NCBI GenBank assembly: GCA_964587175.1
Contig: CAZPKK010000001.1
Coordinates: 7,684 to 71,683 of the forward strand
DNA: 64,000 bases
Reading direction: 5' to 3'
Origin: an uncultured Clostridium sp.
Lineage (GTDB): Bacteria; Bacillota; Clostridia; TANB77; CAG-508
Shown here piece after piece: positions 1 through 64,000 of the stretch (positions within the stretch are counted from its first letter, which is position 1; each line of letters opens with the position of its first letter). The position numbers and the translations under genes are program-made. The notes beneath the pieces were generated by a model. It searched no databases. It saw nothing but the letters and a program-made list of their open reading frames with translations, and was not told the origin of the DNA.

Positions 1-356
1 AAGATTCGCACTCTTATTATAGCATGTTTTTTGTATAATTACGAGAGTTCCATTGTTTAATAGTATATCATTGGTTTCTTAAAAAATTTTTACAATTTTA
101 TTAATTATTTATTAATTTATTTTAATTAGATATTTAAAGAAATAATGAGTTATTATCATATTTTTATCTTCTTTTGTCATTTTTTGTCGAAATGTTTTTC
201 TTGTATATTTTTTTAACCTATGATATACTTTTTTCATCCAATTTTTAATTTTGTAGAACATCGTGATTTTCTTCTTTGCAGAATGCTCGATTTTTTTCCA
301 CAAAAATAATAGCAGATTTTCACTTTGTTTTTAAATAAAAGACAGGAGGTGATCTT

Positions 357-848
357 ATGGATAATGATGCTGTTAAATTAATATTAGATAATCTCAATTC
401 AATGTCAAATGAGATGAGGGTCAAATTTGATAGCCTAAACACAAAAATTGATGTCTCATATAAATCTCTTAATGATAAAATTGATAATGTCTTTAATTTT
501 TTAAATCAGAGAATTGATGATGTTTACATATCTCTTAACAAAAAGATTGATGATGTTAACGAATCTCTTAACAAAAAAATCGATGATGTTAACGAATCTC
601 TTAATAAAAAAATCGATGATGTTAACGAATCTCTTAATAAAAAAATCGATGAAATTAATGAAACTCTTAACAAAAAAATCGACGATGCTGTTGATTATTT
701 AACAAAAAGGATGGATCACAGAATAGACGAAGCATCTGATGCATTAAATTATAAAATAGAGATGGTTAATAGAACATTATCTGCTTCTTTTAAAAATTTA
801 GAATCTTATACTAAAGAGCAGTTTGAATTAAACAGCTCTAGTATGTAA
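357..848 (+). CDS. Hypothetical coiled-coil protein with tandem 12-aa repeats (KKIDDVNESLNK); start preceded by AGGAGG
   Basis: ORF with good RBS (acaggaggtgatcttATG). Residues 60-110 are 4-5 exact copies of a 36-bp unit tctcttaacaaaaaaatcgatgatgttaacgaa read in frame. Confidence 0.55.
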   Translation: MDNDAVKLILDNLNSMSNEMRVKFDSLNTKIDVSYKSLNDKIDNVFNFLNQRIDDVYISLNKKIDDVNESLNKKIDDVNESLNKKIDDVNESLNKKIDEINETLNKKIDDAVDYLTKRMDHRIDEASDALNYKIEMVNRTLSASFKNLESYTKEQFELNSSSM

Positions 849-855
849 ATTCATT

Positions 856-920
856 GTAAAAACCAAAGTGGCTTGCAAATGTAATTAGTAATCCTAATTA
901 TAATTGCAAGCCACTTTGGT
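856..920. terminator. Bidirectional intrinsic terminator between convergent genes
   Basis: Perfect 20-bp inverted repeat AAAACCAAAGTGGCTTGCAA ... TTGCAAGCCACTTTGGTTTT with ~25-nt loop, flanked by A/T runs. Lies between the + gene ending at 848 and the - gene ending at 1038. Confidence 0.6.
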
Positions 921-1037
921 TTTCATAGTTTTATTTTATATTTATTAATAAAGATTAAATCAAATGAAGTAACTCAAATTATTAAACAAAAAATTTCATA
1001 TAGATACTTCATTTTATGTCAAAATATTCAAATGTAG

Positions 1038-1805
1038 CTAAATTTCTAATTCCAATCCTACTGGGCAATGGTCACTTCCCATAACATCGGAGAAAATATA
1101 GCTTTCTTGTATTTTTTCTTCAATTGATTTAGATACTATAAAGTAATCTATTCTCCACCCAGCATTTTTTTCCCTTGCCTTAAACATATATGACCACCAA
1201 GTGTACATTTCTTCCTTATTTGGGTATAAATACCTAAAAGAATCTGTAAAACCCGAATTTAATAATTCCGTCATTTTATTTCGCTCTTCATCTGTGAACC
1301 CTGCATTTCTTCTGTTTGATTTTGGATTTTTTAAATCAATTTCTTTATGGGCCACATTTAAATCACCACAAATAATTACTGATTTTTTCTCATTTAATCC
1401 AAGTAAATATTTTCTAAATTCATCTTCCCAAATCATCCTATAATCTAATCTTTCCAATTCTCTTTTTGAATTTGGAGTATAACAATTCACAATATAAAAA
1501 TTATCGAACTCTAAAGTTATTACTCTTCCTTCTTTATCATGCTCCTCAATTCCAATTCCATATGTAATACCTAGTGGCTTTTGTTTAGAAAATACAGCTG
1601 TGCCTGAATATCCTTTCTTTTCAGCACTATTCCAATATGAGTTATATCCTTTAAAAATATTAGCGATATTTTCATCAATTTGATTTTCTTGCATCTTTGT
1701 TTCTTGAATACAAAATATATCAGCGTCTATTTTTTTAAAAAAATTCTTAAATCCTTTTGTTACTGCTGCTCTTAATCCATTTACATTCCATGATATTAAC
1801 TTCAT
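1038..1805 (-). CDS. xth: Exodeoxyribonuclease III (AP endonuclease, EEP family)
   Basis: N-terminus MKLISWNVNGLRA, IFCIQETK, CGDLNVAH and C-terminal SDHCPV are the hallmark ExoIII/APE motifs. 255 aa. RBS AGGAGG upstream. Confidence 0.9.
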   Translation of the reverse strand: MKLISWNVNGLRAAVTKGFKNFFKKIDADIFCIQETKMQENQIDENIANIFKGYNSYWNSAEKKGYSGTAVFSKQKPLGITYGIGIEEHDKEGRVITLEFDNFYIVNCYTPNSKRELERLDYRMIWEDEFRKYLLGLNEKKSVIICGDLNVAHKEIDLKNPKSNRRNAGFTDEERNKMTELLNSGFTDSFRYLYPNKEEMYTWWSYMFKAREKNAGWRIDYFIVSKSIEEKIQESYIFSDVMGSDHCPVGLELEI

Positions 1806-1876
1806 TTTTACCTCCTAAAAAAAAGAAGATGGTCTTCCCATCTCCTTCCATTGCTTTCATTTAATAAATATATTAA

Positions 1877-2881
1877 CTATAATGAGTTGAAATATACATT
1901 TCCACCTATAACCTCGCCAGAACGACTTCCAGCAGATCTAAATGATAAGTAAGTATGGTTTCTTTTTCCATTTAATGCATCTAATACAGCTTGTTTTACA
2001 TATGATGGATAGTTACCATTTAATCTCTTTTTCCAATTACTATCAATAGAATAACAAAACTGACCAGAAGCCTTATATTGACTTAATGGATCTGAACCGT
2101 ATTTTTTCCAACTACTACTTTCAGTTCTATTACATGCAGTAGTAATAACTGCCAAAGCGCCTTCATAACTTGAACTACATTCTTGTGCAGTTATAGCACA
2201 CAATAAATCAATTTCTTCATCAGTATAAGACCATGTTCCATTGTTATAAGTAGTTCTTGAGCTAGTACTTCTTGTTGTAATCTGTTTTGTTCTTATTTCT
2301 ATTATCTCATCAACAGGTTCTTTTATAATTTCTGATGAAATTTCAGTTTTTTCTATTTCTTCGTCATTTTGATATTTTACCTTATATGTTACCTCTTTTA
2401 TTCCGTCCTGTCCTTCTTGAACAACTTTATCTTGCTTCGTTCCAGTACCTGTTGTAACATCTTTAGTTATTGTTTCATAAGGTATAGTTACTTCCTCTAC
2501 AACTATTTTTTCTGTTATAGTTGTATAATTATCTAATACTTCTTCTGCTGTTATATCAGAAGATTTTTCGACTACTTCAGATACTTCAACATCTTCTGAT
2601 TCTTTTGATATTATTATAGTGTTATTATCAGATAATTCTTCTGTTGTATCTGGTGTTACTTTTTCATCTTCTAATAATACTATATGATTTTCATTTAAAA
2701 TATCTTTGACACTTGTCTTAGTAGTTAAGATATCCATTTCATATCCGCTAGATAAAACTATTTTTACCTTATTTACCTTGACATTTCCTGCCATTACGCC
2801 AACGCTTAATAAGAAAACAAGTATAATACTAATACATACGATTTTCTTCAGCGATATTGACGCTTTATCATTACCTTTCAT
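1877..2881 (-). CDS. Membrane-anchored cell-wall hydrolase, SleB/CwlJ (Hydrolase_2)-like C-terminal domain
   Basis: N-terminal TM/signal (IVCISIILVFLLSVGVMA), acidic linker, C-terminal ~120 aa resembling the SleB/CwlJ spore-cortex lytic domain (LLCAITAQEC...ALAVITTACNR...). RBS GGAGGG. Confidence 0.5.
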   Translation of the reverse strand: MKGNDKASISLKKIVCISIILVFLLSVGVMAGNVKVNKVKIVLSSGYEMDILTTKTSVKDILNENHIVLLEDEKVTPDTTEELSDNNTIIISKESEDVEVSEVVEKSSDITAEEVLDNYTTITEKIVVEEVTIPYETITKDVTTGTGTKQDKVVQEGQDGIKEVTYKVKYQNDEEIEKTEISSEIIKEPVDEIIEIRTKQITTRSTSSRTTYNNGTWSYTDEEIDLLCAITAQECSSSYEGALAVITTACNRTESSSWKKYGSDPLSQYKASGQFCYSIDSNWKKRLNGNYPSYVKQAVLDALNGKRNHTYLSFRSAGSRSGEVIGGNVYFNSL

Positions 2882-3230
2882 ACGAAATTTGTTCCCTCCT
2901 TTAAAAGCAACACATATATTATACCATATTTACTTTTTTCTGTCAAATTTCGGAAATTTCTCACGGAGCACTGGTACTACTGCTTTTTATTTTTTTGTTA
3001 ATTTCAAAAAATCTCCCTTAATACTATTATATTCAGCTTGTACTAAAATTATGATAATTTTTTTTAATTTATTTTGTTAATTCAATAATATAAATTACAA
3101 GTAATTTATAAGTTAGATGTAACTTATCTTGCAAATTTCACAAAATTTTCACATATAAATGTTAAATTTATTGTATAATATTTATTAATATGATATTATA
3201 CCATTATATCAAAAAAGGAGGAAATATTTT

Positions 3231-3785
3231 ATGTGGTGGATTATATTTCTTATTCTCGCAATAGTCGTTATAGCTTTCATAGTTATTTATAACAACTTAG
3301 TGACAATGAGGCAAAGAGTAAAAAATGCATGGAGTCAAATCGATGTTCAATTACAGAGAAGATTTGATTTAATTCCAAACTTGGTTGAAACTGTAAAAGG
3401 ATATATGGCACATGAGGCAGATGTACTTACTAAAATTACTGAACTACGTTCTTCATGGTCAAATGCAAAAACAATAGACCAAAAGGCTAAAATTGATAAT
3501 GAATTATCACAATCCTTAAAAACAATTATGGCTGTTGCAGAAAATTATCCAGACTTAAAAGCTAACCAAAACTTTTCAGAACTTCAAACAGAATTAACAA
3601 ATACAGAAAATAAAATATCTTATTCAAGACAATTTTATAATGACACTGTAACACGATATAATACAAAGCTTGAAGTTTTCCCTTCAAATGTAGTTGCATC
3701 AATGTTTCACTTCACAGCAGAAGCTTTATTTGAAGTAGATAATGAAGAGGCAAAAAAGAATATTAAGGTTGATTTTAATAAGTAA
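3231..3785 (+). CDS. lemA: LemA family protein
   Basis: N-terminal TM then conserved LemA sequence (NNLVTMRQRVKNAWSQIDVQLQRRFDLIPNLVETVKGYMAHE). Paired with a downstream HtpX-like protease as in many genomes. Confidence 0.85.
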   Translation: MWWIIFLILAIVVIAFIVIYNNLVTMRQRVKNAWSQIDVQLQRRFDLIPNLVETVKGYMAHEADVLTKITELRSSWSNAKTIDQKAKIDNELSQSLKTIMAVAENYPDLKANQNFSELQTELTNTENKISYSRQFYNDTVTRYNTKLEVFPSNVVASMFHFTAEALFEVDNEEAKKNIKVDFNK

Positions 3786-3923
3786 TTCACAAGCGGTGAA
3801 AGCTCTTTATATTATGAATTTTCATCGCTCTTTTACTTATTCATTCGTTATCTTCGCTTGTATTATTTCCAGCCTTACAACCATCATTAAAATTAATAGA
3901 TTTTTATAAAAGGACTGATTATT

Positions 3924-4817
3924 ATGTATGAGGATATACAAAAAAATAAATTAAAAACTGGTGTAATTATAGGAATATTTTTATTAATAATTACTTTAAT
4001 TGTATATTATGTATGCATGGCTTTTCGTTTAGGTGCTATTTCAATTGTTATTGCAATGCTATTTGCTATAGCCACCTCTTGGGCTTCATACTATTATAGT
4101 GATAGGATTATTCTTTCTATTAACAAGGCTCACGAAGCTTCTCCAGAACAATACAAACAATTGAATAATATATTAGAAGGATTAATGGTGTCTTCTGGTT
4201 TGGAATATAAACCAAGATTATATGTAGTAGATGATTCACAACCAAATGCTTTTGCAACAGGAAGAAATCCTGAAAATGCTATAATTTGTGTTACTACTGG
4301 TTTGCTTGAAAAAATGGATTATTATGAACTTGAAGGAGTAATAGCTCATGAGTTATCACATGTAAAAAATTATGACATAAGACTTTCTGCCGTTGTTACT
4401 GTCATGGTTGGATTCATAGTTATTCTTACAGACTGGGTTAGTAGAGCATTTTTCTGGGGTGGTGGAAGAGACAGAGATGAAAGAGCAAATCCTATTCTTA
4501 TGTTAATTGGTTTACTTTGTTTAATTTTAGCACCTATTTTTGGTAAATTAATGCAACTTGCATTATCACGTCGTAGAGAATATTTAGCAGATGCAAGTGC
4601 TGTTGAATTAACTAGAAACCCAGATGGACTAATTTCCGCTCTTAAAAAATTGGATGCATACCCAAACGAATTAAAAACTGCAAACAACTCCACAGCACAT
4701 ATGTATATAGTAAGCCCATTTAGAGCAAATACAAAAAATGGAAGAAGAAAAACAAGCCTATTTTCTACCCACCCATCAATAGAAGATAGAATTGAAGCAA
4801 TTAGAAATTTAAAATAA
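3924..4817 (+). CDS. htpX: Zinc metalloprotease HtpX-like (peptidase M48)
   Basis: Two N-terminal TM helices, HEXXH motif (IAHELSHVKNYD), downstream EYLADASAVELT motif typical of M48/HtpX. Confidence 0.85.
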   Translation: MYEDIQKNKLKTGVIIGIFLLIITLIVYYVCMAFRLGAISIVIAMLFAIATSWASYYYSDRIILSINKAHEASPEQYKQLNNILEGLMVSSGLEYKPRLYVVDDSQPNAFATGRNPENAIICVTTGLLEKMDYYELEGVIAHELSHVKNYDIRLSAVVTVMVGFIVILTDWVSRAFFWGGGRDRDERANPILMLIGLLCLILAPIFGKLMQLALSRRREYLADASAVELTRNPDGLISALKKLDAYPNELKTANNSTAHMYIVSPFRANTKNGRRKTSLFSTHPSIEDRIEAIRNLK

Positions 4818-4925
4818 AGCACTTGAATTACAAACTTTTAAGTTGCTAGATATATTTTATAAATAAACTACAATTTAAATCTGTCTCCTTTTTTCAAATT
4901 CATATCTAGTAACCCCGAATTTTAA

Positions 4926-5714
4926 TTAGCCAAGCCCAAATATTTTGCAAGCATTCTCATAAGTTATTTTTGCAATTTTCCCAAAATCCATTTGCTTAAC
5001 CTCAGCTATTTTTTGAGCAACATATTTTACATTTCTAGAATCGTTGCGTTTTCCTCTATTAGGTTCTGGCGATAGATACGGACTATCTGTTTCAATTAAA
5101 ATTCTATCTAATGGTACCATCTCTATTATTTCATTTGCATTTTTTGAATTTCTAAATGTAATTGGACCAGCAAAAGAAATGTAAAATCCCAATTTCAAAG
5201 CGTCTTTTACTAACTCCCTATTTAGCGGACAACAGTGAAATACGCCTTTTTTTGTAACTATATGTTCTTTTAGTATTTGCAAAGTATCCATTACTGCTTC
5301 TCTTGTATGAATAACTATTGGTAGCTTTTCTTCGTTTGCTAATTCAATTTGCTTGATAAAAGCTTCTTTTTGTAGCTCAATATTATCTGTATTCCAGTGA
5401 TAATCTAAACCAATTTCTCCAATAGCCACTATTTTATTTTTATATTTTTCATTTTTCACGAATTCCGATAACTCTTTTATTTGTTCTCTTAACATTTCTC
5501 TTGTGCTTGGCAAATCATTAGGAGAAATACCAGAAATTGTGTACATCCACTCATATTTTTCTGCTATTTTCAGTGCATATTTGGAAGAAGATAAACTATA
5601 TCCTGCATTAACTAATTTTGTAACACCTGATTTATATATAGAGTCAATAATCTCTTCTCTATCCTGATTAAACTTTTCATCATTATAATGTGCATGTGAA
5701 TCAAAAAGTTCCAT
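4926..5714 (-). CDS. tatD: TatD family metal-dependent hydrolase (DNase)
   Basis: MELFDSHAHYNDEKF N-terminus (HxH), EIGLDYHW, IHTREA and ETDSPYL motifs of TatD. Confidence 0.9.
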   Translation of the reverse strand: MELFDSHAHYNDEKFNQDREEIIDSIYKSGVTKLVNAGYSLSSSKYALKIAEKYEWMYTISGISPNDLPSTREMLREQIKELSEFVKNEKYKNKIVAIGEIGLDYHWNTDNIELQKEAFIKQIELANEEKLPIVIHTREAVMDTLQILKEHIVTKKGVFHCCPLNRELVKDALKLGFYISFAGPITFRNSKNANEIIEMVPLDRILIETDSPYLSPEPNRGKRNDSRNVKYVAQKIAEVKQMDFGKIAKITYENACKIFGLG

Positions 5715-5842
5715 TTTATAACTCCTTTCTTATATATCTTAGGGACAGATTTAAATCTGTCCCCTATTATCTAAAATTAAATACTTATCTTTTTTATAGT
5801 CTGTATCAAAGTAAATCAAATCTGAAAAACACTTCTTTTTTC

Positions 5843-6244
5843 CTAATTTTCAATTACTGCTACTGCCACTGCTACTGCATATTCCTTTATATGCGAAATA
5901 CTAATGTCTATATTTTTGAAATTGAAATTATCCGCAGTTTTAGTTATATTTTGTATCAGTTTTTCCACATTTACTTCAGGTTTTCCACCATCAACATTTA
6001 TTATCTCTATATTCTTCCATAAAGCATCTTCTCTTCCACTAATATATTCAGAAACCGCCTTAAATATTGCCTCTTTTGCTGCAAATCTAGCCGCAAAGTG
6101 TTGATATTTCATTACTTCCGACTTATTACAGTATTTTATTTCTTTTTCTGTATATATCTTATTTAAGAAGCTATCCCCCATCTCTTGTATAGCTTCTTTT
6201 ATTCGTTCAACTTCAATTATATCTATTCCTGTTGTAACCTTCAT
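5843..6244 (-). CDS. acpS: Holo-[acyl-carrier-protein] synthase (4'-phosphopantetheinyl transferase)
   Basis: GIDIIEVERI...FAARFAAKEAIFKA; ~130 aa; classic AcpS motifs. Confidence 0.85.
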   Translation of the reverse strand: MKVTTGIDIIEVERIKEAIQEMGDSFLNKIYTEKEIKYCNKSEVMKYQHFAARFAAKEAIFKAVSEYISGREDALWKNIEIINVDGGKPEVNVEKLIQNITKTADNFNFKNIDISISHIKEYAVAVAVAVIEN

Positions 6245-6284
6245 TTATAACTATCCTCTCTACTCTCTTTAGCTTAATATCTTA

Positions 6285-7538
6285 CTACCTTATACTCACA
6301 TAAATAATTGTAAGAAGATTAATCACTAATATTACAGCAATAATAACCATTGTAGCTTTATTATTTTTTTTCATTTCCTCAACTTTATACCTTTTATATG
6401 TAACATCATATTCACTTTTTAGCTTTATAAATGATTCTTCTATTTCTAGATTTTCCATCCAGCTTTTTTCTAATCTTCTTCCAAATTCTTCATTTGTAAT
6501 ATCTTGTATCCAAATGTTCTCTGTAAATCTAATGAAACTTTTCTCTGCATTCTTAAATTTATTCCTAAATTCATAATTTAATTTATTTAACATCATTTTT
6601 TTGTATAAAACCAATATATATGTATATAAGTATTCACTTTCGTATTTCTGAGGTACCACAGTAAAATTAGTTGTATTTATATTAGATGTAAATAAAACTG
6701 TACTTGCCACAGTAAATCCATACCTTATATATTGGTTTTTATATATTGACTTTCTTTCTTTTATTTTACTATTACCTTCTATAGAATATCTATCATCTAC
6801 TATTTGAGAATTAGCAGGTTGCACAGAACGAAATTTTTCAAATATGTTATCTAATCCTTCATGCTCTGTATTTTCTCCCCAATCTTTTTGATCTAAGCAT
6901 GCATACGAATATACAAAAAACTTTTCATTTCCTATGTTGGCTTTTCTAGAAATTAAATCATTTCCAGTAATATCTTTTATTAATACAGAAATATCTTTTA
7001 CATTTTTAAAAGAATTAGACTGAATTTTTATATTTTCATATTCTTTTAAATTATAAGCTTCTGAATTTATTTCTCTAAATTTATAATTAAAATTTAATAA
7101 ATCTGAAAAAGTATCACTATCTCCAAGATTAGTCTTAAATATTAAAAAACAAGCTCCGGTTTTATAACATATAATCTTTATCTCTGATATTTCAAAAAAT
7201 ATACCGTTTTCTGTTTCAACCTTTCCTTGCAAATTTTCAGTTAATTCATAATTAAATATATTACACTCATATTTAGAAAGCAAAGTAGACTGCAGTGCTG
7301 TATCTAATTTCTTAAAATCTTTAATTGCATTTTTATCAAGCCCCAAAGACCAAAACATATACTCTCTAATTGCAGGCAAAAAATATGTATACAAATGTAT
7401 GTCTCTTTGTCTATCAAAAAATCTTACTTTACACTTTGGATTTCTAAGTAGATTCTGTAAATATTTCTTATATTTAGTTTCTTCAATCATATACGGATAA
7501 ATAAAATATGTATACTGATATTTTGTCGTAAGTTCCAA
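6285..7538 (-). CDS. Hypothetical protein with C-terminal transmembrane anchor
   Basis: 417-aa ORF; only a C-terminal hydrophobic helix (MVIIAVILVINLLTIIYVSIR) recognised. Confidence 0.4.
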   Translation of the reverse strand: MELTTKYQYTYFIYPYMIEETKYKKYLQNLLRNPKCKVRFFDRQRDIHLYTYFLPAIREYMFWSLGLDKNAIKDFKKLDTALQSTLLSKYECNIFNYELTENLQGKVETENGIFFEISEIKIICYKTGACFLIFKTNLGDSDTFSDLLNFNYKFREINSEAYNLKEYENIKIQSNSFKNVKDISVLIKDITGNDLISRKANIGNEKFFVYSYACLDQKDWGENTEHEGLDNIFEKFRSVQPANSQIVDDRYSIEGNSKIKERKSIYKNQYIRYGFTVASTVLFTSNINTTNFTVVPQKYESEYLYTYILVLYKKMMLNKLNYEFRNKFKNAEKSFIRFTENIWIQDITNEEFGRRLEKSWMENLEIEESFIKLKSEYDVTYKRYKVEEMKKNNKATMVIIAVILVINLLTIIYVSIR

Positions 7539-7636
7539 AATTAATTCCTCCTAAGTTATTTCAATGCTTCATTAATTATTATATATTTTATTTTCTTTTA
7601 GTTTTACTTTATTGACACTTTATCATTAATATTGTC

Positions 7637-9178
7637 TTACTCATCTGTAAAGTAGTATAAATTTAAATCTTCTCCTAAATGCCATTTGCCAATAAACTCT
7701 ACTAAAGCATTATTATCTAAATCATATGAAGGTGCAACTGTAACTTCTCCCCTTGAATTTATAGTTCCCCATAATCCATTTTGCTTTACACTTGCATACC
7801 CATAATCATTTTGTTCTCTAGCATCATCATAAATATAATCTACTATAACATTACCATTTCTATCTACAAAGCCATATTTTCCTTCTTCATTCCTACTTAA
7901 GAAAAGAGTGTTACTAGTTAAAACCTCTGTCGAATCTTTCTCTTCAAATCTAAAATTATAATATTTATATTCGTCATTTTCTCTAACCTTAATATATCCA
8001 TTTGACACATTTAACTCTGAGATAATTACACCTGATAATTTCACATTCATATCCGTATCTATTAAATCTGAGGTATAATCATCATTTGTAGCTTCATAAA
8101 AGTTTGCTGTTTCCCTATAGACAATACCATTATAATTAAAATCAACAAGCACATTGCCTTCAGTATCAATTATTCCATATTTTGAATCTTGACTTACGAT
8201 ATAATTGTTCCCAGTAGCATATGCAATGCTATCATATTCAATATCTATAACACTTTGTCCATCAGAAATAGCTACTATTCCATAACTTCCATTATCCTCA
8301 ACAATGGCATTTTCATTATTAACAGATATAATGTCATCATATTCTCCAGATAAGTATTCATTTCCATCAGTGTCAACAATCTTCCAGTTTGAATCTTGCC
8401 TTACTATGTAATATCTTCCATTACAATACACATTTTTTATGTCATCATATTCAGTATCTATAGCAACTGTTTTTGTGTAATTTATCACACCTTTATTACC
8501 ATTTTCATCAGTTACAATATAACCATTTTCATATTGGTCAGATATTGGCTCTATCCCAGCATATTCATTTTCTATTATTACAGAACCAACATTATCTACA
8601 ATTCCATATAATCCTTCTTTTTCTGTAAGTAAACTATTAGTTACTCCTTGAAGTGCTGTTATATCATCATATTCGCAATTTACCAATAAACTTCCAGATG
8701 TATTTACAATTCCATATTTTCCATCTTGAGAAACCTTTAAAATCCCACTTTCATACCATAAATTGTTACTGTCATCATAATTTTCTATAGCCTCAACTGT
8801 ATCATATTCAGTAAATAATTCTTCTCCATTTGCATTAAGTACTAAAGTATCATATGTTCCTTCACTATAATCCACATTTACTGTACATATAAAAATTGCC
8901 TCAGAACTATCTGGTATAACTATATATTCATCATATTCTGGTTCAATTATTATATTACCACTAGAATCAATTACACCCCATTTTTCTTCAGTATATACTG
9001 GAAAATATCTTAGCGCTACTGTTTTCTCTTGTGTTACACTATCAGTATTAAACAATTTATTTATACCAACTACAAACATAATTATTACTGCAATTGCTAT
9101 TATAACTGCAAATACTTTTTTTATGTTCAGCTTTTGCTCCCCATCATATCTTTTTCCTTTACCCATACTGACCTCCAA
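7637..9178 (-). CDS. WG-repeat (KWG) containing membrane-anchored protein
   Basis: N-terminal TM, then many repeats of the type GKYGIVNTSG..L..CEYDDI (WG/KWG repeat family). Likely true start is the ATG at 9166 (MGKGKR), since GGAGGT sits inside the first codons of the longest ORF. Confidence 0.6.
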   Translation of the reverse strand: MEVSMGKGKRYDGEQKLNIKKVFAVIIAIAVIIMFVVGINKLFNTDSVTQEKTVALRYFPVYTEEKWGVIDSSGNIIIEPEYDEYIVIPDSSEAIFICTVNVDYSEGTYDTLVLNANGEELFTEYDTVEAIENYDDSNNLWYESGILKVSQDGKYGIVNTSGSLLVNCEYDDITALQGVTNSLLTEKEGLYGIVDNVGSVIIENEYAGIEPISDQYENGYIVTDENGNKGVINYTKTVAIDTEYDDIKNVYCNGRYYIVRQDSNWKIVDTDGNEYLSGEYDDIISVNNENAIVEDNGSYGIVAISDGQSVIDIEYDSIAYATGNNYIVSQDSKYGIIDTEGNVLVDFNYNGIVYRETANFYEATNDDYTSDLIDTDMNVKLSGVIISELNVSNGYIKVRENDEYKYYNFRFEEKDSTEVLTSNTLFLSRNEEGKYGFVDRNGNVIVDYIYDDAREQNDYGYASVKQNGLWGTINSRGEVTVAPSYDLDNNALVEFIGKWHLGEDLNLYYFTDE

Positions 9179-9458
9179 AAAAGCTTATTTTTTCCATATA
9201 TACTATATCATATTTTAGAGAAGATTTACAACAGGTTTCTACTTTTTTTAACATTTTTTTAATCTTGAATTTCACTTTTCAATTGACCTTTTTTTATCTC
9301 TATTTTAATTGTCCCATAAACATTACATTGTCAGAAACAGCTTCATTGTTCCAAAATGGAACAATGAAGCTGTTTCTTTGTTTTATTTCTTGATAGCAGG
9401 ACTATCTCCAATGTTTCATTTCTGGAACATTGGAGCTGTCCCTTTTTGATTCTTTTGC

Positions 9459-11954
9459 TTATTTCTTACTCACTCTTGCCACAATCACACTCATATCATC
9501 TTTCTGATTTCCAAAATCATTATCTATGGATTCCTGTATAATAATATCCGCTATTTTTTGTGCATCATTTGTTTCTATATCTTCTAATAAATATTTAATC
9601 CATAGCTGTTTATTCAAGTATTCTTTATTAGAATCAATCACCCCATCTGTACACATTACCAATATATCCCCATCTTGTAAATCATAATCATATACAACTA
9701 AATCCACATCACTTAATATTCCAGTAGGCAAGGACATTGACTTTAATAATTGGACATCTCTCCCTCTTTTTACATATGTTGGACATGCACTATTTTTTAT
9801 AAATTCCATGTTTCCATTAAATAAGTCTAAAATTTCTATGTCAAGTGTTGCATACATATCATCATCTGTGTTTGCAGAAAGAGTAGAATTAATCAGCTTT
9901 AGCGAAACATCTTTCTCAAAACCTGCTGTCAACAATCTTTCTAGCATTTTTACGGCAATCTTACTACTCTTCATTGCTTCTGGTCCTGAACCCATACCAT
10001 CACTTAAAGCAAGTAAATATTTTCCGTCATCTAACTTTATTTGCAAAATACTATCACCTGATACAGGAGAACCTGATTTTGTAGATTTGGCAGTTCCAAT
10101 TTGTACATTATAATTATCATCCGAAATATATGTAAATTTACAGGCTTCTTTATTTAGTCTTAATCCACACTCTTGTTTCTGCATTATCATGTTCTCTCCT
10201 AATGCTTTGCTTAAAATTTTACATATTTTCTTAATATCACACTGTGTTCCATCTGAATTTTCACAAACATCGGTATATACCTCTACAATATATCTACATG
10301 TATTTTTTTGTTTTATTTCAATACTTTTTATCTCTATCTGCCTTTGTTCAAGCAAATTTAAGATTTCTTGTTTCTTCTCTACAAATTTATCTTCCTTTTT
10401 ATTTATATCATCTGCCATCCTAGATATAGCTTCTGACACCCCTTTAAGCTGTGATGATACTGTTTTCTTACTTTCATCTAATTTCTTTTTCCAAATAAAA
10501 TTTATTTTACTAATTCTATATGAATAATTTATTGCTTTAACAATTTTATATATGTCTTCTTTGGCTTGTCCCTTTGTATTTTCAAACCCAACAATATAAT
10601 TATTATTATTCTCCAATATTCTAACTAATTCCTTTTCAGTAATAATATCATTTTCTAATAAATAATCAAAAATATCTGTAATTAATTGTTTAGTAGGATA
10701 ATATATTTCTTCATATAGCATATTGTCTTCTAGTTCTTCTAAATTTTTCTTTAGTTCTTCTAAAAAAATATCTATATTTGTTTTTTCTTGCTCTTTTAGT
10801 TCTTCCTCTGAAAGAATTGTAGCTGCTGCTTCTCCATAGCTTTCTGCCATATCGTTAATTGTTTCCGACATGCTATTTAATTTATAAATTGTATCTTGAT
10901 TTTCTTCTAAATCTCTTTCCGTAACTTCTGGCAAAAGTTTATTACTTCCAACTAAATCTTCAATGTTTATTTCAATATTTTTCGGAAATGCCAATAATCC
11001 AAGTGATGCAATCAGTATCTCTTGAAATAAAATAAGTTCAACTGTATTACCATTTGCAGCATAAGCTAGCACAACATTTCCTAAGGCAAACCCTACTATT
11101 ACTCCAATTCTTCCAAATCGATTCAAGAGCCCCGCAATCAATCCAGATATTGCATATGCTGCAATCATAATAGGTTCTAACTCAGCTATTATTCCAAGCA
11201 CAACCCCTATTGTAATTCCACCTGTAGCACCAACTAACATTCCATTTTTCCAGCCTAGTACTAGTACTATCAATATGCTTAAAATATTTTTTATAGAAAA
11301 CCCAAATATGCTTAAATCACCAAATGCAGTAACTGCTATTGCAAAAAGAAGACTTGTCCCCATCACTTCTTCTATTGTAAATGCTCTTTTTCTTCCAAAA
11401 TTTATAAGCATAGTAATCGAATTAGCAAATATCTTGTAGAAAATATATGTAGTAACTCCAAGCATTATACCTGTTAGTAAATCAAATACATAAAATTCTC
11501 TAAAAAACATTGGCACTATTTGTACTATAACAACTGCCAAAAATAGATGTCCACCTATTTTCTTTTTTTCATTTACATTTTCTTGCACTCTAGGTCTTAC
11601 AATTAAAACAGCTACAAAAAAAACTAATGATGTTATGAAATATACTAATAAATTATTAAATCCAAATTTTATAAATGTACCTATTAAAGACAACACATAC
11701 ATTATACCTATTGGTTTATTATTGCTAAGAGCTCCTGCAATAATAGCAAGTCCAAATGGAACTAATGAAAATATAAGTGTACTATTCTTAAGTCCCACCA
11801 TCGACATCATAAAAGTTATTATATATAATAAAATATTTTGCTTCGCTAATAATCTTTTTAACACATCTTTTGTACTAACCTTTTTACTCTCTTCATTATA
11901 TTCATTTTGATTATTAAGTGAATCTCCTGTTATATTTTGAAACATATTAACCAC
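9459..11954 (-). CDS. spoIIE: Stage II sporulation protein E (PP2C-type serine phosphatase with multi-pass membrane domain)
   Basis: ~10 N-terminal TM helices, central regulatory region, C-terminal PP2C domain (LALSDGMGSG ... GDILVMCTDGVIDS ... DDMSVIVARV); 831 aa matches SpoIIE. Confidence 0.85.
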   Translation of the reverse strand: MVNMFQNITGDSLNNQNEYNEESKKVSTKDVLKRLLAKQNILLYIITFMMSMVGLKNSTLIFSLVPFGLAIIAGALSNNKPIGIMYVLSLIGTFIKFGFNNLLVYFITSLVFFVAVLIVRPRVQENVNEKKKIGGHLFLAVVIVQIVPMFFREFYVFDLLTGIMLGVTTYIFYKIFANSITMLINFGRKRAFTIEEVMGTSLLFAIAVTAFGDLSIFGFSIKNILSILIVLVLGWKNGMLVGATGGITIGVVLGIIAELEPIMIAAYAISGLIAGLLNRFGRIGVIVGFALGNVVLAYAANGNTVELILFQEILIASLGLLAFPKNIEINIEDLVGSNKLLPEVTERDLEENQDTIYKLNSMSETINDMAESYGEAAATILSEEELKEQEKTNIDIFLEELKKNLEELEDNMLYEEIYYPTKQLITDIFDYLLENDIITEKELVRILENNNNYIVGFENTKGQAKEDIYKIVKAINYSYRISKINFIWKKKLDESKKTVSSQLKGVSEAISRMADDINKKEDKFVEKKQEILNLLEQRQIEIKSIEIKQKNTCRYIVEVYTDVCENSDGTQCDIKKICKILSKALGENMIMQKQECGLRLNKEACKFTYISDDNYNVQIGTAKSTKSGSPVSGDSILQIKLDDGKYLLALSDGMGSGPEAMKSSKIAVKMLERLLTAGFEKDVSLKLINSTLSANTDDDMYATLDIEILDLFNGNMEFIKNSACPTYVKRGRDVQLLKSMSLPTGILSDVDLVVYDYDLQDGDILVMCTDGVIDSNKEYLNKQLWIKYLLEDIETNDAQKIADIIIQESIDNDFGNQKDDMSVIVARVSKK

Positions 11955-12289
11955 CTCTAACTTTTTATTTATGCATTAATGTTTTCTAGTTGATTTTCTT
12001 TTGTGTAAGCAGTTTTAATGCTGCTATAAATTATAGTTCTTTCTAATAAATTTTTTTGTCACATTTAATCCATAATATAAAAAAGTTTTTTACAAAATGT
12101 GATGTGTTATTGTTTTTTATTTTAATTTATAACAATTTATGTATTATATTTTATCGTAAAATAGCGTTTTTTTCAATAGATTGCGGAAAATTTATAGACT
12201 ATTAAAAACAAAAGAGAACAAGTATAAACCTGTTCCCTTTGTTTAATTTTGAGACTAATAGAAGTTTATATTCTATTAGTTCTATTTAA

Positions 12290-15200
12290 TTAATTATTCT
12301 TACCCTTTATGACTTTCTTCTTGATTAGTACAATTCCTACTACTAGGATTGCTCCTATAGCAAGTGCTATTCCAGCATATATTATTGTATCACCAATACC
12401 AAATGGTGGAAGTATGATTATTCTTTCTGCTACATTACTGTCTACTTCTGCTGGATCTGTTGTTGGATCTTGGTTACCAACTACTGAGTAAGCCATTCTT
12501 CTACCAACAGAGTTACTTGTTTCTACTATCTCAACCATATTTTCATATGTTAAATCATCCTCAGCATTCTGAGCTGTGATTAATTGTGATAGTACTAAAG
12601 TTACACTAGCCTCTTCTCCTGGTGTCAATTCTTGTTCAATATTCTCTGTTGTGATAATAGTATTAAATTGTGCTAGTTTATCTGATAAGTTGCTATTAAC
12701 TAGTCCACTTGATGTTAATGCATCTGCAGTAATTACTGACCAACCGTTTCCAGCATTTGTTGAATCAGAACTATCAAATTGTAAATTGTTTTCTACATAA
12801 TCTACTATTTGATTTACAGTTGTTGTCGTTACATCTGCATCGCTTCCGGCTGTTCCTTGATAGTAGAATGCTAAAGTATCATAATCTGTCTCACCAACAT
12901 TTGTTACTTTTATAGCATATGTAACTCTAATTGTAGCACCATACATTATTTCTTGGTCCATTGTAAGTTGTATTAAACCTTGATCTGTACCTGTTATAAT
13001 GTCAGTAATTTCATCTCTAAATGCATATCTATGGTCTACACTATAGTAATCCTCATATTTACCATCTTCTATATTTTCATCTAAGCTATATTCTTCATGG
13101 TCTTGCCATAAAGCATTATTTGCAGATCCGTTTATATCAAATAGTATTGTTCCATTTGCAAGTGTTACTTGTAGATTTGCTACAGATTTATCTATTTCAA
13201 CTTGAGCTTTTGGTCTTTCTGATAAACCAAAGTCAACATTGCTAAATACATAATATCCATTGTACTCATTTGTTGCATCTGTTGTTGTTCTGTCATATTC
13301 AATTTCTACATTTATAATACCAGTTTCTGCTATCATATATGTATTTTGAATAAGCTCATTATATAATGCTTGCATTTGAGTATCATCATATGATACTTCT
13401 ACATTATTGCTATCTGTATAAGTAGGTGTTACATATGGTGATGCTAGAACTTCTGCTATATGGTTTGTATTTGCTGTTGTTGTTGTATAATTATTAACTT
13501 CCTCTCTTCTGCTCCAAATATCTTTTGCATCAGAGTAGTTAGCTCCAGCATTATCTGCTGCTGATGTGTTATAAGTATATGTTCCACTCTCATTATCATT
13601 ATTTACATCATAATCTGAAGATATTCCAGCTTGATATGTAGTTGATTTAAAATCTTGACCATTGTATGATACTACATTCAAACCACCATTATCTGTAGTA
13701 AGTGCTGTTGCTTCTGTATCACCATAGGAGAATCTTATAATGTAATCACCTGGTATATAATTTTCAAAAGTATATAATCCATTTGAATCTGTTTGTGTTG
13801 TTTGCCAAGTATATTCTGTTCCATCTGAAAGTATTTCTATTAAGTATACATTTACTCCAGCAATTGTTATCTCACTATCTTGTCTTATACCATCACCTAC
13901 TGCTGCATTTCCTGATACTTGGTTTCTTTCATCCTCCCATACAACACCATTTGCTTCTCTTATTGCATCTTCATCTATAATTACTCTTAATCCTGGTGCT
14001 CTATCTGTGTCATCTTCAAAGTTGTATTCGTAATTGTCTCCTTCTAAGTCGCTTGCTTCTAGGTTACCTGGTTTAGAATCTACATCTAGTAATCCTGCTA
14101 TATTAGAAGATGATTTTGTTACATTGTTTGGAAGCTCTGTATTATTTCTATAATATGTAGAATATCCATTTATTTCTGCTAAGTTAATTTTTCCTACCAT
14201 GTCGTCGTCATCAAGAATTACTCTTCCGCTGTCATCTTTATTAACTTGGAATGTTAAATAAATGTATGCTGTCTCACCTGATGATAGTTTATAGCCATCT
14301 AATCCAGTAATATATATTTTACTATAATCTCCTATATTTTCTTCTGTTGAAGAACCATATTTACTAGAATTACTACTATTTACATCTCGTGCATTTGCAA
14401 TTGAGCTTAAGTTTTCTGCAACCATTGCATTATAGTATTCATCATCTGTTATAGATGTTTCTCCATACATTACCCAAGATAAATCTTCAATATATGTATA
14501 TTCTGAATCATAGTAGTCTACTACTTCTTCTATCTCTGCTAAAATGCTTTGAGATTGGTTTCTAACTGAAATCTTGTATGTAATATATATTTCTAGTGGC
14601 TCTCCACTATGTCCGTCTACTTCATAGCCGTCTGTATTAAACAAGTAATCTGATTCATATAATTCTCTTGTATAAGTTGTTCCATAGTAAGCTTCATAAT
14701 CTGAAATTCTTAGGTTAATATCCCAATAATCATCTTGGCTTTGAGTTCTTGCATTATATGTATAAACTACTGTTTTTCCATTTATTTTCAGCGTTGCTTT
14801 ATACACATCTTTTGAAAGTGCTGCATCAAACTCTTGTCTTCTCCATAAACCTAAGTTTATATAATATTCACCTTCACCATATGTCTCATCTTCTGTAGAG
14901 TATTCATTTCCTGAAGAATCAATATATAAGTAATCTTCTCTTGTCTCTGTAAATGCTGAACCAGAGTAAGCTTGTATGTAGCAATCTTCTATGAATTGCA
15001 ACATTCTCCAAATTTCTTGGTCATTTCCTGCAATATTTCTATAAATTGTCATCATTGCATCATCATCTGGGAATTGCTTATTTGTTACTATATATTCTCT
15101 AATTGCTTGTGATATTGCACCTTCACTATATGTGTCCATCTCTAGTCCATATGAGTTATAAGTATAACCATCTACTAATTGTACTCCTGTCTGTACATAA

Positions 15201-17077
15201 TCTCCATCTGAATTTAATGTATATCCCATTAATTCTAATTGTGTATAAACAACATTATATGTTCCTACTACACCTAGTGAGTTGCTAGAAGTATAGTTAT
15301 TTGAGTATGATCCTATTTCTGCAAATCTAGAGTCAAGAGCATTTCTCGAAATTTCAACTCCTGCAAATGTTGAATTTGAAGATTCTGTTGCTTTTGATGT
15401 ATGTATCCATGCATCTGTTCCATATTGACCTGCACTAATCATTTCTGATATTGATGTATATTGTGTATTTGATGAAGCATTTAAATATTCTGTTGGCAAA
15501 TATCTTTGGCCATTATATTCAAATACTACATAGTATTGTAAATCTGGGTCTATTCCTGTAAATAAATAGTATCCATTTTCATCAGTATATGTTGGGTTAA
15601 TTCTATGCATTAACTCTTCTTCTGAAATTCCATCTTCATATGGATCTGATTCTAGTGTTGCTATTTGTCCATCAGATGTATATAATGTTACTTTTATATT
15701 CTTTAGTGGTGTATCAACTTCTCCAGAGGTATTATTTAAACCATCTGCAATACTCTCTTTAGTAGATACTCCATCTTCCCATACATATCCGCCAATACTA
15801 ATTTCATTTCTTATTTCTAGATTTTCTGCAATTGTTACCTCTTGTACATATACACTTCTTATTGCTCCAGTACCAATTGATATTACAGTTTGTTGAGCCT
15901 TTTCTGCTAAATAACATGTTGTCATACAACCACGTCCATTGTTATAAGTATGATCATGTGTATATTTTACTAAATATTTTGTACCTTGTAATTTCGTATA
16001 TTTTCCATTTGCTAGCATATATTTAAATTCAACTTTTACTGAAATATAATATACTTTATCTTGGCTTGAACTTATATTTTTATTTGGGTCATCAAATACT
16101 ATCATAAAATCTTGTCCTGATGCTGGATAAACTTGTGTAGTTTCATCTACTTTCAAGTCTTCGCTTGGCTCAAAATATTCTGGTGTTACAGCTGATCCCC
16201 ATTGCTGTGTGGTAGTATCTTTTAGAATGATTGCTTTTACATTTATGTCAACATCTAATTCTTCATAATTTTTATTATATGCTATAACCTTTATATCTGA
16301 AATTCCTGCAAAATATACATTTTCTGATTTTATTCTTTCATCATAATATGTAACATTAAATGGTCCTACTGTATATTCGCCATCATTTTTTTCTATTGTA
16401 ACATCATCAGTATTAGTTTGATTTACTGGATTTAGTCCATTGCCTCTAACAGCCTTATCATAATAATAGTAATCTAGAGCTTCTTGATCATATATTGAAT
16501 TTCTAGTATCAAATTCTGATTTGGATGCATTCAGAATAAGACCTTCATCAATACTGTAGTTTCTTAAATGCCATAAGGCTAATTGTTTATCCTCACTCCA
16601 GCCTCCCGGCTCAGAAAGAATATATGCTGCTGCTACCGGCAAATCAAGATCTATGCTATCTTCATATGGTCTAAAAACCGGATAAGTATATTTTCCTTCA
16701 TGGCTTGTAGAAGCATGACGTGTATTGCTATAATAATTTCCTACTAGTGATTTAGCAGTACTATAGCTAATCGAGTCTTCATATTTTAATTGAGCTCTTG
16801 GCTGTATACAAAACATTGCATAATCCCCATATATCGGGTCATCGAAAGAAGTATACTGAGTAGCCTCAAACTCTCCTGGATTTGTATTATAGTTATAAGT
16901 ATCTGGATCTTCTCCTAACACTAGTTCTCCAGTCGAGCTAGCCGTTTCTCCTATTGAGCTTATCACTTCTTCAAGTGTTTGCATTGTTGTTGTCTCATAC
17001 TTTAATTGGCTAAAAGCAAATATTGCTAATGCTATAACTATAATAATTAGACTTGCTTTTATTATTTTACTATTCAT
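12290..17077 (-). CDS. Giant surface protein (1595 aa) with Cna-B/SdrD-B-like fold repeats and C-terminal membrane anchor
   Basis: Signal-like N-terminus (IIVIALAIFAFS). Internal segments such as DSNGLYTFENYIPGDYIIRFSYGD and DENGYYLFTGIDPDLQYYVVFEY are typical Cna-B (prealbumin-like) repeats. C-terminus is ILPPFGIGDTIIYAGIALAIGAILVVGIVLIKKK. Confidence 0.7.
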   Translation of the reverse strand: MNSKIIKASLIIIVIALAIFAFSQLKYETTTMQTLEEVISSIGETASSTGELVLGEDPDTYNYNTNPGEFEATQYTSFDDPIYGDYAMFCIQPRAQLKYEDSISYSTAKSLVGNYYSNTRHASTSHEGKYTYPVFRPYEDSIDLDLPVAAAYILSEPGGWSEDKQLALWHLRNYSIDEGLILNASKSEFDTRNSIYDQEALDYYYYDKAVRGNGLNPVNQTNTDDVTIEKNDGEYTVGPFNVTYYDERIKSENVYFAGISDIKVIAYNKNYEELDVDINVKAIILKDTTTQQWGSAVTPEYFEPSEDLKVDETTQVYPASGQDFMIVFDDPNKNISSSQDKVYYISVKVEFKYMLANGKYTKLQGTKYLVKYTHDHTYNNGRGCMTTCYLAEKAQQTVISIGTGAIRSVYVQEVTIAENLEIRNEISIGGYVWEDGVSTKESIADGLNNTSGEVDTPLKNIKVTLYTSDGQIATLESDPYEDGISEEELMHRINPTYTDENGYYLFTGIDPDLQYYVVFEYNGQRYLPTEYLNASSNTQYTSISEMISAGQYGTDAWIHTSKATESSNSTFAGVEISRNALDSRFAEIGSYSNNYTSSNSLGVVGTYNVVYTQLELMGYTLNSDGDYVQTGVQLVDGYTYNSYGLEMDTYSEGAISQAIREYIVTNKQFPDDDAMMTIYRNIAGNDQEIWRMLQFIEDCYIQAYSGSAFTETREDYLYIDSSGNEYSTEDETYGEGEYYINLGLWRRQEFDAALSKDVYKATLKINGKTVVYTYNARTQSQDDYWDINLRISDYEAYYGTTYTRELYESDYLFNTDGYEVDGHSGEPLEIYITYKISVRNQSQSILAEIEEVVDYYDSEYTYIEDLSWVMYGETSITDDEYYNAMVAENLSSIANARDVNSSNSSKYGSSTEENIGDYSKIYITGLDGYKLSSGETAYIYLTFQVNKDDSGRVILDDDDMVGKINLAEINGYSTYYRNNTELPNNVTKSSSNIAGLLDVDSKPGNLEASDLEGDNYEYNFEDDTDRAPGLRVIIDEDAIREANGVVWEDERNQVSGNAAVGDGIRQDSEITIAGVNVYLIEILSDGTEYTWQTTQTDSNGLYTFENYIPGDYIIRFSYGDTEATALTTDNGGLNVVSYNGQDFKSTTYQAGISSDYDVNNDNESGTYTYNTSAADNAGANYSDAKDIWSRREEVNNYTTTTANTNHIAEVLASPYVTPTYTDSNNVEVSYDDTQMQALYNELIQNTYMIAETGIINVEIEYDRTTTDATNEYNGYYVFSNVDFGLSERPKAQVEIDKSVANLQVTLANGTILFDINGSANNALWQDHEEYSLDENIEDGKYEDYYSVDHRYAFRDEITDIITGTDQGLIQLTMDQEIMYGATIRVTYAIKVTNVGETDYDTLAFYYQGTAGSDADVTTTTVNQIVDYVENNLQFDSSDSTNAGNGWSVITADALTSSGLVNSNLSDKLAQFNTIITTENIEQELTPGEEASVTLVLSQLITAQNAEDDLTYENMVEIVETSNSVGRRMAYSVVGNQDPTTDPAEVDSNVAERIIILPPFGIGDTIIYAGIALAIGAILVVGIVLIKKKVIKGKNN

Positions 17078-17097
17078 GTTCTAAACCTCCTTTCCTC

Positions 17098-20000
17098 TTA
17101 GACTTTTTTATTTAGAACACGTTTTTTAATCTCATATGCTCCAAATCCTATTATTGCTATTACTACTAGTGCTATTCCTGTATAAATTATTATCTCATTA
17201 CCAGTGGTTATTGCTAATACCACTTCTGCTACAGACATATCGTCTTCACCGCTTACTTGATTGCCAGCTGATGAGTCTATGTCTTGCAAAGCTAATTCAT
17301 TATAGCTTTCATATATTTCTGCTGTATTTGTTAAGGTACTGAAGATTAAATCTTCTGTGATATTTACATTTACTATTAAACTTATCTCTCTAGTCTCTCC
17401 TGGCTCTATTCTATCATTTGCCAAACTTGCATTATATATATTGCCATTATCTGATAAATACCAATCTGTATTTAATTCTGAATTAAATGTAACTCCATCT
17501 GGTAAGTAGTCTACTATTTTATTTGCATATCCTGATACTGTTCCTTCATTTGTAACTACTATTTTATATTCTATTACTGCACTACTATATCCTACATTTC
17601 TTTCACGAACTTGTACCATTGCAACTTGTTGCTCTCCAAAATCATATTCCGTAGTACCACTTGTATTTGTTGTTACTGTTATTTTACTTACATATTTATC
17701 TAAGCTTAAATCAAATCTTTCTGATGTATATAAACCTATATCAATATCTCTTACATTTGCACCATTTACTGTAATTACATCTGTAATAGCTGCTATTCTT
17801 CTTTCACCATCTATTGTTATATTTATTTCAATTGCATCTGAGTTAAAGCTTTCATCAACACCAGATTTTTGATAATCTGTTAAAGTATATGTTGAAGAAT
17901 CATATAGGAATACTACTAAATAATTTCCATTTGGTAAATTATCAAATTCATAAGTACCACTGCTTGATGTTGTTGTTATTTTTTCTTCTCCAGTATCTGC
18001 ATCTGCTATTACTGTAGTTCCATCTTCACTTAAAAGCATTACTTCCATGTCTGGTATTGTTTGTTCTGACGAATCTCTTTTACCATCCATATTTGTATCT
18101 ATCCATGCAGTTCCTGATATTTTATATCTATTATTAGGATTTTCTGAACCACCATTATGTAAGCTACTATTATATTCTATTATGTTTGTTACTGTATTTG
18201 TTTCTACTGCTTCAAAATTGTTTGCCGAAACAGTCATTTTGTTTTCTATAGTTACATCATCTGTACTTGGTAATAATCCTGCTTGTGCAGTTACTGTTAC
18301 TACTATACTAGCTCCTGCTGTTAGTCTAGTTAACTGTATTTGAAGGACACCATCTGTAAGATTGCTAACTGTTACAGTTTCTCCAGTACTATATGTGTAA
18401 GTTGCCTCTACAAATGTTAGTTCTGATGGTAATGTGTCTGTTATTACTAGATTTCTTGCATCAGTATCTCCAATATTTGTAATAGTTAATTCATATGTAA
18501 CCTCTTCTCCCTCCGGAACATATCTTGGAGATGTTGTTAATTCTGAGATTTCCAACTCTGGTGTTCCAGTTTCATTATCTATTGCATTTGAATAATGTGT
18601 TTCTGTATCATCTGCTGTTGCTGTAGCAATTATTGATAAATCTTCTTGGTAATCATCTATTGTAAGCTGAAATTCAACATATTTTTGTAATTCGAGTGTT
18701 CCTACATTTATAATTAATGTATTTGTAGTATCTTCATATATAAATCCATCTGATATTGAATCTGTAGAAGTCCAACTGTCTCTCACCACGCCACTTACAA
18801 ATGTAGTTCCTTGTGGTAGTTGCAACGTTAATACAACATTATTTAGACTTTCTCCATTATATGCAATATTAATCATTTGAATTGAATATGTAACTGTCAT
18901 TCCGTTTTGTATTATATCGTTTTCACCCACATCATTATATATGTAAAAAGCTATTTTTCCATCTTCTACACTAAATGTGTAATCAGCTGTAATTCCTTCT
19001 TCTAAATCATCTGCTGTTACTGTTACTTGGTATACTATATCAACCGGATATGTTTCTACATAAGGTGTGTCATCTGTTTCATTATAATCTTCTTCTATTT
19101 GTACATAGTCATCTATTTGTATATAATATGATATTTCTACAGTTTCACCCGCTCCTATTGTTCCAATTGAAATACTCTTTGTTTCTTCTTCATCATCATA
19201 GAAACCACTTCCAGGTGCATAATCTACAAATGTCAAAAACTCTGGAGCTGTTGAACTTAATTCTACATTAGTAGCATCTACTTCTCCAACATTTGTTATA
19301 GTAGCTTTTATTTTTACTATTTGTCCTTCTCTTATTACATCTACTGTTGGTGCTATTGATACTTCTAATTCAGGTCCTGTCCCTGTACTTAGTCCAATTG
19401 TTGCAGATAGTTTATTCTCTTCCATTGTTCCTATTTCAGAATCATTATCATAATATACTTTATATACTGCATAAGAATTATTGTTATTTGATAATTGTTC
19501 TGGTAGTTCTACTTCATACTCAAAATCTATTTTCTCTCCAGATTCCATTTCATAATCATCATCAAGTACGATTAAGTATGATCTAGATGCTGTTGTTGCT
19601 GTTTCTGACCAGCTATTTGAACTATCTTCTAAATCACTTGTTGCATTTTCACTATCTGAATAATATATTGTATAACCTTCTTCATCTATGCCAGATAAGG
19701 CTATTGCTGAAGATAATGGCATTGTAAATGTTGAACCCAGTTCTGTTTCTGAATCTATATTTGTATTTCCTTCTGCTGGTATTCTTCCTAATATAACAAC
19801 ATTACTTATATTATTATCATAATTATTAATTACAGATGCACTTATTTTAACTGTTCTTGAATCTGAATATGTGTCTATCTCTACTGTTTCCGCTTCATCA
19901 GAGATTGTTAAAATATCTGATGCTCCATCTTTATAATTGCTAATTCCACTTGCTGCTACAACACCACTTGGTGCTACAAAGTTCACACTTTCTTTTACTG

Positions 20001-22123
20001 TTCCTTCTGCATTTGTTGTCACTTCGTTTTCATTTGTATAATCAAGAGTAATTTCTCCTGTTCCACTAGGTGTTAACATTTCCAATGTTAAATCTACATT
20101 TAGAGTAATTATTGCTCCTTTATATTCTGCATCTATTGTATAATCTGTTTGTGTTCCACTTAATACAATATTTATAACTTGTCTTCCATTTTCTTCTACT
20201 ACTTCTGAACTTTCTATTATAAGTCCATTTGCTAATACTATATTTGTGCTCTTTAAGTTTACACTCTCAATCTCAGCTGGTAATGTTATCTTTAATGTTG
20301 GATTTTCAAATAATGCATTATATACACTTGAAGTGTCAAGTACTGCTCTTATTTCTACATTTTCATTTGTAAGAACTGTTGTTAAATCTGTTTTACTTAA
20401 TTCTAAGTTTACTACTGTTTCAGGTTCTTCTAGTGACATTTCTTTTGTGACTGTGAATGTTGTTGTGTTTGTATTTCCTTTTAAATATGCTCTCATTTTT
20501 TCAAATGTTTGCATTTGTGCTAATGTGTAAGAATCATTCCCATTTAATGCTTTTGTAATTGTTATTTCTAATTGTCCCTCTGTGATAGGTGCTGAAGTTT
20601 CTATCGTTATTTGATTTCTATCATTTTCACTAATATCTAATATATATTTTCCTTCTTCTAATGTAGAGTCTTTGTTTATTACTCCAAGTTCTTTTCCAAA
20701 AAAGTCTGTTATTGTAATTGTTCCATCTTCTCCAAGTATCTTGTTAAATATTTCTTGGCTAATCTCTACTCTTTTATTGTAAGCTAGATTAACTTCTGAT
20801 GCTCCTGCCGAAATTGTTTCTCCATCTATTTCCGCAATGCCACTTACCATTCCAACTGTTGTTGTATATTCTTGATCATCTTCATTTACAAAAGCATCAT
20901 ATCCCTGTGTAAATGAGATGTAATCAATTATCTCTGAATTATATATATTTGCTGTATAGGTTGTTTTATATTCAGTTTCTATTTTATCTTCTCTATCATA
21001 GTTTGCATATATATAACCTTTACCAATTTTGTTTGTAAGGTTCATATTAAAATCTGTTATTGCTCCTTCACTTTCTGTGAAGCTCGCTTCTACTTCTGTT
21101 GACTCAGTAACTGTTACATTTGTGCTATTATATACTTCTATATTTGCATTTACTGTTACAGCTACTTCTATTTCATTTTCGTTTGCATATTCATAAATTT
21201 CTAGGCCATCAAAAATATATGTAACATAATATTCATCTGTTACATTCTTTTTCCAAGAAATGCTATCTGCTAAATTAGCTGTACTTATTGTAACTATACC
21301 TTCTTCTGCATCATATGAATAATTTTCTGTTGTGAAGTTTAGGCCATCTGTTTCTCCATTTGTAGCTTCAAGTTTTGTTGATATTACTTTTACATATGAT
21401 GGTAATGTTCCATCTATTGTTGGAGCATTTACTTCTATATTAGTAGTCTTAATTGGTAAAGCACTATCTGCAATACTTGAATTTATTTTTGTTTGTACTA
21501 GTACCCCATAACTTTCTCCTGTAGCATATGGCACAAATTTTGTAGCTTCAGCTGTAAGTTCTACTTCTGCAGTTCCGCTCCAAGCAAGTTTATTGATTAC
21601 TTCTTTTTCTACCGATTTTTCGTTTCCATTACCATCTACATATGTTCCTGTAAATTTAGTTGTAGTCTCTTTATTAAAGTAATCTAATGATACATAGTCT
21701 CCTTCTAATATTTCTATTGGAAGCTCTATTGTTATATCTGAACCATTATTTATTTTGTTCAATACAATTATATTGGTTTCTGTATTAATACTTTGAATAT
21801 TCTCATTGGATATTTCTTCTTTAATTTTAAAATTATTATTTTGGAATTCTATTGTTCCATTTTCTAAATATCCTGCATTTTCTACGCTTATTCTTATGTA
21901 TAGGATTGCACTTTCAGAATCTATATCAAATGTAGCATTGTGCGTTCCTCCATAAAAATATGAATTAAATTCCACATTTCTCTGATTTGTTTCAGAGTCC
22001 TGTTTGTTTAATTCCTCATCACTTAATGCATATGCAATTGTGTATTCTCCTAATATTAAGAGATTTGCACTCATTAGAGTAATAACTAAAAATAATGCAA
22101 CTATTCTTTTTACTAGCTTGTTC
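17098..22123 (-). CDS. Giant surface protein (~1675 aa) with DUF11-like and Cna-B-like repeats and C-terminal membrane anchor
   Basis: True start taken as the ATG at 22123 (MNKLVKRIVALFLVITLMSANLLILG signal peptide, preceded by GGAGGTTG). The six-frame ORF extends artefactually to 22287. Repeated TNIGD/TNVGE-type segments (DUF11-like) and NLPNGNYLVVFLYD Cna-B-like. C-terminus is LAITTGNEIIIYTGIALVVIAIIGFGAYEIKKR. Confidence 0.7.
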
Positions 22124-22535
22124 ATAAACAACCTCCAATTATTTTTTTTATAACATATAAATATATTATACGACATTTTTATTGTTTTTTCAACACTTTT
22201 ACGTTTTTTCCAAAACTTTTTATGTAGATTTTCCATAAGTTTCCTACATATGTAAATATTACTGTTGAAAAAACATTTATACAACATATTAAACTTATTT
22301 TAACATTTTTTTGCTAATTTTCAACATCTTTATAATAGTAAGTTTTTCCATACGTTTACTTTAACTTACGGAAATTCATTTTAGAACCAAATATTAAGTT
22401 TATGTTACATTTTTTTTACTATTTTACATAGCACTATAAAAGTTTTTATATTGATTTTATATCTTTGTAACCTTTTTTATTAATTTGCATATTATATTAT
22501 AGTTATTACTTCATATATTATAACGAGGTGAGTTT

Positions 22536-22694
22536 ATGAGTAATCAAAATAAAAATATGGATATGGCACAACTAATGACATTGCTTTCTAAAATGGATAA
22601 AAAGGATTTAGAACAAGGGATAAATAAAATAAGCAATTTATTAAAAAATAAAGATACAAATCAAATTATAAATGAAATAAAAAAAGAAAAATAG
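22536..22694 (+). CDS. Small hypothetical protein (52 aa), paralogous to the N-terminus of the next ORF
   Basis: ATG at 22536 preceded by GAGGTGAG; MSNQNKNMDMAQLMTLLSKMDKKDLEQGINKISNLLKNKD resembles MNENDMNNLMNQFSQMLKNKDIPSELKNIVNNLKNS of ORF 22758. Confidence 0.35.
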   Translation: MSNQNKNMDMAQLMTLLSKMDKKDLEQGINKISNLLKNKDTNQIINEIKKEK

Positions 22695-22757
22695 TATATT
22701 ACTTTTTTATTGTTCTTGGATATTATTAAAGTTTTGTAAGGGTATTAATTAGGAGGA

Positions 22758-23147
22758 ATGTCTATGAACGAAAACGATATGAATAATTTAATGAATCAAT
22801 TCAGCCAAATGTTAAAAAATAAAGATATCCCTAGTGAATTAAAAAACATTGTCAATAATTTAAAGAATTCTTCTGAAAGTAATAATGATAACAATATTAA
22901 TGATTCTTCCTGTGATAACAATACTTCTTTTGATATTGATATTGATACAATTTTAAAAATGAAGCAAATTATGGATTCAATGAATTCAAATAAGGATGAT
23001 CCAAGAACAAATTTATTACTTTCATTAAAACCATATTTGAAGGAAAGTAGGAAACAAAAAGTAGATCAGTACATAAAGCTTTTTGGTATGGGAAAAGCTT
23101 TTGAAACTCTTAGTTCCCTAGCTGGTGAGAATAAAAATGATGTATAG
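22758..23147 (+). CDS. Hypothetical Asn/Asp-rich protein
   Basis: ORF with RBS AGGAGGAATG; no recognisable domain. Confidence 0.45.
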   Translation: MSMNENDMNNLMNQFSQMLKNKDIPSELKNIVNNLKNSSESNNDNNINDSSCDNNTSFDIDIDTILKMKQIMDSMNSNKDDPRTNLLLSLKPYLKESRKQKVDQYIKLFGMGKAFETLSSLAGENKNDV

Positions 23148-23562
23148 TTTTCCTTTTTTTCCGCACTTTTATACTAGGCCATACTATCATTATCCACAAA
23201 GCAGTACAGGAAATGTTAATTATAGTAATGTAGCAGATAAAAATTTTAGTAATAATATAATTTCTAATAAAACTTCTCCAAATGATATTAATAATAAGAA
23301 GAATAATTTTTCAAAAAATTATCTTTATAATAAGATAATTCATAAAAACTTTTCAAAGGGTGCAAATTTCTCTGGTACACTCGAGAATACAAAGAGTCAA
23401 AATTCTGAATCTGTTAAAACTGAAGATGCCATATTTGAAATTTTTGGAATTAAACTACATTATGATGACATTTTATTGATTTGTTTGATCTTCTTTCTTT
23501 ATAAAGAGGGAGTAAAAGATGAATTTTTATTTTTAGTGTTGATTTTGTTGCTAATAAGTTAA
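23125..23562 (+). CDS. Hypothetical low-complexity protein
   Basis: ORF only; low-complexity Asn/Lys-rich sequence, C-terminal hydrophobic stretch. Start uncertain. Confidence 0.25.
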   Translation: MRIKMMYSFPFFPHFYTRPYYHYPQSSTGNVNYSNVADKNFSNNIISNKTSPNDINNKKNNFSKNYLYNKIIHKNFSKGANFSGTLENTKSQNSESVKTEDAIFEIFGIKLHYDDILLICLIFFLYKEGVKDEFLFLVLILLLIS

Positions 23563-23735
23563 GATTAAGCAAAGGTGGAACGATAAAACGAGGCTGCTGA
23601 AAAAGTAGCTAGACATTAGCTCTCAAAAAATCGTGAATTAGAAAAATCTTTTCCAATTCACGATTTATATATTTTTCTAATAAAAACATAAAATATATGG
23701 ATTATATTTATCCATTATTTAAATCTTTTTCTGTT

Positions 23736-24365
23736 TTACTCTAATATTAATTCATCTTTATCATTTATGTAAGCAGATGTTCTTACTTTATGAATATCTC
23801 CTTCTTCTTTTTCTATTTCTTTTACAATATCTGCTATTCTTATTTGAACCGCTTCTATGTCTACCGCTTCAATAATTGCATCTTTATTGCCTTTTGCACC
23901 AGCATGAGCTAACCCTCTTAGAATTCCAAGTACTACTATATTTTCTCCTGCAATTACTTCTGCTCCTGCATTAACATCTCCGATTATTACCAAACTTCCT
24001 TCAAATTCCAACCTTTGACCAGATCTTAACGAACCTTTGTGAAATTTTGTTTCTGAAGTTGCAACTTCTTTATAAAAGGTCTTCTTTATTCCATGTAATC
24101 CTAATACCTTAGGACTATCAAAGTCTATTTGCACATCTAGAAATCTTTTAATAATCGATTGTATCTCATCCATCTCTCTGTTTTTTAATATTTTCCCTGT
24201 GATTAATATTGGTGTTTTGTCATCTTTGTATAAATTCTTTAGCTCCAGAATTTTTTTCCTTAAAGCTGCCATAATCTCTTTTTGTTCTGCATTTTCCTCT
24301 ACTTTTATTACTACTTGATTTTTTTTCATATTAATGCTAATACAATTATTCATTTTAACCTCCAT
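23736..24365 (-). CDS. minC: Septum site-determining protein MinC
   Basis: C-terminal beta-helix dimerisation domain (LRSGQRLEFEGSLVIIGDVNAGAEVIAGENIVVLGILRGLAHAGAKGN). Position directly downstream of PBP2/mreBCD as in Clostridia. Confidence 0.8.
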   Translation of the reverse strand: MEVKMNNCISINMKKNQVVIKVEENAEQKEIMAALRKKILELKNLYKDDKTPILITGKILKNREMDEIQSIIKRFLDVQIDFDSPKVLGLHGIKKTFYKEVATSETKFHKGSLRSGQRLEFEGSLVIIGDVNAGAEVIAGENIVVLGILRGLAHAGAKGNKDAIIEAVDIEAVQIRIADIVKEIEKEEGDIHKVRTSAYINDKDELILE

Positions 24366-24405
24366 CCAGACTAATTTAGCTCTAGCAAAATTTTATTAAA
24401 TAGTT

Positions 24406-26481
24406 TTATCTAACACTTTCTATGCTTGACTCAGCTGTTTTATCTTCTGTTATTTCTTCTGAATTCACGCCAAAATATTCCTCTATTATTTGTTTTGCAG
24501 TATAAGCAGTATATCCTCCTGAGCCTCCTCCTTCGATAACTACAACCACTGCTATTTCTGGATTATCATATGGGGCAAATCCAGCAAACCATGCATGAAC
24601 TATGTTTTCATCTGACGTTTGAGCAGAACCTGTTTTTCCTGCTATCACAATATCTAAATCTGTAAAATATGAATAAGCAGTTCCCCCTGATTCGCTTGTA
24701 ACTCCTTTCATTCCTGCTCTTATAGCTTCTAGATATTCTTCTGGTATATCTAAATCTCCCTCAAGCTCATTTGTAGTTCCTAATTTTTCACTTACAAAAC
24801 TTTCAATTTCCTCTTCAGAAACTTCTGTACCATCAGGATTAATTATAGATTTTATTATACTTACATCAATGTTTTTTCCGCCATTTGCTATCATGCTTAT
24901 ATATTTTGCCATTTGTAATGGTGTAAATTCATTAAAGCTTTGCCCTATTGATGCAGATAATGTATCTGCCAAATACCAGGTATAATTTATACTTTCTGCA
25001 TATTCTGTGCTAGCAAGCGTTCCTGAAGATTCTCCTGTTAGTTCTATTCCTGTTCTTTTTCCAAGTCCATATTTAGAAGCATATTCTGCTATTGTATCTA
25101 TTCCCAAATCATATCCCATTTCATAAAAGAAATAGTTACATGAATATTTTAAAGCTTGACTAACATTTAAATATCCATGTCCCCTTCCATAACTTCTGTA
25201 ATACCAACATACTGGATTATAGCTATATGGATATACACCCGTATCATTTATTCTGGTAGTAGTAGTTATGGTTCCTGTAGCTAAAGCAGCTGTAGCTACT
25301 GCCATTTTAAATGTAGATCCTGGTGGGTATGAAGCACTTATTGCCCTATTTGTATATCTTCCACTATTATCTTCTGCATATTCTTCAGAAAATTTTTCTG
25401 GGTTATAATCTGGGTAGCTTGCCATGGCTAATACTTCTCCTGTATTAACATCTAAAACTACTACGGCTCCTGCAGTTGCATCATACTCATCCCCATAAAC
25501 TCCGTCTGCAATATCTTTAATATTTTGCTCTAATGCATCTTCTGCAACTTGTTGCAAATTCGCATCTATTGTTAATACAACATCTGAGCCTGCAACTGCT
25601 TCTTCTGAAATATATTCACTAGTAATTGCTCCATCTACTGTCATATCAACTTGTTTTATTCCATCTGTACCTTTTAGATATTCTTCTAAAACATATTGAA
25701 TTCCATCTTTTCCTATTATGTCATCACTATTATATGTATCTTTTCGTGTTTCGTATTCTGTTTCGCTTATAGCTCCAACATATCCTAAAACATGTGAGGC
25801 TAGATTTTCAGATGTATATGAGACTGTTGGTTCTATTGTAACATTCATTCCTGATAGCTTTGCATTTTGTTCTCTAATTTGTACTGCTGAGGTATCACTT
25901 ATATTGTCTGCTATTTTTACTGACCTTGTGCTACTATATCCATTCCTTGTAATTTCATATCTTACTGCCATAATTTTTCTTGCAATACTGTCATCTTCTT
26001 CTGAAATTTCGTATTTTTCTTTTAAATAATTAAATGCCTCTTCTGCTGTATAATTTTCGTCTATTCCATTATTTGTTTTCCAATTTTCTTGTTCCTCTTC
26101 TGTGGATTGGGTGAATTCAAATGGGTTAACGGTTATTGGTAAATTATCTATAAACTTGTCTTCATTTGCTTCTAGTATTTCTATAAATTTTTTTATGGAT
26201 TCATTTAAAGTTGCATCATCTACTTTTGTACTATATATTTCAACCCCATATTCTGTACCAGTAGTGACAAGTTCTACTCCTGTTCTGTCTTTTATTGAGC
26301 CTCTTGCAGCCTTCAGGGTAGTTTCTCTAGTAAGTCTTGAGTTGGACTCTTCTCTATATTCTGCTCCATGTATAATTTGTAGATTAAATAATTGTACAAT
26401 TAATATTATTCCTGTTATGTATACAATTGTAGTGAGCATATTATATCTAAGTCTTCCATCTCTATTTTTCTCTTTTCCCAA
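24406..26481 (-). CDS. mrdA: Penicillin-binding protein 2 (elongation-specific transpeptidase)
   Basis: N-terminal TM, dimerisation domain, transpeptidase motifs STFK (PPGSTFKMAVATAAL), SCN (KYSCNYFF), KTGS (AGKTGSAQ). Follows mreD. Confidence 0.85.
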   Translation of the reverse strand: MGKEKNRDGRLRYNMLTTIVYITGIILIVQLFNLQIIHGAEYREESNSRLTRETTLKAARGSIKDRTGVELVTTGTEYGVEIYSTKVDDATLNESIKKFIEILEANEDKFIDNLPITVNPFEFTQSTEEEQENWKTNNGIDENYTAEEAFNYLKEKYEISEEDDSIARKIMAVRYEITRNGYSSTRSVKIADNISDTSAVQIREQNAKLSGMNVTIEPTVSYTSENLASHVLGYVGAISETEYETRKDTYNSDDIIGKDGIQYVLEEYLKGTDGIKQVDMTVDGAITSEYISEEAVAGSDVVLTIDANLQQVAEDALEQNIKDIADGVYGDEYDATAGAVVVLDVNTGEVLAMASYPDYNPEKFSEEYAEDNSGRYTNRAISASYPPGSTFKMAVATAALATGTITTTTRINDTGVYPYSYNPVCWYYRSYGRGHGYLNVSQALKYSCNYFFYEMGYDLGIDTIAEYASKYGLGKRTGIELTGESSGTLASTEYAESINYTWYLADTLSASIGQSFNEFTPLQMAKYISMIANGGKNIDVSIIKSIINPDGTEVSEEEIESFVSEKLGTTNELEGDLDIPEEYLEAIRAGMKGVTSESGGTAYSYFTDLDIVIAGKTGSAQTSDENIVHAWFAGFAPYDNPEIAVVVVIEGGGSGGYTAYTAKQIIEEYFGVNSEEITEDKTAESSIESVR

Positions 26482-26544
26482 TTTTTCACCACCTTTTGTT
26501 TTTATATTATTAGCAATAGTTTTATGTACTTATTTTTTATAGCT

Positions 26545-27078
26545 TTAAAAATATCGTGTTAATATGTTTCTAGTTTTAAATATTTCTTCCAAAGTTTTTC
26601 CTGCTTTTTGTATTAATGTGTATAAGATAATAACAAGTATTAAGTTATATATTACTTCAATTAATAGAATTTTTGTAAAACTAAATATCTCTACATTCAT
26701 TTCTAAAGTAATCACATTAAATATGTAACATCCAACTTCATAGATTATTGTACTACCCGCCATCATTAGCATTATTGTTATTCTACTTTCTTTTGAAAAG
26801 TTTTTATCAAAATACTCTCCAATAAGTCCAACAAGTCCAAACATTATAGCAGATATTCCTATTTGCCTACCTATTACAACATCTATGTAGAATCCAAATA
26901 TTATTCCAAAGATTAATCCTAATTTTTTTCCTGCAAATAATCCTATAAAAAGTATATATATTACAAATAGATTTGGTTGTACTCCAGCTATAGTAAACCA
27001 TGTAAAGAAATTAGACTGTATGAAATATGTAATAAAAAAGGTTAGTATTAATAGTATTATTGCTATAGTTTTTTTCAT
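26545..27078 (-). CDS. mreD: Rod shape-determining protein MreD
   Basis: 177-aa polytopic membrane protein immediately downstream of mreC. Confidence 0.7.
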   Translation of the reverse strand: MKKTIAIILLILTFFITYFIQSNFFTWFTIAGVQPNLFVIYILFIGLFAGKKLGLIFGIIFGFYIDVVIGRQIGISAIMFGLVGLIGEYFDKNFSKESRITIMLMMAGSTIIYEVGCYIFNVITLEMNVEIFSFTKILLIEVIYNLILVIILYTLIQKAGKTLEEIFKTRNILTRYF

Positions 27079-27101
27079 ATCATGTCCCCATTCCTTTCAC
27101 C

Positions 27102-27917
27102 TTAATTTGTTATTACTAATACAGTGTTAAGTTTTGTAAAATCAACTGCAGCCTCAACAATAGCATACCTGTCTGTTATATTGCTTGTTTCTACAACTTC
27201 TTTTATTGTTCCTATATGTATTCCTTTAGGGTATATTCCTCCTATTCCTGAAGTTTCTACACTATCACCCTCTAAAACCACCGCATCAGTAGGTATAAAA
27301 GTGGCTTTCAATGTTGTTTTATCATCTAGTGTTCCCTGTACAATAATAGTATCATCTGTCGTACTTATTGTGCTTGTAACTGCTGTTGCTGTATCCACTA
27401 TAGTTTGCACTGTTGCTGTATTATTTGTTACTGAAATAATATGTCCTACTAATCCACTATCTGCAATAACTGTCATTTCCTCCTCAACACCATCATCAGA
27501 ACCTACATTTATAATTATCGTACTACTATAGTTGCTAATATCTCTATTTATTACATCTGCTGGGATTGTAGAATAATCAGAATATTTTTCTTCTAGATTA
27601 AGATATTCTTTTAATGTTTCATTTTCTGCTTTAATAATTTCTAATTCTCTTAGAGATTGTTCTAATTCACTATTTGCTTCTTTTAACTCTTCATTTTCTT
27701 GTTTTAAAGTGTCCAAGTCTGCAAAGAAACTATCATTTCCAGAGATTTTATTCTTCAGATAAGTAAATCCATTTTGTATAGGCATAACAAAAATATTGCA
27801 TATATTTTCTATATATGACATTTGATCAATACTACTATTAGTAAACACTACTAATAATATTAATATTATGATTGTTATTATAATTCCTATAATTCCATGT
27901 TTCTTCTTTTTATACAT
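27102..27917 (-). CDS. mreC: Rod shape-determining protein MreC
   Basis: N-terminal TM, coiled coil (LKQENEELKEANSELEQSLRELE), C-terminal beta domain (GLVGHIISV...GIGGIYPKGIHIGTI). Confidence 0.85.
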   Translation of the reverse strand: MYKKKKHGIIGIIITIIILILLVVFTNSSIDQMSYIENICNIFVMPIQNGFTYLKNKISGNDSFFADLDTLKQENEELKEANSELEQSLRELEIIKAENETLKEYLNLEEKYSDYSTIPADVINRDISNYSSTIIINVGSDDGVEEEMTVIADSGLVGHIISVTNNTATVQTIVDTATAVTSTISTTDDTIIVQGTLDDKTTLKATFIPTDAVVLEGDSVETSGIGGIYPKGIHIGTIKEVVETSNITDRYAIVEAAVDFTKLNTVLVITN

Positions 27918-27924
27918 ATCTGCC

Positions 27925-28956
27925 CTACTTTCTCTTTCTCGAATTGATTAATACTGTTTTTAATCTTTCTAAATCTTCTAGTGTTTTTCCTGCTCCTTTT
28001 ACCACACATTCAAGTGGATCTTCGGCCACATACACTGGCATCTCTGTTCTTTCTGATATTAATTTATCCAAATTTTTTATTAATGCTCCTCCTCCAGAAA
28101 GTACTATTCCTTTTTCCATTATATCAGATGATAATTCTGGTGGAGTTCTTTCTAAAGTTTGTTTAATTGTTTCTAGTATTTTATTTATCGATTCTTGTAT
28201 GGCTTCTTGAACCTGAGTAGATGTGATTTTTACTGTTTGAGGAAGCCCTGTAGTTAAATCTCTACCACTAATCTCCATACTCATTTCTGTAACTAATGGC
28301 ATTGCACAACCTATTTGTTTTTTCACATCCTCAGCTGTGGCTTCTCCTATCGCAAGATTCATTTCTTTTTTTACATAATTAACTATTTCTTCGTCTAATT
28401 CATCTCCCGCAATTCGTATAGAATTACTTACTACCACTCCTCCAAGTGAGATAACTGCGACTTCTGTTGTTCCTCCACCTATATCTACTATTATGTTTCC
28501 ACTTGGTTCTGCTATATCTAGGCTTGCACCTATTGCTGCTGCCATAGGTTCTTCCATTAAATATACTTCTCTAGCTCCAGCCTGCAAAATTGCTTCTTCT
28601 ACAGCTCTTTCTTCTACCTCTGTAATACCTGATGGCACACCAACCACAACTCTAGTTCTTCCTATATTATATCTTTTATTAATTTTATATATAATATTTT
28701 TTAGCATAAGCTGTGTAGCCGTAAAGTCTGCGATAACTCCATCTTTTAGTGGTCTAACTGCTTTTATTTGCTCAGGAGTTCTGCCAAGCATTTCTTTTGC
28801 CTCATTACCTACAGCTAAAATTTTTTGTGTTTTTCTATCTATTGCTACAACAGATGGTTCATTTAAAACTATCCCTTTTCCTTTTAGTGTAACAAGTATG
28901 TTTGCAGTTCCCAAATCTATTCCTATGTCTTTTGAACCCCATCCAAAAAAACTCAT
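27925..28956 (-). CDS. mreB: Rod shape-determining protein MreB (actin homologue)
   Basis: IGIDLGTANILV, DIGGGTTEVAVISLGG, VLSGGGALIKNLDKLI motifs. Confidence 0.95.
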   Translation of the reverse strand: MSFFGWGSKDIGIDLGTANILVTLKGKGIVLNEPSVVAIDRKTQKILAVGNEAKEMLGRTPEQIKAVRPLKDGVIADFTATQLMLKNIIYKINKRYNIGRTRVVVGVPSGITEVEERAVEEAILQAGAREVYLMEEPMAAAIGASLDIAEPSGNIIVDIGGGTTEVAVISLGGVVVSNSIRIAGDELDEEIVNYVKKEMNLAIGEATAEDVKKQIGCAMPLVTEMSMEISGRDLTTGLPQTVKITSTQVQEAIQESINKILETIKQTLERTPPELSSDIMEKGIVLSGGGALIKNLDKLISERTEMPVYVAEDPLECVVKGAGKTLEDLERLKTVLINSRKRK

Positions 28957-29018
28957 AAAAAAACCTCCATTTGAATATTATATTACTAATATTTTCAAAA
29001 TTTACCTTTAAAGAAATA

Positions 29019-29723
29019 TTAAGTTTTATTGTTTTTTAAATAAAAAATGCTACTAAAACCATATTCTCCTATTATGATATGGTCTAATAACTCTATCCCC
29101 ATAATTTTTGATGCTTGCACCAATCTATCAGTAAAATCATAATCTGATTTACTTGGTGTTGGATCACCACTTGGATGATTATGCACTAAAATTATCTTTG
29201 GTGCTCCTTGTTTTATTACTTCTTGTAAAACATCTTTTGGTTTTAATATTGCAGAATTGGTTCCCCCAAAACATACGTCTACAATTTTTATTATTCTGTT
29301 TTTAGAATTAAGTATTATAGCCTTTACTATTTCTCGTTTTTCGCACTTCATTTCTTCTGTTAGTAATTTTGCTACATCATTCGGTGAATTAATTTGTATT
29401 TGATTAGTATTTAAAGGTCTGGACATCCTTTTTGTAAGTTCGCATATAGCTATAAGTTGTAAAGCTTTTACTTTACCAATCCCTTTTATACTCATAAATT
29501 CTTTTATAGATATATTATGCAAAAATCTTAGGTTATTTTCTCTATTTTTATCCAATGATAATATTTTTTGTGCAATACTCACACTACTTTCTTCTTTAGT
29601 ACCTGTTTTTATTATAATCGCAATTAATTCTGCATTTGACAATGCCTTAGCACCATACATCTCTAATTTTTCGTACGGTCTTTCTGAAATAGGAAGCTCT
29701 TTCATCTTCATATTTGTAATCAT
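29019..29723 (-). CDS. radC: RadC-family JAB/MPN domain protein (UPF0758)
   Basis: N-terminal HhH (ELIAIIIKTGTKEES), C-terminal JAMM-like motif ILVHNHPSGDPTPSKSD. Classic position upstream of mreB. Confidence 0.85.
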   Translation of the reverse strand: MITNMKMKELPISERPYEKLEMYGAKALSNAELIAIIIKTGTKEESSVSIAQKILSLDKNRENNLRFLHNISIKEFMSIKGIGKVKALQLIAICELTKRMSRPLNTNQIQINSPNDVAKLLTEEMKCEKREIVKAIILNSKNRIIKIVDVCFGGTNSAILKPKDVLQEVIKQGAPKIILVHNHPSGDPTPSKSDYDFTDRLVQASKIMGIELLDHIIIGEYGFSSIFYLKNNKT

Positions 29724-29761
29724 TCCTTCCTGAATAATATTAGCCCCCTATATATTAACAA

Positions 29762-30019
29762 CTACACTTTCCTATATATGAATATTGCAAGAATCATTCC
29801 AATAATACTTGCTATGTTTATTTTAAACATTAGTCCAAAAGTTATTGTTATTACTTGTAAATTTAAAACAATTGGGTCAGATAGACCAAACTCTTGTCCA
29901 TATGATAGCCACCACAAAAAGTCCACATTTGAAGCTAACTCCCCAAGCAAACCTCCTACAACTATTCCACATAAAATAAATACAATTAATATCCATATAT
30001 TTTTTTCTCTTGTTGCCAT
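29762..30019 (-). CDS. Small membrane protein (DUF4321-like)
   Basis: 85 aa, two predicted TM helices; recollection of the DUF4321 family, not verifiable here. Confidence 0.45.
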   Translation of the reverse strand: MATREKNIWILIVFILCGIVVGGLLGELASNVDFLWWLSYGQEFGLSDPIVLNLQVITITFGLMFKINIASIIGMILAIFIYRKV

Positions 30020-30356
30020 TTATTATATCCTCCTCTTTTGCATATATTCATTTATACATTATTATCCTTAGATATTATATCTTGTATGGCATTTTTTTTC
30101 AAGATTTATAGGAAAGTTTTTCTATTTATTTTTAATAAATATTATGTTAAAATAAATTTATTAAAAACTATTCCTTTTTACATTTTTTTATGTTATATTT
30201 ATTGTTACCTTTTTTAGATAATTAAATATAATATTATATAAGATTCATTTTACAAATAAACTATAAGTTATGTGTAGTATAAATCAATATGATTTCATAT
30301 TAATTTTTTTAAAATTATACTTACAGAATATATATAACCCGATTGGAGGCTTTAAC

Positions 30357-30998
30357 GTGAAATTTGAAAAACTGGATGAGAATAAAATAAGGATTACAGT
30401 TTCAATACATGATTTAGAAGAAAAGGATATTGATTTCCATGATTTCATGTCCAATTCTTTAGAGTCACAAAATCTGTTTTTTGATATGCTTGAAGAAGCA
30501 GAAGAAAAAATAGGTTTTAAAACCAAAAATTGTAAAATAAAAGTAGAAGCATTTGCCATGACAGAGGATAATTTTATACTAACAATAACTAGAATCATGC
30601 CAGATTCTTTAAAAAAACATTTATATGTTTCGCCAAGAAAAAAAGTGAAAGCCAAACGAAAATCTGATAATCTTCACGTTGCTCATTTGATATATAAATT
30701 CAACTCTTTTGATGATTACTGTAATTTTGTTGAATTTTTGGTAAAAAATAATCTTCAAGATGCAAGTAAGATTGCAAAGGAAATTTCTCTTTACATATAT
30801 AACGCCTTTTACTATCTGGTTTTGCATAATATAAATACAGACTATAGAAATATAACCACATTTTTTACAGCTATTACAGAGTTTGGTTCTTATGTGATAA
30901 ACCCTGATTTGTTTTCGCACAAGTTGTATGAAGCAGGTACAATTTTTATGAAAAATAATGCTTTTAGAAAAAGTTTTTTACATTATACTAAAAAATAA
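30357..30998 (+). CDS. mecA: MecA-like adaptor protein (ClpC adaptor family)
   Basis: GTG start at 30357 preceded by GGAGGC. VKFEKLDENKIRITVSIHDLEEKDIDFHDFMSN...LFFDMLEEAEEKIGF matches the MecA N-terminal domain pattern. The six-frame ORF begins further upstream at 30270 without RBS. Confidence 0.6.
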   Translation: MKFEKLDENKIRITVSIHDLEEKDIDFHDFMSNSLESQNLFFDMLEEAEEKIGFKTKNCKIKVEAFAMTEDNFILTITRIMPDSLKKHLYVSPRKKVKAKRKSDNLHVAHLIYKFNSFDDYCNFVEFLVKNNLQDASKIAKEISLYIYNAFYYLVLHNINTDYRNITTFFTAITEFGSYVINPDLFSHKLYEAGTIFMKNNAFRKSFLHYTKK

Positions 30999-31078
30999 AA
31001 CAATAAAAAGGAGATAATTAAAAATCTATCTCCTTATTTTTTATTTAAAAACTATGTAGTAAATTTTTATATTTCTTA

Positions 31079-32083
31079 TTAGTATACATAATTTTGCGGA
31101 TTGTATGTTACACCATTTTTCCTTACCTCAAAATGAAGATGGTTTCCTGTTGAATTTCCTGTTGATCCCACTTTTGCAATTACCTCTCCTTGACTTACTG
31201 TTTGTCCTGCTGAAACTAATAATTGACTACAATGCGCATATACAGTAGAAACACCATTTCCATGTGATATTATTATATAATATCCATATCCATCATTTGC
31301 ATTTCCCGAATATGTAACAGTTCCTGAAGCTGCCGCCTTTATAGCTGTTCCATATGGTGCTGCTATATCAATTCCTGAATGTGAATGGCTTCTTACACTA
31401 TCATTGCTCCCATATCTTGATGTTATAATCCCTGATACTGGATTAATAAGACTTACGCCCAAAGTCACATATGAAGATGATGTCCCTGAACTATATGTTG
31501 GAGTTGATGATGAAGTGGTAGTTTTTGTTGTAGAGGTTTTCTTTTCATATAATTCTGCCACACATTCTTCCACATCTGTAAATTCTTTTAGTTCTTTTCC
31601 ATATTTTTCTACTATACCAATTTCATCTTGATTAGCACTTTCTTTTTCTTTTAGTTCACTTATTATTTCTTCTGCTTCTTCAAACGTTGAAACATAAAAT
31701 TTTTCTTCTTTTTCTTCTGTTATGGCATAATATTTATAATATGGTGTTCCATCTTCTACAACTTTTGCATATATTTCTTCATCATTTGTCTCAATATTTT
31801 TCTTTAATAAACATAGCTTATATGTGGGCATTGCATCAATCTGTATAAAAGCAATATTGTTTTCTTCATCTTCTGATGTATATTCATTAATTTTTTCTTG
31901 CAAACCACTTTTATCTGATGTATATCCTATTACCTCACCATTTAAACTAACTTCATAAGTTGGATTATAAAACAATACCACCAATCCTATTAGTATTATT
32001 GCTGATAAAAACATTAAAACTATTAATTTTATTGACTTTCTTGTAGTTATTGCTACTTTCTTTAGAATATTAATGTTAAACAC
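31079..32083 (-). CDS. Membrane-anchored M23/LytM family metallopeptidase
   Basis: N-terminal TM; C-terminal LytM domain with intact metal ligands (HSGIDIAAPYGTAIKAAASG ... GYYIIISHGNG ... STGNSTGNHLHFEV). Confidence 0.8.
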   Translation of the reverse strand: MFNINILKKVAITTRKSIKLIVLMFLSAIILIGLVVLFYNPTYEVSLNGEVIGYTSDKSGLQEKINEYTSEDEENNIAFIQIDAMPTYKLCLLKKNIETNDEEIYAKVVEDGTPYYKYYAITEEKEEKFYVSTFEEAEEIISELKEKESANQDEIGIVEKYGKELKEFTDVEECVAELYEKKTSTTKTTTSSSTPTYSSGTSSSYVTLGVSLINPVSGIITSRYGSNDSVRSHSHSGIDIAAPYGTAIKAAASGTVTYSGNANDGYGYYIIISHGNGVSTVYAHCSQLLVSAGQTVSQGEVIAKVGSTGNSTGNHLHFEVRKNGVTYNPQNYVY

Positions 32084-32310
32084 TCCTCTTCCAAATTTTT
32101 AGTATTAACATTTTATATTAAAAAAAAAGTTTAAACAATTATAGTGAAAGTTTAAAATCATAGAAAATTTTGGTTTTATTTGTTTTTTCTTTCATTTTCT
32201 CCTTCATACTTCATTTTTCATGGCAAAATAAGAAAAGTGATTTCGACTTTTGTAGGCGTTTTGCTTCGCAAATACGCACAGTCTAAGGAAACTTCGGCCT
32301 TATTATATAG

Positions 32311-32336
32311 GAAAAATTGGGGTTATTCCCCAATTT
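32311..32336 (-). terminator. Intrinsic terminator directly after the spore-coat gene stop
   Basis: AATTGGGG-ttatt-CCCCAATT, a perfect 8-bp GC-containing stem followed (on - strand) by TTTTC. Confidence 0.6.
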
Positions 32337-32603
32337 TTATTGCACACTAGTCTTTACTTCCTGTATTTCCGTAACAGTTGCAGGTTGTGCTGGTTTGTAA
32401 TATCCTTTTGCTTGTGCAGTTTTGAAAAGCTCATATTGAAAACTCTCATCACTATTTCTTATCTGTTGTAAAGTTTGTCTAAGTTGCATATTTTCTGTTT
32501 CAGATATTGCTGTTTGATATGAACCAAGACTTGCCTTTACTCCTTCTAAAATGTCATTTACCATTGTTTTTTCATCCATACGAATTTCCCTCCATATAAT
32601 CAA
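32337..32603 (-). CDS. Spore coat protein, CotF-like (Coat_F domain)
   Basis: 88 aa; VNDILEGVKASLGSYQTAISETEN...LRQTLQQIRNSDESFQYELFK resembles the Coat_F family. Confidence 0.55.
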   Translation of the reverse strand: MIIWREIRMDEKTMVNDILEGVKASLGSYQTAISETENMQLRQTLQQIRNSDESFQYELFKTAQAKGYYKPAQPATVTEIQEVKTSVQ

Positions 32604-32645
32604 AGTATTTAACTTAAAGCATATAAGTTCAAAATCATTTTTAGG

Positions 32646-32834
32646 TTAACTGTTTAAGAAAGCCATTAATTTCTGTTTAGTATTTAGACTATCTTGAGCA
32701 GCTTTCGTAAACATCTGCTTTATTTGTGGGTCCACAACTTGTGATGCATATGCATTTAATTTTTGATAAGATGTCTCATGAGAACCAATAAAATGTCTTA
32801 AATTTTGTAACTCTACTTGACTTAAATTAGCCAT
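32646..32834 (-). CDS. Small CotF-like spore coat protein (start placed at MANLSQ)
   Basis: ATG at 32834 preceded by AAAGGAA; ELQNLRHFIGSHETSYQKLNAYASQVVDPQIKQMF resembles Coat_F. The longer ORF to 32939 lacks an RBS. Confidence 0.45.
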   Translation of the reverse strand: MANLSQVELQNLRHFIGSHETSYQKLNAYASQVVDPQIKQMFTKAAQDSLNTKQKLMAFLNS

Positions 32835-32981
32835 TAAAATCATTCCTTTCATCAATTTTCTATTTCTATTATGCTCTAATTTTGAAATTTTATACAATTT
32901 TTTAATATCTGTTACACTTACAAGAAAAGCAGACTCCAAAACGACATATTTATCGTTTTGGAGTCTGCTTATAATAAAGCC

Positions 32982-33485
32982 CTATAAAGCCATTTGTACT
33001 ATCTTATGTTCTTTTAAACATTCTTTTAAATCTAAAATTCTTTGATTTTCTGAGCCTTTAAATTTTAATGTTGGATTCTTCTTCTCTTCTATAAATTTTC
33101 CATCTACTAATACATCTATATTTTTTAGTGTTTCATTTGTTATTTCATCATTTCTTGCTTCTAATTGCTCTAATGTATATCCTGTATAACACCATACATT
33201 AAAATGAGGTCTTATTTCTTTTATATCTTTTATAAAGTCTAATACTTCTGAAATATTCTCTTTACATAGTGGCTCTCCTCCACTAATTGTAATTCCTTTT
33301 AATATTGAATTTTCACATATTCTATTTATAATTGTCTCTTTATCAAATTTTTCCCCATAATTGTAATCTTGTGCTACCAAATTATGACATCCTGGGCAAT
33401 GATGTGGACACCCACTTACAAATAACACTGCTCTCCAACCAAGTCCATTTGATATACTCTCATCATAAAAACCAGCCATGTTCAT
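32982..33485 (-). CDS. nrdG: Anaerobic ribonucleoside-triphosphate reductase activating protein (radical SAM)
   Basis: GLGWRAVLFVSGCPHHCPGCHN (CxxxCxxC cluster) and size 167 aa; directly downstream of nrdD. Confidence 0.9.
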   Translation of the reverse strand: MNMAGFYDESISNGLGWRAVLFVSGCPHHCPGCHNLVAQDYNYGEKFDKETIINRICENSILKGITISGGEPLCKENISEVLDFIKDIKEIRPHFNVWCYTGYTLEQLEARNDEITNETLKNIDVLVDGKFIEEKKNPTLKFKGSENQRILDLKECLKEHKIVQMAL

Positions 33486-33523
33486 TTTTCATCATCTCCT
33501 TGGATTTTTTATTATTTTTCAAA

Positions 33524-35824
33524 CTAAGCCCCTTTTATTTCATCTGAACCTAAACCTGTATGAGTAACCCTATCTTTTAGCTCTGCAAGCTTTGCATTAT
33601 TCCAACGTGATGTTGTTCCTACTAGATATCCTGTAATTCTTTGAATTGTATCTATTTCATCGCTTCCACATACTGGGCATTCTTTTAAGTTTGCATCTGC
33701 ATTTTCAAATCCACAGTGCATACATCTTGATCTTGTATGGTTTACGCTTCCATAGCCCATGTTATATTTGTCCATTAAGTCAACAACTGCTTCTATGCTT
33801 TCCGGATTATGAGTAGCATCTCCATCTAATTCTATATAGAATATATGACCTCCTTTTGTTAGTTCATGATATGGAGCTTCAATTTTTGCTTTTTGTTCTG
33901 CAGTGCATTTATGCCAAACTGGTACATGATTACTATTTGTGTAATATTCTCTATCTGTTACCCCTAAGATTGTTCCATATTCTCTTCTATCTATTTTTGT
34001 AAATCTTCCAGATAAACCTTCTGCTGGAGTTGCTAGAACAGAAAAATTCAAATCATATCTTTCAGAAAATCCATCTACTATTTCTTTTAACTCTCCTATT
34101 ATTTCCAATCCTAATTTTTGTGCTTCTTCTGATTCTCCATGATGTTTTCCTGTAAGAACTGTTAAACATTCAGCAAGTCCTATAAAGCCAACTCCCAATG
34201 TACCATGCTTTAATACTGGTTCTACTGTATCATATGGTTTTAGCTTATCACTATCCATCCATAGTCCTGACATTAATAGTGGAAATTGCTTTGCTATTGC
34301 TGTACATTGAAATCTATATCTATCATATAACTGTCTTGCTACTACTCCAGCATATTTTTCTAACTTTTGCATAAATATTTTCTTTACTGCTTTTTTGTAT
34401 GGTGCTGTCATATGCTCCTCTGATCCTTTTCCAAGATCAAATTTTAATCCTGTTTGCTCTTGTGCTTCATATGCTGATTCTATTGCAAGTCTAGGTAAAT
34501 TCAATGTTGAAAATGATAAGTTACCTCTTTCTATAGATGTTTTTTCTCCATGCCTATCTTCATATACCCTAGTTCTACATCCCATTGTTGCACATTCATA
34601 TTTATATCTTTCAGGATCATTTGCATCCCATTTATCATTTTGATTAAATGTTGCATCTAAATTTATAAAGTTTGGAAAAAATCTTTTTGCAGCAACTTTA
34701 CAAGCTAATTTATATAAATCATAATTTTTATCTTCTGGTAGGTAACTTACCCCTCTTTTTTTCTTCCATATTTGTATAGGGAATATTGGTGTCTCGTTGT
34801 TTCCTACTCCTCTTTCTGTTGATAATAGTGTTTCTCTTATTATACATCTTCCTTCTGCTGAAGTATCTGTTCCATAGTTTATTGAACTAAATACAACTTG
34901 GTTTCCCCCTCTTGAATGAATTGTATTCATATTGTGTATAAATGCTTCCATAGATTGATGAACTCTTCCTACAGTGTTATTTATAGCCTCTTGAACATAT
35001 TTTTTATCTCCTTTAAGTCCTTTGACAGGTTTCTTAATGTAGTCATCTATTTTTATGTCTAAGAGATGTGATAAATCTTCTTCAATAAATTCAGCAATCT
35101 TTTTTATCTCTTCTCTGTAAGTCATTCTTACATATGGAGCTAAATAGTAATCAAATGCAGGTATTGATTGTCCTCCATGCATTTCGTTTTGTACTGTTTC
35201 CATAGATATACAACCTAGTATACTTGCTGTTTCTATCCTTTTGGCTGGTCTAGATGCTCCATGTCCTGCTTTGAATCCCTCTTTTAGTATTTTATCTAAT
35301 GGATGTTGCAAACATGTTAGAGATTTTGTTGGATAATAGTCTTTATCATGTATGTGTATATATCCTCCCTTTATTGCCTCTCTTGCTTCTGCTGATAGCA
35401 AAAAGTCGTCCACAAATGGTTTTGTTGTTTCTGATGCAAATTTCATCATCATTCCTGCTGGTGTGTCTGTGTTCATATTTGCATTTTCTCTTGTAATATC
35501 ATTTGCTTTTGCTCCAATAATGTCTAAAAATATTTCTTTTGTTTTTGATTTTCTTGCCACGTCTCTATTATATCTATATGTAATATAACTTTGTGCAACC
35601 TCTTTTCTTGAAGATGCCATTAATTTCTTTTCTACTGCATCTTGAATATCATAAACAGACGCTTGATTCTTATCTTCAAATTGCTTCTGTACACTTGAAG
35701 CTATTTTATTTGCTAAATCTATATCTACACCTCCTGGTGTTTGTGACATAGCTAAAGTTACCGCTTTTACTATTCTTTCTGGATTAAATTCTACTACTCT
35801 TCCATCTCTTTTTATTACTTGCAT
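33524..35824 (-). CDS. nrdD: Anaerobic ribonucleoside-triphosphate reductase (class III RNR)
   Basis: Start placed at MQVIKRDGRVVEF (ATG 35824, GGAGGA 6 nt upstream). N-terminal ATP-cone, C-terminal Zn ribbon CMHCGF...CPVCGS and glycyl-radical motif RITGYL. Confidence 0.9.
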   Translation of the reverse strand: MQVIKRDGRVVEFNPERIVKAVTLAMSQTPGGVDIDLANKIASSVQKQFEDKNQASVYDIQDAVEKKLMASSRKEVAQSYITYRYNRDVARKSKTKEIFLDIIGAKANDITRENANMNTDTPAGMMMKFASETTKPFVDDFLLSAEAREAIKGGYIHIHDKDYYPTKSLTCLQHPLDKILKEGFKAGHGASRPAKRIETASILGCISMETVQNEMHGGQSIPAFDYYLAPYVRMTYREEIKKIAEFIEEDLSHLLDIKIDDYIKKPVKGLKGDKKYVQEAINNTVGRVHQSMEAFIHNMNTIHSRGGNQVVFSSINYGTDTSAEGRCIIRETLLSTERGVGNNETPIFPIQIWKKKRGVSYLPEDKNYDLYKLACKVAAKRFFPNFINLDATFNQNDKWDANDPERYKYECATMGCRTRVYEDRHGEKTSIERGNLSFSTLNLPRLAIESAYEAQEQTGLKFDLGKGSEEHMTAPYKKAVKKIFMQKLEKYAGVVARQLYDRYRFQCTAIAKQFPLLMSGLWMDSDKLKPYDTVEPVLKHGTLGVGFIGLAECLTVLTGKHHGESEEAQKLGLEIIGELKEIVDGFSERYDLNFSVLATPAEGLSGRFTKIDRREYGTILGVTDREYYTNSNHVPVWHKCTAEQKAKIEAPYHELTKGGHIFYIELDGDATHNPESIEAVVDLMDKYNMGYGSVNHTRSRCMHCGFENADANLKECPVCGSDEIDTIQRITGYLVGTTSRWNNAKLAELKDRVTHTGLGSDEIKGA

Positions 35825-35951
35825 ATTTTTTCCTCCTTTTTCCAATAAGGAACTTTTGGTGAAAATTATATTGTTCTATTTAAATTTTCGTCCAATTTTA
35901 TTTTCCCTTAATTTGTATGGCTATATTATATCTCTTTTTTTTTCTTTTTCT

Positions 35952-35975
35952 GTTGCAAAAGTCACATATTATGAA
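35952..35975. promoter_or_regulatory. Conserved 24-nt element GTTGCAAAAGTCACATATTATGAA upstream of nrdD (candidate NrdR-type operator)
   Basis: Near-identical to 38153-38176 upstream of the nrdD paralog. Contains the half-palindrome CACATAT. Confidence 0.4.
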
Positions 35976-36119
35976 AAATTAATTTTACCTCCTATTCAGC
36001 TTTAGAAATTAGTCCTTTTTTTATTTTCTTTTTTAATATTACATTTTTGTTACAAATTTTTTCTTGTATTTTCAAACCTTTGGAGTTTGTTTCCTTCTTT
36101 TTTGTTTTATGTAATTTTT

Positions 36120-38039
36120 TTATTTATTTTTTATTTCCATATATTGCATATTTTCATAAGCAAATTTAACCATCTCTTCCCAATCTTTTTCTTCTGCACT
36201 TTCCAAACTTACTGTTGAAATTGCTCCACCTTTTGATATTTTTTGAAATTTAGCTTCTATTTTTAATCTTTCATATTTATCTGTTTCTTCTTGCGTTGGT
36301 ATATAATAAGATGATGTGTAACATTCTTTATCTGTTACATTTTCTATAGTTCCAAATCTTTCTTTATCTATTTTAGCAAATTTTCTAGCTACCTTTTTAG
36401 AATTTGTACCACATAACACAAAACCTATCTTGGTTTCTTTTCTCCAAATTTGTACTGTATCTTGTAAATACTGTAACACTTTCATAGCAAATTCATATCC
36501 TTTAGAAACAAGTTGAGACTCTTTTTTCATAGTTTGCGTCATCTCATAAATACCTAAATATCCTAATGTAATAGTTGAGTAATCCCCATATAGCAAGGAA
36601 TCTATTTTCTCATTTTTACCCAAACGAGAAACCGCTCCATATTTCCAATGTAATGGACTTATATTAGCTTTGGTTCCTACTAATGAATAATGTCTACACA
36701 TTAAAGCTTCAAAACATAATTCCAGTCTTTCTTTTAGCATTTTCCAAAACTTTTCTTCATCACCATCTGCCAAAATTGCTATTTGCGGTAAATTAATACT
36801 TACCATACCCTGATTAAATCTTCCTTCAAATTTGTATTCTCCCGCTTCATTTTTGTATGGTAACAGAAATTTTCCTTCACCTATTGGGCTAAATATGTTA
36901 TTTTCATAATTTTCTTTCATCTGTTTTGCTGATATATAAGTTGGATATTTTCTCTTTTTCGAACAATTTATAGCAATCCTAGTTAAATAATCGAATTTTC
37001 CTCCTTTTAATATATTGTTTTCATCTAATACATATATTAACTTTGGAACATCTGGAGGAATATTTTTTCCCTCTTCATTCTTTATCCCCTCTAATCTTTG
37101 TCTTAAGATTTCTTCCACTATCATTGCATTTTCTTCCTGATATTGATCATCTTCTTCCAAGTGTAAAAATAATGTAATATCTGGCCTTTTACCACAAGAA
37201 TCTTCTAAAGCATTTATTTGATACTGTATCATCTGTATACCAGATTTTAGTTCATTTTTCATTCTTCCTCTTATTAACTGTTCCATTAATTCTTCTGGCA
37301 ATTTCCACGTATTTTCTTTTTCTATTTGGTTCTTTAATTTATGGTAACTTTTTCTCAGATATTTTCCAAAATGTATCATATCAATTGCTTGTCCACCATA
37401 CTGATTTGTTGCTATTACTTCCATAATTTGTGTAGCTACAATACATGCTACTAAAAAACTTTTTGGCGTTTCTATCATAGTTCCATTAATTACAGTTCCA
37501 TTTTCTAGCATGTCTCCTATGTTAATCAGACTATTATCAATCATTTGGTGTACAAAATAATCCTTATCATGAAAATGAATGATTCCTTCTGCATCTGCTT
37601 TTGCTATTTTCTCTGGAAGCAATAATCTTCTTGTTAAGTCTCTTGAAACTTCTCCTGCTATTGAGTTTCTTTGCATTGTTACCGTTACTTCTGGTTCTTC
37701 TTCAGAATATTCTCTATTGTCATTTCGAATTATTCCAAGAATACTTTCATCTGTAGTATTTTGCTTCCTTACTAAAGCTCTTGTATATCTATATACAATA
37801 TATTTTTTTGCAAGTTCATATTTTCCTAATTCCATTAATTTTTCCTCAATAATATCTTGTATATCTTCTACAAGTATTCTTTTTTTGTTTAGAGATTCAA
37901 TATATGAAATAATTCCTTTTATCTCTTCCTTTGTAGCTCGTTTTTCTTCATTAACTTCTCTATTAGCTTTTTCTATAGCTATTTGGATTTTACTTCTATC
38001 ATAATCTACTGCTCTACCATCTCTTTTTATGACTTTCAT
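36120..38039 (-). CDS. NrdD-like class III RNR paralog lacking the C-terminal Zn-ribbon/glycyl-radical domain
   Basis: MKVIKRDGRAVDYDRSKIQIAIEKANRE ATP-cone. Aligns with NrdD through GTIENVTDKECYTSSYYIP but ends ~70 aa before where CxxC...RxxGY would be; no Gly-Tyr radical motif. Confidence 0.7.
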   Translation of the reverse strand: MKVIKRDGRAVDYDRSKIQIAIEKANREVNEEKRATKEEIKGIISYIESLNKKRILVEDIQDIIEEKLMELGKYELAKKYIVYRYTRALVRKQNTTDESILGIIRNDNREYSEEEPEVTVTMQRNSIAGEVSRDLTRRLLLPEKIAKADAEGIIHFHDKDYFVHQMIDNSLINIGDMLENGTVINGTMIETPKSFLVACIVATQIMEVIATNQYGGQAIDMIHFGKYLRKSYHKLKNQIEKENTWKLPEELMEQLIRGRMKNELKSGIQMIQYQINALEDSCGKRPDITLFLHLEEDDQYQEENAMIVEEILRQRLEGIKNEEGKNIPPDVPKLIYVLDENNILKGGKFDYLTRIAINCSKKRKYPTYISAKQMKENYENNIFSPIGEGKFLLPYKNEAGEYKFEGRFNQGMVSINLPQIAILADGDEEKFWKMLKERLELCFEALMCRHYSLVGTKANISPLHWKYGAVSRLGKNEKIDSLLYGDYSTITLGYLGIYEMTQTMKKESQLVSKGYEFAMKVLQYLQDTVQIWRKETKIGFVLCGTNSKKVARKFAKIDKERFGTIENVTDKECYTSSYYIPTQEETDKYERLKIEAKFQKISKGGAISTVSLESAEEKDWEEMVKFAYENMQYMEIKNK

Positions 38040-38152
38040 TTTTCCCTTCCTTTATATAATATTTAGGTTTTGACACGGCTCCTATAACCTTTATTATTGT
38101 AATTATTTCTACATAGTATTTTTTATTATATGCTTTTTTTGTTTTTTTTCAG

Positions 38153-38176
38153 TTGCATAAGTCACATATTATGAAT
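38153..38176. promoter_or_regulatory. Second copy of the conserved element, GTTGCATAAGTCACATATTATGAA (followed by ATGTG, completing a CACAT...ATGTG palindrome)
   Basis: Sequence identity to 35952-35975. Part of a ~150-bp duplicated leader. Confidence 0.4.
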
Positions 38177-38338
38177 GTGTTTTTCACGTTCAAACTTTTT
38201 CCGGAATTTAACGCCTCCTTTTTTATTTTTTTAAATATTACATTTTTATTACAGTTTTTTTCCTTTATTTTATTGATTTTGAGCATTGTTTCCATTATAA
38301 TATTTTATGTAGATATAATATTATGAGGTAGGAAATAG

Positions 38339-38971
38339 ATGAATGCTAATTTCAATGTTGACAAGTTTTATCACACCTTTTCTCGTACTTGTAATAAAGT
38401 TCAGAAAAAGACTTTTTCTAAAAATCAAGTAATTACTACTTATATTCAAAAGCGCAATCAGTTATGTATTTTGCTAAATGGAAAGGCTGACTTGGTTCGC
38501 TATGATTTGAATGGAAATAGAACTATTGTAGAGCATTTTTCAAAAAATGCTTTATTTGGAGAGGTTTTCTACCATGTTACAACTAATAATGAATTATTAG
38601 TTGAAGCTAAATCAAGTTGTACAGTACTTTTTTATATCTATGAACAATTACAATATCCTTGCAAAGATAATTGTGATTTTCACAATATATTAGCAGAATA
38701 TTTACCTGAATTAATTTTAGATAAGATTACAATGTTAAATACTAGAATAGAACTTTTAACCCAAAGAACAACTCGCGATAAACTTTTAATGTATTTTTCT
38801 CTTATCTCCACAAGAAAACTTTCAAAAACGTTTGAACTCCCATTATCTCTGACAGATCTAGCAGATTATTTGAGTGTTGATAGAAGCGCAATGATGCGAG
38901 AATTAAAGCTTTTAAAAGAGGATGGCTTAATTGATAAAATCGGAAATAGAATAATTTTATTATATAAATAG
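38339..38971 (+). CDS. Crp/Fnr family transcriptional regulator
   Basis: N-terminal cNMP-binding-like fold, C-terminal HTH (LTDLADYLSVDRSAMMRELKLLKEDGLI). Confidence 0.75.
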   Translation: MNANFNVDKFYHTFSRTCNKVQKKTFSKNQVITTYIQKRNQLCILLNGKADLVRYDLNGNRTIVEHFSKNALFGEVFYHVTTNNELLVEAKSSCTVLFYIYEQLQYPCKDNCDFHNILAEYLPELILDKITMLNTRIELLTQRTTRDKLLMYFSLISTRKLSKTFELPLSLTDLADYLSVDRSAMMRELKLLKEDGLIDKIGNRIILLYK

Positions 38972-39138
38972 AATAAAGGAGAATAAAATTATTCCACATA
39001 TAAAACTCCGTTTTAGTAACATTTCATATAGCAGATACTCAAACCATCACTATTTTAGAGGAAGATTTAGATATTTTAAAAAGTAAACATCTAAATCTCC
39101 CTCTAAAATAGTTTTTGTGTAAAATTAACTCTTCTTAT

Positions 39139-39648
39139 CTATTTATTTAACAAATATATTCCTATATTTAAATAAGTTGCAAATGCTGTCCAAATTAAAT
39201 ATGGTATTTGCAAATATGCTGTAAACTTGTGCTTTTTATAAAAAGTGATTATCATGTCAATAATGAGTAGTAATAGAATTATGATCCAGAAACAAGATAA
39301 TAACCTTGCCTTAAACACAAAAAATAAAATTGGCCAAATAAGATTTACTACTAATTGTGAATAATAAATTCTATTTATATTAGCATCAAGTAATCCTCGT
39401 GTATCTAAGATTCCATATGATATTCCCATCAGTATATATAATATAGTCCATACAATTCCAAATAAAAATCCTGATGGCGAAAATAGTGGTTTTTGTAAAG
39501 TGTCATAATCCATAAATGGCATAATAATAAAAGCTACAATCCCTCCTAGTATCACTGGTATTAAAACACTTTTTATCCAAGTCCATTTATTTTTCAAGAC
39601 TAATTCCCCTTTCAAAGATTGTTTTTTCCTATACAATAAGAAAAGCAT
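39139..39648 (-). CDS. tspO: TspO/MBR family tryptophan-rich sensory protein
   Basis: Five TM helices with Trp-rich conserved segments (FLFGIVWTILYILMG, NLIWPILFF, WTAFATYLN). Confidence 0.8.
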   Translation of the reverse strand: MLFLLYRKKQSLKGELVLKNKWTWIKSVLIPVILGGIVAFIIMPFMDYDTLQKPLFSPSGFLFGIVWTILYILMGISYGILDTRGLLDANINRIYYSQLVVNLIWPILFFVFKARLLSCFWIIILLLLIIDMIITFYKKHKFTAYLQIPYLIWTAFATYLNIGIYLLNK

Positions 39649-39749
39649 ATATAAATATATTTTACTATATTCATATATACCTTTATTTATTCTTATTTTA
39701 AACGCACATCTTGTCTTTAATACTTTTTAATTTCATATCTTATTTAGTT

Positions 39750-40532
39750 CTAAACCCCTACACTCATTGTTTCTGGAAGTGTAGAGCCACCATCAATCAC
39801 ATAGCTTTGTCCTGTTAAATAAGATGCTTCATTACTTGCTAAAAATGCAGCAAGTTCTCCTAATTCTTCTATAGTTCCTAGTCTTTTCATTGGGATACCT
39901 TTAGCAATTCCCTCCACTACTGAATCAGGATTATTACTGTCTGAATCTTTAGCAATTCCCTCTACCATAGGGGTCATTATATATCCTGGAAGAATTGCAT
40001 TAACACGTATTCCTTTTTCTACCACTTCAGCAGCTAATCCTTTTGTGAATCCAAGTAATGCTGCTTTTGTTGTAGCATATGCTACCTCCCCAGTATCTGC
40101 AACCATGGTTCCTGTTACAGAAGATAGATTTACAATTGCTCCACCTTGTCCCATATAAGGAAGTACAGCTTTTGACATATTCCATGCACCTTTTATGTTT
40201 ATATCAAAATGAAAATCTCTTATTTCATCCGTTGTTTCCATGAATGGTGTTAATTTAGCAACTCCTGCATTATTTACTAAAACATCTACATGTCTATATT
40301 TTTCTACTACTTTATCTACTGCTTCGTGTATTTGTTGATTATTTCGTATATCTACTTTGTACCCATCTACTTCATATCCGCCTTTTTTCAAGCTTTCAAT
40401 TGTATTATCTAATTTATCTGAATAATCAAAAATTGAAACCTTTGCTCCATATTTTAAGAATATTTTTACGATTCCCAAACCATTTCCCATAGCTCCTCCT
40501 GTCACTATGGCCACTTTATCTTTTAATTTCAT
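39750..40532 (-). CDS. SDR family NAD(P)-dependent oxidoreductase
   Basis: TGGAMGNGLG Rossmann motif, NNAG, catalytic YATTKAA, PGYIMTPM. Confidence 0.85.
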   Translation of the reverse strand: MKLKDKVAIVTGGAMGNGLGIVKIFLKYGAKVSIFDYSDKLDNTIESLKKGGYEVDGYKVDIRNNQQIHEAVDKVVEKYRHVDVLVNNAGVAKLTPFMETTDEIRDFHFDINIKGAWNMSKAVLPYMGQGGAIVNLSSVTGTMVADTGEVAYATTKAALLGFTKGLAAEVVEKGIRVNAILPGYIMTPMVEGIAKDSDSNNPDSVVEGIAKGIPMKRLGTIEELGELAAFLASNEASYLTGQSYVIDGGSTLPETMSVGV

Positions 40533-40744
40533 ACTACCTCCTATTCGAGCTAAAAATAGCTCAATAAAAATTTTATCTATTGCATTATATATTTAGTCTT
40601 CCAAAAAGTAAATCCCCTATTATGTAAAAGAGTCATTATATGCCTCGATTTAAATAATATTTCTACTTGTGATTTTACTTTATATTTTGGTAAAGAATAC
40701 CCATCTGCTTTGATTTAAACGATGTTTTTATTTGTGATTTCACA

Positions 40745-42640
40745 TTAAATTTTGAGAAAAGAGGCATTATCTGCCTCCTCCACCTCCTCCGGCCACCGGC
40801 CTCCGCCGCCTCCGCCAGAGAAACCTCCGCCACCGCCACTCGCTGATGAGTGAGCAGAGGATATTGACGAATTAATTGAATGGCTAAAACTAGATGAGAA
40901 ATTACTATGATACATAAAATACATATATGACGAAGTATTTACGCCATCAAACTCATCTATATTTGGATATATCGTTTTTAATTGTTTTAATACTTTATCT
41001 GCTATTCCAAAAGCAGTAGCATAAACCAAATATCTTTCCCAAATTTCTATTGCTGGAACTTCTTTTTCATTTAATAATGAAAAATCTTCCATATATTTCT
41101 TGAGGCCTTTCCATTTTTCCTTTTCATTAACTCCCTTTTGTGTCAACACATTAATCTTTTTATTTGCTTTCGAGCATAAGATTCCATCTATTAGTAAAAC
41201 AATAGCAAGAGGAAATGTTATTGGTGAAATGAATAGTATGATAAAAGCAAACAAGTAATATGATACAATTATGTTTTTATATGTCAAATATTCTTTTTCT
41301 TGTTCTTTGTCCAATATTCCTTCTTCACTTAATTGTTTTTGAAGTAATTTTTTGTATCTATTTATCAAACCCTCCACTGCTATAGAATTTGACTTTATAT
41401 ATTTTTCCAATTCTTTCAACTCTATCTCTTCTTTTCCTTTTATTGCTTTTTTTATAAATTCTAGTATTGAGATTTCATCTTCTTTTAATCCATCGTTTGT
41501 TTCTTTTACTAGCTGAATGTATATTTTTTCCTTCCTCCTATTTTTTTCTACTCGTAAGTCTATATATCCTTTTAATTTTAAATCCAACAATGTTGCTGAA
41601 AATATTTTTCCAAACTTTGAATAAAATGTATTATATGGCTCTTCTAAAATATATAATGCTTCTCCTGGAGTCACATCTTTTTCTGGTAAATCTCTAAAAT
41701 ATTCTAAATTTTGCTCTGGTACATATTTTCTAGACTCGCTTAATTTTCTTCCATATTTAACTGCTTTTTTAATAAATATAATACACAATGCTAAAACTAC
41801 AAAAAGAAAGAATACTCCTATTACTTCATCTTCTATCTCTTCCCATACTCTTCGCAGATTTGCTTGATTTGCCCATTTCGTCTCTTCTGTCAATACTTCA
41901 TCATACCTATCTTCATTGTAGGTTCTATTGGCAGTTGTTATCATTTCTGTTGGAAACAAACTCCTTACTTCAACATAATTGCCTGCACTAAAATTTTGAA
42001 TTCTAAACTTTATTTTATCTAAAGCTGTAACATAAATTTCTCCATTCAAATCTTGAGTGTGCCCCCATACCTTTATATCTTCTGTGCTGTTTGCATAATC
42101 AGGAAGAATTATTGTTCCTGTTACTTCATCTGCATCAATCTCAAAGTCTGCACCTATGAATTGCCAGTATAGCTCTGCATAATCATTATATTTTCCAATT
42201 GCATCTGTTACTGTATATGAAATCTCATAAGTTCTTGTATCATAACTATTATCCAGTCCGACACCCCATGCTATTTCAAAATCTCCATTTGAATTTATTA
42301 ACCCATAATAGCAATCTTGTGTCACATGATACATCTCTTGATTTATTTGAGTAAATTCCCTTTTTATACCATCTGTAGTCTCTACTACTTTTACATTAGT
42401 AATTTCAGAAAATTTTTCCTCATCTAATTCAAATGTTTTATATAATGTGTTTGTGTATCTAATGTCAATTTCCCAAGTTTCAACTACATCCATACTACCA
42501 TCTGAATTAATTGTAGCTTCAAAATCTAATTTGTCTAAATATAGACTTCCGCTACTAGCATTTACCGGATTGCTAAACAATACTGTAAATGCTAGTAGTG
42601 CAAATAGTAAAATAATAACATTTCTAAGTTTTTTTAACAT
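40745..42640 (-). CDS. DUF2207 family membrane protein with Gly-rich C-terminus
   Basis: Signal peptide, large extracellular N-domain, several TM helices, C-terminal GGGGGFSGGGGGGRW tail characteristic of DUF2207. Confidence 0.6.
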   Translation of the reverse strand: MLKKLRNVIILLFALLAFTVLFSNPVNASSGSLYLDKLDFEATINSDGSMDVVETWEIDIRYTNTLYKTFELDEEKFSEITNVKVVETTDGIKREFTQINQEMYHVTQDCYYGLINSNGDFEIAWGVGLDNSYDTRTYEISYTVTDAIGKYNDYAELYWQFIGADFEIDADEVTGTIILPDYANSTEDIKVWGHTQDLNGEIYVTALDKIKFRIQNFSAGNYVEVRSLFPTEMITTANRTYNEDRYDEVLTEETKWANQANLRRVWEEIEDEVIGVFFLFVVLALCIIFIKKAVKYGRKLSESRKYVPEQNLEYFRDLPEKDVTPGEALYILEEPYNTFYSKFGKIFSATLLDLKLKGYIDLRVEKNRRKEKIYIQLVKETNDGLKEDEISILEFIKKAIKGKEEIELKELEKYIKSNSIAVEGLINRYKKLLQKQLSEEGILDKEQEKEYLTYKNIIVSYYLFAFIILFISPITFPLAIVLLIDGILCSKANKKINVLTQKGVNEKEKWKGLKKYMEDFSLLNEKEVPAIEIWERYLVYATAFGIADKVLKQLKTIYPNIDEFDGVNTSSYMYFMYHSNFSSSFSHSINSSISSAHSSASGGGGGFSGGGGGGRWPEEVEEADNASFLKI

Positions 42641-43032
42641 ACCCCTTCTCCTTTTTTGTTTTATTTATCTTTGTGTTATTTATATCACAATTGTTCTCGA
42701 AATACAATTAATTGGTTGTATTTGTTGTGAAATTCTTAAATTTAAAAGTAAATTCCACTGATAGCCCAACAAGAATTTAGTTTTGTAATTTTAATCATAT
42801 AAATTGCATTTACTTTAAGAATTGATTTTGATTTTTCGCTTGACATGGATTTTTATCGCACTAACTATGTTATTTTCAGATATATGGAGAGTAGTTTAAA
42901 AGCAAGCTCCACACTATAATCAATCTAGAACAAAACTTGTGAAATATGATATTTTATAATATAATATAAAGAAGCTTGAAGAAAATTAAGATATATATTG
43001 TAAATATATATTGTAAAAGGAGATGATGACAA

Positions 43033-43263
43033 TTGAAAGTAAAATATGTTGGTAAAAGCTTTGGCGTAGAAAGCTTGACAAATGGAAAAATCTATGAGTG
43101 TATAGCTATCGAAGACGAGATGCTACGAATCATCGACGATAGTCAAGAAGATTATTTGTATTCAGCTATACAACCTGCCGCTATGGATAATTTTGAATTG
43201 TGTGGTAAATGGGAAATCATAGAAGATAACGAAGATGGTGATTTGAAGAAATTGATCAAATGA
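43033..43263 (+). CDS. Small acidic hypothetical protein (76 aa), TTG start
   Basis: ORF with AAAGGAG 9 nt upstream of TTG; no similarity recognised. Confidence 0.3.
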   Translation: MKVKYVGKSFGVESLTNGKIYECIAIEDEMLRIIDDSQEDYLYSAIQPAAMDNFELCGKWEIIEDNEDGDLKKLIK

Positions 43264-43287
43264 GTGTATGGTATGTTTTTGTGGTTC

Positions 43288-43849
43288 TTGATAGCGATAA
43301 TTTTTACTTTGATATGATATGATCAAAGGTGTACATAATATCGTATGTGATGGGTTGTAATTCCCTATTCTTTTAATATGATATAATAGATATTTTCCAA
43401 ATGATTTATGCTAACACGTTGTAATTTCCTATTTTATTTTGATATGATATAATTTTATTGTAAGTATAAACATTTGATATACTGTTGTAATTCCCTATTT
43501 TATTTTGATATGATATAATTTAGGTACTGTGGAGGTGTCTGAAATATGAGTTGTAATTCCCTATTTTATTTTGATATGATATAATTTTAGACGTGGAAAC
43601 GACAAATAACCAGATGTTGTAATTCCCTATTTTATTTTGATATGATATAATAAAAAACTAATAAAAGGAGACGATGCAGATGTTGTAATTCCCTATTTTA
43701 TTTTGATATGATATAATTTTCAAAAATTGTATAAGTGGTTAAATCATGTTGTAATTCCCTATTTTATTTTGATATGATATAATATAAAGAATATGACTGT
43801 TATAGATTTGTTAGTTGTAATTCCCTATTTTATTTTGATATGATATAAT
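43288..43849 (+). CRISPR. CRISPR array, 36-bp repeat GTTGTAATTCCCTATTTTATTTTGATATGATATAAT, 10 repeats (3 degenerate at the cas-distal end), nine 30-bp spacers
   Basis: Perfect repeats start at 43484, 43550, 43616, 43682, 43748, 43814. One-mismatch repeat at 43418; degenerate copies at 43354-43387 and ~43288-43323. All spacers are exactly 30 bp. Each repeat ends in TGATATAAT (extended -10). Confidence 0.95.
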
Positions 43850-43862
43850 ATCCCATGAAAAA

Positions 43863-43897
43863 AGCTAGTATTTTCAAGTATTTACTAGCTTTTTTTG
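43863..43897. terminator. Bidirectional hairpin between the CRISPR array and cas2
   Basis: AGCTAGTA ... TACTAGCT 8-bp stem flanked by AAAAAA and TTTTTTT. Confidence 0.5.
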
Positions 43898-43945
43898 TTT
43901 AAAAAACAATTGAAATTCATGATAATTTTCTAAAATATAATGTTT

Positions 43946-44266
43946 TTAGAAAAAAGATAATGTCTCATACTCAACTGGTTTCTCATATTTTGATTTCTTT
44001 CCTAATAATATATCTACATTTTCATATTGTTTTTCTGTTATAACCAGAACTCTAATAGATCCCTCGTCTGGCACATTTGCTTTTAACCTTTGTTTATGCA
44101 ATTCTACCATATCATTTCCATTACAAACTCTCGCATAAACAGAAAACTGAATCATATAAAATCCATCTTTTAATAAGAAATTTCTAAATTGTGTTGCCAA
44201 TTTTCGTTCTCGTTTGGTTTTTACTGGCAAATCAAAAAATACCAATATTCTCATAAATTTATGCAT
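43946..44266 (-). CDS. cas2: CRISPR-associated endoribonuclease Cas2
   Basis: MRILVFFDLPVKTKRERKLATQFRNFLLKDGFYMIQFSVYARVC; 106 aa; overlaps the cas1 stop. Confidence 0.9.
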   Translation of the reverse strand: MHKFMRILVFFDLPVKTKRERKLATQFRNFLLKDGFYMIQFSVYARVCNGNDMVELHKQRLKANVPDEGSIRVLVITEKQYENVDILLGKKSKYEKPVEYETLSFF

Positions 44267-45161
44267 ACCTGTACTCTTCTAACTTAATCAAATTTGGTAA
44301 TTTAATTAAATTTTCTTTTCTATTCATACTAGTTGAAAAGCTTTTTATCATGTACTCGATAGCACCTTGAATATTAAATTTTTTGCCATCTATTAAAACC
44401 AAACAATTTACAATTTTAAATATTTCTTTTTTATTTTCTGGAGTTAATATATCATCATTTAAATTTACTTTTGTTAATACATACAAATCTACAATTGGTC
44501 TAAAGCATTCTATAAAGTCATCAGCTAAATTAAAGTTATTTAGCTGACTATGATGAAATATACCTATAGAGGGTTCAAAACCATACATAACTAATGTCCT
44601 CGCTATCATTCCTCTTATTATGGCATATCCATAGTTTAGAGCTGCATTTTGTATGCATTCTAAATCTCTATTAAATTCTTTTCCAAAAATAAGTTTAAAA
44701 TATAAACTTGCAGCTTTTGCTTCTACATTATTTTTATCTCCTGATGTAATTCCAATAACCATTTCTTCTAGTTTAGTATATTCTTTTATATCTAATTCTT
44801 TTAAGCATTTAGCTTGATTTTGTATCTTTACTTTTATTATGTCTTGCCATATCCTTTTTGTTAAAGGTTTAGACATTTCAATTTGCTTTTTTATATTTTT
44901 TAACTGCCTAGAATAATTATTAGTGCCTATTAAAACACCAGTTGGAAGATGTTTTTCATCACAAACATAAACAATTACATCATGCTCTATAAATTTCTTT
45001 AAAGTATAAGTACTAATAATGCTTCTTAAAGATTCGATACAAACACTATTTAAATCTTCTAATGGTATAGTTATTTCGTCATCTGTTTCCTTAACAACTA
45101 ATTGTTCATTTTTTATCTTTAGGTGCACATCATTTTGTAAATACACATTTCTAAAAGCCAC
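44259..45161 (-). CDS. cas1: CRISPR-associated endonuclease Cas1 (type II)
   Basis: 300 aa; N-terminal beta domain, conserved Cas1 core (NYGYAIIRGMIARTLVMYGFEPSIGIFH); between cas9 and cas2. Confidence 0.9.
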   Translation of the reverse strand: MAFRNVYLQNDVHLKIKNEQLVVKETDDEITIPLEDLNSVCIESLRSIISTYTLKKFIEHDVIVYVCDEKHLPTGVLIGTNNYSRQLKNIKKQIEMSKPLTKRIWQDIIKVKIQNQAKCLKELDIKEYTKLEEMVIGITSGDKNNVEAKAASLYFKLIFGKEFNRDLECIQNAALNYGYAIIRGMIARTLVMYGFEPSIGIFHHSQLNNFNLADDFIECFRPIVDLYVLTKVNLNDDILTPENKKEIFKIVNCLVLIDGKKFNIQGAIEYMIKSFSTSMNRKENLIKLPNLIKLEEYRYA

Positions 45162-45240
45162 AATTTTACGCTTAAAACACCTATCTATATAATGCTAGAA
45201 TGAATTAGTTTTAAGATAAATATATAAGCTTCCTCCTTCC

Positions 45241-48200
45241 TTACTTTTTTATGTTAAAAGGCATTCTTTTTTCTGGTATTTTCACTTCATGATAATTACC
45301 TAAAACATCAACTTCATATTTTTTGAATTCTTTTAGTGATTTTATTCCTAAGCTGGATTGTGTAAATTTGTTATCATGTGTTTGAATTGTTATTTGGGCA
45401 ACAGATATTCCTGCTTTTACATAATAAGCAAAAGTATCATCTACTTCTATCTGCTTTTCATTTTTATTATTTGGATTAAGTTTTATTTTGTTTTTTCCTT
45501 TAACATATATCAAATCTTTTGGATATATTGAAAATATAAAATCTCCATCTTTCATTTCTTTCCAATCTTCATATTGCTTAGCAGCAACACATGCCTTGTT
45601 TGGTAATTTATCCTTTATAGTATCACTTACATATATTGGAATAAAGTAATATCCTTCCCCTTCTACATAGAAAACATCTAATCTTACACATTCTCCATTT
45701 CCAGCAAATCCTTCTCCATTTTTTAGTTTTACGCCCAATGTTGTATTTGCTTCAATTTGCACTTTTCTAACTATTGGTCCTTTACTTCCATCTTTCCTTG
45801 ACTTATAAAAATCTTCTTTGAATGCTTCTTTTCCATTTCCGTTAAATTTAATTAATTGTTCTTTCAAAGCATTATATAATAATTTATCATCTTGCTTATT
45901 CTTTTCTAGATAACCTTCTATTTCTCCATTTTTATCTAATTTTAGTTTTGTTAGCTCTGTTTTAGTTATAGTTTTTAATTCTCCATTTTCTTCTTTTATA
46001 CCTCTTATTGTTTCTAGATGTGCCATTCCAGTCACTTTTCTTCTTGGCATTCTAGATACAAAAATAGGTTCTACATCTTCATAATCATCATAAGTAAATA
46101 TTTTTTCTGCATTCAAGCACTCAATCATTCTTTCCTTTGTTTTACAATTAACTCTTATATCTAGTTCTTTTCTAAATTTAGGCCATGGCTCTGGAAAATA
46201 TATTCCATTTTTTTCTTCGTATTCTTTTGCATCCAATATCTCTCCTGTTTCTAAATCAATATATTCTCCTTTATTGTTCATATATTTTCCATCATTATAT
46301 TGATAATATTTGGTTATCCTATTTATCATTCCTTGAGTAGTTATAGCTATAACTGCTGCATCTACTGCATGATGTATATCTCCATCTCTAGTTTTTTCTA
46401 TTCCCAATCTCTTTCTTATATGTGCTGTTACAGATCCATTTACTGTCCATACTTTTCTTTTAAAATTAGGATTATCAGAAAAATCCAGATGATTTCTAAC
46501 TAAATTATACATAAGTTTACTCATATATTGTGTATCTTGTATGTTTCTATCCTTCCAGTCTTTAGCATCTTCTTTAGTAAAATCTTCCCTTAATAATCTT
46601 CTTAGCTTTTTAGGATTCTTTATAATATTGCCGGGTTCTCACAACATATTCATCTATATCTCTTCCTATCTCTTTTTCATATTTATATGGTACTCTATTT
46701 CCTTTTTGCCTATTCTCACTAGCTAAAACTAAAACCTTATTATTATATGTATCATCAAAACACATACTATATGGAATAATATGGTCTACATCTACCACTT
46801 CTGTAAATAATTGTTCCACCGATATCTTTTTACCAGAATATACACAAATTCCATCTTGCTCTTCCCATAATTTGTATTTAACAATATCTTGTCCAGTTGG
46901 ATTTGATTTCCCTAGTTCTATAATTCTTTCTTTTATTCTTTCATTTTTACTCATATTTTCTTCTTGAGACTTTTCTATCTTTCTTCTGTCATTAAAGTTC
47001 TTACCAATTTCTCTCGCAAGTTCTATTACCACAACATCAGGCTTTCCATATTTAGCATTGTATCTAAGAGTTATAGCATTTAATACCTTTATAGCTTGAG
47101 AAATACCTCTTCTAACTACAGGATTAGATATTTCTTGTTCCAAATCTTTCAATCTTAGTTTTCTTTTCTTCTCTGTATTTACAGTTCCTCTAAAATCTTC
47201 ATAAACACTATCAACAGCTTTATCATATGTAACACCTTTTTCAAGTTCAAGTATTATTTTTTTCATAGCTTTAATAGATAAATTTCCAACTTTTGTAAAA
47301 CTTAATTTTAGTAATTCTTGAATAGCTTCATCAGATAAGTTTTGTGTATTTTCTTTCAAATATGCTATCCTCTTATCATCATTTTTATATACAGTTAAAG
47401 CATATCCAATACTATCTAATTCATCTGTAGATAATCTTTCTATATATCCTTTTTCTACTCTATTTAGTGCAGTTTTAATTTTATTATAGCTTTCAAATTC
47501 TTTAAATTTATTGGCTTTTTCCACTTCTTCATTTGTTTCATCAGACCACATTAATATGTTCTTATATGTAAGCATATTAAATCTTTCATTTCTTTCTAAT
47601 TTAAGCTCTTTCCTTAAAGTAGCATACGTTATACTTGCTTTTTCTTTTACTAATTTTATTATTATCTGTCTTTCTTCTTCAGTTAATTCTCTTTTCTCTA
47701 TCCTTCTTGTATCAAAATCATATTTATTAATTTTAATATGATTAATATCTTGTAATAATCTAAAATATTCAAAAATATAACTTGCTTTTGCTGCTCTTTT
47801 TTCATCTTTTTCAAAAGTGCAATTGCCTAGCATTTTTTCTATTTGATTTCCTGCATATGGACTAGGTTCTCCTGGTCCTTCATCAAAACTTCTTTGAGAC
47901 TCAAATATTTCTAAATATTCTTTTATAAAGTCATCAGTTATATTAGAATTTAACTCTTTTTGTTTTTCTAGTATCATTTTTATTTCATCAACTAATAACT
48001 TCCTAAGTGCTGTATTTTTGTATTCATTTATTGAGTTTTTTATCTTTATTTGTTTGTTTCCTTTTTTGTCTAATATGTATTCTCCATTTGAATTTTTTAG
48101 TTTAAATTTATCATCTTTTAAATACATTTCTGCTACTGTTCTATATCCTTTTTCTTTCATTAATTCTTCATTTTCTTTTGTAGCAGTAAGTAATTTTCCT

Positions 48201-48640
48201 GCATCATTTCCAGATGAATTTTCCTCTGATTTACTATTAGACTTATACCCTCTTTTTTTAACCATACTTATCAAAACTCTAGCTAAGTCTTTGTTTGTAA
48301 TTTTCTCATCTAAAGCCATTACTCTTAATTCATAAACATTAAATTGAAATCTATAATTTTCATATAAATTCTCTAGTTCTTTTTTGGAAATAATATTATA
48401 TCTCTCAAGTAGCCTCTTCGTTCTTTCAACTCTATGTTTCTTTCTTCTTAGCCTTCTTCTTAATCCTCTTGCATCTCTTCTGTTTTTAGCTAAAGGTGAA
48501 CCATCTTTTGGATTTTCTGCTGCATCAAAAATTCTTGATCCTAAATCAATTATTCTTTTTGGTTTTCCATTCTCATCATCTTCTATTGCTGCCCATCCAA
48601 CTGAAGTTATTCCGATATCTAGTCCGATTCTATAGCCCAT
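45241..48640 (-). pseudogene. cas9: cas9 (type II-C-like, ~1130 aa) interrupted by a +1 frameshift in a CCCGG run
   Basis: True start is the ATG at 48640 (MGYRIGLDIGITSVGWA, RuvC-I; AGGAGGGA RBS). HNH (DVDHIIPYS...NKVLVLASENRQKGNRVP) is in the upstream fragment. RuvC-III (DGDIHHAVDAAVIA) is in the downstream fragment. The frames overlap at 46613-46638; deleting one C/G at ~46631-46636 restores a continuous reading ...EYVVRTGNIIKNPKKLRRLLREDF... Confidence 0.85.
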
Positions 48641-48654
48641 ATTTTTCTCCCTCC

Positions 48655-48792
48655 TATAACTGAAGATAGCTGCCCTTTTAGAGGCAGCTAGAGCTTTACG
48701 ACTCATAGATTTTACAACAAAATCTAGGTCTTATTGTAATAACCTATTCTACTTTGATATGATATAATTTAATGTGCAATTCCCTTGCACGA
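48655..48792 (-). ncRNA. tracrRNA: Candidate tracrRNA
   Basis: On the - strand: sigma-A-like promoter TTGACA(48825-48820)-17 nt-TAGTAT(48802-48797), then a 36-nt near-copy of the repeat at 48733-48768 (4 mismatches). Transcribed antisense to the crRNAs, this gives the anti-repeat. It is followed by two hairpins (TAGATTTT-gttg-AAAATCTA and GC-rich TAGCTGCC-tctaaaag-GGCAGCTA), ending just before the cas9 RBS. Confidence 0.5.
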
Positions 48793-48905
48793 ATATATAC
48801 TATACTATTTTTACTTTGATGTCAAGCCCTTTTTACCTCTGCATTTTATTTTAACACAATTATGTAAATTTGTCATCTGTTTTTTAATTTAATTTTTATA
48901 AGACT

Positions 48906-49508
48906 CTAATATCCATAGTCTGCCTCTAATCCATTTTGTTCCCTATATATTCCTTTTACTAAATATTTTACAATATTTTTCATTTTATAAGATGCACCTA
49001 TTTCATAATCATTGTAATACATTCCATTTGCAGTGAAATCCTTTATATGTATCTCATATGATGAAATGTCAGAAACTTTTTCTATTGAATATGTTAATTC
49101 AAAATAATCCGAAAATAATTCATCACATATTTCTTTTGCTTGAGTTACACTCTCTTCTTTTATATACGCATAATTTCCTTGTAACTCTTCGTAGGCTTCT
49201 AACTGTTTTTTTATGTCTGAAAAATAAACCTTCTCCCCACTACTTTTAGTTATGTATTTGTCGTCATTACTATATGTTTCTATTTCAGATTTTGGAATTA
49301 CCTCATCTGTCCATTCGTCGTACTTGATATTATCACTAAATCCTGTATATCCATATTCTTGATATTCGTTATCTAATTCTCTTTTTACAGAGAAAATTAT
49401 AACTAGCAAGATGACTATTCCTATTAAAATTATCCATCGTAATTTATATAATATATAAATTCCACCTATTTGCGATAAAACGTCATTATTTTTCGACATT
49501 ATAAACAT
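48906..49508 (-). CDS. Hypothetical membrane-anchored protein
   Basis: 200-aa ORF with N-terminal TM (WIILIGIVILLVIIFSV); no domain recognised. Confidence 0.4.
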   Translation of the reverse strand: MFIMSKNNDVLSQIGGIYILYKLRWIILIGIVILLVIIFSVKRELDNEYQEYGYTGFSDNIKYDEWTDEVIPKSEIETYSNDDKYITKSSGEKVYFSDIKKQLEAYEELQGNYAYIKEESVTQAKEICDELFSDYFELTYSIEKVSDISSYEIHIKDFTANGMYYNDYEIGASYKMKNIVKYLVKGIYREQNGLEADYGY

Positions 49509-49726
49509 TCTCCTTTTACTAAATTTATATAATTATACATTGTCAAATAATAATAGTCTTCAATATACTTTACTTCATAGTTTACATCTAAACAATACTA
49601 AATTTATTGGTAAAAATCAATATGATGTGAATATAATTTAAATTCATAATTTTAAAAATTGTATTTTAATATCTCCAATATTATGTTATCATATTAGTAT
49701 AGTTCTAGAAATAAAAGGAGGAAACT

Positions 49727-50233
49727 ATGTATATAAATAAGGGAAAACGCACCATTTTAATTTTTCCAGAATTTAGTAATTTAGACGAAATACAAAAAAT
49801 CCGAAATAAATATGATCCATTAGCACAACTTATTCCCCCTCACATCACAATAGTATTTCCATTCTCAGATGATATCTCCAACGAGGAATTAATTTCAAAA
49901 TTAACTAATCTAATTAAATCTTTCTCACCTTTCAAAGTTATATTTAAAGGGCTATCTTTATCAAATGATAACTATATCTTCCTAAATTGCATAAAAGGCA
50001 ATGATGAAATTATACAATTACATGATGAAATTTATGCAAAAATACTACCAACACATCTAAAAAAATCTATAAAATATATTCCTCACATAACTTTAGGAAG
50101 AAGCAATTCCTTAGATGGCATAGAATTGGAAAAAGAATTTGAAACGTTTGTAAATGAAATAACTATTGAATTAGTTGGAGAAAATGAAGAATCAATTTTA
50201 ATAAAAAATATAAAATTAGGAGAGCCTTTATGA
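49727..50233 (+). CDS. 2H phosphoesterase superfamily protein (LigT/2'-5' RNA ligase-like)
   Basis: Two H-x-T-x motifs (PPHITIVFPF and PHITLGRS) in a ~170-aa protein. RBS AAAGGAGG. Confidence 0.7.
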   Translation: MYINKGKRTILIFPEFSNLDEIQKIRNKYDPLAQLIPPHITIVFPFSDDISNEELISKLTNLIKSFSPFKVIFKGLSLSNDNYIFLNCIKGNDEIIQLHDEIYAKILPTHLKKSIKYIPHITLGRSNSLDGIELEKEFETFVNEITIELVGENEESILIKNIKLGEPL

Positions 50234-50643
50234 ATGTTAAATTAGAATATTCCATATCTGTAGAGGAATTTTTGGAAATGGTTGAATCAGTTGGCTGGAA
50301 AACATACTCTAAAGATCAAGTTGAAAAAGCTCTAAAAAATACCATGTATATGGTAAAAGCAAGCATTGATGGAAAACTTGCAGGAATCGGCAGAGTCGTA
50401 GGAGATTATAGTATTGTTTGCATGCTAACAGATATCTGCGTAAAGCCTGAATTTCAATGAAAAGGAATTGGTTTAAAAATTATAAATGAATTAAAAAGAT
50501 TGATTGAAACTAATATAAAAGAAGGAGAAAAAATGCAAATCGAATTAACTCCTACAGCAGGAAAAGAAGCTTTTTATGAAAAGGCTGGTTTTAAATATAA
50601 ACCAGATAAAATTACCGGAATGTATTTATGGATAAAAAAATGA
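50230..50643 (+). pseudogene. GNAT family N-acetyltransferase with in-frame TGA (50458-50460) inside the acetyl-CoA-binding motif
   Basis: Translation reads ...DICVKPEFQ*KGIGLKIINEL...; canonical GNAT motif A is Q/R-x-x-G-x-G/A, so the stop replaces a residue of the motif. The frame continues to TGA at 50641-50643. Confidence 0.6.
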
Positions 50644-51229
50644 GATTAGCTTTTACAAAGTTGCTTGATTGAAACGCTTATTGTTCAATTTACTTAATCA
50701 CTCAAAATAAAGCAACTTAAATTTATATTGTAAAAATGGTAAAATGTAGGAAAAGAATTTATATGATAATACATATAAGTATTGTCAAGTTGCTTTACAT
50801 TTATTTTCTTACGAAATAGCAGAACATTTTTTGAAAAGATAAACGCCTGGCTAGTATAAATATACTAGCCTTTGTATTATATATAAAAGTATAAAATTTT
50901 CCTAGAATAAAAATAATTGCATAAGCAGTTTTTAGTATTTTTTATTGTTTTTTATTTTTTCCCTATTTTTTATTTTTATAATAACTCATTTGTAAATTGC
51001 TTTAACAGAATTATTTTATTATTAAATATGAATCTTGAAGTATATACCTTCGGGTTATGAGTAAAGCTCGTAAAGTATTGGTAAATCTAGCTTTGAGATG
51101 TATTTGTTGGTATATTTGGTGTGCCCAATTTTTTAGCTTTGTAAATTTATGTGATTTTGGGTTATTTTTGGGCAGTTGTGTGCCCATTTTGAGCCCAATT
51201 ATTTTAATAAATTTATGGAGGTTTTGGTT

Positions 51230-51526
51230 ATGAATAGAAAATATTTTTGTTGTTTTAATAATATGAATGTAAATAATAATGACAATGAATTATTTAATAA
51301 TTGGATTGAGTTTAGATTTGAAAAATTAGAAAGTAATTTAACTGACGAAGATAGAAAACATTCTCTTAATTATGATACTTTTTGCGAAAATATTCTTGAT
51401 GTTATTCCTGATAAAGATTCTGGTTATGTTTCTGATATTCTTGATGATTTTAGAGAAGAGTTATTAAATCATTGTGTTTATTGGAATGAGAAGTATTATA
51501 TGACTGGAGTTAATGATGTTATTTAA
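51230..51526 (+). CDS. Hypothetical small protein (98 aa)
   Basis: ATG at 51230 preceded by GGAGGTTTTGGTT; no domain recognised. Confidence 0.4.
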   Translation: MNRKYFCCFNNMNVNNNDNELFNNWIEFRFEKLESNLTDEDRKHSLNYDTFCENILDVIPDKDSGYVSDILDDFREELLNHCVYWNEKYYMTGVNDVI

Positions 51527-51564
51527 TTTATTGCTAATGTTTTAAATTTATAGCATATAAAATA

Positions 51565-51600
51565 AAGTGGGCAATTTGAATTTTCATTGTCCACTTTAAA
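51565..51600. terminator. Bidirectional terminator hairpin AGTGGGCAAT-ttgaattttc-ATTGTCCACT (one G.U pair)
   Basis: 10-bp stem between convergent genes ending at 51526 (+) and 51605 (-); T-rich flank on the - strand. Confidence 0.55.
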
Positions 51601-51604
51601 ATAT

Positions 51605-53959
51605 TTATGCTTCTTCTATAATCTCATATCCAGCAATCTTATATCCTTTTATTCTTCTAAAATACATTTTTTCTAAAACTTTCATATTATCCAAATAATC
51701 ATAAACAATTACTTTACTTTTATCTTCATGTTCTCGGTGAAGTCTTCCTACATATTGCAATATTCTTCCTTTCCATGAAACTGGCATGGTCAAAAATAGT
51801 GTATCTAATCTACTATCATCAAAACCTTCTCCTATAGAACTACTTGTCGCCAAAATTATTCTTGGTTTATTGTTTTTATCAGCTTCATCAATAATGTCTC
51901 GAATTTCTTTTGATTTTTTCTTTCCCATTGCTCCTTTATAAATAACAACTGGAACATTTATACTATCTAATTTTTCTTTTAATATTTTCAAATGTTCTAC
52001 CCTCTCTGTTAAAACAATAGGAATTCTACCCTCTAAAACACATCTCTTTATATCTTGAACTATCATATTATTCCTAAATATATTATGACACATGTCATTT
52101 AAGATTTCTGAAATTTGTATTTTGTCTTTTCCTTCAGTAGAAATATATTTATAACCTGTACTCTTTACAATTACTACATGTTCCATTTCTTTATTTTGTT
52201 TTAATTCGCGATTTGCTACTCTAACTCTTATGTCCCCACATTGCATATAAATAATTTTATGCCATCCATCTTTTCTTGTAGGTGTTGCTGTTAAACCATA
52301 TACGTATTTACTTCTTATAGCTTTCAATACTTTTTCAAAACTAAATGCTGCAACATGATGACATTCATCTATTATAACAAGCCCATAATCCTTAACTATC
52401 TCATTTAAATTGTCTTTCTTGGCTAACGATTGAAAACTAGCTACATCTAATTTACCATTTAAATTTTCTTTACTCGCTCCAATTTGTCCTATTTCTTTTT
52501 TATTTATATTTAGGAAATATGATAATCTTTCTTTCCATTGTTCTAATAAATTATTTCTATTTACTATAACCAAAGTATTTGTTTTTAACTCTGAAATAAT
52601 TTTAGCTCCTATAACAGTTTTTCCAAAACCTGTAGTAGCACATAATATTCCTGTTTCATATTTTAATAACTCATTTTTTACATTTTCCTGCTTTTTATTT
52701 AGTTTTCCTATAAATGTATAATCTGTATTAATTCCTTTTTCTCTTGTATCTTTTATAATTAATTTAACATTGCTTTTTTCACATACTTCTTTAATTTTAT
52801 CTATGCATCCTCTAGGTAATTTTAGGAATCTATCATCTTCCTCAAAGCAACTTATGATCCTTGGTGTTTTATATATAGGTAGTCTTAATTTTTGTTTTTC
52901 ATAAAATTCTGGATTAGTAAAACTAGCTAATCTTTTTAAATAAGATACTTCATTTGGTAACAATTTTAGTTTTTTAACATAAATCATATTATCAAATATA
53001 CATTCTACATTATTTACAAATTTAATTTCTCTTAAATTTTCTTTTTCAGGCAATTCATCATCTTCTATCTGCTCTACATCAGGTTCTTTATAATCATCTT
53101 CTCTATATTTATTAACAAAATTATAAACATCATCACTTTTAATTCTTTTTATATTTTTCAAAATTTCAAATTGATTTTTTTCTGGCTCAAAATATTTATT
53201 TACAAAAACTGTATTTCCACTATTGCTACTTTCTCCCTGAAAAGGTAACGCTATTAGATTACCAAATCCACCTTTAGGCATTGTATCCTGATTTGGAAAT
53301 AACCTATCATATGAATCCAAGTCCAATGATTCTTTCTCCATCGTTTTTGTTAAAAGAATATTTCCCATTTTTCTAGCAACATTTGCTGGCATACTTTTTT
53401 CAAAAAATATCCATACATGCGCTCCATTTCCAGATCGCGATTTTTCAACATATATTGGTATATTTAGTTCATCACATATATTCCAAAATGCTAATACATC
53501 TTTCTCATAAGTCTTTTTATCAAAATCTATTGCTAGAAAATTACATAAATCTCCCGGTAATAGTGGGTAAATTCCTATAGTTATTTTTCCTTGTAAATGT
53601 TTTAATATAACATCTTTTGTTAAAGGTTGTAACTCTCTAAAAACACAATTATTGCATTTAACTCTTGGTTTATCACATTTATATGTATTAAATTCATTTA
53701 TACATACTGGTGAATACCCTGATTTTCCGCTTTTACTACTTGTCCACCTTTTTGCATAAATATCTGTCCTTCCTTTAAATATTTCCATAAATATTTTTAT
53801 TTTTTCTTCAGTTGAAATAGCTTTTGTTTCTTTTCTTATTTCTTTTTCTTCTACTTTTCTGTCTAATTTTCCATACAATTTTTCTTTTAGTTCTTTATTT
53901 TCTTTTTCTAATTCTTTTAATCTTTCTTTTAATTCTTTTTTTCCTAATTTTTCTAACAA
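51605..53959 (-). CDS. Fusion protein: N-terminal coiled coil + Zn-finger + AEP primase-polymerase-like domain, C-terminal SF2 (DECH/ResIII-type) helicase
   Basis: TTG start with AAGGAGGG RBS. Cx2C...CxxC (PVCINEFNTYKCDKPRVKCNNCVF). AEP-like motifs FLAIDFD (DxD), SRSGNGAHVWIFF (sGxGxHxW) and GGFGNLIALPF. Helicase motifs I TGFGKT, II VIIDECHH, III LTATPTR, VI QYVGRLHR. Confidence 0.6.
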   Translation of the reverse strand: MLEKLGKKELKERLKELEKENKELKEKLYGKLDRKVEEKEIRKETKAISTEEKIKIFMEIFKGRTDIYAKRWTSSKSGKSGYSPVCINEFNTYKCDKPRVKCNNCVFRELQPLTKDVILKHLQGKITIGIYPLLPGDLCNFLAIDFDKKTYEKDVLAFWNICDELNIPIYVEKSRSGNGAHVWIFFEKSMPANVARKMGNILLTKTMEKESLDLDSYDRLFPNQDTMPKGGFGNLIALPFQGESSNSGNTVFVNKYFEPEKNQFEILKNIKRIKSDDVYNFVNKYREDDYKEPDVEQIEDDELPEKENLREIKFVNNVECIFDNMIYVKKLKLLPNEVSYLKRLASFTNPEFYEKQKLRLPIYKTPRIISCFEEDDRFLKLPRGCIDKIKEVCEKSNVKLIIKDTREKGINTDYTFIGKLNKKQENVKNELLKYETGILCATTGFGKTVIGAKIISELKTNTLVIVNRNNLLEQWKERLSYFLNINKKEIGQIGASKENLNGKLDVASFQSLAKKDNLNEIVKDYGLVIIDECHHVAAFSFEKVLKAIRSKYVYGLTATPTRKDGWHKIIYMQCGDIRVRVANRELKQNKEMEHVVIVKSTGYKYISTEGKDKIQISEILNDMCHNIFRNNMIVQDIKRCVLEGRIPIVLTERVEHLKILKEKLDSINVPVVIYKGAMGKKKSKEIRDIIDEADKNNKPRIILATSSSIGEGFDDSRLDTLFLTMPVSWKGRILQYVGRLHREHEDKSKVIVYDYLDNMKVLEKMYFRRIKGYKIAGYEIIEEA

Positions 53960-54358
53960 AGCTATTCCCTCCTTTTATGTCTATATATTATATACTATTT
54001 TCAAGATTTTATCAAATTATGTAAATTTAACTTTTTTGTGATAAAAGATATACCCTTTTATTAATGATTTTTAAACATATTTGCTATCTACCATATTTTT
54101 AACTTTATAAATTATATACTTTGAGTCAGTTGAATATTAATTTAGAATTCAATTATTTTTGTCAAATTTAATTTCATAAGTTATAAAAATAAAGTGGGCA
54201 ATTTGAATTTTATAATTTTTCATTTTGCTCACTTTATTTATAAACTCTGCAGTGTTCTCTGCAGGAAATTTCTATCTTTTTCATTTTATATATACTTTTT
54301 TAATTATTGATTCATTAAGCGACATTTTTTAAAAAAACATCGCTTTCAACCGTCATTT

Positions 54359-55807
54359 TTATTGTTTTTGAAATTTATATTTTGTTCCTTCAGCCTTAAT
54401 GATAAGATTCAAATCTAAAAGTAAAGAAATTAAATTAGTTGCTCTTGTATCTTTTATATTTAAAATGTTCTTTATATCTTCCCTAGAAAACATATTGTTG
54501 TAGCCCATTTTTTCAAAAATATTTCTTATTTGATTTATTGTACTATTTCTAATATTTGTATTTTGTATACTTTTATATAACTGTATAAAAAATAAGTCTC
54601 TATCTGAAACAATATTTTTATTTTCATCCATTTCATTTGTTTTATAATAGCCCTTATTAGGAAATATCACTGTAAATGATAGAGAATCAGAAATAAATTT
54701 TGGTTTTTGAATAGAATCATTATAGCTCTCCAATATTCTACTTAATCCACTTCCCCTACGATCCATGTAATGTAATCTACTGAAAACATCTGCAATTACA
54801 ATATTTCTTCTCATAGATGGAATATTTTTTATCTCCAGATTTTGAATAAGACTGCCATCAAACATCCCTCCTGGTGAAGTAATTTCTAATCTATCATCAA
54901 ACATATCTATATGAATTTCTGCTCCTAAAATCTGATAATCTCTGTGAATTAATGCATTTACTATTGCTTCCCTACGTGCAGTAATGGGATATTCCTCTAG
55001 TTCTTGTCTTTCCATTCCTACGACTTTCCAAGACATTTTAGAATTATTTTTTATAAAAGAATCTGCATTCTCTAATAATGCTATAATACTTCCATTATAT
55101 TCCTTGTCATCAATTGCATCTTCTGCTATTATTCCCTTATTTAAGCCTTTCCACCTAGTACATACAATTTTAGACTGCTTTAAGGGATTTTGATCACTTA
55201 ATAATAGTCCTGCATTTGTTAGTTCTTTTTCAGTGTTAGCTAAGCCCAAAGAAAAGAAATCTTTATTTTCATCAAATTTTTTATTCGTTTTTTCTTTTAT
55301 AGTCGCTGCTAACAAAGTAAAACTTAAATCATTAATTTTATAATCTGTTGGTAATGCATCAAATGTTAAATTTTTTCCTTTTAATATAAGATTATTTAAT
55401 ATATGTTCTGGAGCGGGTATACTTTGATTTCCAGAACGAATAAAAGCTTCTTTTCTTCCATCTATTACTAAATAATATGGAGTTGACGGTCCATCTCCTA
55501 TTTTTAATTCTAAAAAATCTTTTCCATTTTCAGTAAAAGAATTTATTTCATATCTAGGTAATGGTAAAATTCTAGCATTTATAATTTCAGTAATTTTTTC
55601 AGCTACCTGTTGAATATTATCTAATCCTTTTAGTTCATGTGTACTGTCATCCACTCCGAATAAAATGATTCCACCTTTTGAATTAGCAAATGCGGATACT
55701 GACTTTAACCAACTTTTAGGTTTTTTTTCTTCTAATGCAATTTTATAATCAATATTACTTGTCTCTGCTTTTTCATAATCTTTTATCTTCAAATTATATA
55801 CCTCCAC
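54359..55807 (-). CDS. Schlafen/AlbA_2 domain ATPase with C-terminal HATPase_c_4-like domain (RecG-C-terminal-like putative regulator)
   Basis: N-terminal AlbA_2 signature (ETSNIDYKIALEEKK...LKSVSAFANSKGGIILFGVDD). C-terminal REAIVNALIHRDY motif typical of the HATPase_c_4 family. RBS GGAGGT. Confidence 0.65.
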   Translation of the reverse strand: MEVYNLKIKDYEKAETSNIDYKIALEEKKPKSWLKSVSAFANSKGGIILFGVDDSTHELKGLDNIQQVAEKITEIINARILPLPRYEINSFTENGKDFLELKIGDGPSTPYYLVIDGRKEAFIRSGNQSIPAPEHILNNLILKGKNLTFDALPTDYKINDLSFTLLAATIKEKTNKKFDENKDFFSLGLANTEKELTNAGLLLSDQNPLKQSKIVCTRWKGLNKGIIAEDAIDDKEYNGSIIALLENADSFIKNNSKMSWKVVGMERQELEEYPITARREAIVNALIHRDYQILGAEIHIDMFDDRLEITSPGGMFDGSLIQNLEIKNIPSMRRNIVIADVFSRLHYMDRRGSGLSRILESYNDSIQKPKFISDSLSFTVIFPNKGYYKTNEMDENKNIVSDRDLFFIQLYKSIQNTNIRNSTINQIRNIFEKMGYNNMFSREDIKNILNIKDTRATNLISLLLDLNLIIKAEGTKYKFQKQ

Positions 55808-55864
55808 ATTATAATTTTAATATTATATTATCACTTTTATGCTTTTATTACAACCAATTTTTAT

Positions 55865-55893
55865 AAAAAATGTCGCTTATAAGCGACATTTTT
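55865..55893. promoter_or_regulatory. Perfect 29-nt palindrome AAAAATGTCGCTTATAAGCGACATTTTT, followed at 55901 by a third AAGCGACATTTTT copy
   Basis: Read directly. It sits in the 196-nt gap between the MTase gene end and the AlbA_2 gene start. Likely a terminator for the upstream operon and/or an operator. Confidence 0.5.
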
Positions 55894-56003
55894 GCATATA
55901 AAGCGACATTTTTTCTTTACTATTCTATTATATTTCTATCATTTAACACATATTTAAATATTTTTGAATTATTTTTATGTATTTTAATTCTAATATTGAT
56001 ATT

Positions 56004-57329
56004 TTAATTATTTTTACTTTTTAATCCAATCAGTGCTCTTGCAATAGCTTTTGATAATAATGGTGGTACAGCATTTCCAACTTGAACATATTGAGCTGTT
56101 CTTGGACCTTCAAACAAATAATTATCAGGAAAACTTTGAATCCTAGCTGCTTCTCTAACTGTTAATGCTCTACACTGTTTAATATCTGGATGAATATTAT
56201 AATGTCCATCCTTGCTTATATGAGCAACTATTGTATGTGGTACTTCATACATTCCATGTACTTTAAATCTATCTGAAAATGATTTTTCATTTTTATGTGT
56301 TTTTAAATTTTCTGGTAATTCGTTATAATAAAGTTTCTCCTTTTTATTTGCTTTTTTTATTGCCAATTGATAAATCTTCTTATCACGATCATTTAATTTT
56401 CTTGCTTTGTGATTTAAAATTCCTATACTATCTTTTCTTAAGTATTCTTCATACTTTGATTGAGGGAGATTCTTATATTTTACAATTTTTCTATCATATC
56501 CTTCTCCATCTTTCAGTTTATTTAAATCTAATATAGCATTTTTAGTATTAATATCCTCGTCAAATTTTTCTGCATATTTTTCAAAATCTGGATAGTCATA
56601 ATTCAAGTCTCTTCTTACTCCAAATAATATTACTCTTTTTCTAGTTTGATATACACCATAATTTATAGCTTCTTGAAGATTCTCTTCTTTATTCTTATTA
56701 TTTCCTACTTTTAACATGTAGTCAATTTTACTGAATTCTTCTGAAATTTCATCAAATATTTTTCCTTTTTGAGCTGTAAATATCCCAGGTACATTTTCAA
56801 ATATAAACATTTCCGGTTTGTATTTTTTTACTATATCTCTATAATAGTAAAATAAATAATTTCTTTCATCTTCTTTTACTTTTTCCTTCATTCTACTTCT
56901 TCCAATTACAGAATATGCTTGACATGGAGGGCCTCCAATTATGATATCTACTTTTTTTTCTTTTAGATATCTCATTGATTTATCAATCAATTTAAATATC
57001 TCATTTATATCTGTTGCATCTTTATCTTTTTTTACATTTCCAAATTTTTTATTTAATACTGTTTTATCCAATAAATCTCTTAATTCAGGATATTTTTTAA
57101 AAACAATTTCTCTATTTTTATCTACATTATTATAATTATCTGATGATAATAAATATTTATTATACATCTCCAAATCATCTTTTTCTTTTAAATAATAGTA
57201 CATTATTCTTGTTTTTAATGTTTCACATGCCCAATATTCTTTTTCAATATGTGCTACAAATTTATATCCTTCACTTAAGAAGCCTTCTGTTAAACCTCCT
57301 GCACCTGAAAACAAATCTATTACTACCAT
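56004..57329 (-). CDS. DNA (cytosine-5)-methyltransferase
   Basis: Motif I VIDLFSGAGGLTEGF, motif IV GGPPCQAYS, motif VI FIFENVPG, motif VIII QTRKRVILFG, motif X VGNAVPPLL. Confidence 0.9.
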   Translation of the reverse strand: MVVIDLFSGAGGLTEGFLSEGYKFVAHIEKEYWACETLKTRIMYYYLKEKDDLEMYNKYLLSSDNYNNVDKNREIVFKKYPELRDLLDKTVLNKKFGNVKKDKDATDINEIFKLIDKSMRYLKEKKVDIIIGGPPCQAYSVIGRSRMKEKVKEDERNYLFYYYRDIVKKYKPEMFIFENVPGIFTAQKGKIFDEISEEFSKIDYMLKVGNNKNKEENLQEAINYGVYQTRKRVILFGVRRDLNYDYPDFEKYAEKFDEDINTKNAILDLNKLKDGEGYDRKIVKYKNLPQSKYEEYLRKDSIGILNHKARKLNDRDKKIYQLAIKKANKKEKLYYNELPENLKTHKNEKSFSDRFKVHGMYEVPHTIVAHISKDGHYNIHPDIKQCRALTVREAARIQSFPDNYLFEGPRTAQYVQVGNAVPPLLSKAIARALIGLKSKNN

Positions 57330-57338
57330 TTTATTCTC

Positions 57339-59030
57339 CTATAAATCTATATTTTGTTTGCATAGAATATACAATAATAACTTTGCTCTTGAAATTGCAA
57401 CATAATTTAATATTTTAGAATCTATATCATTTACTTTGTCTACATCACAAAGTATTATAATTTTTGATTCTAATCCTTTAAAGCTATGTATTGTTGAAAA
57501 TCTTATATAATCATCTTGCTTATTTTCAGAATAGTCTGCAATATTTTTTACTCTGGCTATATCTTTTAAAAAATTATTTCCTTTAAATACGCTATCTTCA
57601 TAATTATATCTAGACAAAATTGTAATTTCATTATTTTTTATTCCATTCATTTTTAATCTTTTAACAATTCTTTTTATTTCATTCTTTTGACTAATTTCAT
57701 CGCCATACTTTATTATTTCTACATCCTCACCTATTGCTTCATCATTTATACTTTGGATTATTCCTGTTATTTTCACATTCATATTAGAAATCTGCATTGT
57801 ATTTCTGCAATTTTTAGTTAGAACTGTTATTACTGGTCTTATATCTTCTTCTAATAATTCTAGTAATTCTTTAAGTTCATTATTATATAAATTCTGCTTT
57901 TCATCTAATGCCATATACCAATTTCCGTTTTTTAGACCACCATATATTAACTTATCTAAACATTCAATATATTGTATTTTTATTAAATCTTGAGCTTCAT
58001 CTAATAACATCACTTCATATTCTTCATTATCGATTCTTATAAAATCTTGTGGTAATTGAGTTTCAAAAAATTTACTTGTATTCTCTACTATATAACTATT
58101 ATCTACCTTTCTAATTTTTTCTAGCATATAAGCATGTAAACTTGTAATTTTTATATTATTTTTTATTTCATTATCTTCTTGTTTTAATCGTTCATTTAAA
58201 TACTTACTTAATACTTTATTATAACATACAAATATTACTTTTTTCCCTAGTGCAGATAATTCAAGTGCTTTTTCATATAATAAAACAGTCTTTCCAGTTC
58301 CTCCTGTTCCTTTAATTATTATTCTTTTATTTTCAGACATAGAATCTAATATTTGTTTTTGTTCTTTAGTTAACTTTATTAATATTTTCTCTGTAGATTT
58401 CAATTCTGATGCCAGACTTTGTGAATATCCAAAATCTCCTCTTAATATAGTTGTTATTCTACTTACTTCTGAATTATTTAAAAAACTTCTTTTAGCATTA
58501 TATTTTTTAAAAAACTTGTCTGAATGATATTTAAACACATTATCAATTATTGTCTTTATATCACTATCTTGTAGTTTTTCAATATCTATTGTTATTTTTC
58601 CTTCTATATCTATTTCCTGCCTATCAAAAACTATATCTGGAAAAGCTACAGCATATGCAAACTGAATATTAGAAACATTTATATTTGTATTACTTAACCT
58701 ATTTCTTAAATATTTCATCAATGAATACATATTTTTAGATACTTGATCATATGGTCCTTCAACTTTTTCATTTTTATTTCCATATCTATCTGTAAAAATC
58801 CATATTCCTTCCTTTCTTTCAACTCTTCCACCTTTTACTTCTATACATAATATACCTTTTGGACATATTATCAAAAAATCTATTTCTCCTTCTACTTTTT
58901 GTATATGCTCCAATAATTTTAATGAATGCATTACAATATATTCATTAGGTAATTCCTTTAATTTTTCAAACATTTTCTTTTCAGCTGAACTACAATTTTC
59001 TATAATTTGATTTGGTATCATTTTTGCCAT
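57339..59030 (-). CDS. NERD nuclease-like domain fused to UvrD-like (SF1) helicase/ATPase
   Basis: N-terminal NERD pattern (GEIDFLIICPKGILCIEVKGGRVER), Walker A GTGGTGKT, C-terminal UvrD-C-like motif IRFSTIHSFKGLESKIIIL. RBS AGGAGAG. Confidence 0.7.
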   Translation of the reverse strand: MAKMIPNQIIENCSSAEKKMFEKLKELPNEYIVMHSLKLLEHIQKVEGEIDFLIICPKGILCIEVKGGRVERKEGIWIFTDRYGNKNEKVEGPYDQVSKNMYSLMKYLRNRLSNTNINVSNIQFAYAVAFPDIVFDRQEIDIEGKITIDIEKLQDSDIKTIIDNVFKYHSDKFFKKYNAKRSFLNNSEVSRITTILRGDFGYSQSLASELKSTEKILIKLTKEQKQILDSMSENKRIIIKGTGGTGKTVLLYEKALELSALGKKVIFVCYNKVLSKYLNERLKQEDNEIKNNIKITSLHAYMLEKIRKVDNSYIVENTSKFFETQLPQDFIRIDNEEYEVMLLDEAQDLIKIQYIECLDKLIYGGLKNGNWYMALDEKQNLYNNELKELLELLEEDIRPVITVLTKNCRNTMQISNMNVKITGIIQSINDEAIGEDVEIIKYGDEISQKNEIKRIVKRLKMNGIKNNEITILSRYNYEDSVFKGNNFLKDIARVKNIADYSENKQDDYIRFSTIHSFKGLESKIIILCDVDKVNDIDSKILNYVAISRAKLLLYILCKQNIDL

Positions 59031-59054
59031 ATCTAATTTTCTCTCCTCTGTAAC

Positions 59055-60830
59055 TTATCTCTCTTCGTTTTGATAAAACTCTTTAAAAAATCCTATTTCT
59101 AAATTATCTAATCTTCCTCTTATTGCTGCTCTATCTAACAAAATATTTCTTAATTCACAACTTGTTTCTGGCAAGAGCGTACATGCATGGCAAGCGACTA
59201 AATTTAAATCTTTGTATCCTGATTGTTCTCTTTCTATGCACAATGGATCTGTTGAACACCAAGCCATATTTTCTATAGTTTTTTCTAATATTTTTTCAAA
59301 TTTTTTTGTTTTTCCTTGTTTTACCAATCCCCCTAGACTACCATCTGAATCACTAGATGTTGTATATATTAATATACCAGCCATATCAATTTTCCCATCA
59401 TCAAATGTAGTATAAATTCTCTCTTTTAAAGCTGTAGAAGAATACCCACATTCAAAAGTTAATTGTCTTATAATTGCATGTGACAAAGTATGTAGCAAGA
59501 TAGTTCTAGGTGTTATTGCTTTTCTTAATCCTTTTAAATATCCTTCTTCCTTTCTATTAACTATATATTCATATCTTCTTTTTACAGCTACTCTATTTTC
59601 CCATTCTTGAATTTTTGCTTTATTAAATTCTATAAATATTCCTTCACCTTTCTGATTCACTCCTGGTAACCATTTTTGGTTTATTTTATCAGTTAACCTA
59701 GTATAAGAATTACTATCTATTAGGTCATATTCTGGGTTTATCCTTTTAAAACCAACTTCTACAATTGTTTCTGTCATTTTCTTTACTAATATTACTTTAT
59801 TTATATATTTATTTATGAATTCTGGTACCTGTTCCTCTTTAGTTATAAATTCGTCTTCATTTGCTTCCATTCTTAATGCTTTATATTCATCTTCTAATAA
59901 TTCATTAAATGTTAACTCATCTCTATTTTTTTCTGCTAATACTGCTTCTACCATATAATCTGCTTCTTCTTTTGATATATTGTATAATCTTAATAATTTA
60001 TTTATTATTGTATGTATTAACATTTGTGTATTATCAAAATCTTCCTTATTTTCTTCGTAAAATTTTTCTATTTTTTGACTTATCTCTTTGCTCCAAGGAG
60101 GTATTAATATAGAACTTACAGTTATTGGAAAATATACTGATGAAGATGATCTTTGTAAAGTAACTACATTTTCACTACAATGCTCTCTCTTGTCTCCTAA
60201 CCAAGATTCTTCACCATTGCATTGTACTTTAAAAGTTCTCTCACTAAATGTTGCTCCCATATCTCTTTTTTTACCACATTCACATTCAATTATTATAGAC
60301 TTCAATTCTCCAGTTTTTCCTGTATCTTTTATTTTCATCATTTTATTGCATTCAGTTGGTCCTCCATGTACCCATTCACGATATGGAAAATCTGAAATAT
60401 GTCCTTTCTCACAAGCTACAACAAATCTTGATGGAATTACTTCTCTATTACATTTATCACAAAAAATTTTGCCATTTTTTAATAAGAACTCTGTATATGG
60501 AGCTAATTTTTTACAAATTGGACAATAATACCACTTTGGAAATCTATATGCTTGAATATCAGGATGTAGAAAATGATTATTGGACTTATCTTTTGTAAAA
60601 GGTGGCATTAAAAAATAATCTTTTCCTAGTAAATTTTGTAATCTTATGTTATTTATTTTTAATTCATCTACATTTTCACTTTTTTCCCAACCATCAATTC
60701 CTGCAATAATTACTGATGCATCTTTTAAATCAGCTATTGCTCCAGGTCCCATTGTTGTTATTAACTGATTCCTTCTTAATTTTCCTTTAATTCTTGGTTT
60801 TTTGTCTTTTTCTATTTCCATATTTATCAT
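59055..60830 (-). CDS. DUF1998 (MrfB/DrmB-like zinc-binding domain) protein
   Basis: Multiple CxxC pairs (YCPICKK, CDKCNRE) and a C-terminal four-Cys signature (CSTDPLCIERE...LVACHACTLLPETSCELRNILLDRAAI) typical of DUF1998. Start overlaps the upstream helicase stop, suggesting translational coupling. Confidence 0.65.
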   Translation of the reverse strand: MINMEIEKDKKPRIKGKLRRNQLITTMGPGAIADLKDASVIIAGIDGWEKSENVDELKINNIRLQNLLGKDYFLMPPFTKDKSNNHFLHPDIQAYRFPKWYYCPICKKLAPYTEFLLKNGKIFCDKCNREVIPSRFVVACEKGHISDFPYREWVHGGPTECNKMMKIKDTGKTGELKSIIIECECGKKRDMGATFSERTFKVQCNGEESWLGDKREHCSENVVTLQRSSSSVYFPITVSSILIPPWSKEISQKIEKFYEENKEDFDNTQMLIHTIINKLLRLYNISKEEADYMVEAVLAEKNRDELTFNELLEDEYKALRMEANEDEFITKEEQVPEFINKYINKVILVKKMTETIVEVGFKRINPEYDLIDSNSYTRLTDKINQKWLPGVNQKGEGIFIEFNKAKIQEWENRVAVKRRYEYIVNRKEEGYLKGLRKAITPRTILLHTLSHAIIRQLTFECGYSSTALKERIYTTFDDGKIDMAGILIYTTSSDSDGSLGGLVKQGKTKKFEKILEKTIENMAWCSTDPLCIEREQSGYKDLNLVACHACTLLPETSCELRNILLDRAAIRGRLDNLEIGFFKEFYQNEER

Positions 60831-60834
60831 TCCT

Positions 60835-63800
60835 TTATTCTATAACATATATATTTGATGATGTATCAACATTCCTCATTGAATTCAAAGTAATAAATCC
60901 ATCTGTACTAGTATTTGCCTCATCTGTTCGTACTAATAAATGTTTTTTATCCTTTTTAGAATATGACAAATTATTTCCATCTGTTATTTTGTCCCAATGT
61001 TCAATTATTTGATCTAAATCTTTTTTTGCACTGTCTATTTCTTCTTTATCAACTATTTCTATTCTTTTTAAAATTTTATCAACTAATTTATATATTTCTT
61101 CTTTTTTGCTCTTAATATTCCCTGCAGATTCTTCATCTTTCATTTCTGGTATAAATTGTCTTACTAAGCTAACTAGAACAGCATGTAATGCTTTTTCCCT
61201 CGCCATATTCGAAAAAGGAGTTACACTTGTCGCTTCAACATATTTATAAATATTTGAATGATATGTTACAAATTGCTCATAATGTGACTTGTCTCTAGAT
61301 TTCGTTGCATTATACAAGTTAATTACTATAGACGGTGTTTTTCTACCTACTCTACTAGATGCTTGTATATATTCAGAATTCAATTTAGGTTGACCATCAA
61401 TTATCATTAAATTCAATCTGTCTATATCAATTCCAACCGAAATCATATTTGTAGCAAGCACATAATCTTGTGAGCCTCTTTCTGGATAATGTACCTCTAA
61501 TTTATGTAATATTTCGTCTATATTACTTTTCCCAGTATTTCTACTTGTTATTTCTACCGTATTATTAAAATAATATTTATTCATCTTTTCATAAGGCATT
61601 AATCTCTTAAATTTTTCTTTACTTAAGTATTTATATCTATCAATAACGTCATTTTTTATTTGTATTACTGCTCCTCCTAATTCTCTTATACTGTTAAAGT
61701 ATCCTACTTCAGTCCAAAAACTATCTATAACTTCTTGAGAATAATATTCCTTTTCTTTCAAATATCTAGTTGCATAAAATATTGCAGCATATACTCTTAC
61801 TAATAATGTAACAGGAGATATATTAGTTGATATTGTACCTATATACATTCTGGTTGCCTTTTGTTTTTCATTTCCCTCTTTAGCAAAAAATGAATCAGTA
61901 ATGTCTTTTATTTGTGTTGGAAAAATATTACTTTTCCTTGCATAAAGTGATTTGATTTGCTCATCAGCATTTCTTATTGTTGCAGTTGATGCTATTATTT
62001 TAGGTCTTATTCCCTTACTTGAGCAATATTCATCTATAATAGTTTCATACAAGCCTGATATAGTTCCAAGAGGTCCAGCAATAAGATGTAATTCATCTTG
62101 TATAATAAGCTCAGGTGGTAATATGTTCTCTTGATCTAATCCAAAAATCTTTCCTGTATCCTTTAACCAAGGTATTCTTGCATACTTATCCACTGTACTA
62201 ATTAATAAAGTAGGTCTTCGATTATATATTTCTTCATCTATAAGATATATTGGTAAATATCCACTTATCTCACATTTTCCACATTTTATAGCAATTCTAT
62301 CTGGTAAATCCAAATTGTACTGGTCAGGTTTTATTTCTTCCCCACACCACGTACATCTTTTAATTAAGCATGGATTATTTAAATACCTGCTTTGACTTTC
62401 CATATATTCTTTTATTGCTTTTTTTCCATTTTTTAAATATCTTTCTGTGTTTTCGCCTACCCATAATCCTATAGATATTTCTTCGTTTCCTAAAATATCT
62501 TCGTTTTCCTGTCTTAATAATTCACAGGCACAAATTAATGTTGATGCTCTTTCAAATTGTTGCAATGTTAATAGTCTTAATGTGTATCTCATAATTGCTA
62601 CTGTACCTATTGGTAAATTACCTTTTTGGGTTTGTTGTATTTTTCTAAAAAATATTGTGAATGCCAATATACCTAAGTATGCTTCTGTTTTTCCTCCTCC
62701 AGTTGGAAACCATAAAAGATCTACTATATCTCTATTATCGTTAGTTTTATCAATTATTCCATCCAAACTTAGTAATATAAATGCTATTTGAAATGGGTAC
62801 CATTGAGGATTTATTTGTTTTTTTGATTTTTTTCGCATTTGATTTAGCATTGCTTTATTCATAAACTGGAAAGCTTTAAATGCATCATCTTTTTGGTGCA
62901 ACATATCTATTGTGTTAACAATTCTATTATTAACCTCTTTTGCTTTTTGTATATTTTGATTTAAAATACTTTTTTCTCTTTCTGAAAGACTTTCATCTTC
63001 TTGTTGCTTCTTTAACCACTTATCATATTCTTTTGGGAGTTCTTGTAACTCTTTGTAAATACTCTCTTTATCAGAATTAGCTAAGAATTCCATTTTCCTA
63101 TATTTGTTTATTTCTGTTGTGTTTGGAATCATTTGGTATGTTGTATATTCAGGCAACACTTCCGTCCAGATTTTATTTGTTTCTTTTTTATTTTTGTCCC
63201 ACATAACAGCTGTTCCATTTCCAATTGCCAAATTGGTTCTATTTCTATATAATAGATTCAAATTTTCCATTTCATAATCATCAATTGAATTGAGTTGTAT
63301 TTGTTTTTCAATAAAAATATTTGATTCCTCAATTGAACTTATTTCCATTCTAACTTGTAAAAATGATTTTGTACATATTGATGATAATTCCTCTTCTTTT
63401 TCTGCTGTATTAGTATTTATTAAAGAAATTGTAGCTGTTTTTGTATTATCACTAAAAACTTTATATGTTATTATTCTCACTTCTAACCCTTCATCTATTT
63501 TTATTCTGCTCCCACTTTTTATCTCAGCTTCTTGTTGCCATTTTTTCGGAATCCTAGTCCATATTTGTTTACCTTCATTTGAGTATATAGCATAATCTAC
63601 ATTTATTCTTATATTCTTTACATTGTTTTTTATATTACAAGATATTCCCATTGATGATTGTCTATCTGTATTTTCAAGTTTTACACTTTCATCATCTTCA
63701 GCATTATCATCATTTTTATCTTCAATCATTTCTGGATCTTCATTTCTATATTCACTAACTCCTTGTGGATACAAAATTCCCAAACTATATGTTTTTATTG

Positions 63801-63900
63801 GAAGTTCATCTTTTATTGTTTCAAATTCTTCTACTGGTCCAACTAAATCCTTCTTCAATATATCATAAATTTCTTTTCGTGCTTGATAATATTTTTCCAT
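60835..63900 (-). CDS. Large SF2 DEAD/DEAH-box helicase (DrmA/MrfA-like), 1021 aa
   Basis: Walker A WFPTGGGKTEAYLG, DExH box LIIQDELHLIAGPLGT, motif III ASTATIRN, motif VI region ASSRVGRK. ~390-aa N-terminal extension. RBS AAGGAG. Confidence 0.75.
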   Translation of the reverse strand: MEKYYQARKEIYDILKKDLVGPVEEFETIKDELPIKTYSLGILYPQGVSEYRNEDPEMIEDKNDDNAEDDESVKLENTDRQSSMGISCNIKNNVKNIRINVDYAIYSNEGKQIWTRIPKKWQQEAEIKSGSRIKIDEGLEVRIITYKVFSDNTKTATISLINTNTAEKEEELSSICTKSFLQVRMEISSIEESNIFIEKQIQLNSIDDYEMENLNLLYRNRTNLAIGNGTAVMWDKNKKETNKIWTEVLPEYTTYQMIPNTTEINKYRKMEFLANSDKESIYKELQELPKEYDKWLKKQQEDESLSEREKSILNQNIQKAKEVNNRIVNTIDMLHQKDDAFKAFQFMNKAMLNQMRKKSKKQINPQWYPFQIAFILLSLDGIIDKTNDNRDIVDLLWFPTGGGKTEAYLGILAFTIFFRKIQQTQKGNLPIGTVAIMRYTLRLLTLQQFERASTLICACELLRQENEDILGNEEISIGLWVGENTERYLKNGKKAIKEYMESQSRYLNNPCLIKRCTWCGEEIKPDQYNLDLPDRIAIKCGKCEISGYLPIYLIDEEIYNRRPTLLISTVDKYARIPWLKDTGKIFGLDQENILPPELIIQDELHLIAGPLGTISGLYETIIDEYCSSKGIRPKIIASTATIRNADEQIKSLYARKSNIFPTQIKDITDSFFAKEGNEKQKATRMYIGTISTNISPVTLLVRVYAAIFYATRYLKEKEYYSQEVIDSFWTEVGYFNSIRELGGAVIQIKNDVIDRYKYLSKEKFKRLMPYEKMNKYYFNNTVEITSRNTGKSNIDEILHKLEVHYPERGSQDYVLATNMISVGIDIDRLNLMIIDGQPKLNSEYIQASSRVGRKTPSIVINLYNATKSRDKSHYEQFVTYHSNIYKYVEATSVTPFSNMAREKALHAVLVSLVRQFIPEMKDEESAGNIKSKKEEIYKLVDKILKRIEIVDKEEIDSAKKDLDQIIEHWDKITDGNNLSYSKKDKKHLLVRTDEANTSTDGFITLNSMRNVDTSSNIYVIE

Positions 63901-63916
63901 ATTTTACTCCTTTAAT

Positions 63917-64000
63917 TATTGTTCCATTCTAATTCTCCGAAACCTTCTAATTCTATGCCTATCCACATTCCAGTTTTCGCATATATATTCTGTATTTCAC
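63917..64000 (-). CDS. 3'-end of an upstream gene in the same operon (truncated by window edge)
   Basis: Open frame ...EIQNIYAKTGMWIGIELEGFGELEWNNN* ending 15 nt before the helicase RBS. Confidence 0.3.

Follow-up and report, generated by a model that had tools for sequence, protein, structure and literature searches.

A clostridial homologue of the E. coli IEE protein: a PrimPol-SF2 ATPase fusion carried as a presence/absence cassette

The iee-like gene described here lies in a 64-kb stretch of DNA from an uncultured Clostridium sp. (the whole of which is referred to below as the window), and its product is a homologue of IEE, the protein first found in E. coli O157:H7 on a SpLE1-like island (ECs1305, UniProt A0A0H3JF09). 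It is probable, at about 0.72 by our own estimate, that this homologue also acts as IEE does in the excision of IS elements. The protein belongs to the IEE family, both of its active sites are conserved and its folds are those of a PrimPol and an SF2 ATPase, while its gene has independent transcription signals and a cassette-like pattern of presence and absence. The fusion of a PrimPol to an SF2 module is one that is already known, and in this regard the window gene is an ordinary new member of the IEE family.

Identity of the protein

In a BLASTP comparison with the 786-residue IEE of E. coli O157:H7, the window protein shows 40% identity and 58% similarity (595 bits), in an alignment that is colinear from end to end and pairs residues 11-784 with IEE residues 7-781. 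The initial annotation of this DNA had proposed an uncharacterised defence or mobile-element replication protein, a description that gives way to membership of a known family, IEE or Z1568-like, at this level of full-length identity. Residues D145, D147, H181 and D218 fall opposite D142, D144, H178 and D216 of IEE, Y131 opposite Y128 and K447 opposite K451, and the O157:H7 protein itself carries the published IEE residues Y128, D142, D144, S171, Q175, G176, H178 and K451. The tyrosine at this site replaces the histidine that selects ribonucleotides in LigD-type AEPs.

The AEP domain of IEE defines the 'Z1568-like' PrimPol family (PMC9943667, PMC5862659), which Pfam now models as AEP-TOTE; PGAP likewise labels IEE of E. 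coli 'TOTE conflict system AEP domain'. The HHpred templates reported for IEE are the CAPP PrimPol 7NQE and UvsW/XPB, and since the model of the window protein matches these same two templates (7nqe; XPB/UvsW), its structural matches support the identification as an IEE homologue. Firmicute homologues of IEE have, moreover, already been noted in the literature.

Domain architecture and active sites

The features of the locus are collected in Table 1. The AlphaFold model of the 784-residue protein has a pLDDT of 90.8 and a pTM of 0.84, and it begins with a long helix that is probably a coiled coil. Next comes the catalytic AEP domain, in which motif A is formed by D145/D147, motif B by H181 and motif C by D218, the patterns hDhD, sxH and hD of these three motifs being intact, with Y131 at the ribose-discriminating position. 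The motifs on which the two halves had originally been assigned are all present, namely FLAIDFD (residues 141-147), SGNGAHVWIFF (176-186) and DECH (531-534). The assignment of the N-terminal half to the AEPs is upheld by a Pfam profile search, in which PF22548 (AEP-TOTE) matches at E 1.6e-94 over positions 1-229 of a 230-position model, and by a sequence match to MpCAPP 7NQD at E 1e-14, in which DxD, GxxH and FPxQ are aligned. The AEP fold is confirmed by the model, as the initial annotation had suggested checking along with profiles: Foldseek pairs it with 7nqe, the CAPP PrimPol, at E 2e-14 and a TMt of 0.78. Within this domain lies an insert with a Cys4 cluster, presumed to be a zinc site, the segment being missing from MpCAPP (query residues 73-110 remain unaligned).

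The C-terminal half had been read as an SF2 helicase, and an SF2 ATPase nearest to XPB and UvsW is indeed what it is. Pfam profiles for ResIII (E 1.1e-26), DEAD and Helicase_C match it, as do the sequences of XPBII (E 7e-21), UvsW and RadD, and Foldseek returns XPB and UvsW at E about 1e-21. Motif I is GKT at 446-448, motif II the DECH given above, motif III TATP and motif VI QxxGRxxR at 735-742. The Foldseek alignments to XPB run to some 495 columns and cover whole XPB chains of 437-442 residues; in other words, the small domain of residues 305-418, whose NPEFY...LPRG residues are conserved, falls inside the stretch that aligns to complete archaeal XPB chains.

Across a 55-sequence family alignment, Y131, D145, S174, S176, G179, H181, D218, G446 and K447 are invariant, D147, D531, E532, C533, H534 and the four cysteines C86, C95, C102 and C105 are at least 90% conserved, and the SF2 arginines R739/R742 are conserved as well.

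Table 1. Features of the iee-like locus in window coordinates
Feature	Position	Strand	Basis
iee-like gene, PrimPol (AEP) fused to SF2 ATPase	51605..53959	-	ORF, IEE alignment and AlphaFold model
N-terminal long helix, aa 7-34, Lys/Glu-rich	53858..53941	-	AlphaFold model; the E. coli IEE alignment begins inside it
AEP/PrimPol catalytic domain, aa 52-280, Z1568-like, Pfam AEP-TOTE	53120..53806	-	PF22548, 7NQD and 7nqe matches
Cys4 cluster C86, C95, C102, C105, insert in AEP domain, putative zinc site	53645..53704	-	Family alignment; present in E. coli IEE
Linker and small alpha/beta domain, aa 305-418, ahead of ATPase core	52706..53047	-	Model secondary structure, Foldseek, family alignment
SF2 ATPase core, aa 419-784	51608..52705	-	ResIII, Helicase_C and XPB/UvsW matches
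RBS GGAGGG, 7 nt 5' of TTG	53967..53972	-	Direct reading of sequence
Sigma-70-type promoter match, TTGATA-17 nt-TATAAT, start codon 28 nt downstream	53987..54015	-	11/12 positions; consensus match only
Intrinsic terminator of iee-like gene, hairpin and U tract; 3' arm is repeat copy 1	51553..51598	-	RNA fold -15.8 kcal/mol, z -4.56
Intrinsic terminator of upstream AlbA_2 gene; 3' arm is repeat copy 2	54180..54239	-	RNA fold -18.9 kcal/mol, z -5.12
26-nt direct repeat copy 1, one cassette junction	51559..51584	+	Exact repeat; single copy in L098
26-nt direct repeat copy 2, other cassette junction	54186..54211	+	Exact repeat; single copy in L098

Transcription signals and the junction repeat

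The ORF reading of the window agrees with the first description of the gene as a single reading frame with a TTG start codon. The gene is monocistronic, as had also been claimed, and it has its own promoter match and a terminator hairpin on either side. Both hairpins were missed by a simple terminator scan because their loops exceed 8 nt, and they were detected by RNA folding instead. The gene was further said to be bracketed by its own duplicated 25-nt terminator module. The duplication is real, but its length is 26 nt, and while the downstream copy does belong to the gene, the upstream copy is part of the terminator of the preceding AlbA_2 gene and so lies outside the transcript. The latter terminator shields the iee-like gene from read-through, whilst the former is probably bidirectional, serving also the convergent gene at 51176-51526.

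The 26-nt sequence is an exact direct repeat, with two copies in the window against none expected by chance, and on the minus strand each copy provides the 3' arm of a stable hairpin which is followed by a U tract. At an empty site (L098) a single copy of the repeat links the two outer flanks, and the AlbA_2 terminator hairpin is still intact there. The repeat is the junction of a 2.6-kb presence/absence polymorphism. The 2.6-kb cassette, which extends from promoter to terminator, occurs or is missing independently of its flanks. Strains of the L099 and L085 types carry it, as the window does.

Genomic context

On one side of the gene stand a type II CRISPR array, cas2, cas1 and cas9 (43418-48706), and on the other DrmMII, a NERD helicase, DrmB and DrmA (56004-63900), the matches in this DISARM-like cluster being 5e-230 for DrmA, 4e-90 for DrmB and 3e-175 for DrmMII; these positions agree with the earlier placement of the gene between CRISPR-Cas and DISARM-like genes. 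Its immediate flanks are an AlbA_2/HATPase_c_4 gene and an unannotated 116-aa gene. The distance to cas1 is about 6.4 kb, an interval occupied by cas9, a 200-aa ORF and, on the opposite strand, LigT and the 116-aa gene.

With cas1 and cas2 both within 7 kb, the protein could be thought a CRISPR-associated primase-polymerase of the CAPP-Helicase type, assisting Cas1-Cas2 in the production or processing of prespacers for the type II system next to it. At E 2.4e-87, the PADLOC/CCTyper model 'PrimPol, CAS-associated' (PDLC01465) is matched over nearly its full extent, and the AEP domain of the window protein is of the CAPP_A type and homologous to that of MpCAPP. The CAPP-Helicase type, in which a PrimPol is followed by a helicase and of which RHW43474 is an example, was described by Zabrady et al. 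(2021; PMC8211822) and is the commonest of the non-CRISPR CAPP forms. Against such a role, however, the gene stands outside the cas operon with a promoter and terminators of its own, its presence or absence does not depend on its flanks, the cas9 of the window is split by a frameshift, and the NCBIfam model PrimPol_Msp, at 109 bits, falls short of its cutoff of 200. Moreover, a Cas protein is just 1 of the 150 immediate neighbours of homologues, a count which, like the other neighbour counts below, is approximate, the ORF calls in high-GC loci being crude (longest ORF, greedy). On gene context a role in CRISPR adaptation is rejected, and we regard it as scarcely credible.

The same gene context bears on the Pfam name. 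TOTE conflict systems are said to be so called from TPR, OB, TBP and Effector, and reportedly it is from these systems, attributed to Aravind, Iyer and Burroughs in 2022, that the name AEP-TOTE derives. Membership of such a system is rejected, because the TPR/OB and TBP partner genes are absent beside the gene and from the commonest neighbour families (no TPR, cold-shock or TBP family is among the 25 commonest Pfam families of the 150 immediate neighbours). The terms 'TOTE conflict', 'AEP-TOTE' and 'PF22548' received no mention in the literature searched. One very common family currently runs under four unlinked names, these being 'DEAD/DEAH box helicase', 'TOTE conflict system AEP domain protein', 'CAPP-Helicase / Cas-associated PrimPol' and IEE.

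Distribution and variants of the family

The family was found in more than 600 species, a minimum taken from the matches listed, and its AEP domain alone forms about 8,000 clusters at 50% identity. In E. coli the distribution is patchy, 876 of 5426 complete genomes (16%) carrying the gene. The AEP plus SF2 architecture is present in 54 of 55 diverse full-length representatives, whose identity to the window protein ranges from 31 to 61%, such that E. coli IEE, at 40%, is a typical member. The window protein has no identical sequence on record, the nearest cluster (P0001) being 97% identical. A C-terminal PLD nuclease is fused to about 10 of the 55 representatives, and about 12 of the 55 bear a C-terminal extension when PLD, DUF559 and REase domains are taken together.

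These nuclease-fused forms enter into a further explanation, in which the protein would be a stand-alone anti-phage or anti-plasmid effector: the translocase would load on invading DNA, the PrimPol would make aberrant DNA or block replication, and the relatives fused to nucleases would cut the target. The extensions fit such a scheme, although the window copy itself has no nuclease domain. The position of the gene between a CRISPR-Cas locus and a DISARM-like cluster, the hotspot-type polymorphism, the patchiness in E. coli and the Pfam label, which places the AEP domain in a 'conflict system', are also consistent with it, as is a linkage to AbiE. Indeed, AbiEi-AbiEii precede about 12% of homologues (at 8 of 82 loci AbiEii is the gene immediately upstream, in the same orientation, with AbiEi adjoining), and the AbiE-linked operon recurs in close gut relatives. 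However, the literature searched yielded neither a defence phenotype nor a PrimPol-helicase defence system of this architecture, PADLOC holds a Cas-associated PrimPol accessory model only and not a defence system, and the one tested member has another demonstrated role, that of IS excision. Overall, then, a role as a defence effector is unlikely. The AbiE linkage and the PLD-fused forms do hint at a conflict role that is wider or of another kind, and the AbiE-IEE operon, which recurs, merits closer study along with the variants fused to nucleases, although neither sets the window locus apart; a position in a defence island is, by itself, poor ground for calling a new defence system.

Association with mobile elements

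Homologues of about 80% identity occur in two types of integrated element. Type A is arranged as AbiEi-AbiEii-gene-70 aa-tyrosine integrase, with RepA_N and TnpV nearby, and type B as SKI-232 aa-gene-HTH_36-Mob_Pre...serine recombinase, an element that splits an EPSP synthase gene. E. coli IEE, for its part, lies at that end of its island which carries the integrase, and its neighbours are YfjI and an inovirus Gp2-type gene. Such associations would be expected if the protein served a small integrative or mobilisable element as its replicative primase-helicase, in which case the window copy would be a remnant. Other evidence, however, makes this highly unlikely. Type A elements bring their own RepA_N initiator, the ATPase resembles XPB/UvsW rather than the hexameric helicases of replication, and unwinding of DNA by IEE does not occur in vitro. 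Among 50,697 phage records there is no match that spans 80% or more of the protein, the phage matches reaching the helicase half only, and just 98 of 72,556 plasmid records attain such coverage, the best 30 of the 98 spanning 56 kb to 1.4 Mb; a phage or plasmid replicase is rejected on these grounds.

The initial annotation had itself allowed that homologues might prove to be replication initiators of integrated elements, flanked by integrases. Close relatives do reside in integrated elements, but most of the 82 sampled loci have no integrase beside the gene, no integrase family is among the 25 commonest Pfam families of the 150 immediate neighbours, and the 64-kb window yielded no integrase, relaxase or Rep gene. 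As to replication itself, nothing shows that these proteins initiate it.

Proposed function

The role of IEE in IS excision in vivo and its activities in vitro have been published (PMC9943667; bioRxiv 10.1101/2023.06.07.543989). The protein promotes the transposase-dependent excision of IS3, IS1 and IS30 elements, has Mn2+-dependent polymerase and MMEJ activity, and hydrolyses ATP without unwinding DNA in vitro. Copy-out-paste-in IS elements co-occur with it in 94.75% of IEE-positive E. coli assemblies. Its mechanism in vivo is debated, between end joining and strand switching.

By analogy with the E. coli enzyme, from which both the activities and the role in IS excision in this clostridial host are carried over, the N-terminal PrimPol would be a Mn2+-dependent, low-fidelity DNA polymerase that tolerates dislocation of primer and template, and the XPB/UvsW-like module would be a DNA-dependent ATPase whose task is to hold or align DNA, without unwinding. 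Between them, the domains might bring 3' single-stranded ends together, or let a nascent strand switch, where there is microhomology of at least 4 nt, and then carry out the extension. Acting in vivo on the intermediates that transposases make from copy-out-paste-in elements of the IS3, IS1 and IS30 families, the protein would thereby yield excision products and flanking deletions, with the net outcome that IS copies are removed and the genome is reshaped. At 40% identity to IEE, the function may have drifted.

A wider proposal would make IEE-type PrimPol-translocases general, stand-alone anti-mobile-element immunity genes, beyond any help that they give to IS excision, which spread as promoter-to-terminator cassettes inserted at, or deleted between, the terminator hairpins of defence hotspots, some of them in concert with an AbiEi/AbiEii module or with a PLD nuclease fused to them. 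This proposal is doubtful; if true, the 26-nt junction repeat would mark a new kind of cassette exchange, for which the microhomology-joining activity of the enzyme itself may be the catalyst.

The main value of the identification as an IEE homologue is in annotation. Once linked to IEE, the clostridial gene has a function that can be tested, namely IS removal via microhomology-mediated joining, and should its product prove to promote IS excision, a mechanism studied so far only in E. coli would extend to gut Firmicutes, in which IS load and deletion formation shape strain diversity.

Comparison with known systems

In the replicative primase-helicases of mobile elements (pRN1 ORF904, P4 alpha, D5-like) the AEP is fused to or paired with a hexameric helicase of SF3, MCM or DnaB type, within a replicon that has an integrase or origin, whereas here the helicase is of SF2. 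Pol theta and the pAgo-associated AgaPP/AgaPH pair follow the functional logic proposed for the window protein, in that a low-fidelity polymerase works with an SF2-type ATPase to promote microhomology-mediated end joining; nevertheless, the polymerase folds are unrelated, that of Pol theta being of the A family, the domains are ordered differently, and AgaPH is a separate DUF3987 5'-3' helicase. XPB/Rad25 and T4 UvsW are the best matches to residues 305-784 in both sequence and structure, although the module in the window is fused to a polymerase and the Bax1-like nuclease partner is absent.

For the AEP domain, the solved structures that match best are those of MpCAPP (7NQD, 7NQE and 7P9J), but the window protein has neither the TPR nor the PriCT-like domain of MpCAPP, possesses a Cys4 insert that MpCAPP does not, and is encoded with no operonic link to cas1-cas2. 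With the TOTE systems it shares an AEP domain that matches AEP-TOTE over the full model, but neither a TPR-cold-shock gene nor a TBP-domain gene flanks it.

IEE remains the nearest of the known systems. The two differ in their setting, IEE being enterobacterial and sited at the integrase-bearing end of a large SpLE1-like island, whereas the window gene belongs to a low-GC, spore-forming Firmicute and forms a 2.6-kb cassette in a chromosomal defence island, with no IS visible nearby (the ORFs of the 64-kb window yielded no transposase or IS). In the protein itself the likeness is extensive, 784 residues against 786 being laid out in the same order of N-terminal helix, Cys4-bearing AEP, linker domain and SF2 ATPase, with matching metal ligands, motif B histidine, sugar-selector tyrosine, Walker A lysine, DE(C/x)H box and motif VI arginines.

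Domain architecture and relationship to IEE

The N-terminal half of the protein belongs to the AEP fold, as the initial annotation had proposed, and profile, sequence and AlphaFold/Foldseek comparisons all give this same answer. In Pfam, residues 52-280 match PF22548 'AEP-TOTE' (E 1.6e-94), followed by ResIII (residues 419-562) and Helicase_C (647-742), while in PADLOC the sole strong match is the Cas-associated PrimPol accessory model (E 2.4e-87); the NCBIfam CAPP type A1 model scores 109 bits, under its 200-bit cutoff. Among solved structures, sequence comparison pairs the AEP half with the PrimPol domain of the Marinitoga CAPP, MpCAPP (7NQD/7NQF, E 1e-14), with the DxD, GxxH, FPxQ and GNLIxxP motifs aligned, and the helicase half with archaeal XPB (E 7e-21), UvsW and RadD. 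An AlphaFold model built from a 55-sequence full-length family alignment, A1, is confident (pLDDT 90.8, pTM 0.84), and in Foldseek searches of the PDB its N-domain finds CAPP 7nqe (E 2e-14, target-normalised TM 0.78, 27% identity) and its helicase part XPB and UvsW (E ~1e-21). MpCAPP differs in lacking the insert at residues 73-110, which holds the Cys4 cluster. This cluster (residues 86-105) is kept family-wide, including in the E. coli IEE, the IS-excision enhancer; the IEE biochemistry paper does not discuss it, its mentions of Zn fingers being confined to pRN1 and human PrimPol (PMC9943667).

Full-length homologues in E. coli emerged from a search of plasmid proteins, and the gene is present in 876 of 5,426 complete E. 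coli genomes. In O157:H7 (locus L091) it sits at the integrase end of a urease-bearing island, in the order integrase, HTH, YfjI, inovirus Gp2-type, homologue and IS elements. [quoted passage not shown] 2023, PMC9943667), whose key residues are Y128, D142, D144, S171, Q175, G176, H178, D216, K451 and R735 (PMC9943667). In the 786-aa L091 protein Y128, D142, D144, S171, Q175, G176, H178 and K451 occur at exactly the published positions, and the protein is therefore IEE. The window protein aligns with it end to end (40% identity, 58% positives). In other words, by sequence and predicted fold it joins the known IEE/Z1568-like PrimPol-SF2 family as a new and distant member, such that the initial fold assignment stands and the description 'uncharacterised' does not. 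RefSeq/PGAP labels the E. coli gene (L091:15001-17361) 'TOTE conflict system archaeo-eukaryotic primase domain-containing protein' or 'DEAD/DEAH box helicase family protein'; the experiment-based name IEE is missing there, and the connection to the published work is thereby obscured.

Gene model and genomic context

The open reading frame was confirmed where it had been placed, on the minus strand with a TTG start and a product of 784 aa, and the motifs read from it (FLAIDFD, SGNGAHVWIFF, DECH and four cysteines) were all found. The TTG is preceded, at a distance of 7 nt, by the ribosome-binding site GGAGGG, and the promoter match, TTGATA-17-TATAAT, agrees with the consensus at 11 of 12 positions. 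Since the first in-frame methionine thereafter, residue 58, falls within conserved sequence, and alignment with the E. coli homologue begins at residue 11, the TTG start is credible.

The first 42 kb of the window (28% GC), with genes for SpoIIE, MreB, MreD, MinC, a penicillin-binding protein, two NrdD proteins, RadC and MecA, is a chromosomal housekeeping region of a low-GC spore-former. The NrdD paralogues stand side by side, each with an ATP-cone. No transposase or integrase was found in the 64-kb window. In the type II CRISPR locus, a frameshift and multiple stops separate the 698-aa and 427-aa cas9 ORFs, so that cas9 is a pseudogene here or else has been misassembled. The cluster at the far end, with DrmMII (E 3e-175), a NERD + UvrD-type SF1 helicase, DrmB (4e-90) and DrmA (5e-230), is by these matches DISARM class 2-like; its NERD helicase, for which the top PADLOC match is RTasNERD-Hel, occupies the expected nuclease-partner position, and no PLD DrmC was seen in the portion within the window.

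Features of the window around the iee-like gene
Feature	Position	Strand	Remark
NrdG-like activase gene	32982-33485		single, adjoins the NrdD genes
NrdD paralogues	33524-35845 and 36120-38039	-
CRISPR array	43418-43849		36-nt repeats
cas2 and cas1	43946-45161
cas9	45241-46524 and 46610-48706	-	two ORFs split by frameshift
200-aa ORF	48906-49508		sole match a weak, sub-threshold FtsH_ext
LigT-like gene	49727-50233	+
116-aa gene	51176-51526	+	no family match
26-nt repeat, copy 1	51559-51584
2,627-bp unit	51585-54211
iee-like gene	51605-53959	-	784 aa
Cys4-encoding segment	53645-53704
Promoter match	54015-53987	-
26-nt repeat, copy 2	54186-54211
AlbA_2/HATPase_c_4 gene	54359-55807
DISARM-like cluster	56004-63900	-	runs past window end

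A polymorphic unit bounded by a 26-nt repeat

The gene had been described as bracketed by its own duplicated 25-nt terminator module. An exact direct repeat within hairpins is indeed present, with two copies in the window and none expected by chance, but it is 26 nt long, and only one of the hairpins would serve this gene. On the minus strand each copy makes up the 3' arm of a hairpin, after which comes a U tract, with predicted folding energies of -15.8 kcal/mol (z -4.6) downstream and -18.9 kcal/mol (z -5.1) upstream; from these folds, the downstream hairpin is the predicted terminator of the iee-like gene and the upstream hairpin that of the preceding AlbA_2/HATPase_c_4 gene.

A metagenome scan for the 26-mer returned three contigs. 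Two (L099 and L100) have the same arrangement as the window. The third, L098, contains the repeat only once, and through it the left flank of copy 1 (window 51046-51584, 93% identical) runs straight into the right flank of copy 2 (window 54167-54330). L098 thus represents the empty site, and the upstream gene's hairpin is uninterrupted there (L098:2254-2297). The 2,627-bp unit, comprising the iee-like gene with its own terminator arm and promoter and one repeat copy, is thus polymorphic for presence or absence; the 26-nt repeat delimits it, and it is located within the upstream gene's terminator hairpin. It arose either by insertion of a circle carrying the 26-mer or by deletion between the repeats.

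The site upstream of the iee-like gene behaves as a cassette hotspot. In contigs L085-L088, which encode a 97%-identical protein, the stretch corresponding to window 51046-54264 is shared and the upstream gene is different, being in L085 a 528-aa gene in the AlbA_2 position. The AlbA_2/HATPase_c_4 region (window 54212-55939) corresponds to L099:9259-10830, which occupies a gap between sequences adjacent in L098 (2404-2417), with ~14 nt shared at the junction; from this alignment the gene looks like a second inserted unit.

The family and its neighbours

The family is large and uniform. A word-indexed search gave at least 8,000 matches, of which the best 120 are 766-810 aa long and 79-97% identical, all with AEP-TOTE and ResIII/DEAD; a source name is given for only two of these ('DEAD/DEAH box helicase [Clostridia bacterium]'). 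With just the N-domain as query, there are 7,959 matching clusters (50% identity) at E <= 1e-3 and 1,019 at E <= 1e-30. When one genome was scanned for each species, the matches listed came from more than 600 species, mostly at 39-45% identity, in Clostridia, Bacilli, Acidobacteriota, Verrucomicrobiota, Chloroflexota, Planctomycetota, Bacteroidota and Proteobacteria. AEP-TOTE is present in 55 of 55 full-length representatives and ResIII in 54. Their alignment has D145, S174, S176, G179, H181, D218, R219, G446 and K447 invariant, and D147, DECH 531-534, the four cysteines, Q735, G738 and R739 at least 90% conserved. Some representatives carry extra C-terminal nuclease-type domains: PLD in ~10 (~950-980 aa; for example, protein entries P0125, P0136, P0140 and P0143), DUF559 (Vsr-like) in one and an MTES_1575 REase in one. 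This PrimPol-translocase-nuclease architecture is outside the IEE literature examined.

Neighbours were surveyed by Blast clustering of four genes on each side at 82 loci, with a Pfam scan of the 150 immediate neighbours. There is no universal partner gene in the 82 loci, and integrases are absent from the 25 commonest Pfam families. A TOTE system was rejected, the TPR/OB and TBP genes being absent both beside the gene and from the 25 commonest families of these neighbours. The proximity of cas genes could suggest a part in CRISPR adaptation, which we regard as extremely improbable: cas1 is ~6.4 kb away with unrelated genes between, two on the opposite strand; the iee-like gene has its own transcription signals and varies in presence independently of its flanks; and only one of the 150 neighbours is a Cas protein.

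The commonest neighbour is AbiEii (12 of 82 loci), lying directly upstream on the same strand in eight of the 12, with gaps of -19 to +158 nt (seven of eight within 66 nt) and AbiEi-type antitoxins adjoining. The order AbiEi antitoxin, AbiEii nucleotidyltransferase toxin, IEE homologue, on one strand with very short gaps, recurs at ~10-12 of 82 loci (L001, L010, L021, L027, L029, L053, L063, L079 and L092-L096, genes -2 and -1) in Clostridia, Acidobacteriota, Verrucomicrobiota and Gammaproteobacteria, and no mention of it was found in the literature examined. This linkage, together with the island location of the iee-like gene and the nuclease-fused variants, could point to stand-alone defence, compatible with IEE as an anti-IS factor; a corresponding phenotype was not found in the searchable literature, and we consider such a role unlikely. 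At ~10 loci, mostly from Acidobacteriota, Chloroflexota and Chlamydiota, the homologue has beside it a ~380-aa unannotated protein starting MSEYQYYEFQ, mostly directly downstream and sometimes with a 4-nt overlap, and/or a small CcbP-like (PF11535) protein (L072:12863-14008, L070:12307-13833, L049:12319-12705, L019, L029, L035 and L068).

Mobile elements clearly spread the IEE family. Close gut homologues are carried on two kinds of integrated element, and IEE itself sits on an island, which would also accord with a replicase of mobile elements. This is nonetheless very unlikely, given that a full-length copy occurs in none of 50,697 phage records and just 98 of 72,556 plasmid records, and that the ATPase is not of the replicative helicase type. 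One gut Clostridia element (L004:8144-22270, L097:3597-9865) contains shikimate kinase, a 232-aa gene, the IEE homologue, HTH_36, a Mob_Pre relaxase and Bro-N genes, with a large serine recombinase added in L004; it is inserted in the EPSP synthase (aroA) gene, fragments of which flank the element in L004.

Predicted chemistry and comparison with known systems

As a DNA polymerase, IEE depends on Mn2+, is error-prone and dislocates primer and template, and it joins 3' overhangs at microhomologies of at least 4 bp, for which both domains are needed; the C-terminal domain has DNA-dependent ATPase activity and no unwinding activity on duplex DNA (PMC9943667). In vivo, it increases transposase-dependent excision of the IS3, IS1 and IS30 families, and flanking deletions arise (PMC9943667; bioRxiv 10.1101/2023.06.07.543989). 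Two models are debated, end joining of transposase-made breaks (PMC9943667) and a strand switch in the copy-out replication step (bioRxiv 10.1101/2023.06.07.543989). Because the window protein retains both active sites, as judged from the family alignment, the best-supported reading is that it would share this chemistry, namely Mn2+-dependent polymerase activity, microhomology joining and ATPase activity.

What merits pursuit here is only the cassette polymorphism, the AbiE linkage, the nuclease fusions and the four disconnected names under which one family is found. The Z1568-like family has been placed within the Prim-Pol clade (Kazlauskas et al. 2018, PMC5862659), and homologues in Firmicutes and many other phyla were reported by Kusumoto et al. 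2011, as cited in bioRxiv 10.1101/2023.06.07.543989. The 'CAPP-Helicase', the most prevalent non-CRISPR form of CAPP, has the same architecture (Zabrady et al. 2021, PMC8211822), and the HHpred templates reported for IEE, 7NQE and UvsW 2OCA (Chandler et al., bioRxiv 10.1101/2023.06.07.543989), are the same as those obtained for the window protein.

Follow-up and report, generated by a model that had tools for sequence, protein, structure and literature searches.

A candidate DISARM subtype with a NERD-helicase fusion in the position of DrmC

The 64,000-nt stretch of DNA from an uncultured Clostridium sp. analysed here (the window) ends in an operon that we regard, with moderate confidence, as a distinct and conserved subtype of DISARM. 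It comprises genes for a UvrD-like helicase, DrmA, DrmB, a fusion of a NERD nuclease with a superfamily 1 (SF1) helicase, and a C5-cytosine DNA methyltransferase (MTase) of the DrmMII type; it has neither DrmC nor DrmE and would act by the mechanism proposed below. The argument for a real DISARM subtype is that bacteria unrelated to one another carry this set of genes. The initial annotation of the window had described a class-2-like operon of the DISARM family with a C5 MTase, and the PADLOC matches to DrmA, DrmB and DrmMII agree with this. It had also placed the arrangement outside published definitions of DISARM; this holds for the literature searched, which contains no description of a UvrD-like/DrmA/DrmB/NERD-helicase/MTase subtype, and does not extend to the original article of Ofir et al. 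2018 and its supplement, which lie outside that literature.

Table 1. Features of the operon, in positions of the window
Feature	Position	Strand	Description
UvrD-like SF1 helicase gene, 3' end	63912-64000	(-)	last 28 codons 63915-63998, stop 63912-63914
DrmA gene	60835-63900	(-)	1021 aa; SF2 DExH helicase, short class-2-type DISARM form
DrmB gene	59055-60830	(-)	591 aa; DUF1998/MZB zinc-binding partner of DrmA
NERD + SF1 helicase fusion gene	57339-59030	(-)	563 aa; takes the place of DrmC in canonical DISARM
C5-cytosine DNA methyltransferase gene	56004-57329	(-)	441 aa; DrmMII type
Hairpin between A-run and U-run	55865-55915	(-)	about 90-140 nt past the MTase stop

The four complete genes are co-oriented, as first reported, with gaps of 4 nt (DrmA-DrmB), 24 nt (DrmB-NERD-helicase) and 9 nt (NERD-helicase-MTase), and their identification as helicase, DUF1998 protein, NERD fusion and C5 MTase is confirmed by the matches given below. 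DrmA matches the PADLOC DrmA profile (E-value 4.9e-230), Pfam Helicase_C (PF00271; 9.5e-9) and DrmA of Serratia (PDB 7s9v_A; 9e-133), and it scores 920.9 bits against NCBIfam DISARM_DrmAS, just below the equivalog cut-off of 950. Its Walker A (398-408), DELH (602-605) and motif VI are all intact, and no C-terminal nuclease was found on it by Pfam domains and motif inspection. DrmB matches PADLOC DrmB (4e-90), Pfam MZB/DUF1998 (PF09369; 1.5e-8), NCBIfam DrmB_fam (511.6 bits; cut-off 240) and, over nearly its full length, PDB 7s9v_B (7e-78), and carries cysteine clusters at 103/106/124/127 and 525/531/547/550. Translation of DrmB more likely begins at the second ATG (60821), which gives 588 rather than 591 aa, since the first ATG directly adjoins the AGGA ribosome-binding site and the second is the one used in the gene call on contig L001. 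The core of DISARM, a YprA-family helicase with a separate DrmB directly after it, is thus present as two adjacent genes, 4-13 nt apart.

The MTase carries all catalytic motifs (FSGAGG, PCQ, ENV, QTRKR and GNAVPP) and matches PADLOC DrmMII at 2.6e-175, Pfam DNA_methylase (PF00145) at 3.3e-60 and NCBIfam dcm with 178 bits (cut-off 100.65), and the DrmMII-type enzyme of class 2 DISARM is therefore present. In Bacillus paralicheniformis the class 2 order is drmE-drmA-drmB-drmC-drmMII (Ofir et al. 2018, after the summaries in 10.1101/2021.12.28.474362 and PMC9252829). The operon resembles it in the separate, adjacent DrmA and DrmB genes, the short form of DrmA, the DrmMII-type C5 MTase in last place and a nuclease gene between DrmB and the MTase, but differs in having the NERD and SF1 helicase fusion in the slot of the PLD nuclease DrmC, and a UvrD-like SF1 helicase upstream in place of DrmE. 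Class 2 systems contain DrmE on occasion; the PADLOC type II rule of five genes requires it, and the cassette would fail that rule.

In the 563-aa fusion protein a NERD nuclease of the PD-(D/E)xK type (residues ~1-135; Pfam NERD 7.7e-16, residues 16-115) is followed by a helical linker (~150-233) and an SF1 helicase of the DUF2075/Schlafen-group-3 type (~235-563). The Pfam SF1 families found C-terminal of NERD are SLFN-g3_helicase/DUF2075, AAA_19, AAA_12 and UvrD_C_2, and the protein stops right after helicase motif VI without an extra C-terminal domain. Across 59 homologues D51, E64, K66, Walker A (241-248), DEAQD (344-348) and R548 are invariant. The AF2 model has a pLDDT of 88, and its closest PDB folds are SLFN11/14, UvrD, Upf1 and Dna2. 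The best full-length PADLOC profiles are RTasNERD-Hel (8e-52) and C3a187 'NERD+UvrD' (2e-35), which have the same two-domain layout, but their partners are reverse-transcriptase systems and type III CRISPR loci; to our knowledge, neither has an experimentally established mechanism. Since these best matches accompany other systems, the NERD-helicase module is promiscuous, a point against the subtype reading. Membership of the Nhi family was rejected: the PADLOC Nhi profile gives a weak, partial match (1e-7; residues 183-464 only, corresponding to profile positions 144-378 of 470), and the common feature is only the layout of nuclease plus helicase.

No protein of the DrmC kind accompanies the fusion. 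PADLOC and Pfam gave no PLD (PF13091) match in the six ORFs scanned (51605-63900), a profile HMM made from 10 DrmC sequences had no match at E <= 10 in any of the six reading frames of the complete 64-kb window, no HKD motif is present, and tblastn with two DrmC sequences found nothing in the cassette loci. The earlier placement of a NERD-SF1 fusion in the DrmC slot is sustained, and the operon lacks the PLD nuclease of the DISARM core. DrmC is reported to be dispensable and often missing from DISARM operons, and which protein serves as the DISARM nuclease is described as unsettled (PMC9142583).

The first gene of the cassette runs off the window, and the initial annotation had suggested that it could encode DrmE. 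This proved incorrect. The stretch of the gene inside the window is identical to positions 1850-1940 of contig L001, the end of a UvrD-like helicase gene, and that contig encodes DrmA, DrmB, a NERD-helicase and an MTase with 100% identity to the proteins of the window. By tblastn the gene shows 96% identity to an intact 594-aa protein of L016, so its full product would have ~594 aa, and in Pfam it matches UvrD-helicase (2e-26) and UvrD_C_2. No DrmE match was obtained for it in PADLOC, Pfam DrmE_C or NCBIfam; the DrmE_C search recovered its positive control (L035, 9e-10). GajB of Gabija was also considered and rejected, as GajB matches are weak (2e-14 and weaker) and the next gene upstream in L016-L020 encodes type I HsdR instead of GajA, the OLD-family ATPase-TOPRIM nuclease with which GajB is paired. 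In L001, the strain closest to the window, the UvrD-like gene is frameshifted in an A9 run, so the cassette may not be fully functional in that strain. As a side possibility, a programmed +1 frameshift could control expression of the UvrD-like gene in some lineages, at a CGG codon, which their cassettes do not otherwise use.

The five-gene order is kept in eight or more lineages, which differ in the flanks of the cassette and span 27% to 62% GC. The closest cassettes (L001 and L016-L020) have ~92-100% protein identity to that of the window; in more distant ones the identity of the NERD-helicase falls to 76% (L006/7), 72% (L008), 56% (L009/10), 50% (L011) and 49% (L026). In L027, where DrmA has 40% and the NERD-helicase 34% identity, the proteins match the same PADLOC HMMs; the cassette is also present in L037, and Rhizobium plasmid pTA1_2 carries it without the MTase. 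The gap between DrmB and the NERD-helicase is 1-15 nt in the other lineages, all five proteins diverge in parallel, and the surrounding genes all belong to defence systems (type I R-M, CRISPR-Cas9, AbiE and McrBC). Judged from these comparisons, the arrangement with the NERD-helicase is conserved and not accidental. The initial annotation had allowed that this gene might always be found alone in related genomes; it is not, and its cassette neighbourhood is preserved.

The slot after DrmB can be seen to change hands among relatives. L037, L039, L052 and L047 have DrmA proteins of 42-47% identity, and all carry UvrD-like, DrmA and DrmB genes; the gene after DrmB encodes the NERD-helicase in L037, but in L039 this place is taken by a PLDc_2 protein (DrmC) and in L052 by a 418-aa protein of unknown kind. 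Among the 21 IMG/VR DrmAB loci in which the slot is visible, eight contain a full NERD-helicase, seven DrmC and none both (hypergeometric P = 0.015, a figure that ignores relatedness and has few independent lineages behind it). The NERD-helicase also stands beside DrmAB in three further arrangements (L035; L055; L029/56/57/60). On the NERD-helicase tree the DrmAB-adjacent and cassette members occupy several separate branches, which suggests repeated recruitment of such proteins to DrmAB loci.

The most serious alternative is that the NERD-helicase is an autonomous, single-gene defence of the Nhi type, which would sense and degrade phage replication intermediates unaided and share only transcription with the DrmC-less DISARM operon in which it is embedded. 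Stand-alone homologues with 49% identity (L022-24 and L025) form a clade nested inside the cassette clade; 179 of 200 bootstrap replicates join them to clade A, and the whole clade is recovered in 199/200. DrmAB is thus not required for the protein to persist nor, presumably, for it to act, and it is this nesting that makes an embedded gene a real rival. More distant homologues are likewise found alone or adjoining McrBC. The fusion resembles Nhi (SERP2475 of Staphylococcus epidermidis), in which one polypeptide carries a DUF2075-type SF1 helicase behind an N-terminal PD-(D/E)xK nuclease, and which suffices for defence alone and needs both activities for it (10.1101/776245); Upf1 and Dna2, the nearest structural analogues of Nhi, also match the model of the fusion, behind SLFN11/14 and UvrD. 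DISARM loci frequently host independent systems, whose genes run in the same orientation in 96.7% of cases (10.1101/2024.01.29.577857), and many DISARM operons are simply without DrmC (PMC9142583). However, the 563-aa protein differs from Nhi in the NERD subtype of its nuclease, the lack of an extra C-terminal domain and its location in a DISARM operon, and the Nhi profile matches its helicase part only. Across lineages, in Clostridia-like genomes as in Rhizobium and with identities as low as 34%, it keeps its place directly after DrmB at a distance of 1-24 nt, and its divergence parallels that of DrmA and DrmB. Furthermore, it is mutually exclusive with DrmC, the swap with a PLD protein occurs within one DrmA subfamily, and the association with DrmAB recurs in four different gene orders. 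On balance, an autonomous NERD-helicase is less likely than the DISARM subtype but a serious rival to it.

It is less probable still that two systems adjoin here, the NERD-helicase and the C5 MTase forming a cutter and protector pair resembling restriction-modification, and UvrD-like/DrmA/DrmB a separate helicase module. The two genes are 9 nt apart in the window, and in L029, L056, L057 and L060 the NERD-helicase is grouped with a C5 MTase and a 165-aa ORF in a co-oriented unit of their own, convergent on DrmA-DrmB. Against this, the NERD-helicase lies with DrmAB and no adjacent MTase in Rhizobium pTA1_2, L042 and L055, in L014, L022 and L025 it stands by itself, again with no MTase, and L034, L043 and L058 have DrmAB and a C5 MTase without the NERD-helicase. 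The closeness of the MTase to the DrmMII profiles also speaks against such a pair.

A role of the helicase/DUF1998 pair in MrfAB/YprA-type DNA repair, or in another YprA system such as Druantia or ARMADA, to which the inclusion of repair enzymes in the YprA helicase family (PMC12458937) and the DrmA score slightly under the NCBIfam cut-off would lend themselves, is highly improbable, because all PADLOC matches of the pair are DrmA or DrmB, the only PDB matches are Serratia DrmA and DrmB, separate helicase and DUF1998 genes are a trait described as consistent only in the DISARM branch (PMC12458937), there is neither an MrfB exonuclease nor a fused C-terminal nuclease, and the neighbours are all defence genes. 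The profiles thus place the pair in DISARM and not with Druantia or MrfAB, a point on which the first annotation had made its reading depend. Membership of ARMADA, Druantia or MrfAB was accordingly rejected, with DUF1998 unfused, DrmA free of a C-terminal nuclease and no DruE, MrfA or Arm profile among the PADLOC matches of the operon proteins. ARMADA type II (ArmA-D) shares with the operon a YprA-family helicase, an extra GajB/UvrD-like SF1 helicase gene and a methyltransferase, but its helicase is fused to DUF1998 and a Vsr nuclease, its MTase is PglX-like, and its UvrD-like protein, which contains a RelE domain, is encoded last, whereas the UvrD-like gene of the operon is first (PMC12458937).

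For the DISARM subtype favoured here, the class 1 system of Serratia sp. SCBI (7S9V/7S9W), with its sensing of 5'-overhang ssDNA and an ATPase damped by methylation, is the best mechanistic template, because its DrmA and DrmB are clear homologues of those of the operon; unlike the operon, it has DrmD (SNF2) and DrmC, its MTase is the N6-adenine enzyme DrmMI, and its DrmA is a long form with a trigger loop. By analogy with class 2 DISARM, the C5 MTase would methylate a host motif and so mark self DNA. DrmA-DrmB, if it behaves as in the Serratia structure, would load wherever foreign DNA, incoming or in replication, exposes a free single-stranded 5' end, and would then translocate, and its ATPase would be damped on methylated DNA. 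The NERD-helicase may perform the DNA cutting presumed for DrmC elsewhere, its own SF1 motor allowing processive degradation of the target; this role is proposed because of its slot position, its intact catalytic residues, the swap with a PLD protein in the sister subfamily and the behaviour of Nhi. The UvrD-like helicase could fill the position of accessory motor held by DrmD or DrmE in other classes.

A further-reaching proposal, tentative at present, is that UvrD-like/DrmA/DrmB/NERD-helicase, with or without the C5 MTase, constitutes a third class of DISARM, in which the NERD-SF1 protein would be an obligate effector loaded or licensed by DrmAB, and PLD (DrmC) and NERD-helicase would be interchangeable effectors for one sensor. 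If this is true, it would offer the first tractable handle on how DISARM destroys DNA, given that neither of the two systems examined to date needs DrmC.

Downstream of the MTase gene, the RNA of the hairpin between an A-run and a U-run folds with -19.3 kcal/mol (z = -4.7), and none of 200 shuffled sequences folded as well. The hairpin sequence is unique in the window and does not appear in the list produced by a simple terminator scan; it is probably an intrinsic terminator closing the operon.

The operon at 56004-63900 on the minus strand consists of four tightly packed ORFs of 1021, 591, 563 and 441 aa, separated by gaps of 4, 24 and 9 nt. The 1021-aa protein is DrmA, as indicated by its PADLOC match (4.9e-230) and by Serratia DrmA being its sole PDB match (7s9v_A, 9e-133); on the NCBIfam 'short' DrmA model it scores 920.9 bits, slightly below the 950-bit cut-off. 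The 591-aa protein is DrmB (PADLOC, 4e-90; Pfam MZB/DUF1998, 1.5e-8; PDB 7s9v_B, 7e-78; NCBIfam DrmB_fam, 511.6 bits vs a cut-off of 240), probably starting at the second ATG, 60821. The 563-aa protein, hereafter the NERD-helicase, begins with a NERD nuclease domain (Pfam, 7.7e-16, residues 16-115) and continues as an SF1 helicase, which matches Pfam SLFN-g3_helicase/DUF2075, AAA_19, AAA_12 and UvrD_C_2, while the 441-aa protein is a C5 cytosine methyltransferase (MTase) whose nearest PADLOC profiles are those of DrmMII (2.6e-175). Intact motifs were found in DrmA (Walker A, DELH, motif VI), in the cysteine clusters of DrmB and in the catalytic centre of the MTase (FSGAGG, PCQ, ENV, QTRKR, GNAVPP), and in the NERD-helicase D51/E64/K66, Walker A (241-248), DEAQD and R548 are invariant in 59 homologues. 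A hairpin parts the operon from the next gene; it was not listed by the terminator scan and was assessed by folding. Profile identities, intact motifs and the operon structure with its closing hairpin thus bear out the initial annotation of four packed, co-oriented genes of these types, in agreement with its coordinates.

The window ends 100 nt upstream of DrmA, where DrmE had been suggested as a possibility. On the Logan contig L001, which encodes all four cassette proteins with 100% identity to those of the window and has an identical junction sequence, the gene upstream of DrmA encodes a UvrD-like SF1 helicase, with Pfam UvrD-helicase and UvrD_C_2 matches and weak matches to PADLOC GajB and RTasHel. 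No DrmE signal was obtained for this protein from PADLOC, Pfam DrmE_C or NCBIfam; as a positive control, the Pfam DrmE_C model detects the true DrmE of locus L035. The suggestion of DrmE is therefore refuted, and the unit comprises five genes. Assignment as the GajB of a Gabija system was also rejected, since there is no GajA. On L001 a frameshift within an A9 run (L001:376-384) divides the UvrD-like gene into parts of 81 and 523 aa; the gene could be phase-variable or a pseudogene, or the assembly could be wrong here. The close relatives L016 and L020 read A6GAGAGG at this site and their gene is unbroken; throughout L016-L020 (proteins about 92-98% identical) it is intact with 594 aa, and a type I HsdR gene lies before it.

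Conservation of the cassette was sampled through contigs encoding homologues of the 563-aa protein over a range of identities. An identical order of these five genes, with different flanking genes, recurs in L006/L007, L008, L009/L010, L011 and L026, in which the NERD-helicase is 76%, 72%, 56%, 50% and 49% identical to that of the window, respectively. All five proteins diverge in parallel: relative to the window or its close relative, identities in L006, L008, L009 and L011 are 81, 76, 65 and 53% for DrmA, 76, 72, 56 and 50% for the NERD-helicase, 88, 85, 74 and 69% for the MTase, and 73, 59, 48 and 42% for the UvrD-like helicase. A far more distant full cassette is present in the IMG/VR loci L027/L033 (DrmA 40%, DrmB 37%, NERD-helicase 34%, MTase 39%), and its proteins match the same PADLOC models as those of the window. 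Another IMG/VR locus, L037, contains the UvrD-like/DrmA/DrmB/NERD-helicase genes and a convergent C5 MTase gene. The order UvrD/DrmA/DUF1998/NERD-helicase is also found on a complete RefSeq plasmid of a cultured bacterium, pTA1_2 of Rhizobium ruizarguesonis TA1 (L062; NZ_CP088106.1, 10058-19094), with genes 50-68% identical to those of L037, no adjacent C5 MTase gene, and only the generic annotation 'DNA helicase / DUF1998 / NERD domain-containing protein'. Two large divergent genes lie upstream on this plasmid and are conserved with L037. The GC content of cassette loci ranges from 27% to 62%, and the gap between DrmB and the NERD-helicase is 1-24 nt in all of them. A DrmA scan of GTDB representative genomes yielded three distant loci (30-34% identical) and no close relatives; two of the three carry DrmC, and one, L004, is a class 1 system with DrmMI. 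A metagenome scan with a DrmA alignment returned a single locus (28%), because the search patterns chosen were unspecific.

In the UvrD-like gene of three relatives (L006:3768, L008:3769 and L009:3753), one additional C is located at an identical codon boundary after the DExQD-I-V motif. The site reads GTN C GGN ATH AGR, compared with GTG GGN in intact relatives, and the extra base creates a zero-frame CGG. In none of these loci do the other cassette genes (about 2600 codons per locus) contain this codon, which occurs twice in the 17,642 codons of the window. Both halves of the gene remain open across 48-73% protein divergence, which suggests either programmed +1 frameshifting at a hungry CGG or a gene that has long been split. 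The extra C is absent from the window's own lineage.

The position directly after DrmB, which the PLD nuclease DrmC occupies in canonical DISARM, was compared between loci. No PLD-encoding gene was found anywhere in the 64-kb window, nor in any cassette locus. One DrmA subfamily (L037, L039, L047 and L052; 42-47% mutual identity), with a UvrD-like gene in front of all members, has a NERD-helicase in this position in L037, DrmC (a PLDc_2 protein) in L039 and another protein, of 418 aa, in L052, and is a direct case of alternative proteins occupying one slot. Of 21 DrmAB loci from IMG/VR whose slot can be seen, eight contain a full-length NERD-helicase within 10 kb, seven contain DrmC and none contains both (hypergeometric P = 0.015, ignoring kinship, several of the 21 loci being related). 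Both the conserved NERD subtype and the PLD/NERD alternation in a sister subfamily suggest that the position downstream of DrmB takes exchangeable effectors. NERD-helicases also accompany DrmAB in other placements: between DrmE and DrmA (L035), upstream of DrmA (L055), after an extra helicase (L042), or joined with the MTase in a convergent unit (L029, L056, L057 and L060). The DISARM-linked NERD-helicases occupy several separate branches of the NERD-helicase tree, which points to repeated recruitment to DISARM.

In an AF2 model of the 563-aa protein (pLDDT 88, pTM 0.65), an alpha/beta nuclease fold at the N-terminus is followed by a helical linker and then by two RecA-like domains; among solved structures, SLFN11 and SLFN14, UvrD/PcrA/Rep, Upf1/Ighmbp2 and Dna2 come nearest. 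The domain layout is the same as in Nhi, a staphylococcal single-protein defence in which the activities of a PD-(D/E)xK nuclease and a DUF2075 helicase are both required, and which is proposed to act by breaking down phage replication intermediates (10.1101/776245). Because the profile match to Nhi is weak and partial (1e-7), the two proteins would resemble each other in how they act without belonging to one family.

These data make it somewhat probable that the NERD-helicase is an integrated effector of the DISARM operon. The MTase would mark self DNA as in class 2 DISARM, where losing DrmMII is harmful and methylation covers almost every motif (10.1101/2021.12.28.474362). DrmA and DrmB are homologous to the DrmAB complex that loads on 5'-overhang single-stranded DNA and has reduced ATPase activity on 5mC DNA (PMC9142583), and may behave likewise. 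The NERD-helicase, which has intact active sites and stands in the slot of DrmC, would then supply cleavage and processive degradation in a predicted coupling to DrmAB, and the UvrD-like helicase may occupy the place of DrmE or DrmD in other classes.

A less probable but serious alternative is that the NERD-helicase is an autonomous gene embedded in the operon, as the family also lives alone. Lone homologues 49% identical to the window protein are P0057 (L022-24), located between ABC transporter genes, and P0055 (L025), each with its own intergenic regions; the sample of L025 also yielded L002, a contig with NERD-helicase and MTase genes identical to those of the window. In a bootstrapped NJ tree, the stand-alone clade is sister to the cassette clade extending from the window to L009 (179/200 replicates), with the L011/L026 cassette clade as the outgroup and the whole group recovered in 199/200. 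The gene has therefore left the cassette or has entered it more than once. Homologues at greater distance occur alone (Kandleria) or adjoin McrBC, and the top PADLOC profiles for the 563-aa protein are NERD-helicases accompanying reverse-transcriptase systems and type III CRISPR loci. If autonomous, the gene would add to the examples of nuclease-helicase defences that consist of one gene and are housed within a larger system. A restriction-modification-like pairing of the NERD-helicase with the MTase, or a non-defence role, is improbable.

DISARM, according to definitions summarised in papers later than the original one of 2018, is the triplet drmA, drmB, drmC with a methylase, class 2 adding drmMII and sometimes drmE (10.1101/2021.12.28.474362). 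The cassette has DrmA, DrmB and DrmMII, and lacks DrmC and DrmE; it is a DISARM-family system and a member of neither published class. The DISARM variant proposed in the initial annotation is real and soundly interpreted in the main, the naming of DrmE having been over-specific and the function being putative. A 2025 survey of YprA helicases reports that DISARM is 'typically' found with PLD and mentions 'many uncharacterized DISARM-like classes', without describing this cassette; its TALON (a NERD nuclease with an ARMADA-like helicase) and ARMADA II (which adds a GajB-like UvrD helicase) are analogies to the cassette, not matches (PMC12458937). The arrangement is undescribed in the full-text literature searched for DISARM with NERD, UvrD or DUF2075, a scope outside which the original 2018 paper and its supplementary tables fall. 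DISARM is widespread and its DrmAB sensor is structurally understood, while its mode of action is unsettled: DrmC, the sole candidate nuclease, is dispensable and often missing, and unlinked host PLD nucleases have been invoked (PMC9142583). With a self-propelled nuclease that is catalytically intact by its motifs, the cassette is a system where loss of the nuclease might show a phenotype, and a concrete route toward the effector question. Rule-based finders that demand DrmC and DrmE will overlook this subtype or give it a wrong label.

Features of the window outside the coding part of the DISARM-like operon
Feature	Position	Strand	Remarks
Two very large tandem ORFs	12290-17077, 17098-22287	minus	1595, 1729 aa
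Two adjacent paralogous anaerobic ribonucleotide reductases	33524-35845, 36120-38039	minus	NrdD + ATP-cone; 773, 639 aa
Type II CRISPR-Cas locus	43418-48706		
CRISPR array	43418-43849		about 6.5 copies of 36-nt repeat GTTGTAATTCCCTATTTTATTTTGATATGATATAAT
cas2	43946-44266		
cas1	44259-45161		
cas9, split in two ORFs	46610-48706, 45241-46524		
2'-5' RNA ligase / LigT-family phosphoesterase	49727-50233	plus	Pfam 9e-23
AEP-TOTE primase-polymerase + SF2 helicase fusion	51605-53959	minus	784 aa; Pfam 1.6e-94
Schlafen AlbA_2 + HATPase_c_4 protein	54359-55807	minus	482 aa
Hairpin with flanking A and U runs	55865-55915		3' of MTase; -19.3 kcal/mol, z = -4.7 by RNA folding

Between the operon and the CRISPR locus, the adjoining genes of the PrimPol-helicase (PADLOC CRISPR-associated PrimPol, 2e-87) and the Schlafen AlbA_2/HATPase_c_4 protein accompany the cassette only in the near-identical relatives L016-L020; they were rejected as operon members on this ground and because the hairpin, a probable terminator, intervenes. 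The LigT-family gene stands in the defence island with cas9 on one side and the PrimPol-helicase gene on the other. The break in cas9 is one extra C (ACC-C-GGC, 46631-46633) absent from relatives; corrected by +1, the translation gives a 93% gap-free alignment with an intact 1132-aa Cas9. In relatives of up to 91% identity the gene is unbroken (1132 aa), so that a second programmed frameshift at CGG was rejected and a strain-specific insertion or assembly error is more likely. In the protein search, those Cas9 homologues that carry a name come from Clostridia MAGs, and the NrdD pair points to an anaerobic host.

Further arrangements were seen in DISARM loci of other genomes. In the class 1 locus of a Blastocatellia MAG (L004:3500-7919), an OLD/AriA-like ATPase and a UvrD-like helicase are encoded between DrmMI and DrmA; the helicase, a further case of an SF1 helicase within a DISARM locus, also matches the 'NERD+UvrD' profile with its helicase part. 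A recurrent hybrid order of DrmMII, DrmD, type III Mod-like MTase, type III Res-like protein, DrmA, DrmB and DrmC is seen in the IMG/VR locus L036, where PADLOC was applied to the three middle proteins, and, judged for these three by matching ORF sizes, in L038, L040, L041 and L050. A similar, shorter hybrid, with a single 871-aa ORF between the C5 MTase and DrmA, is present in L054.
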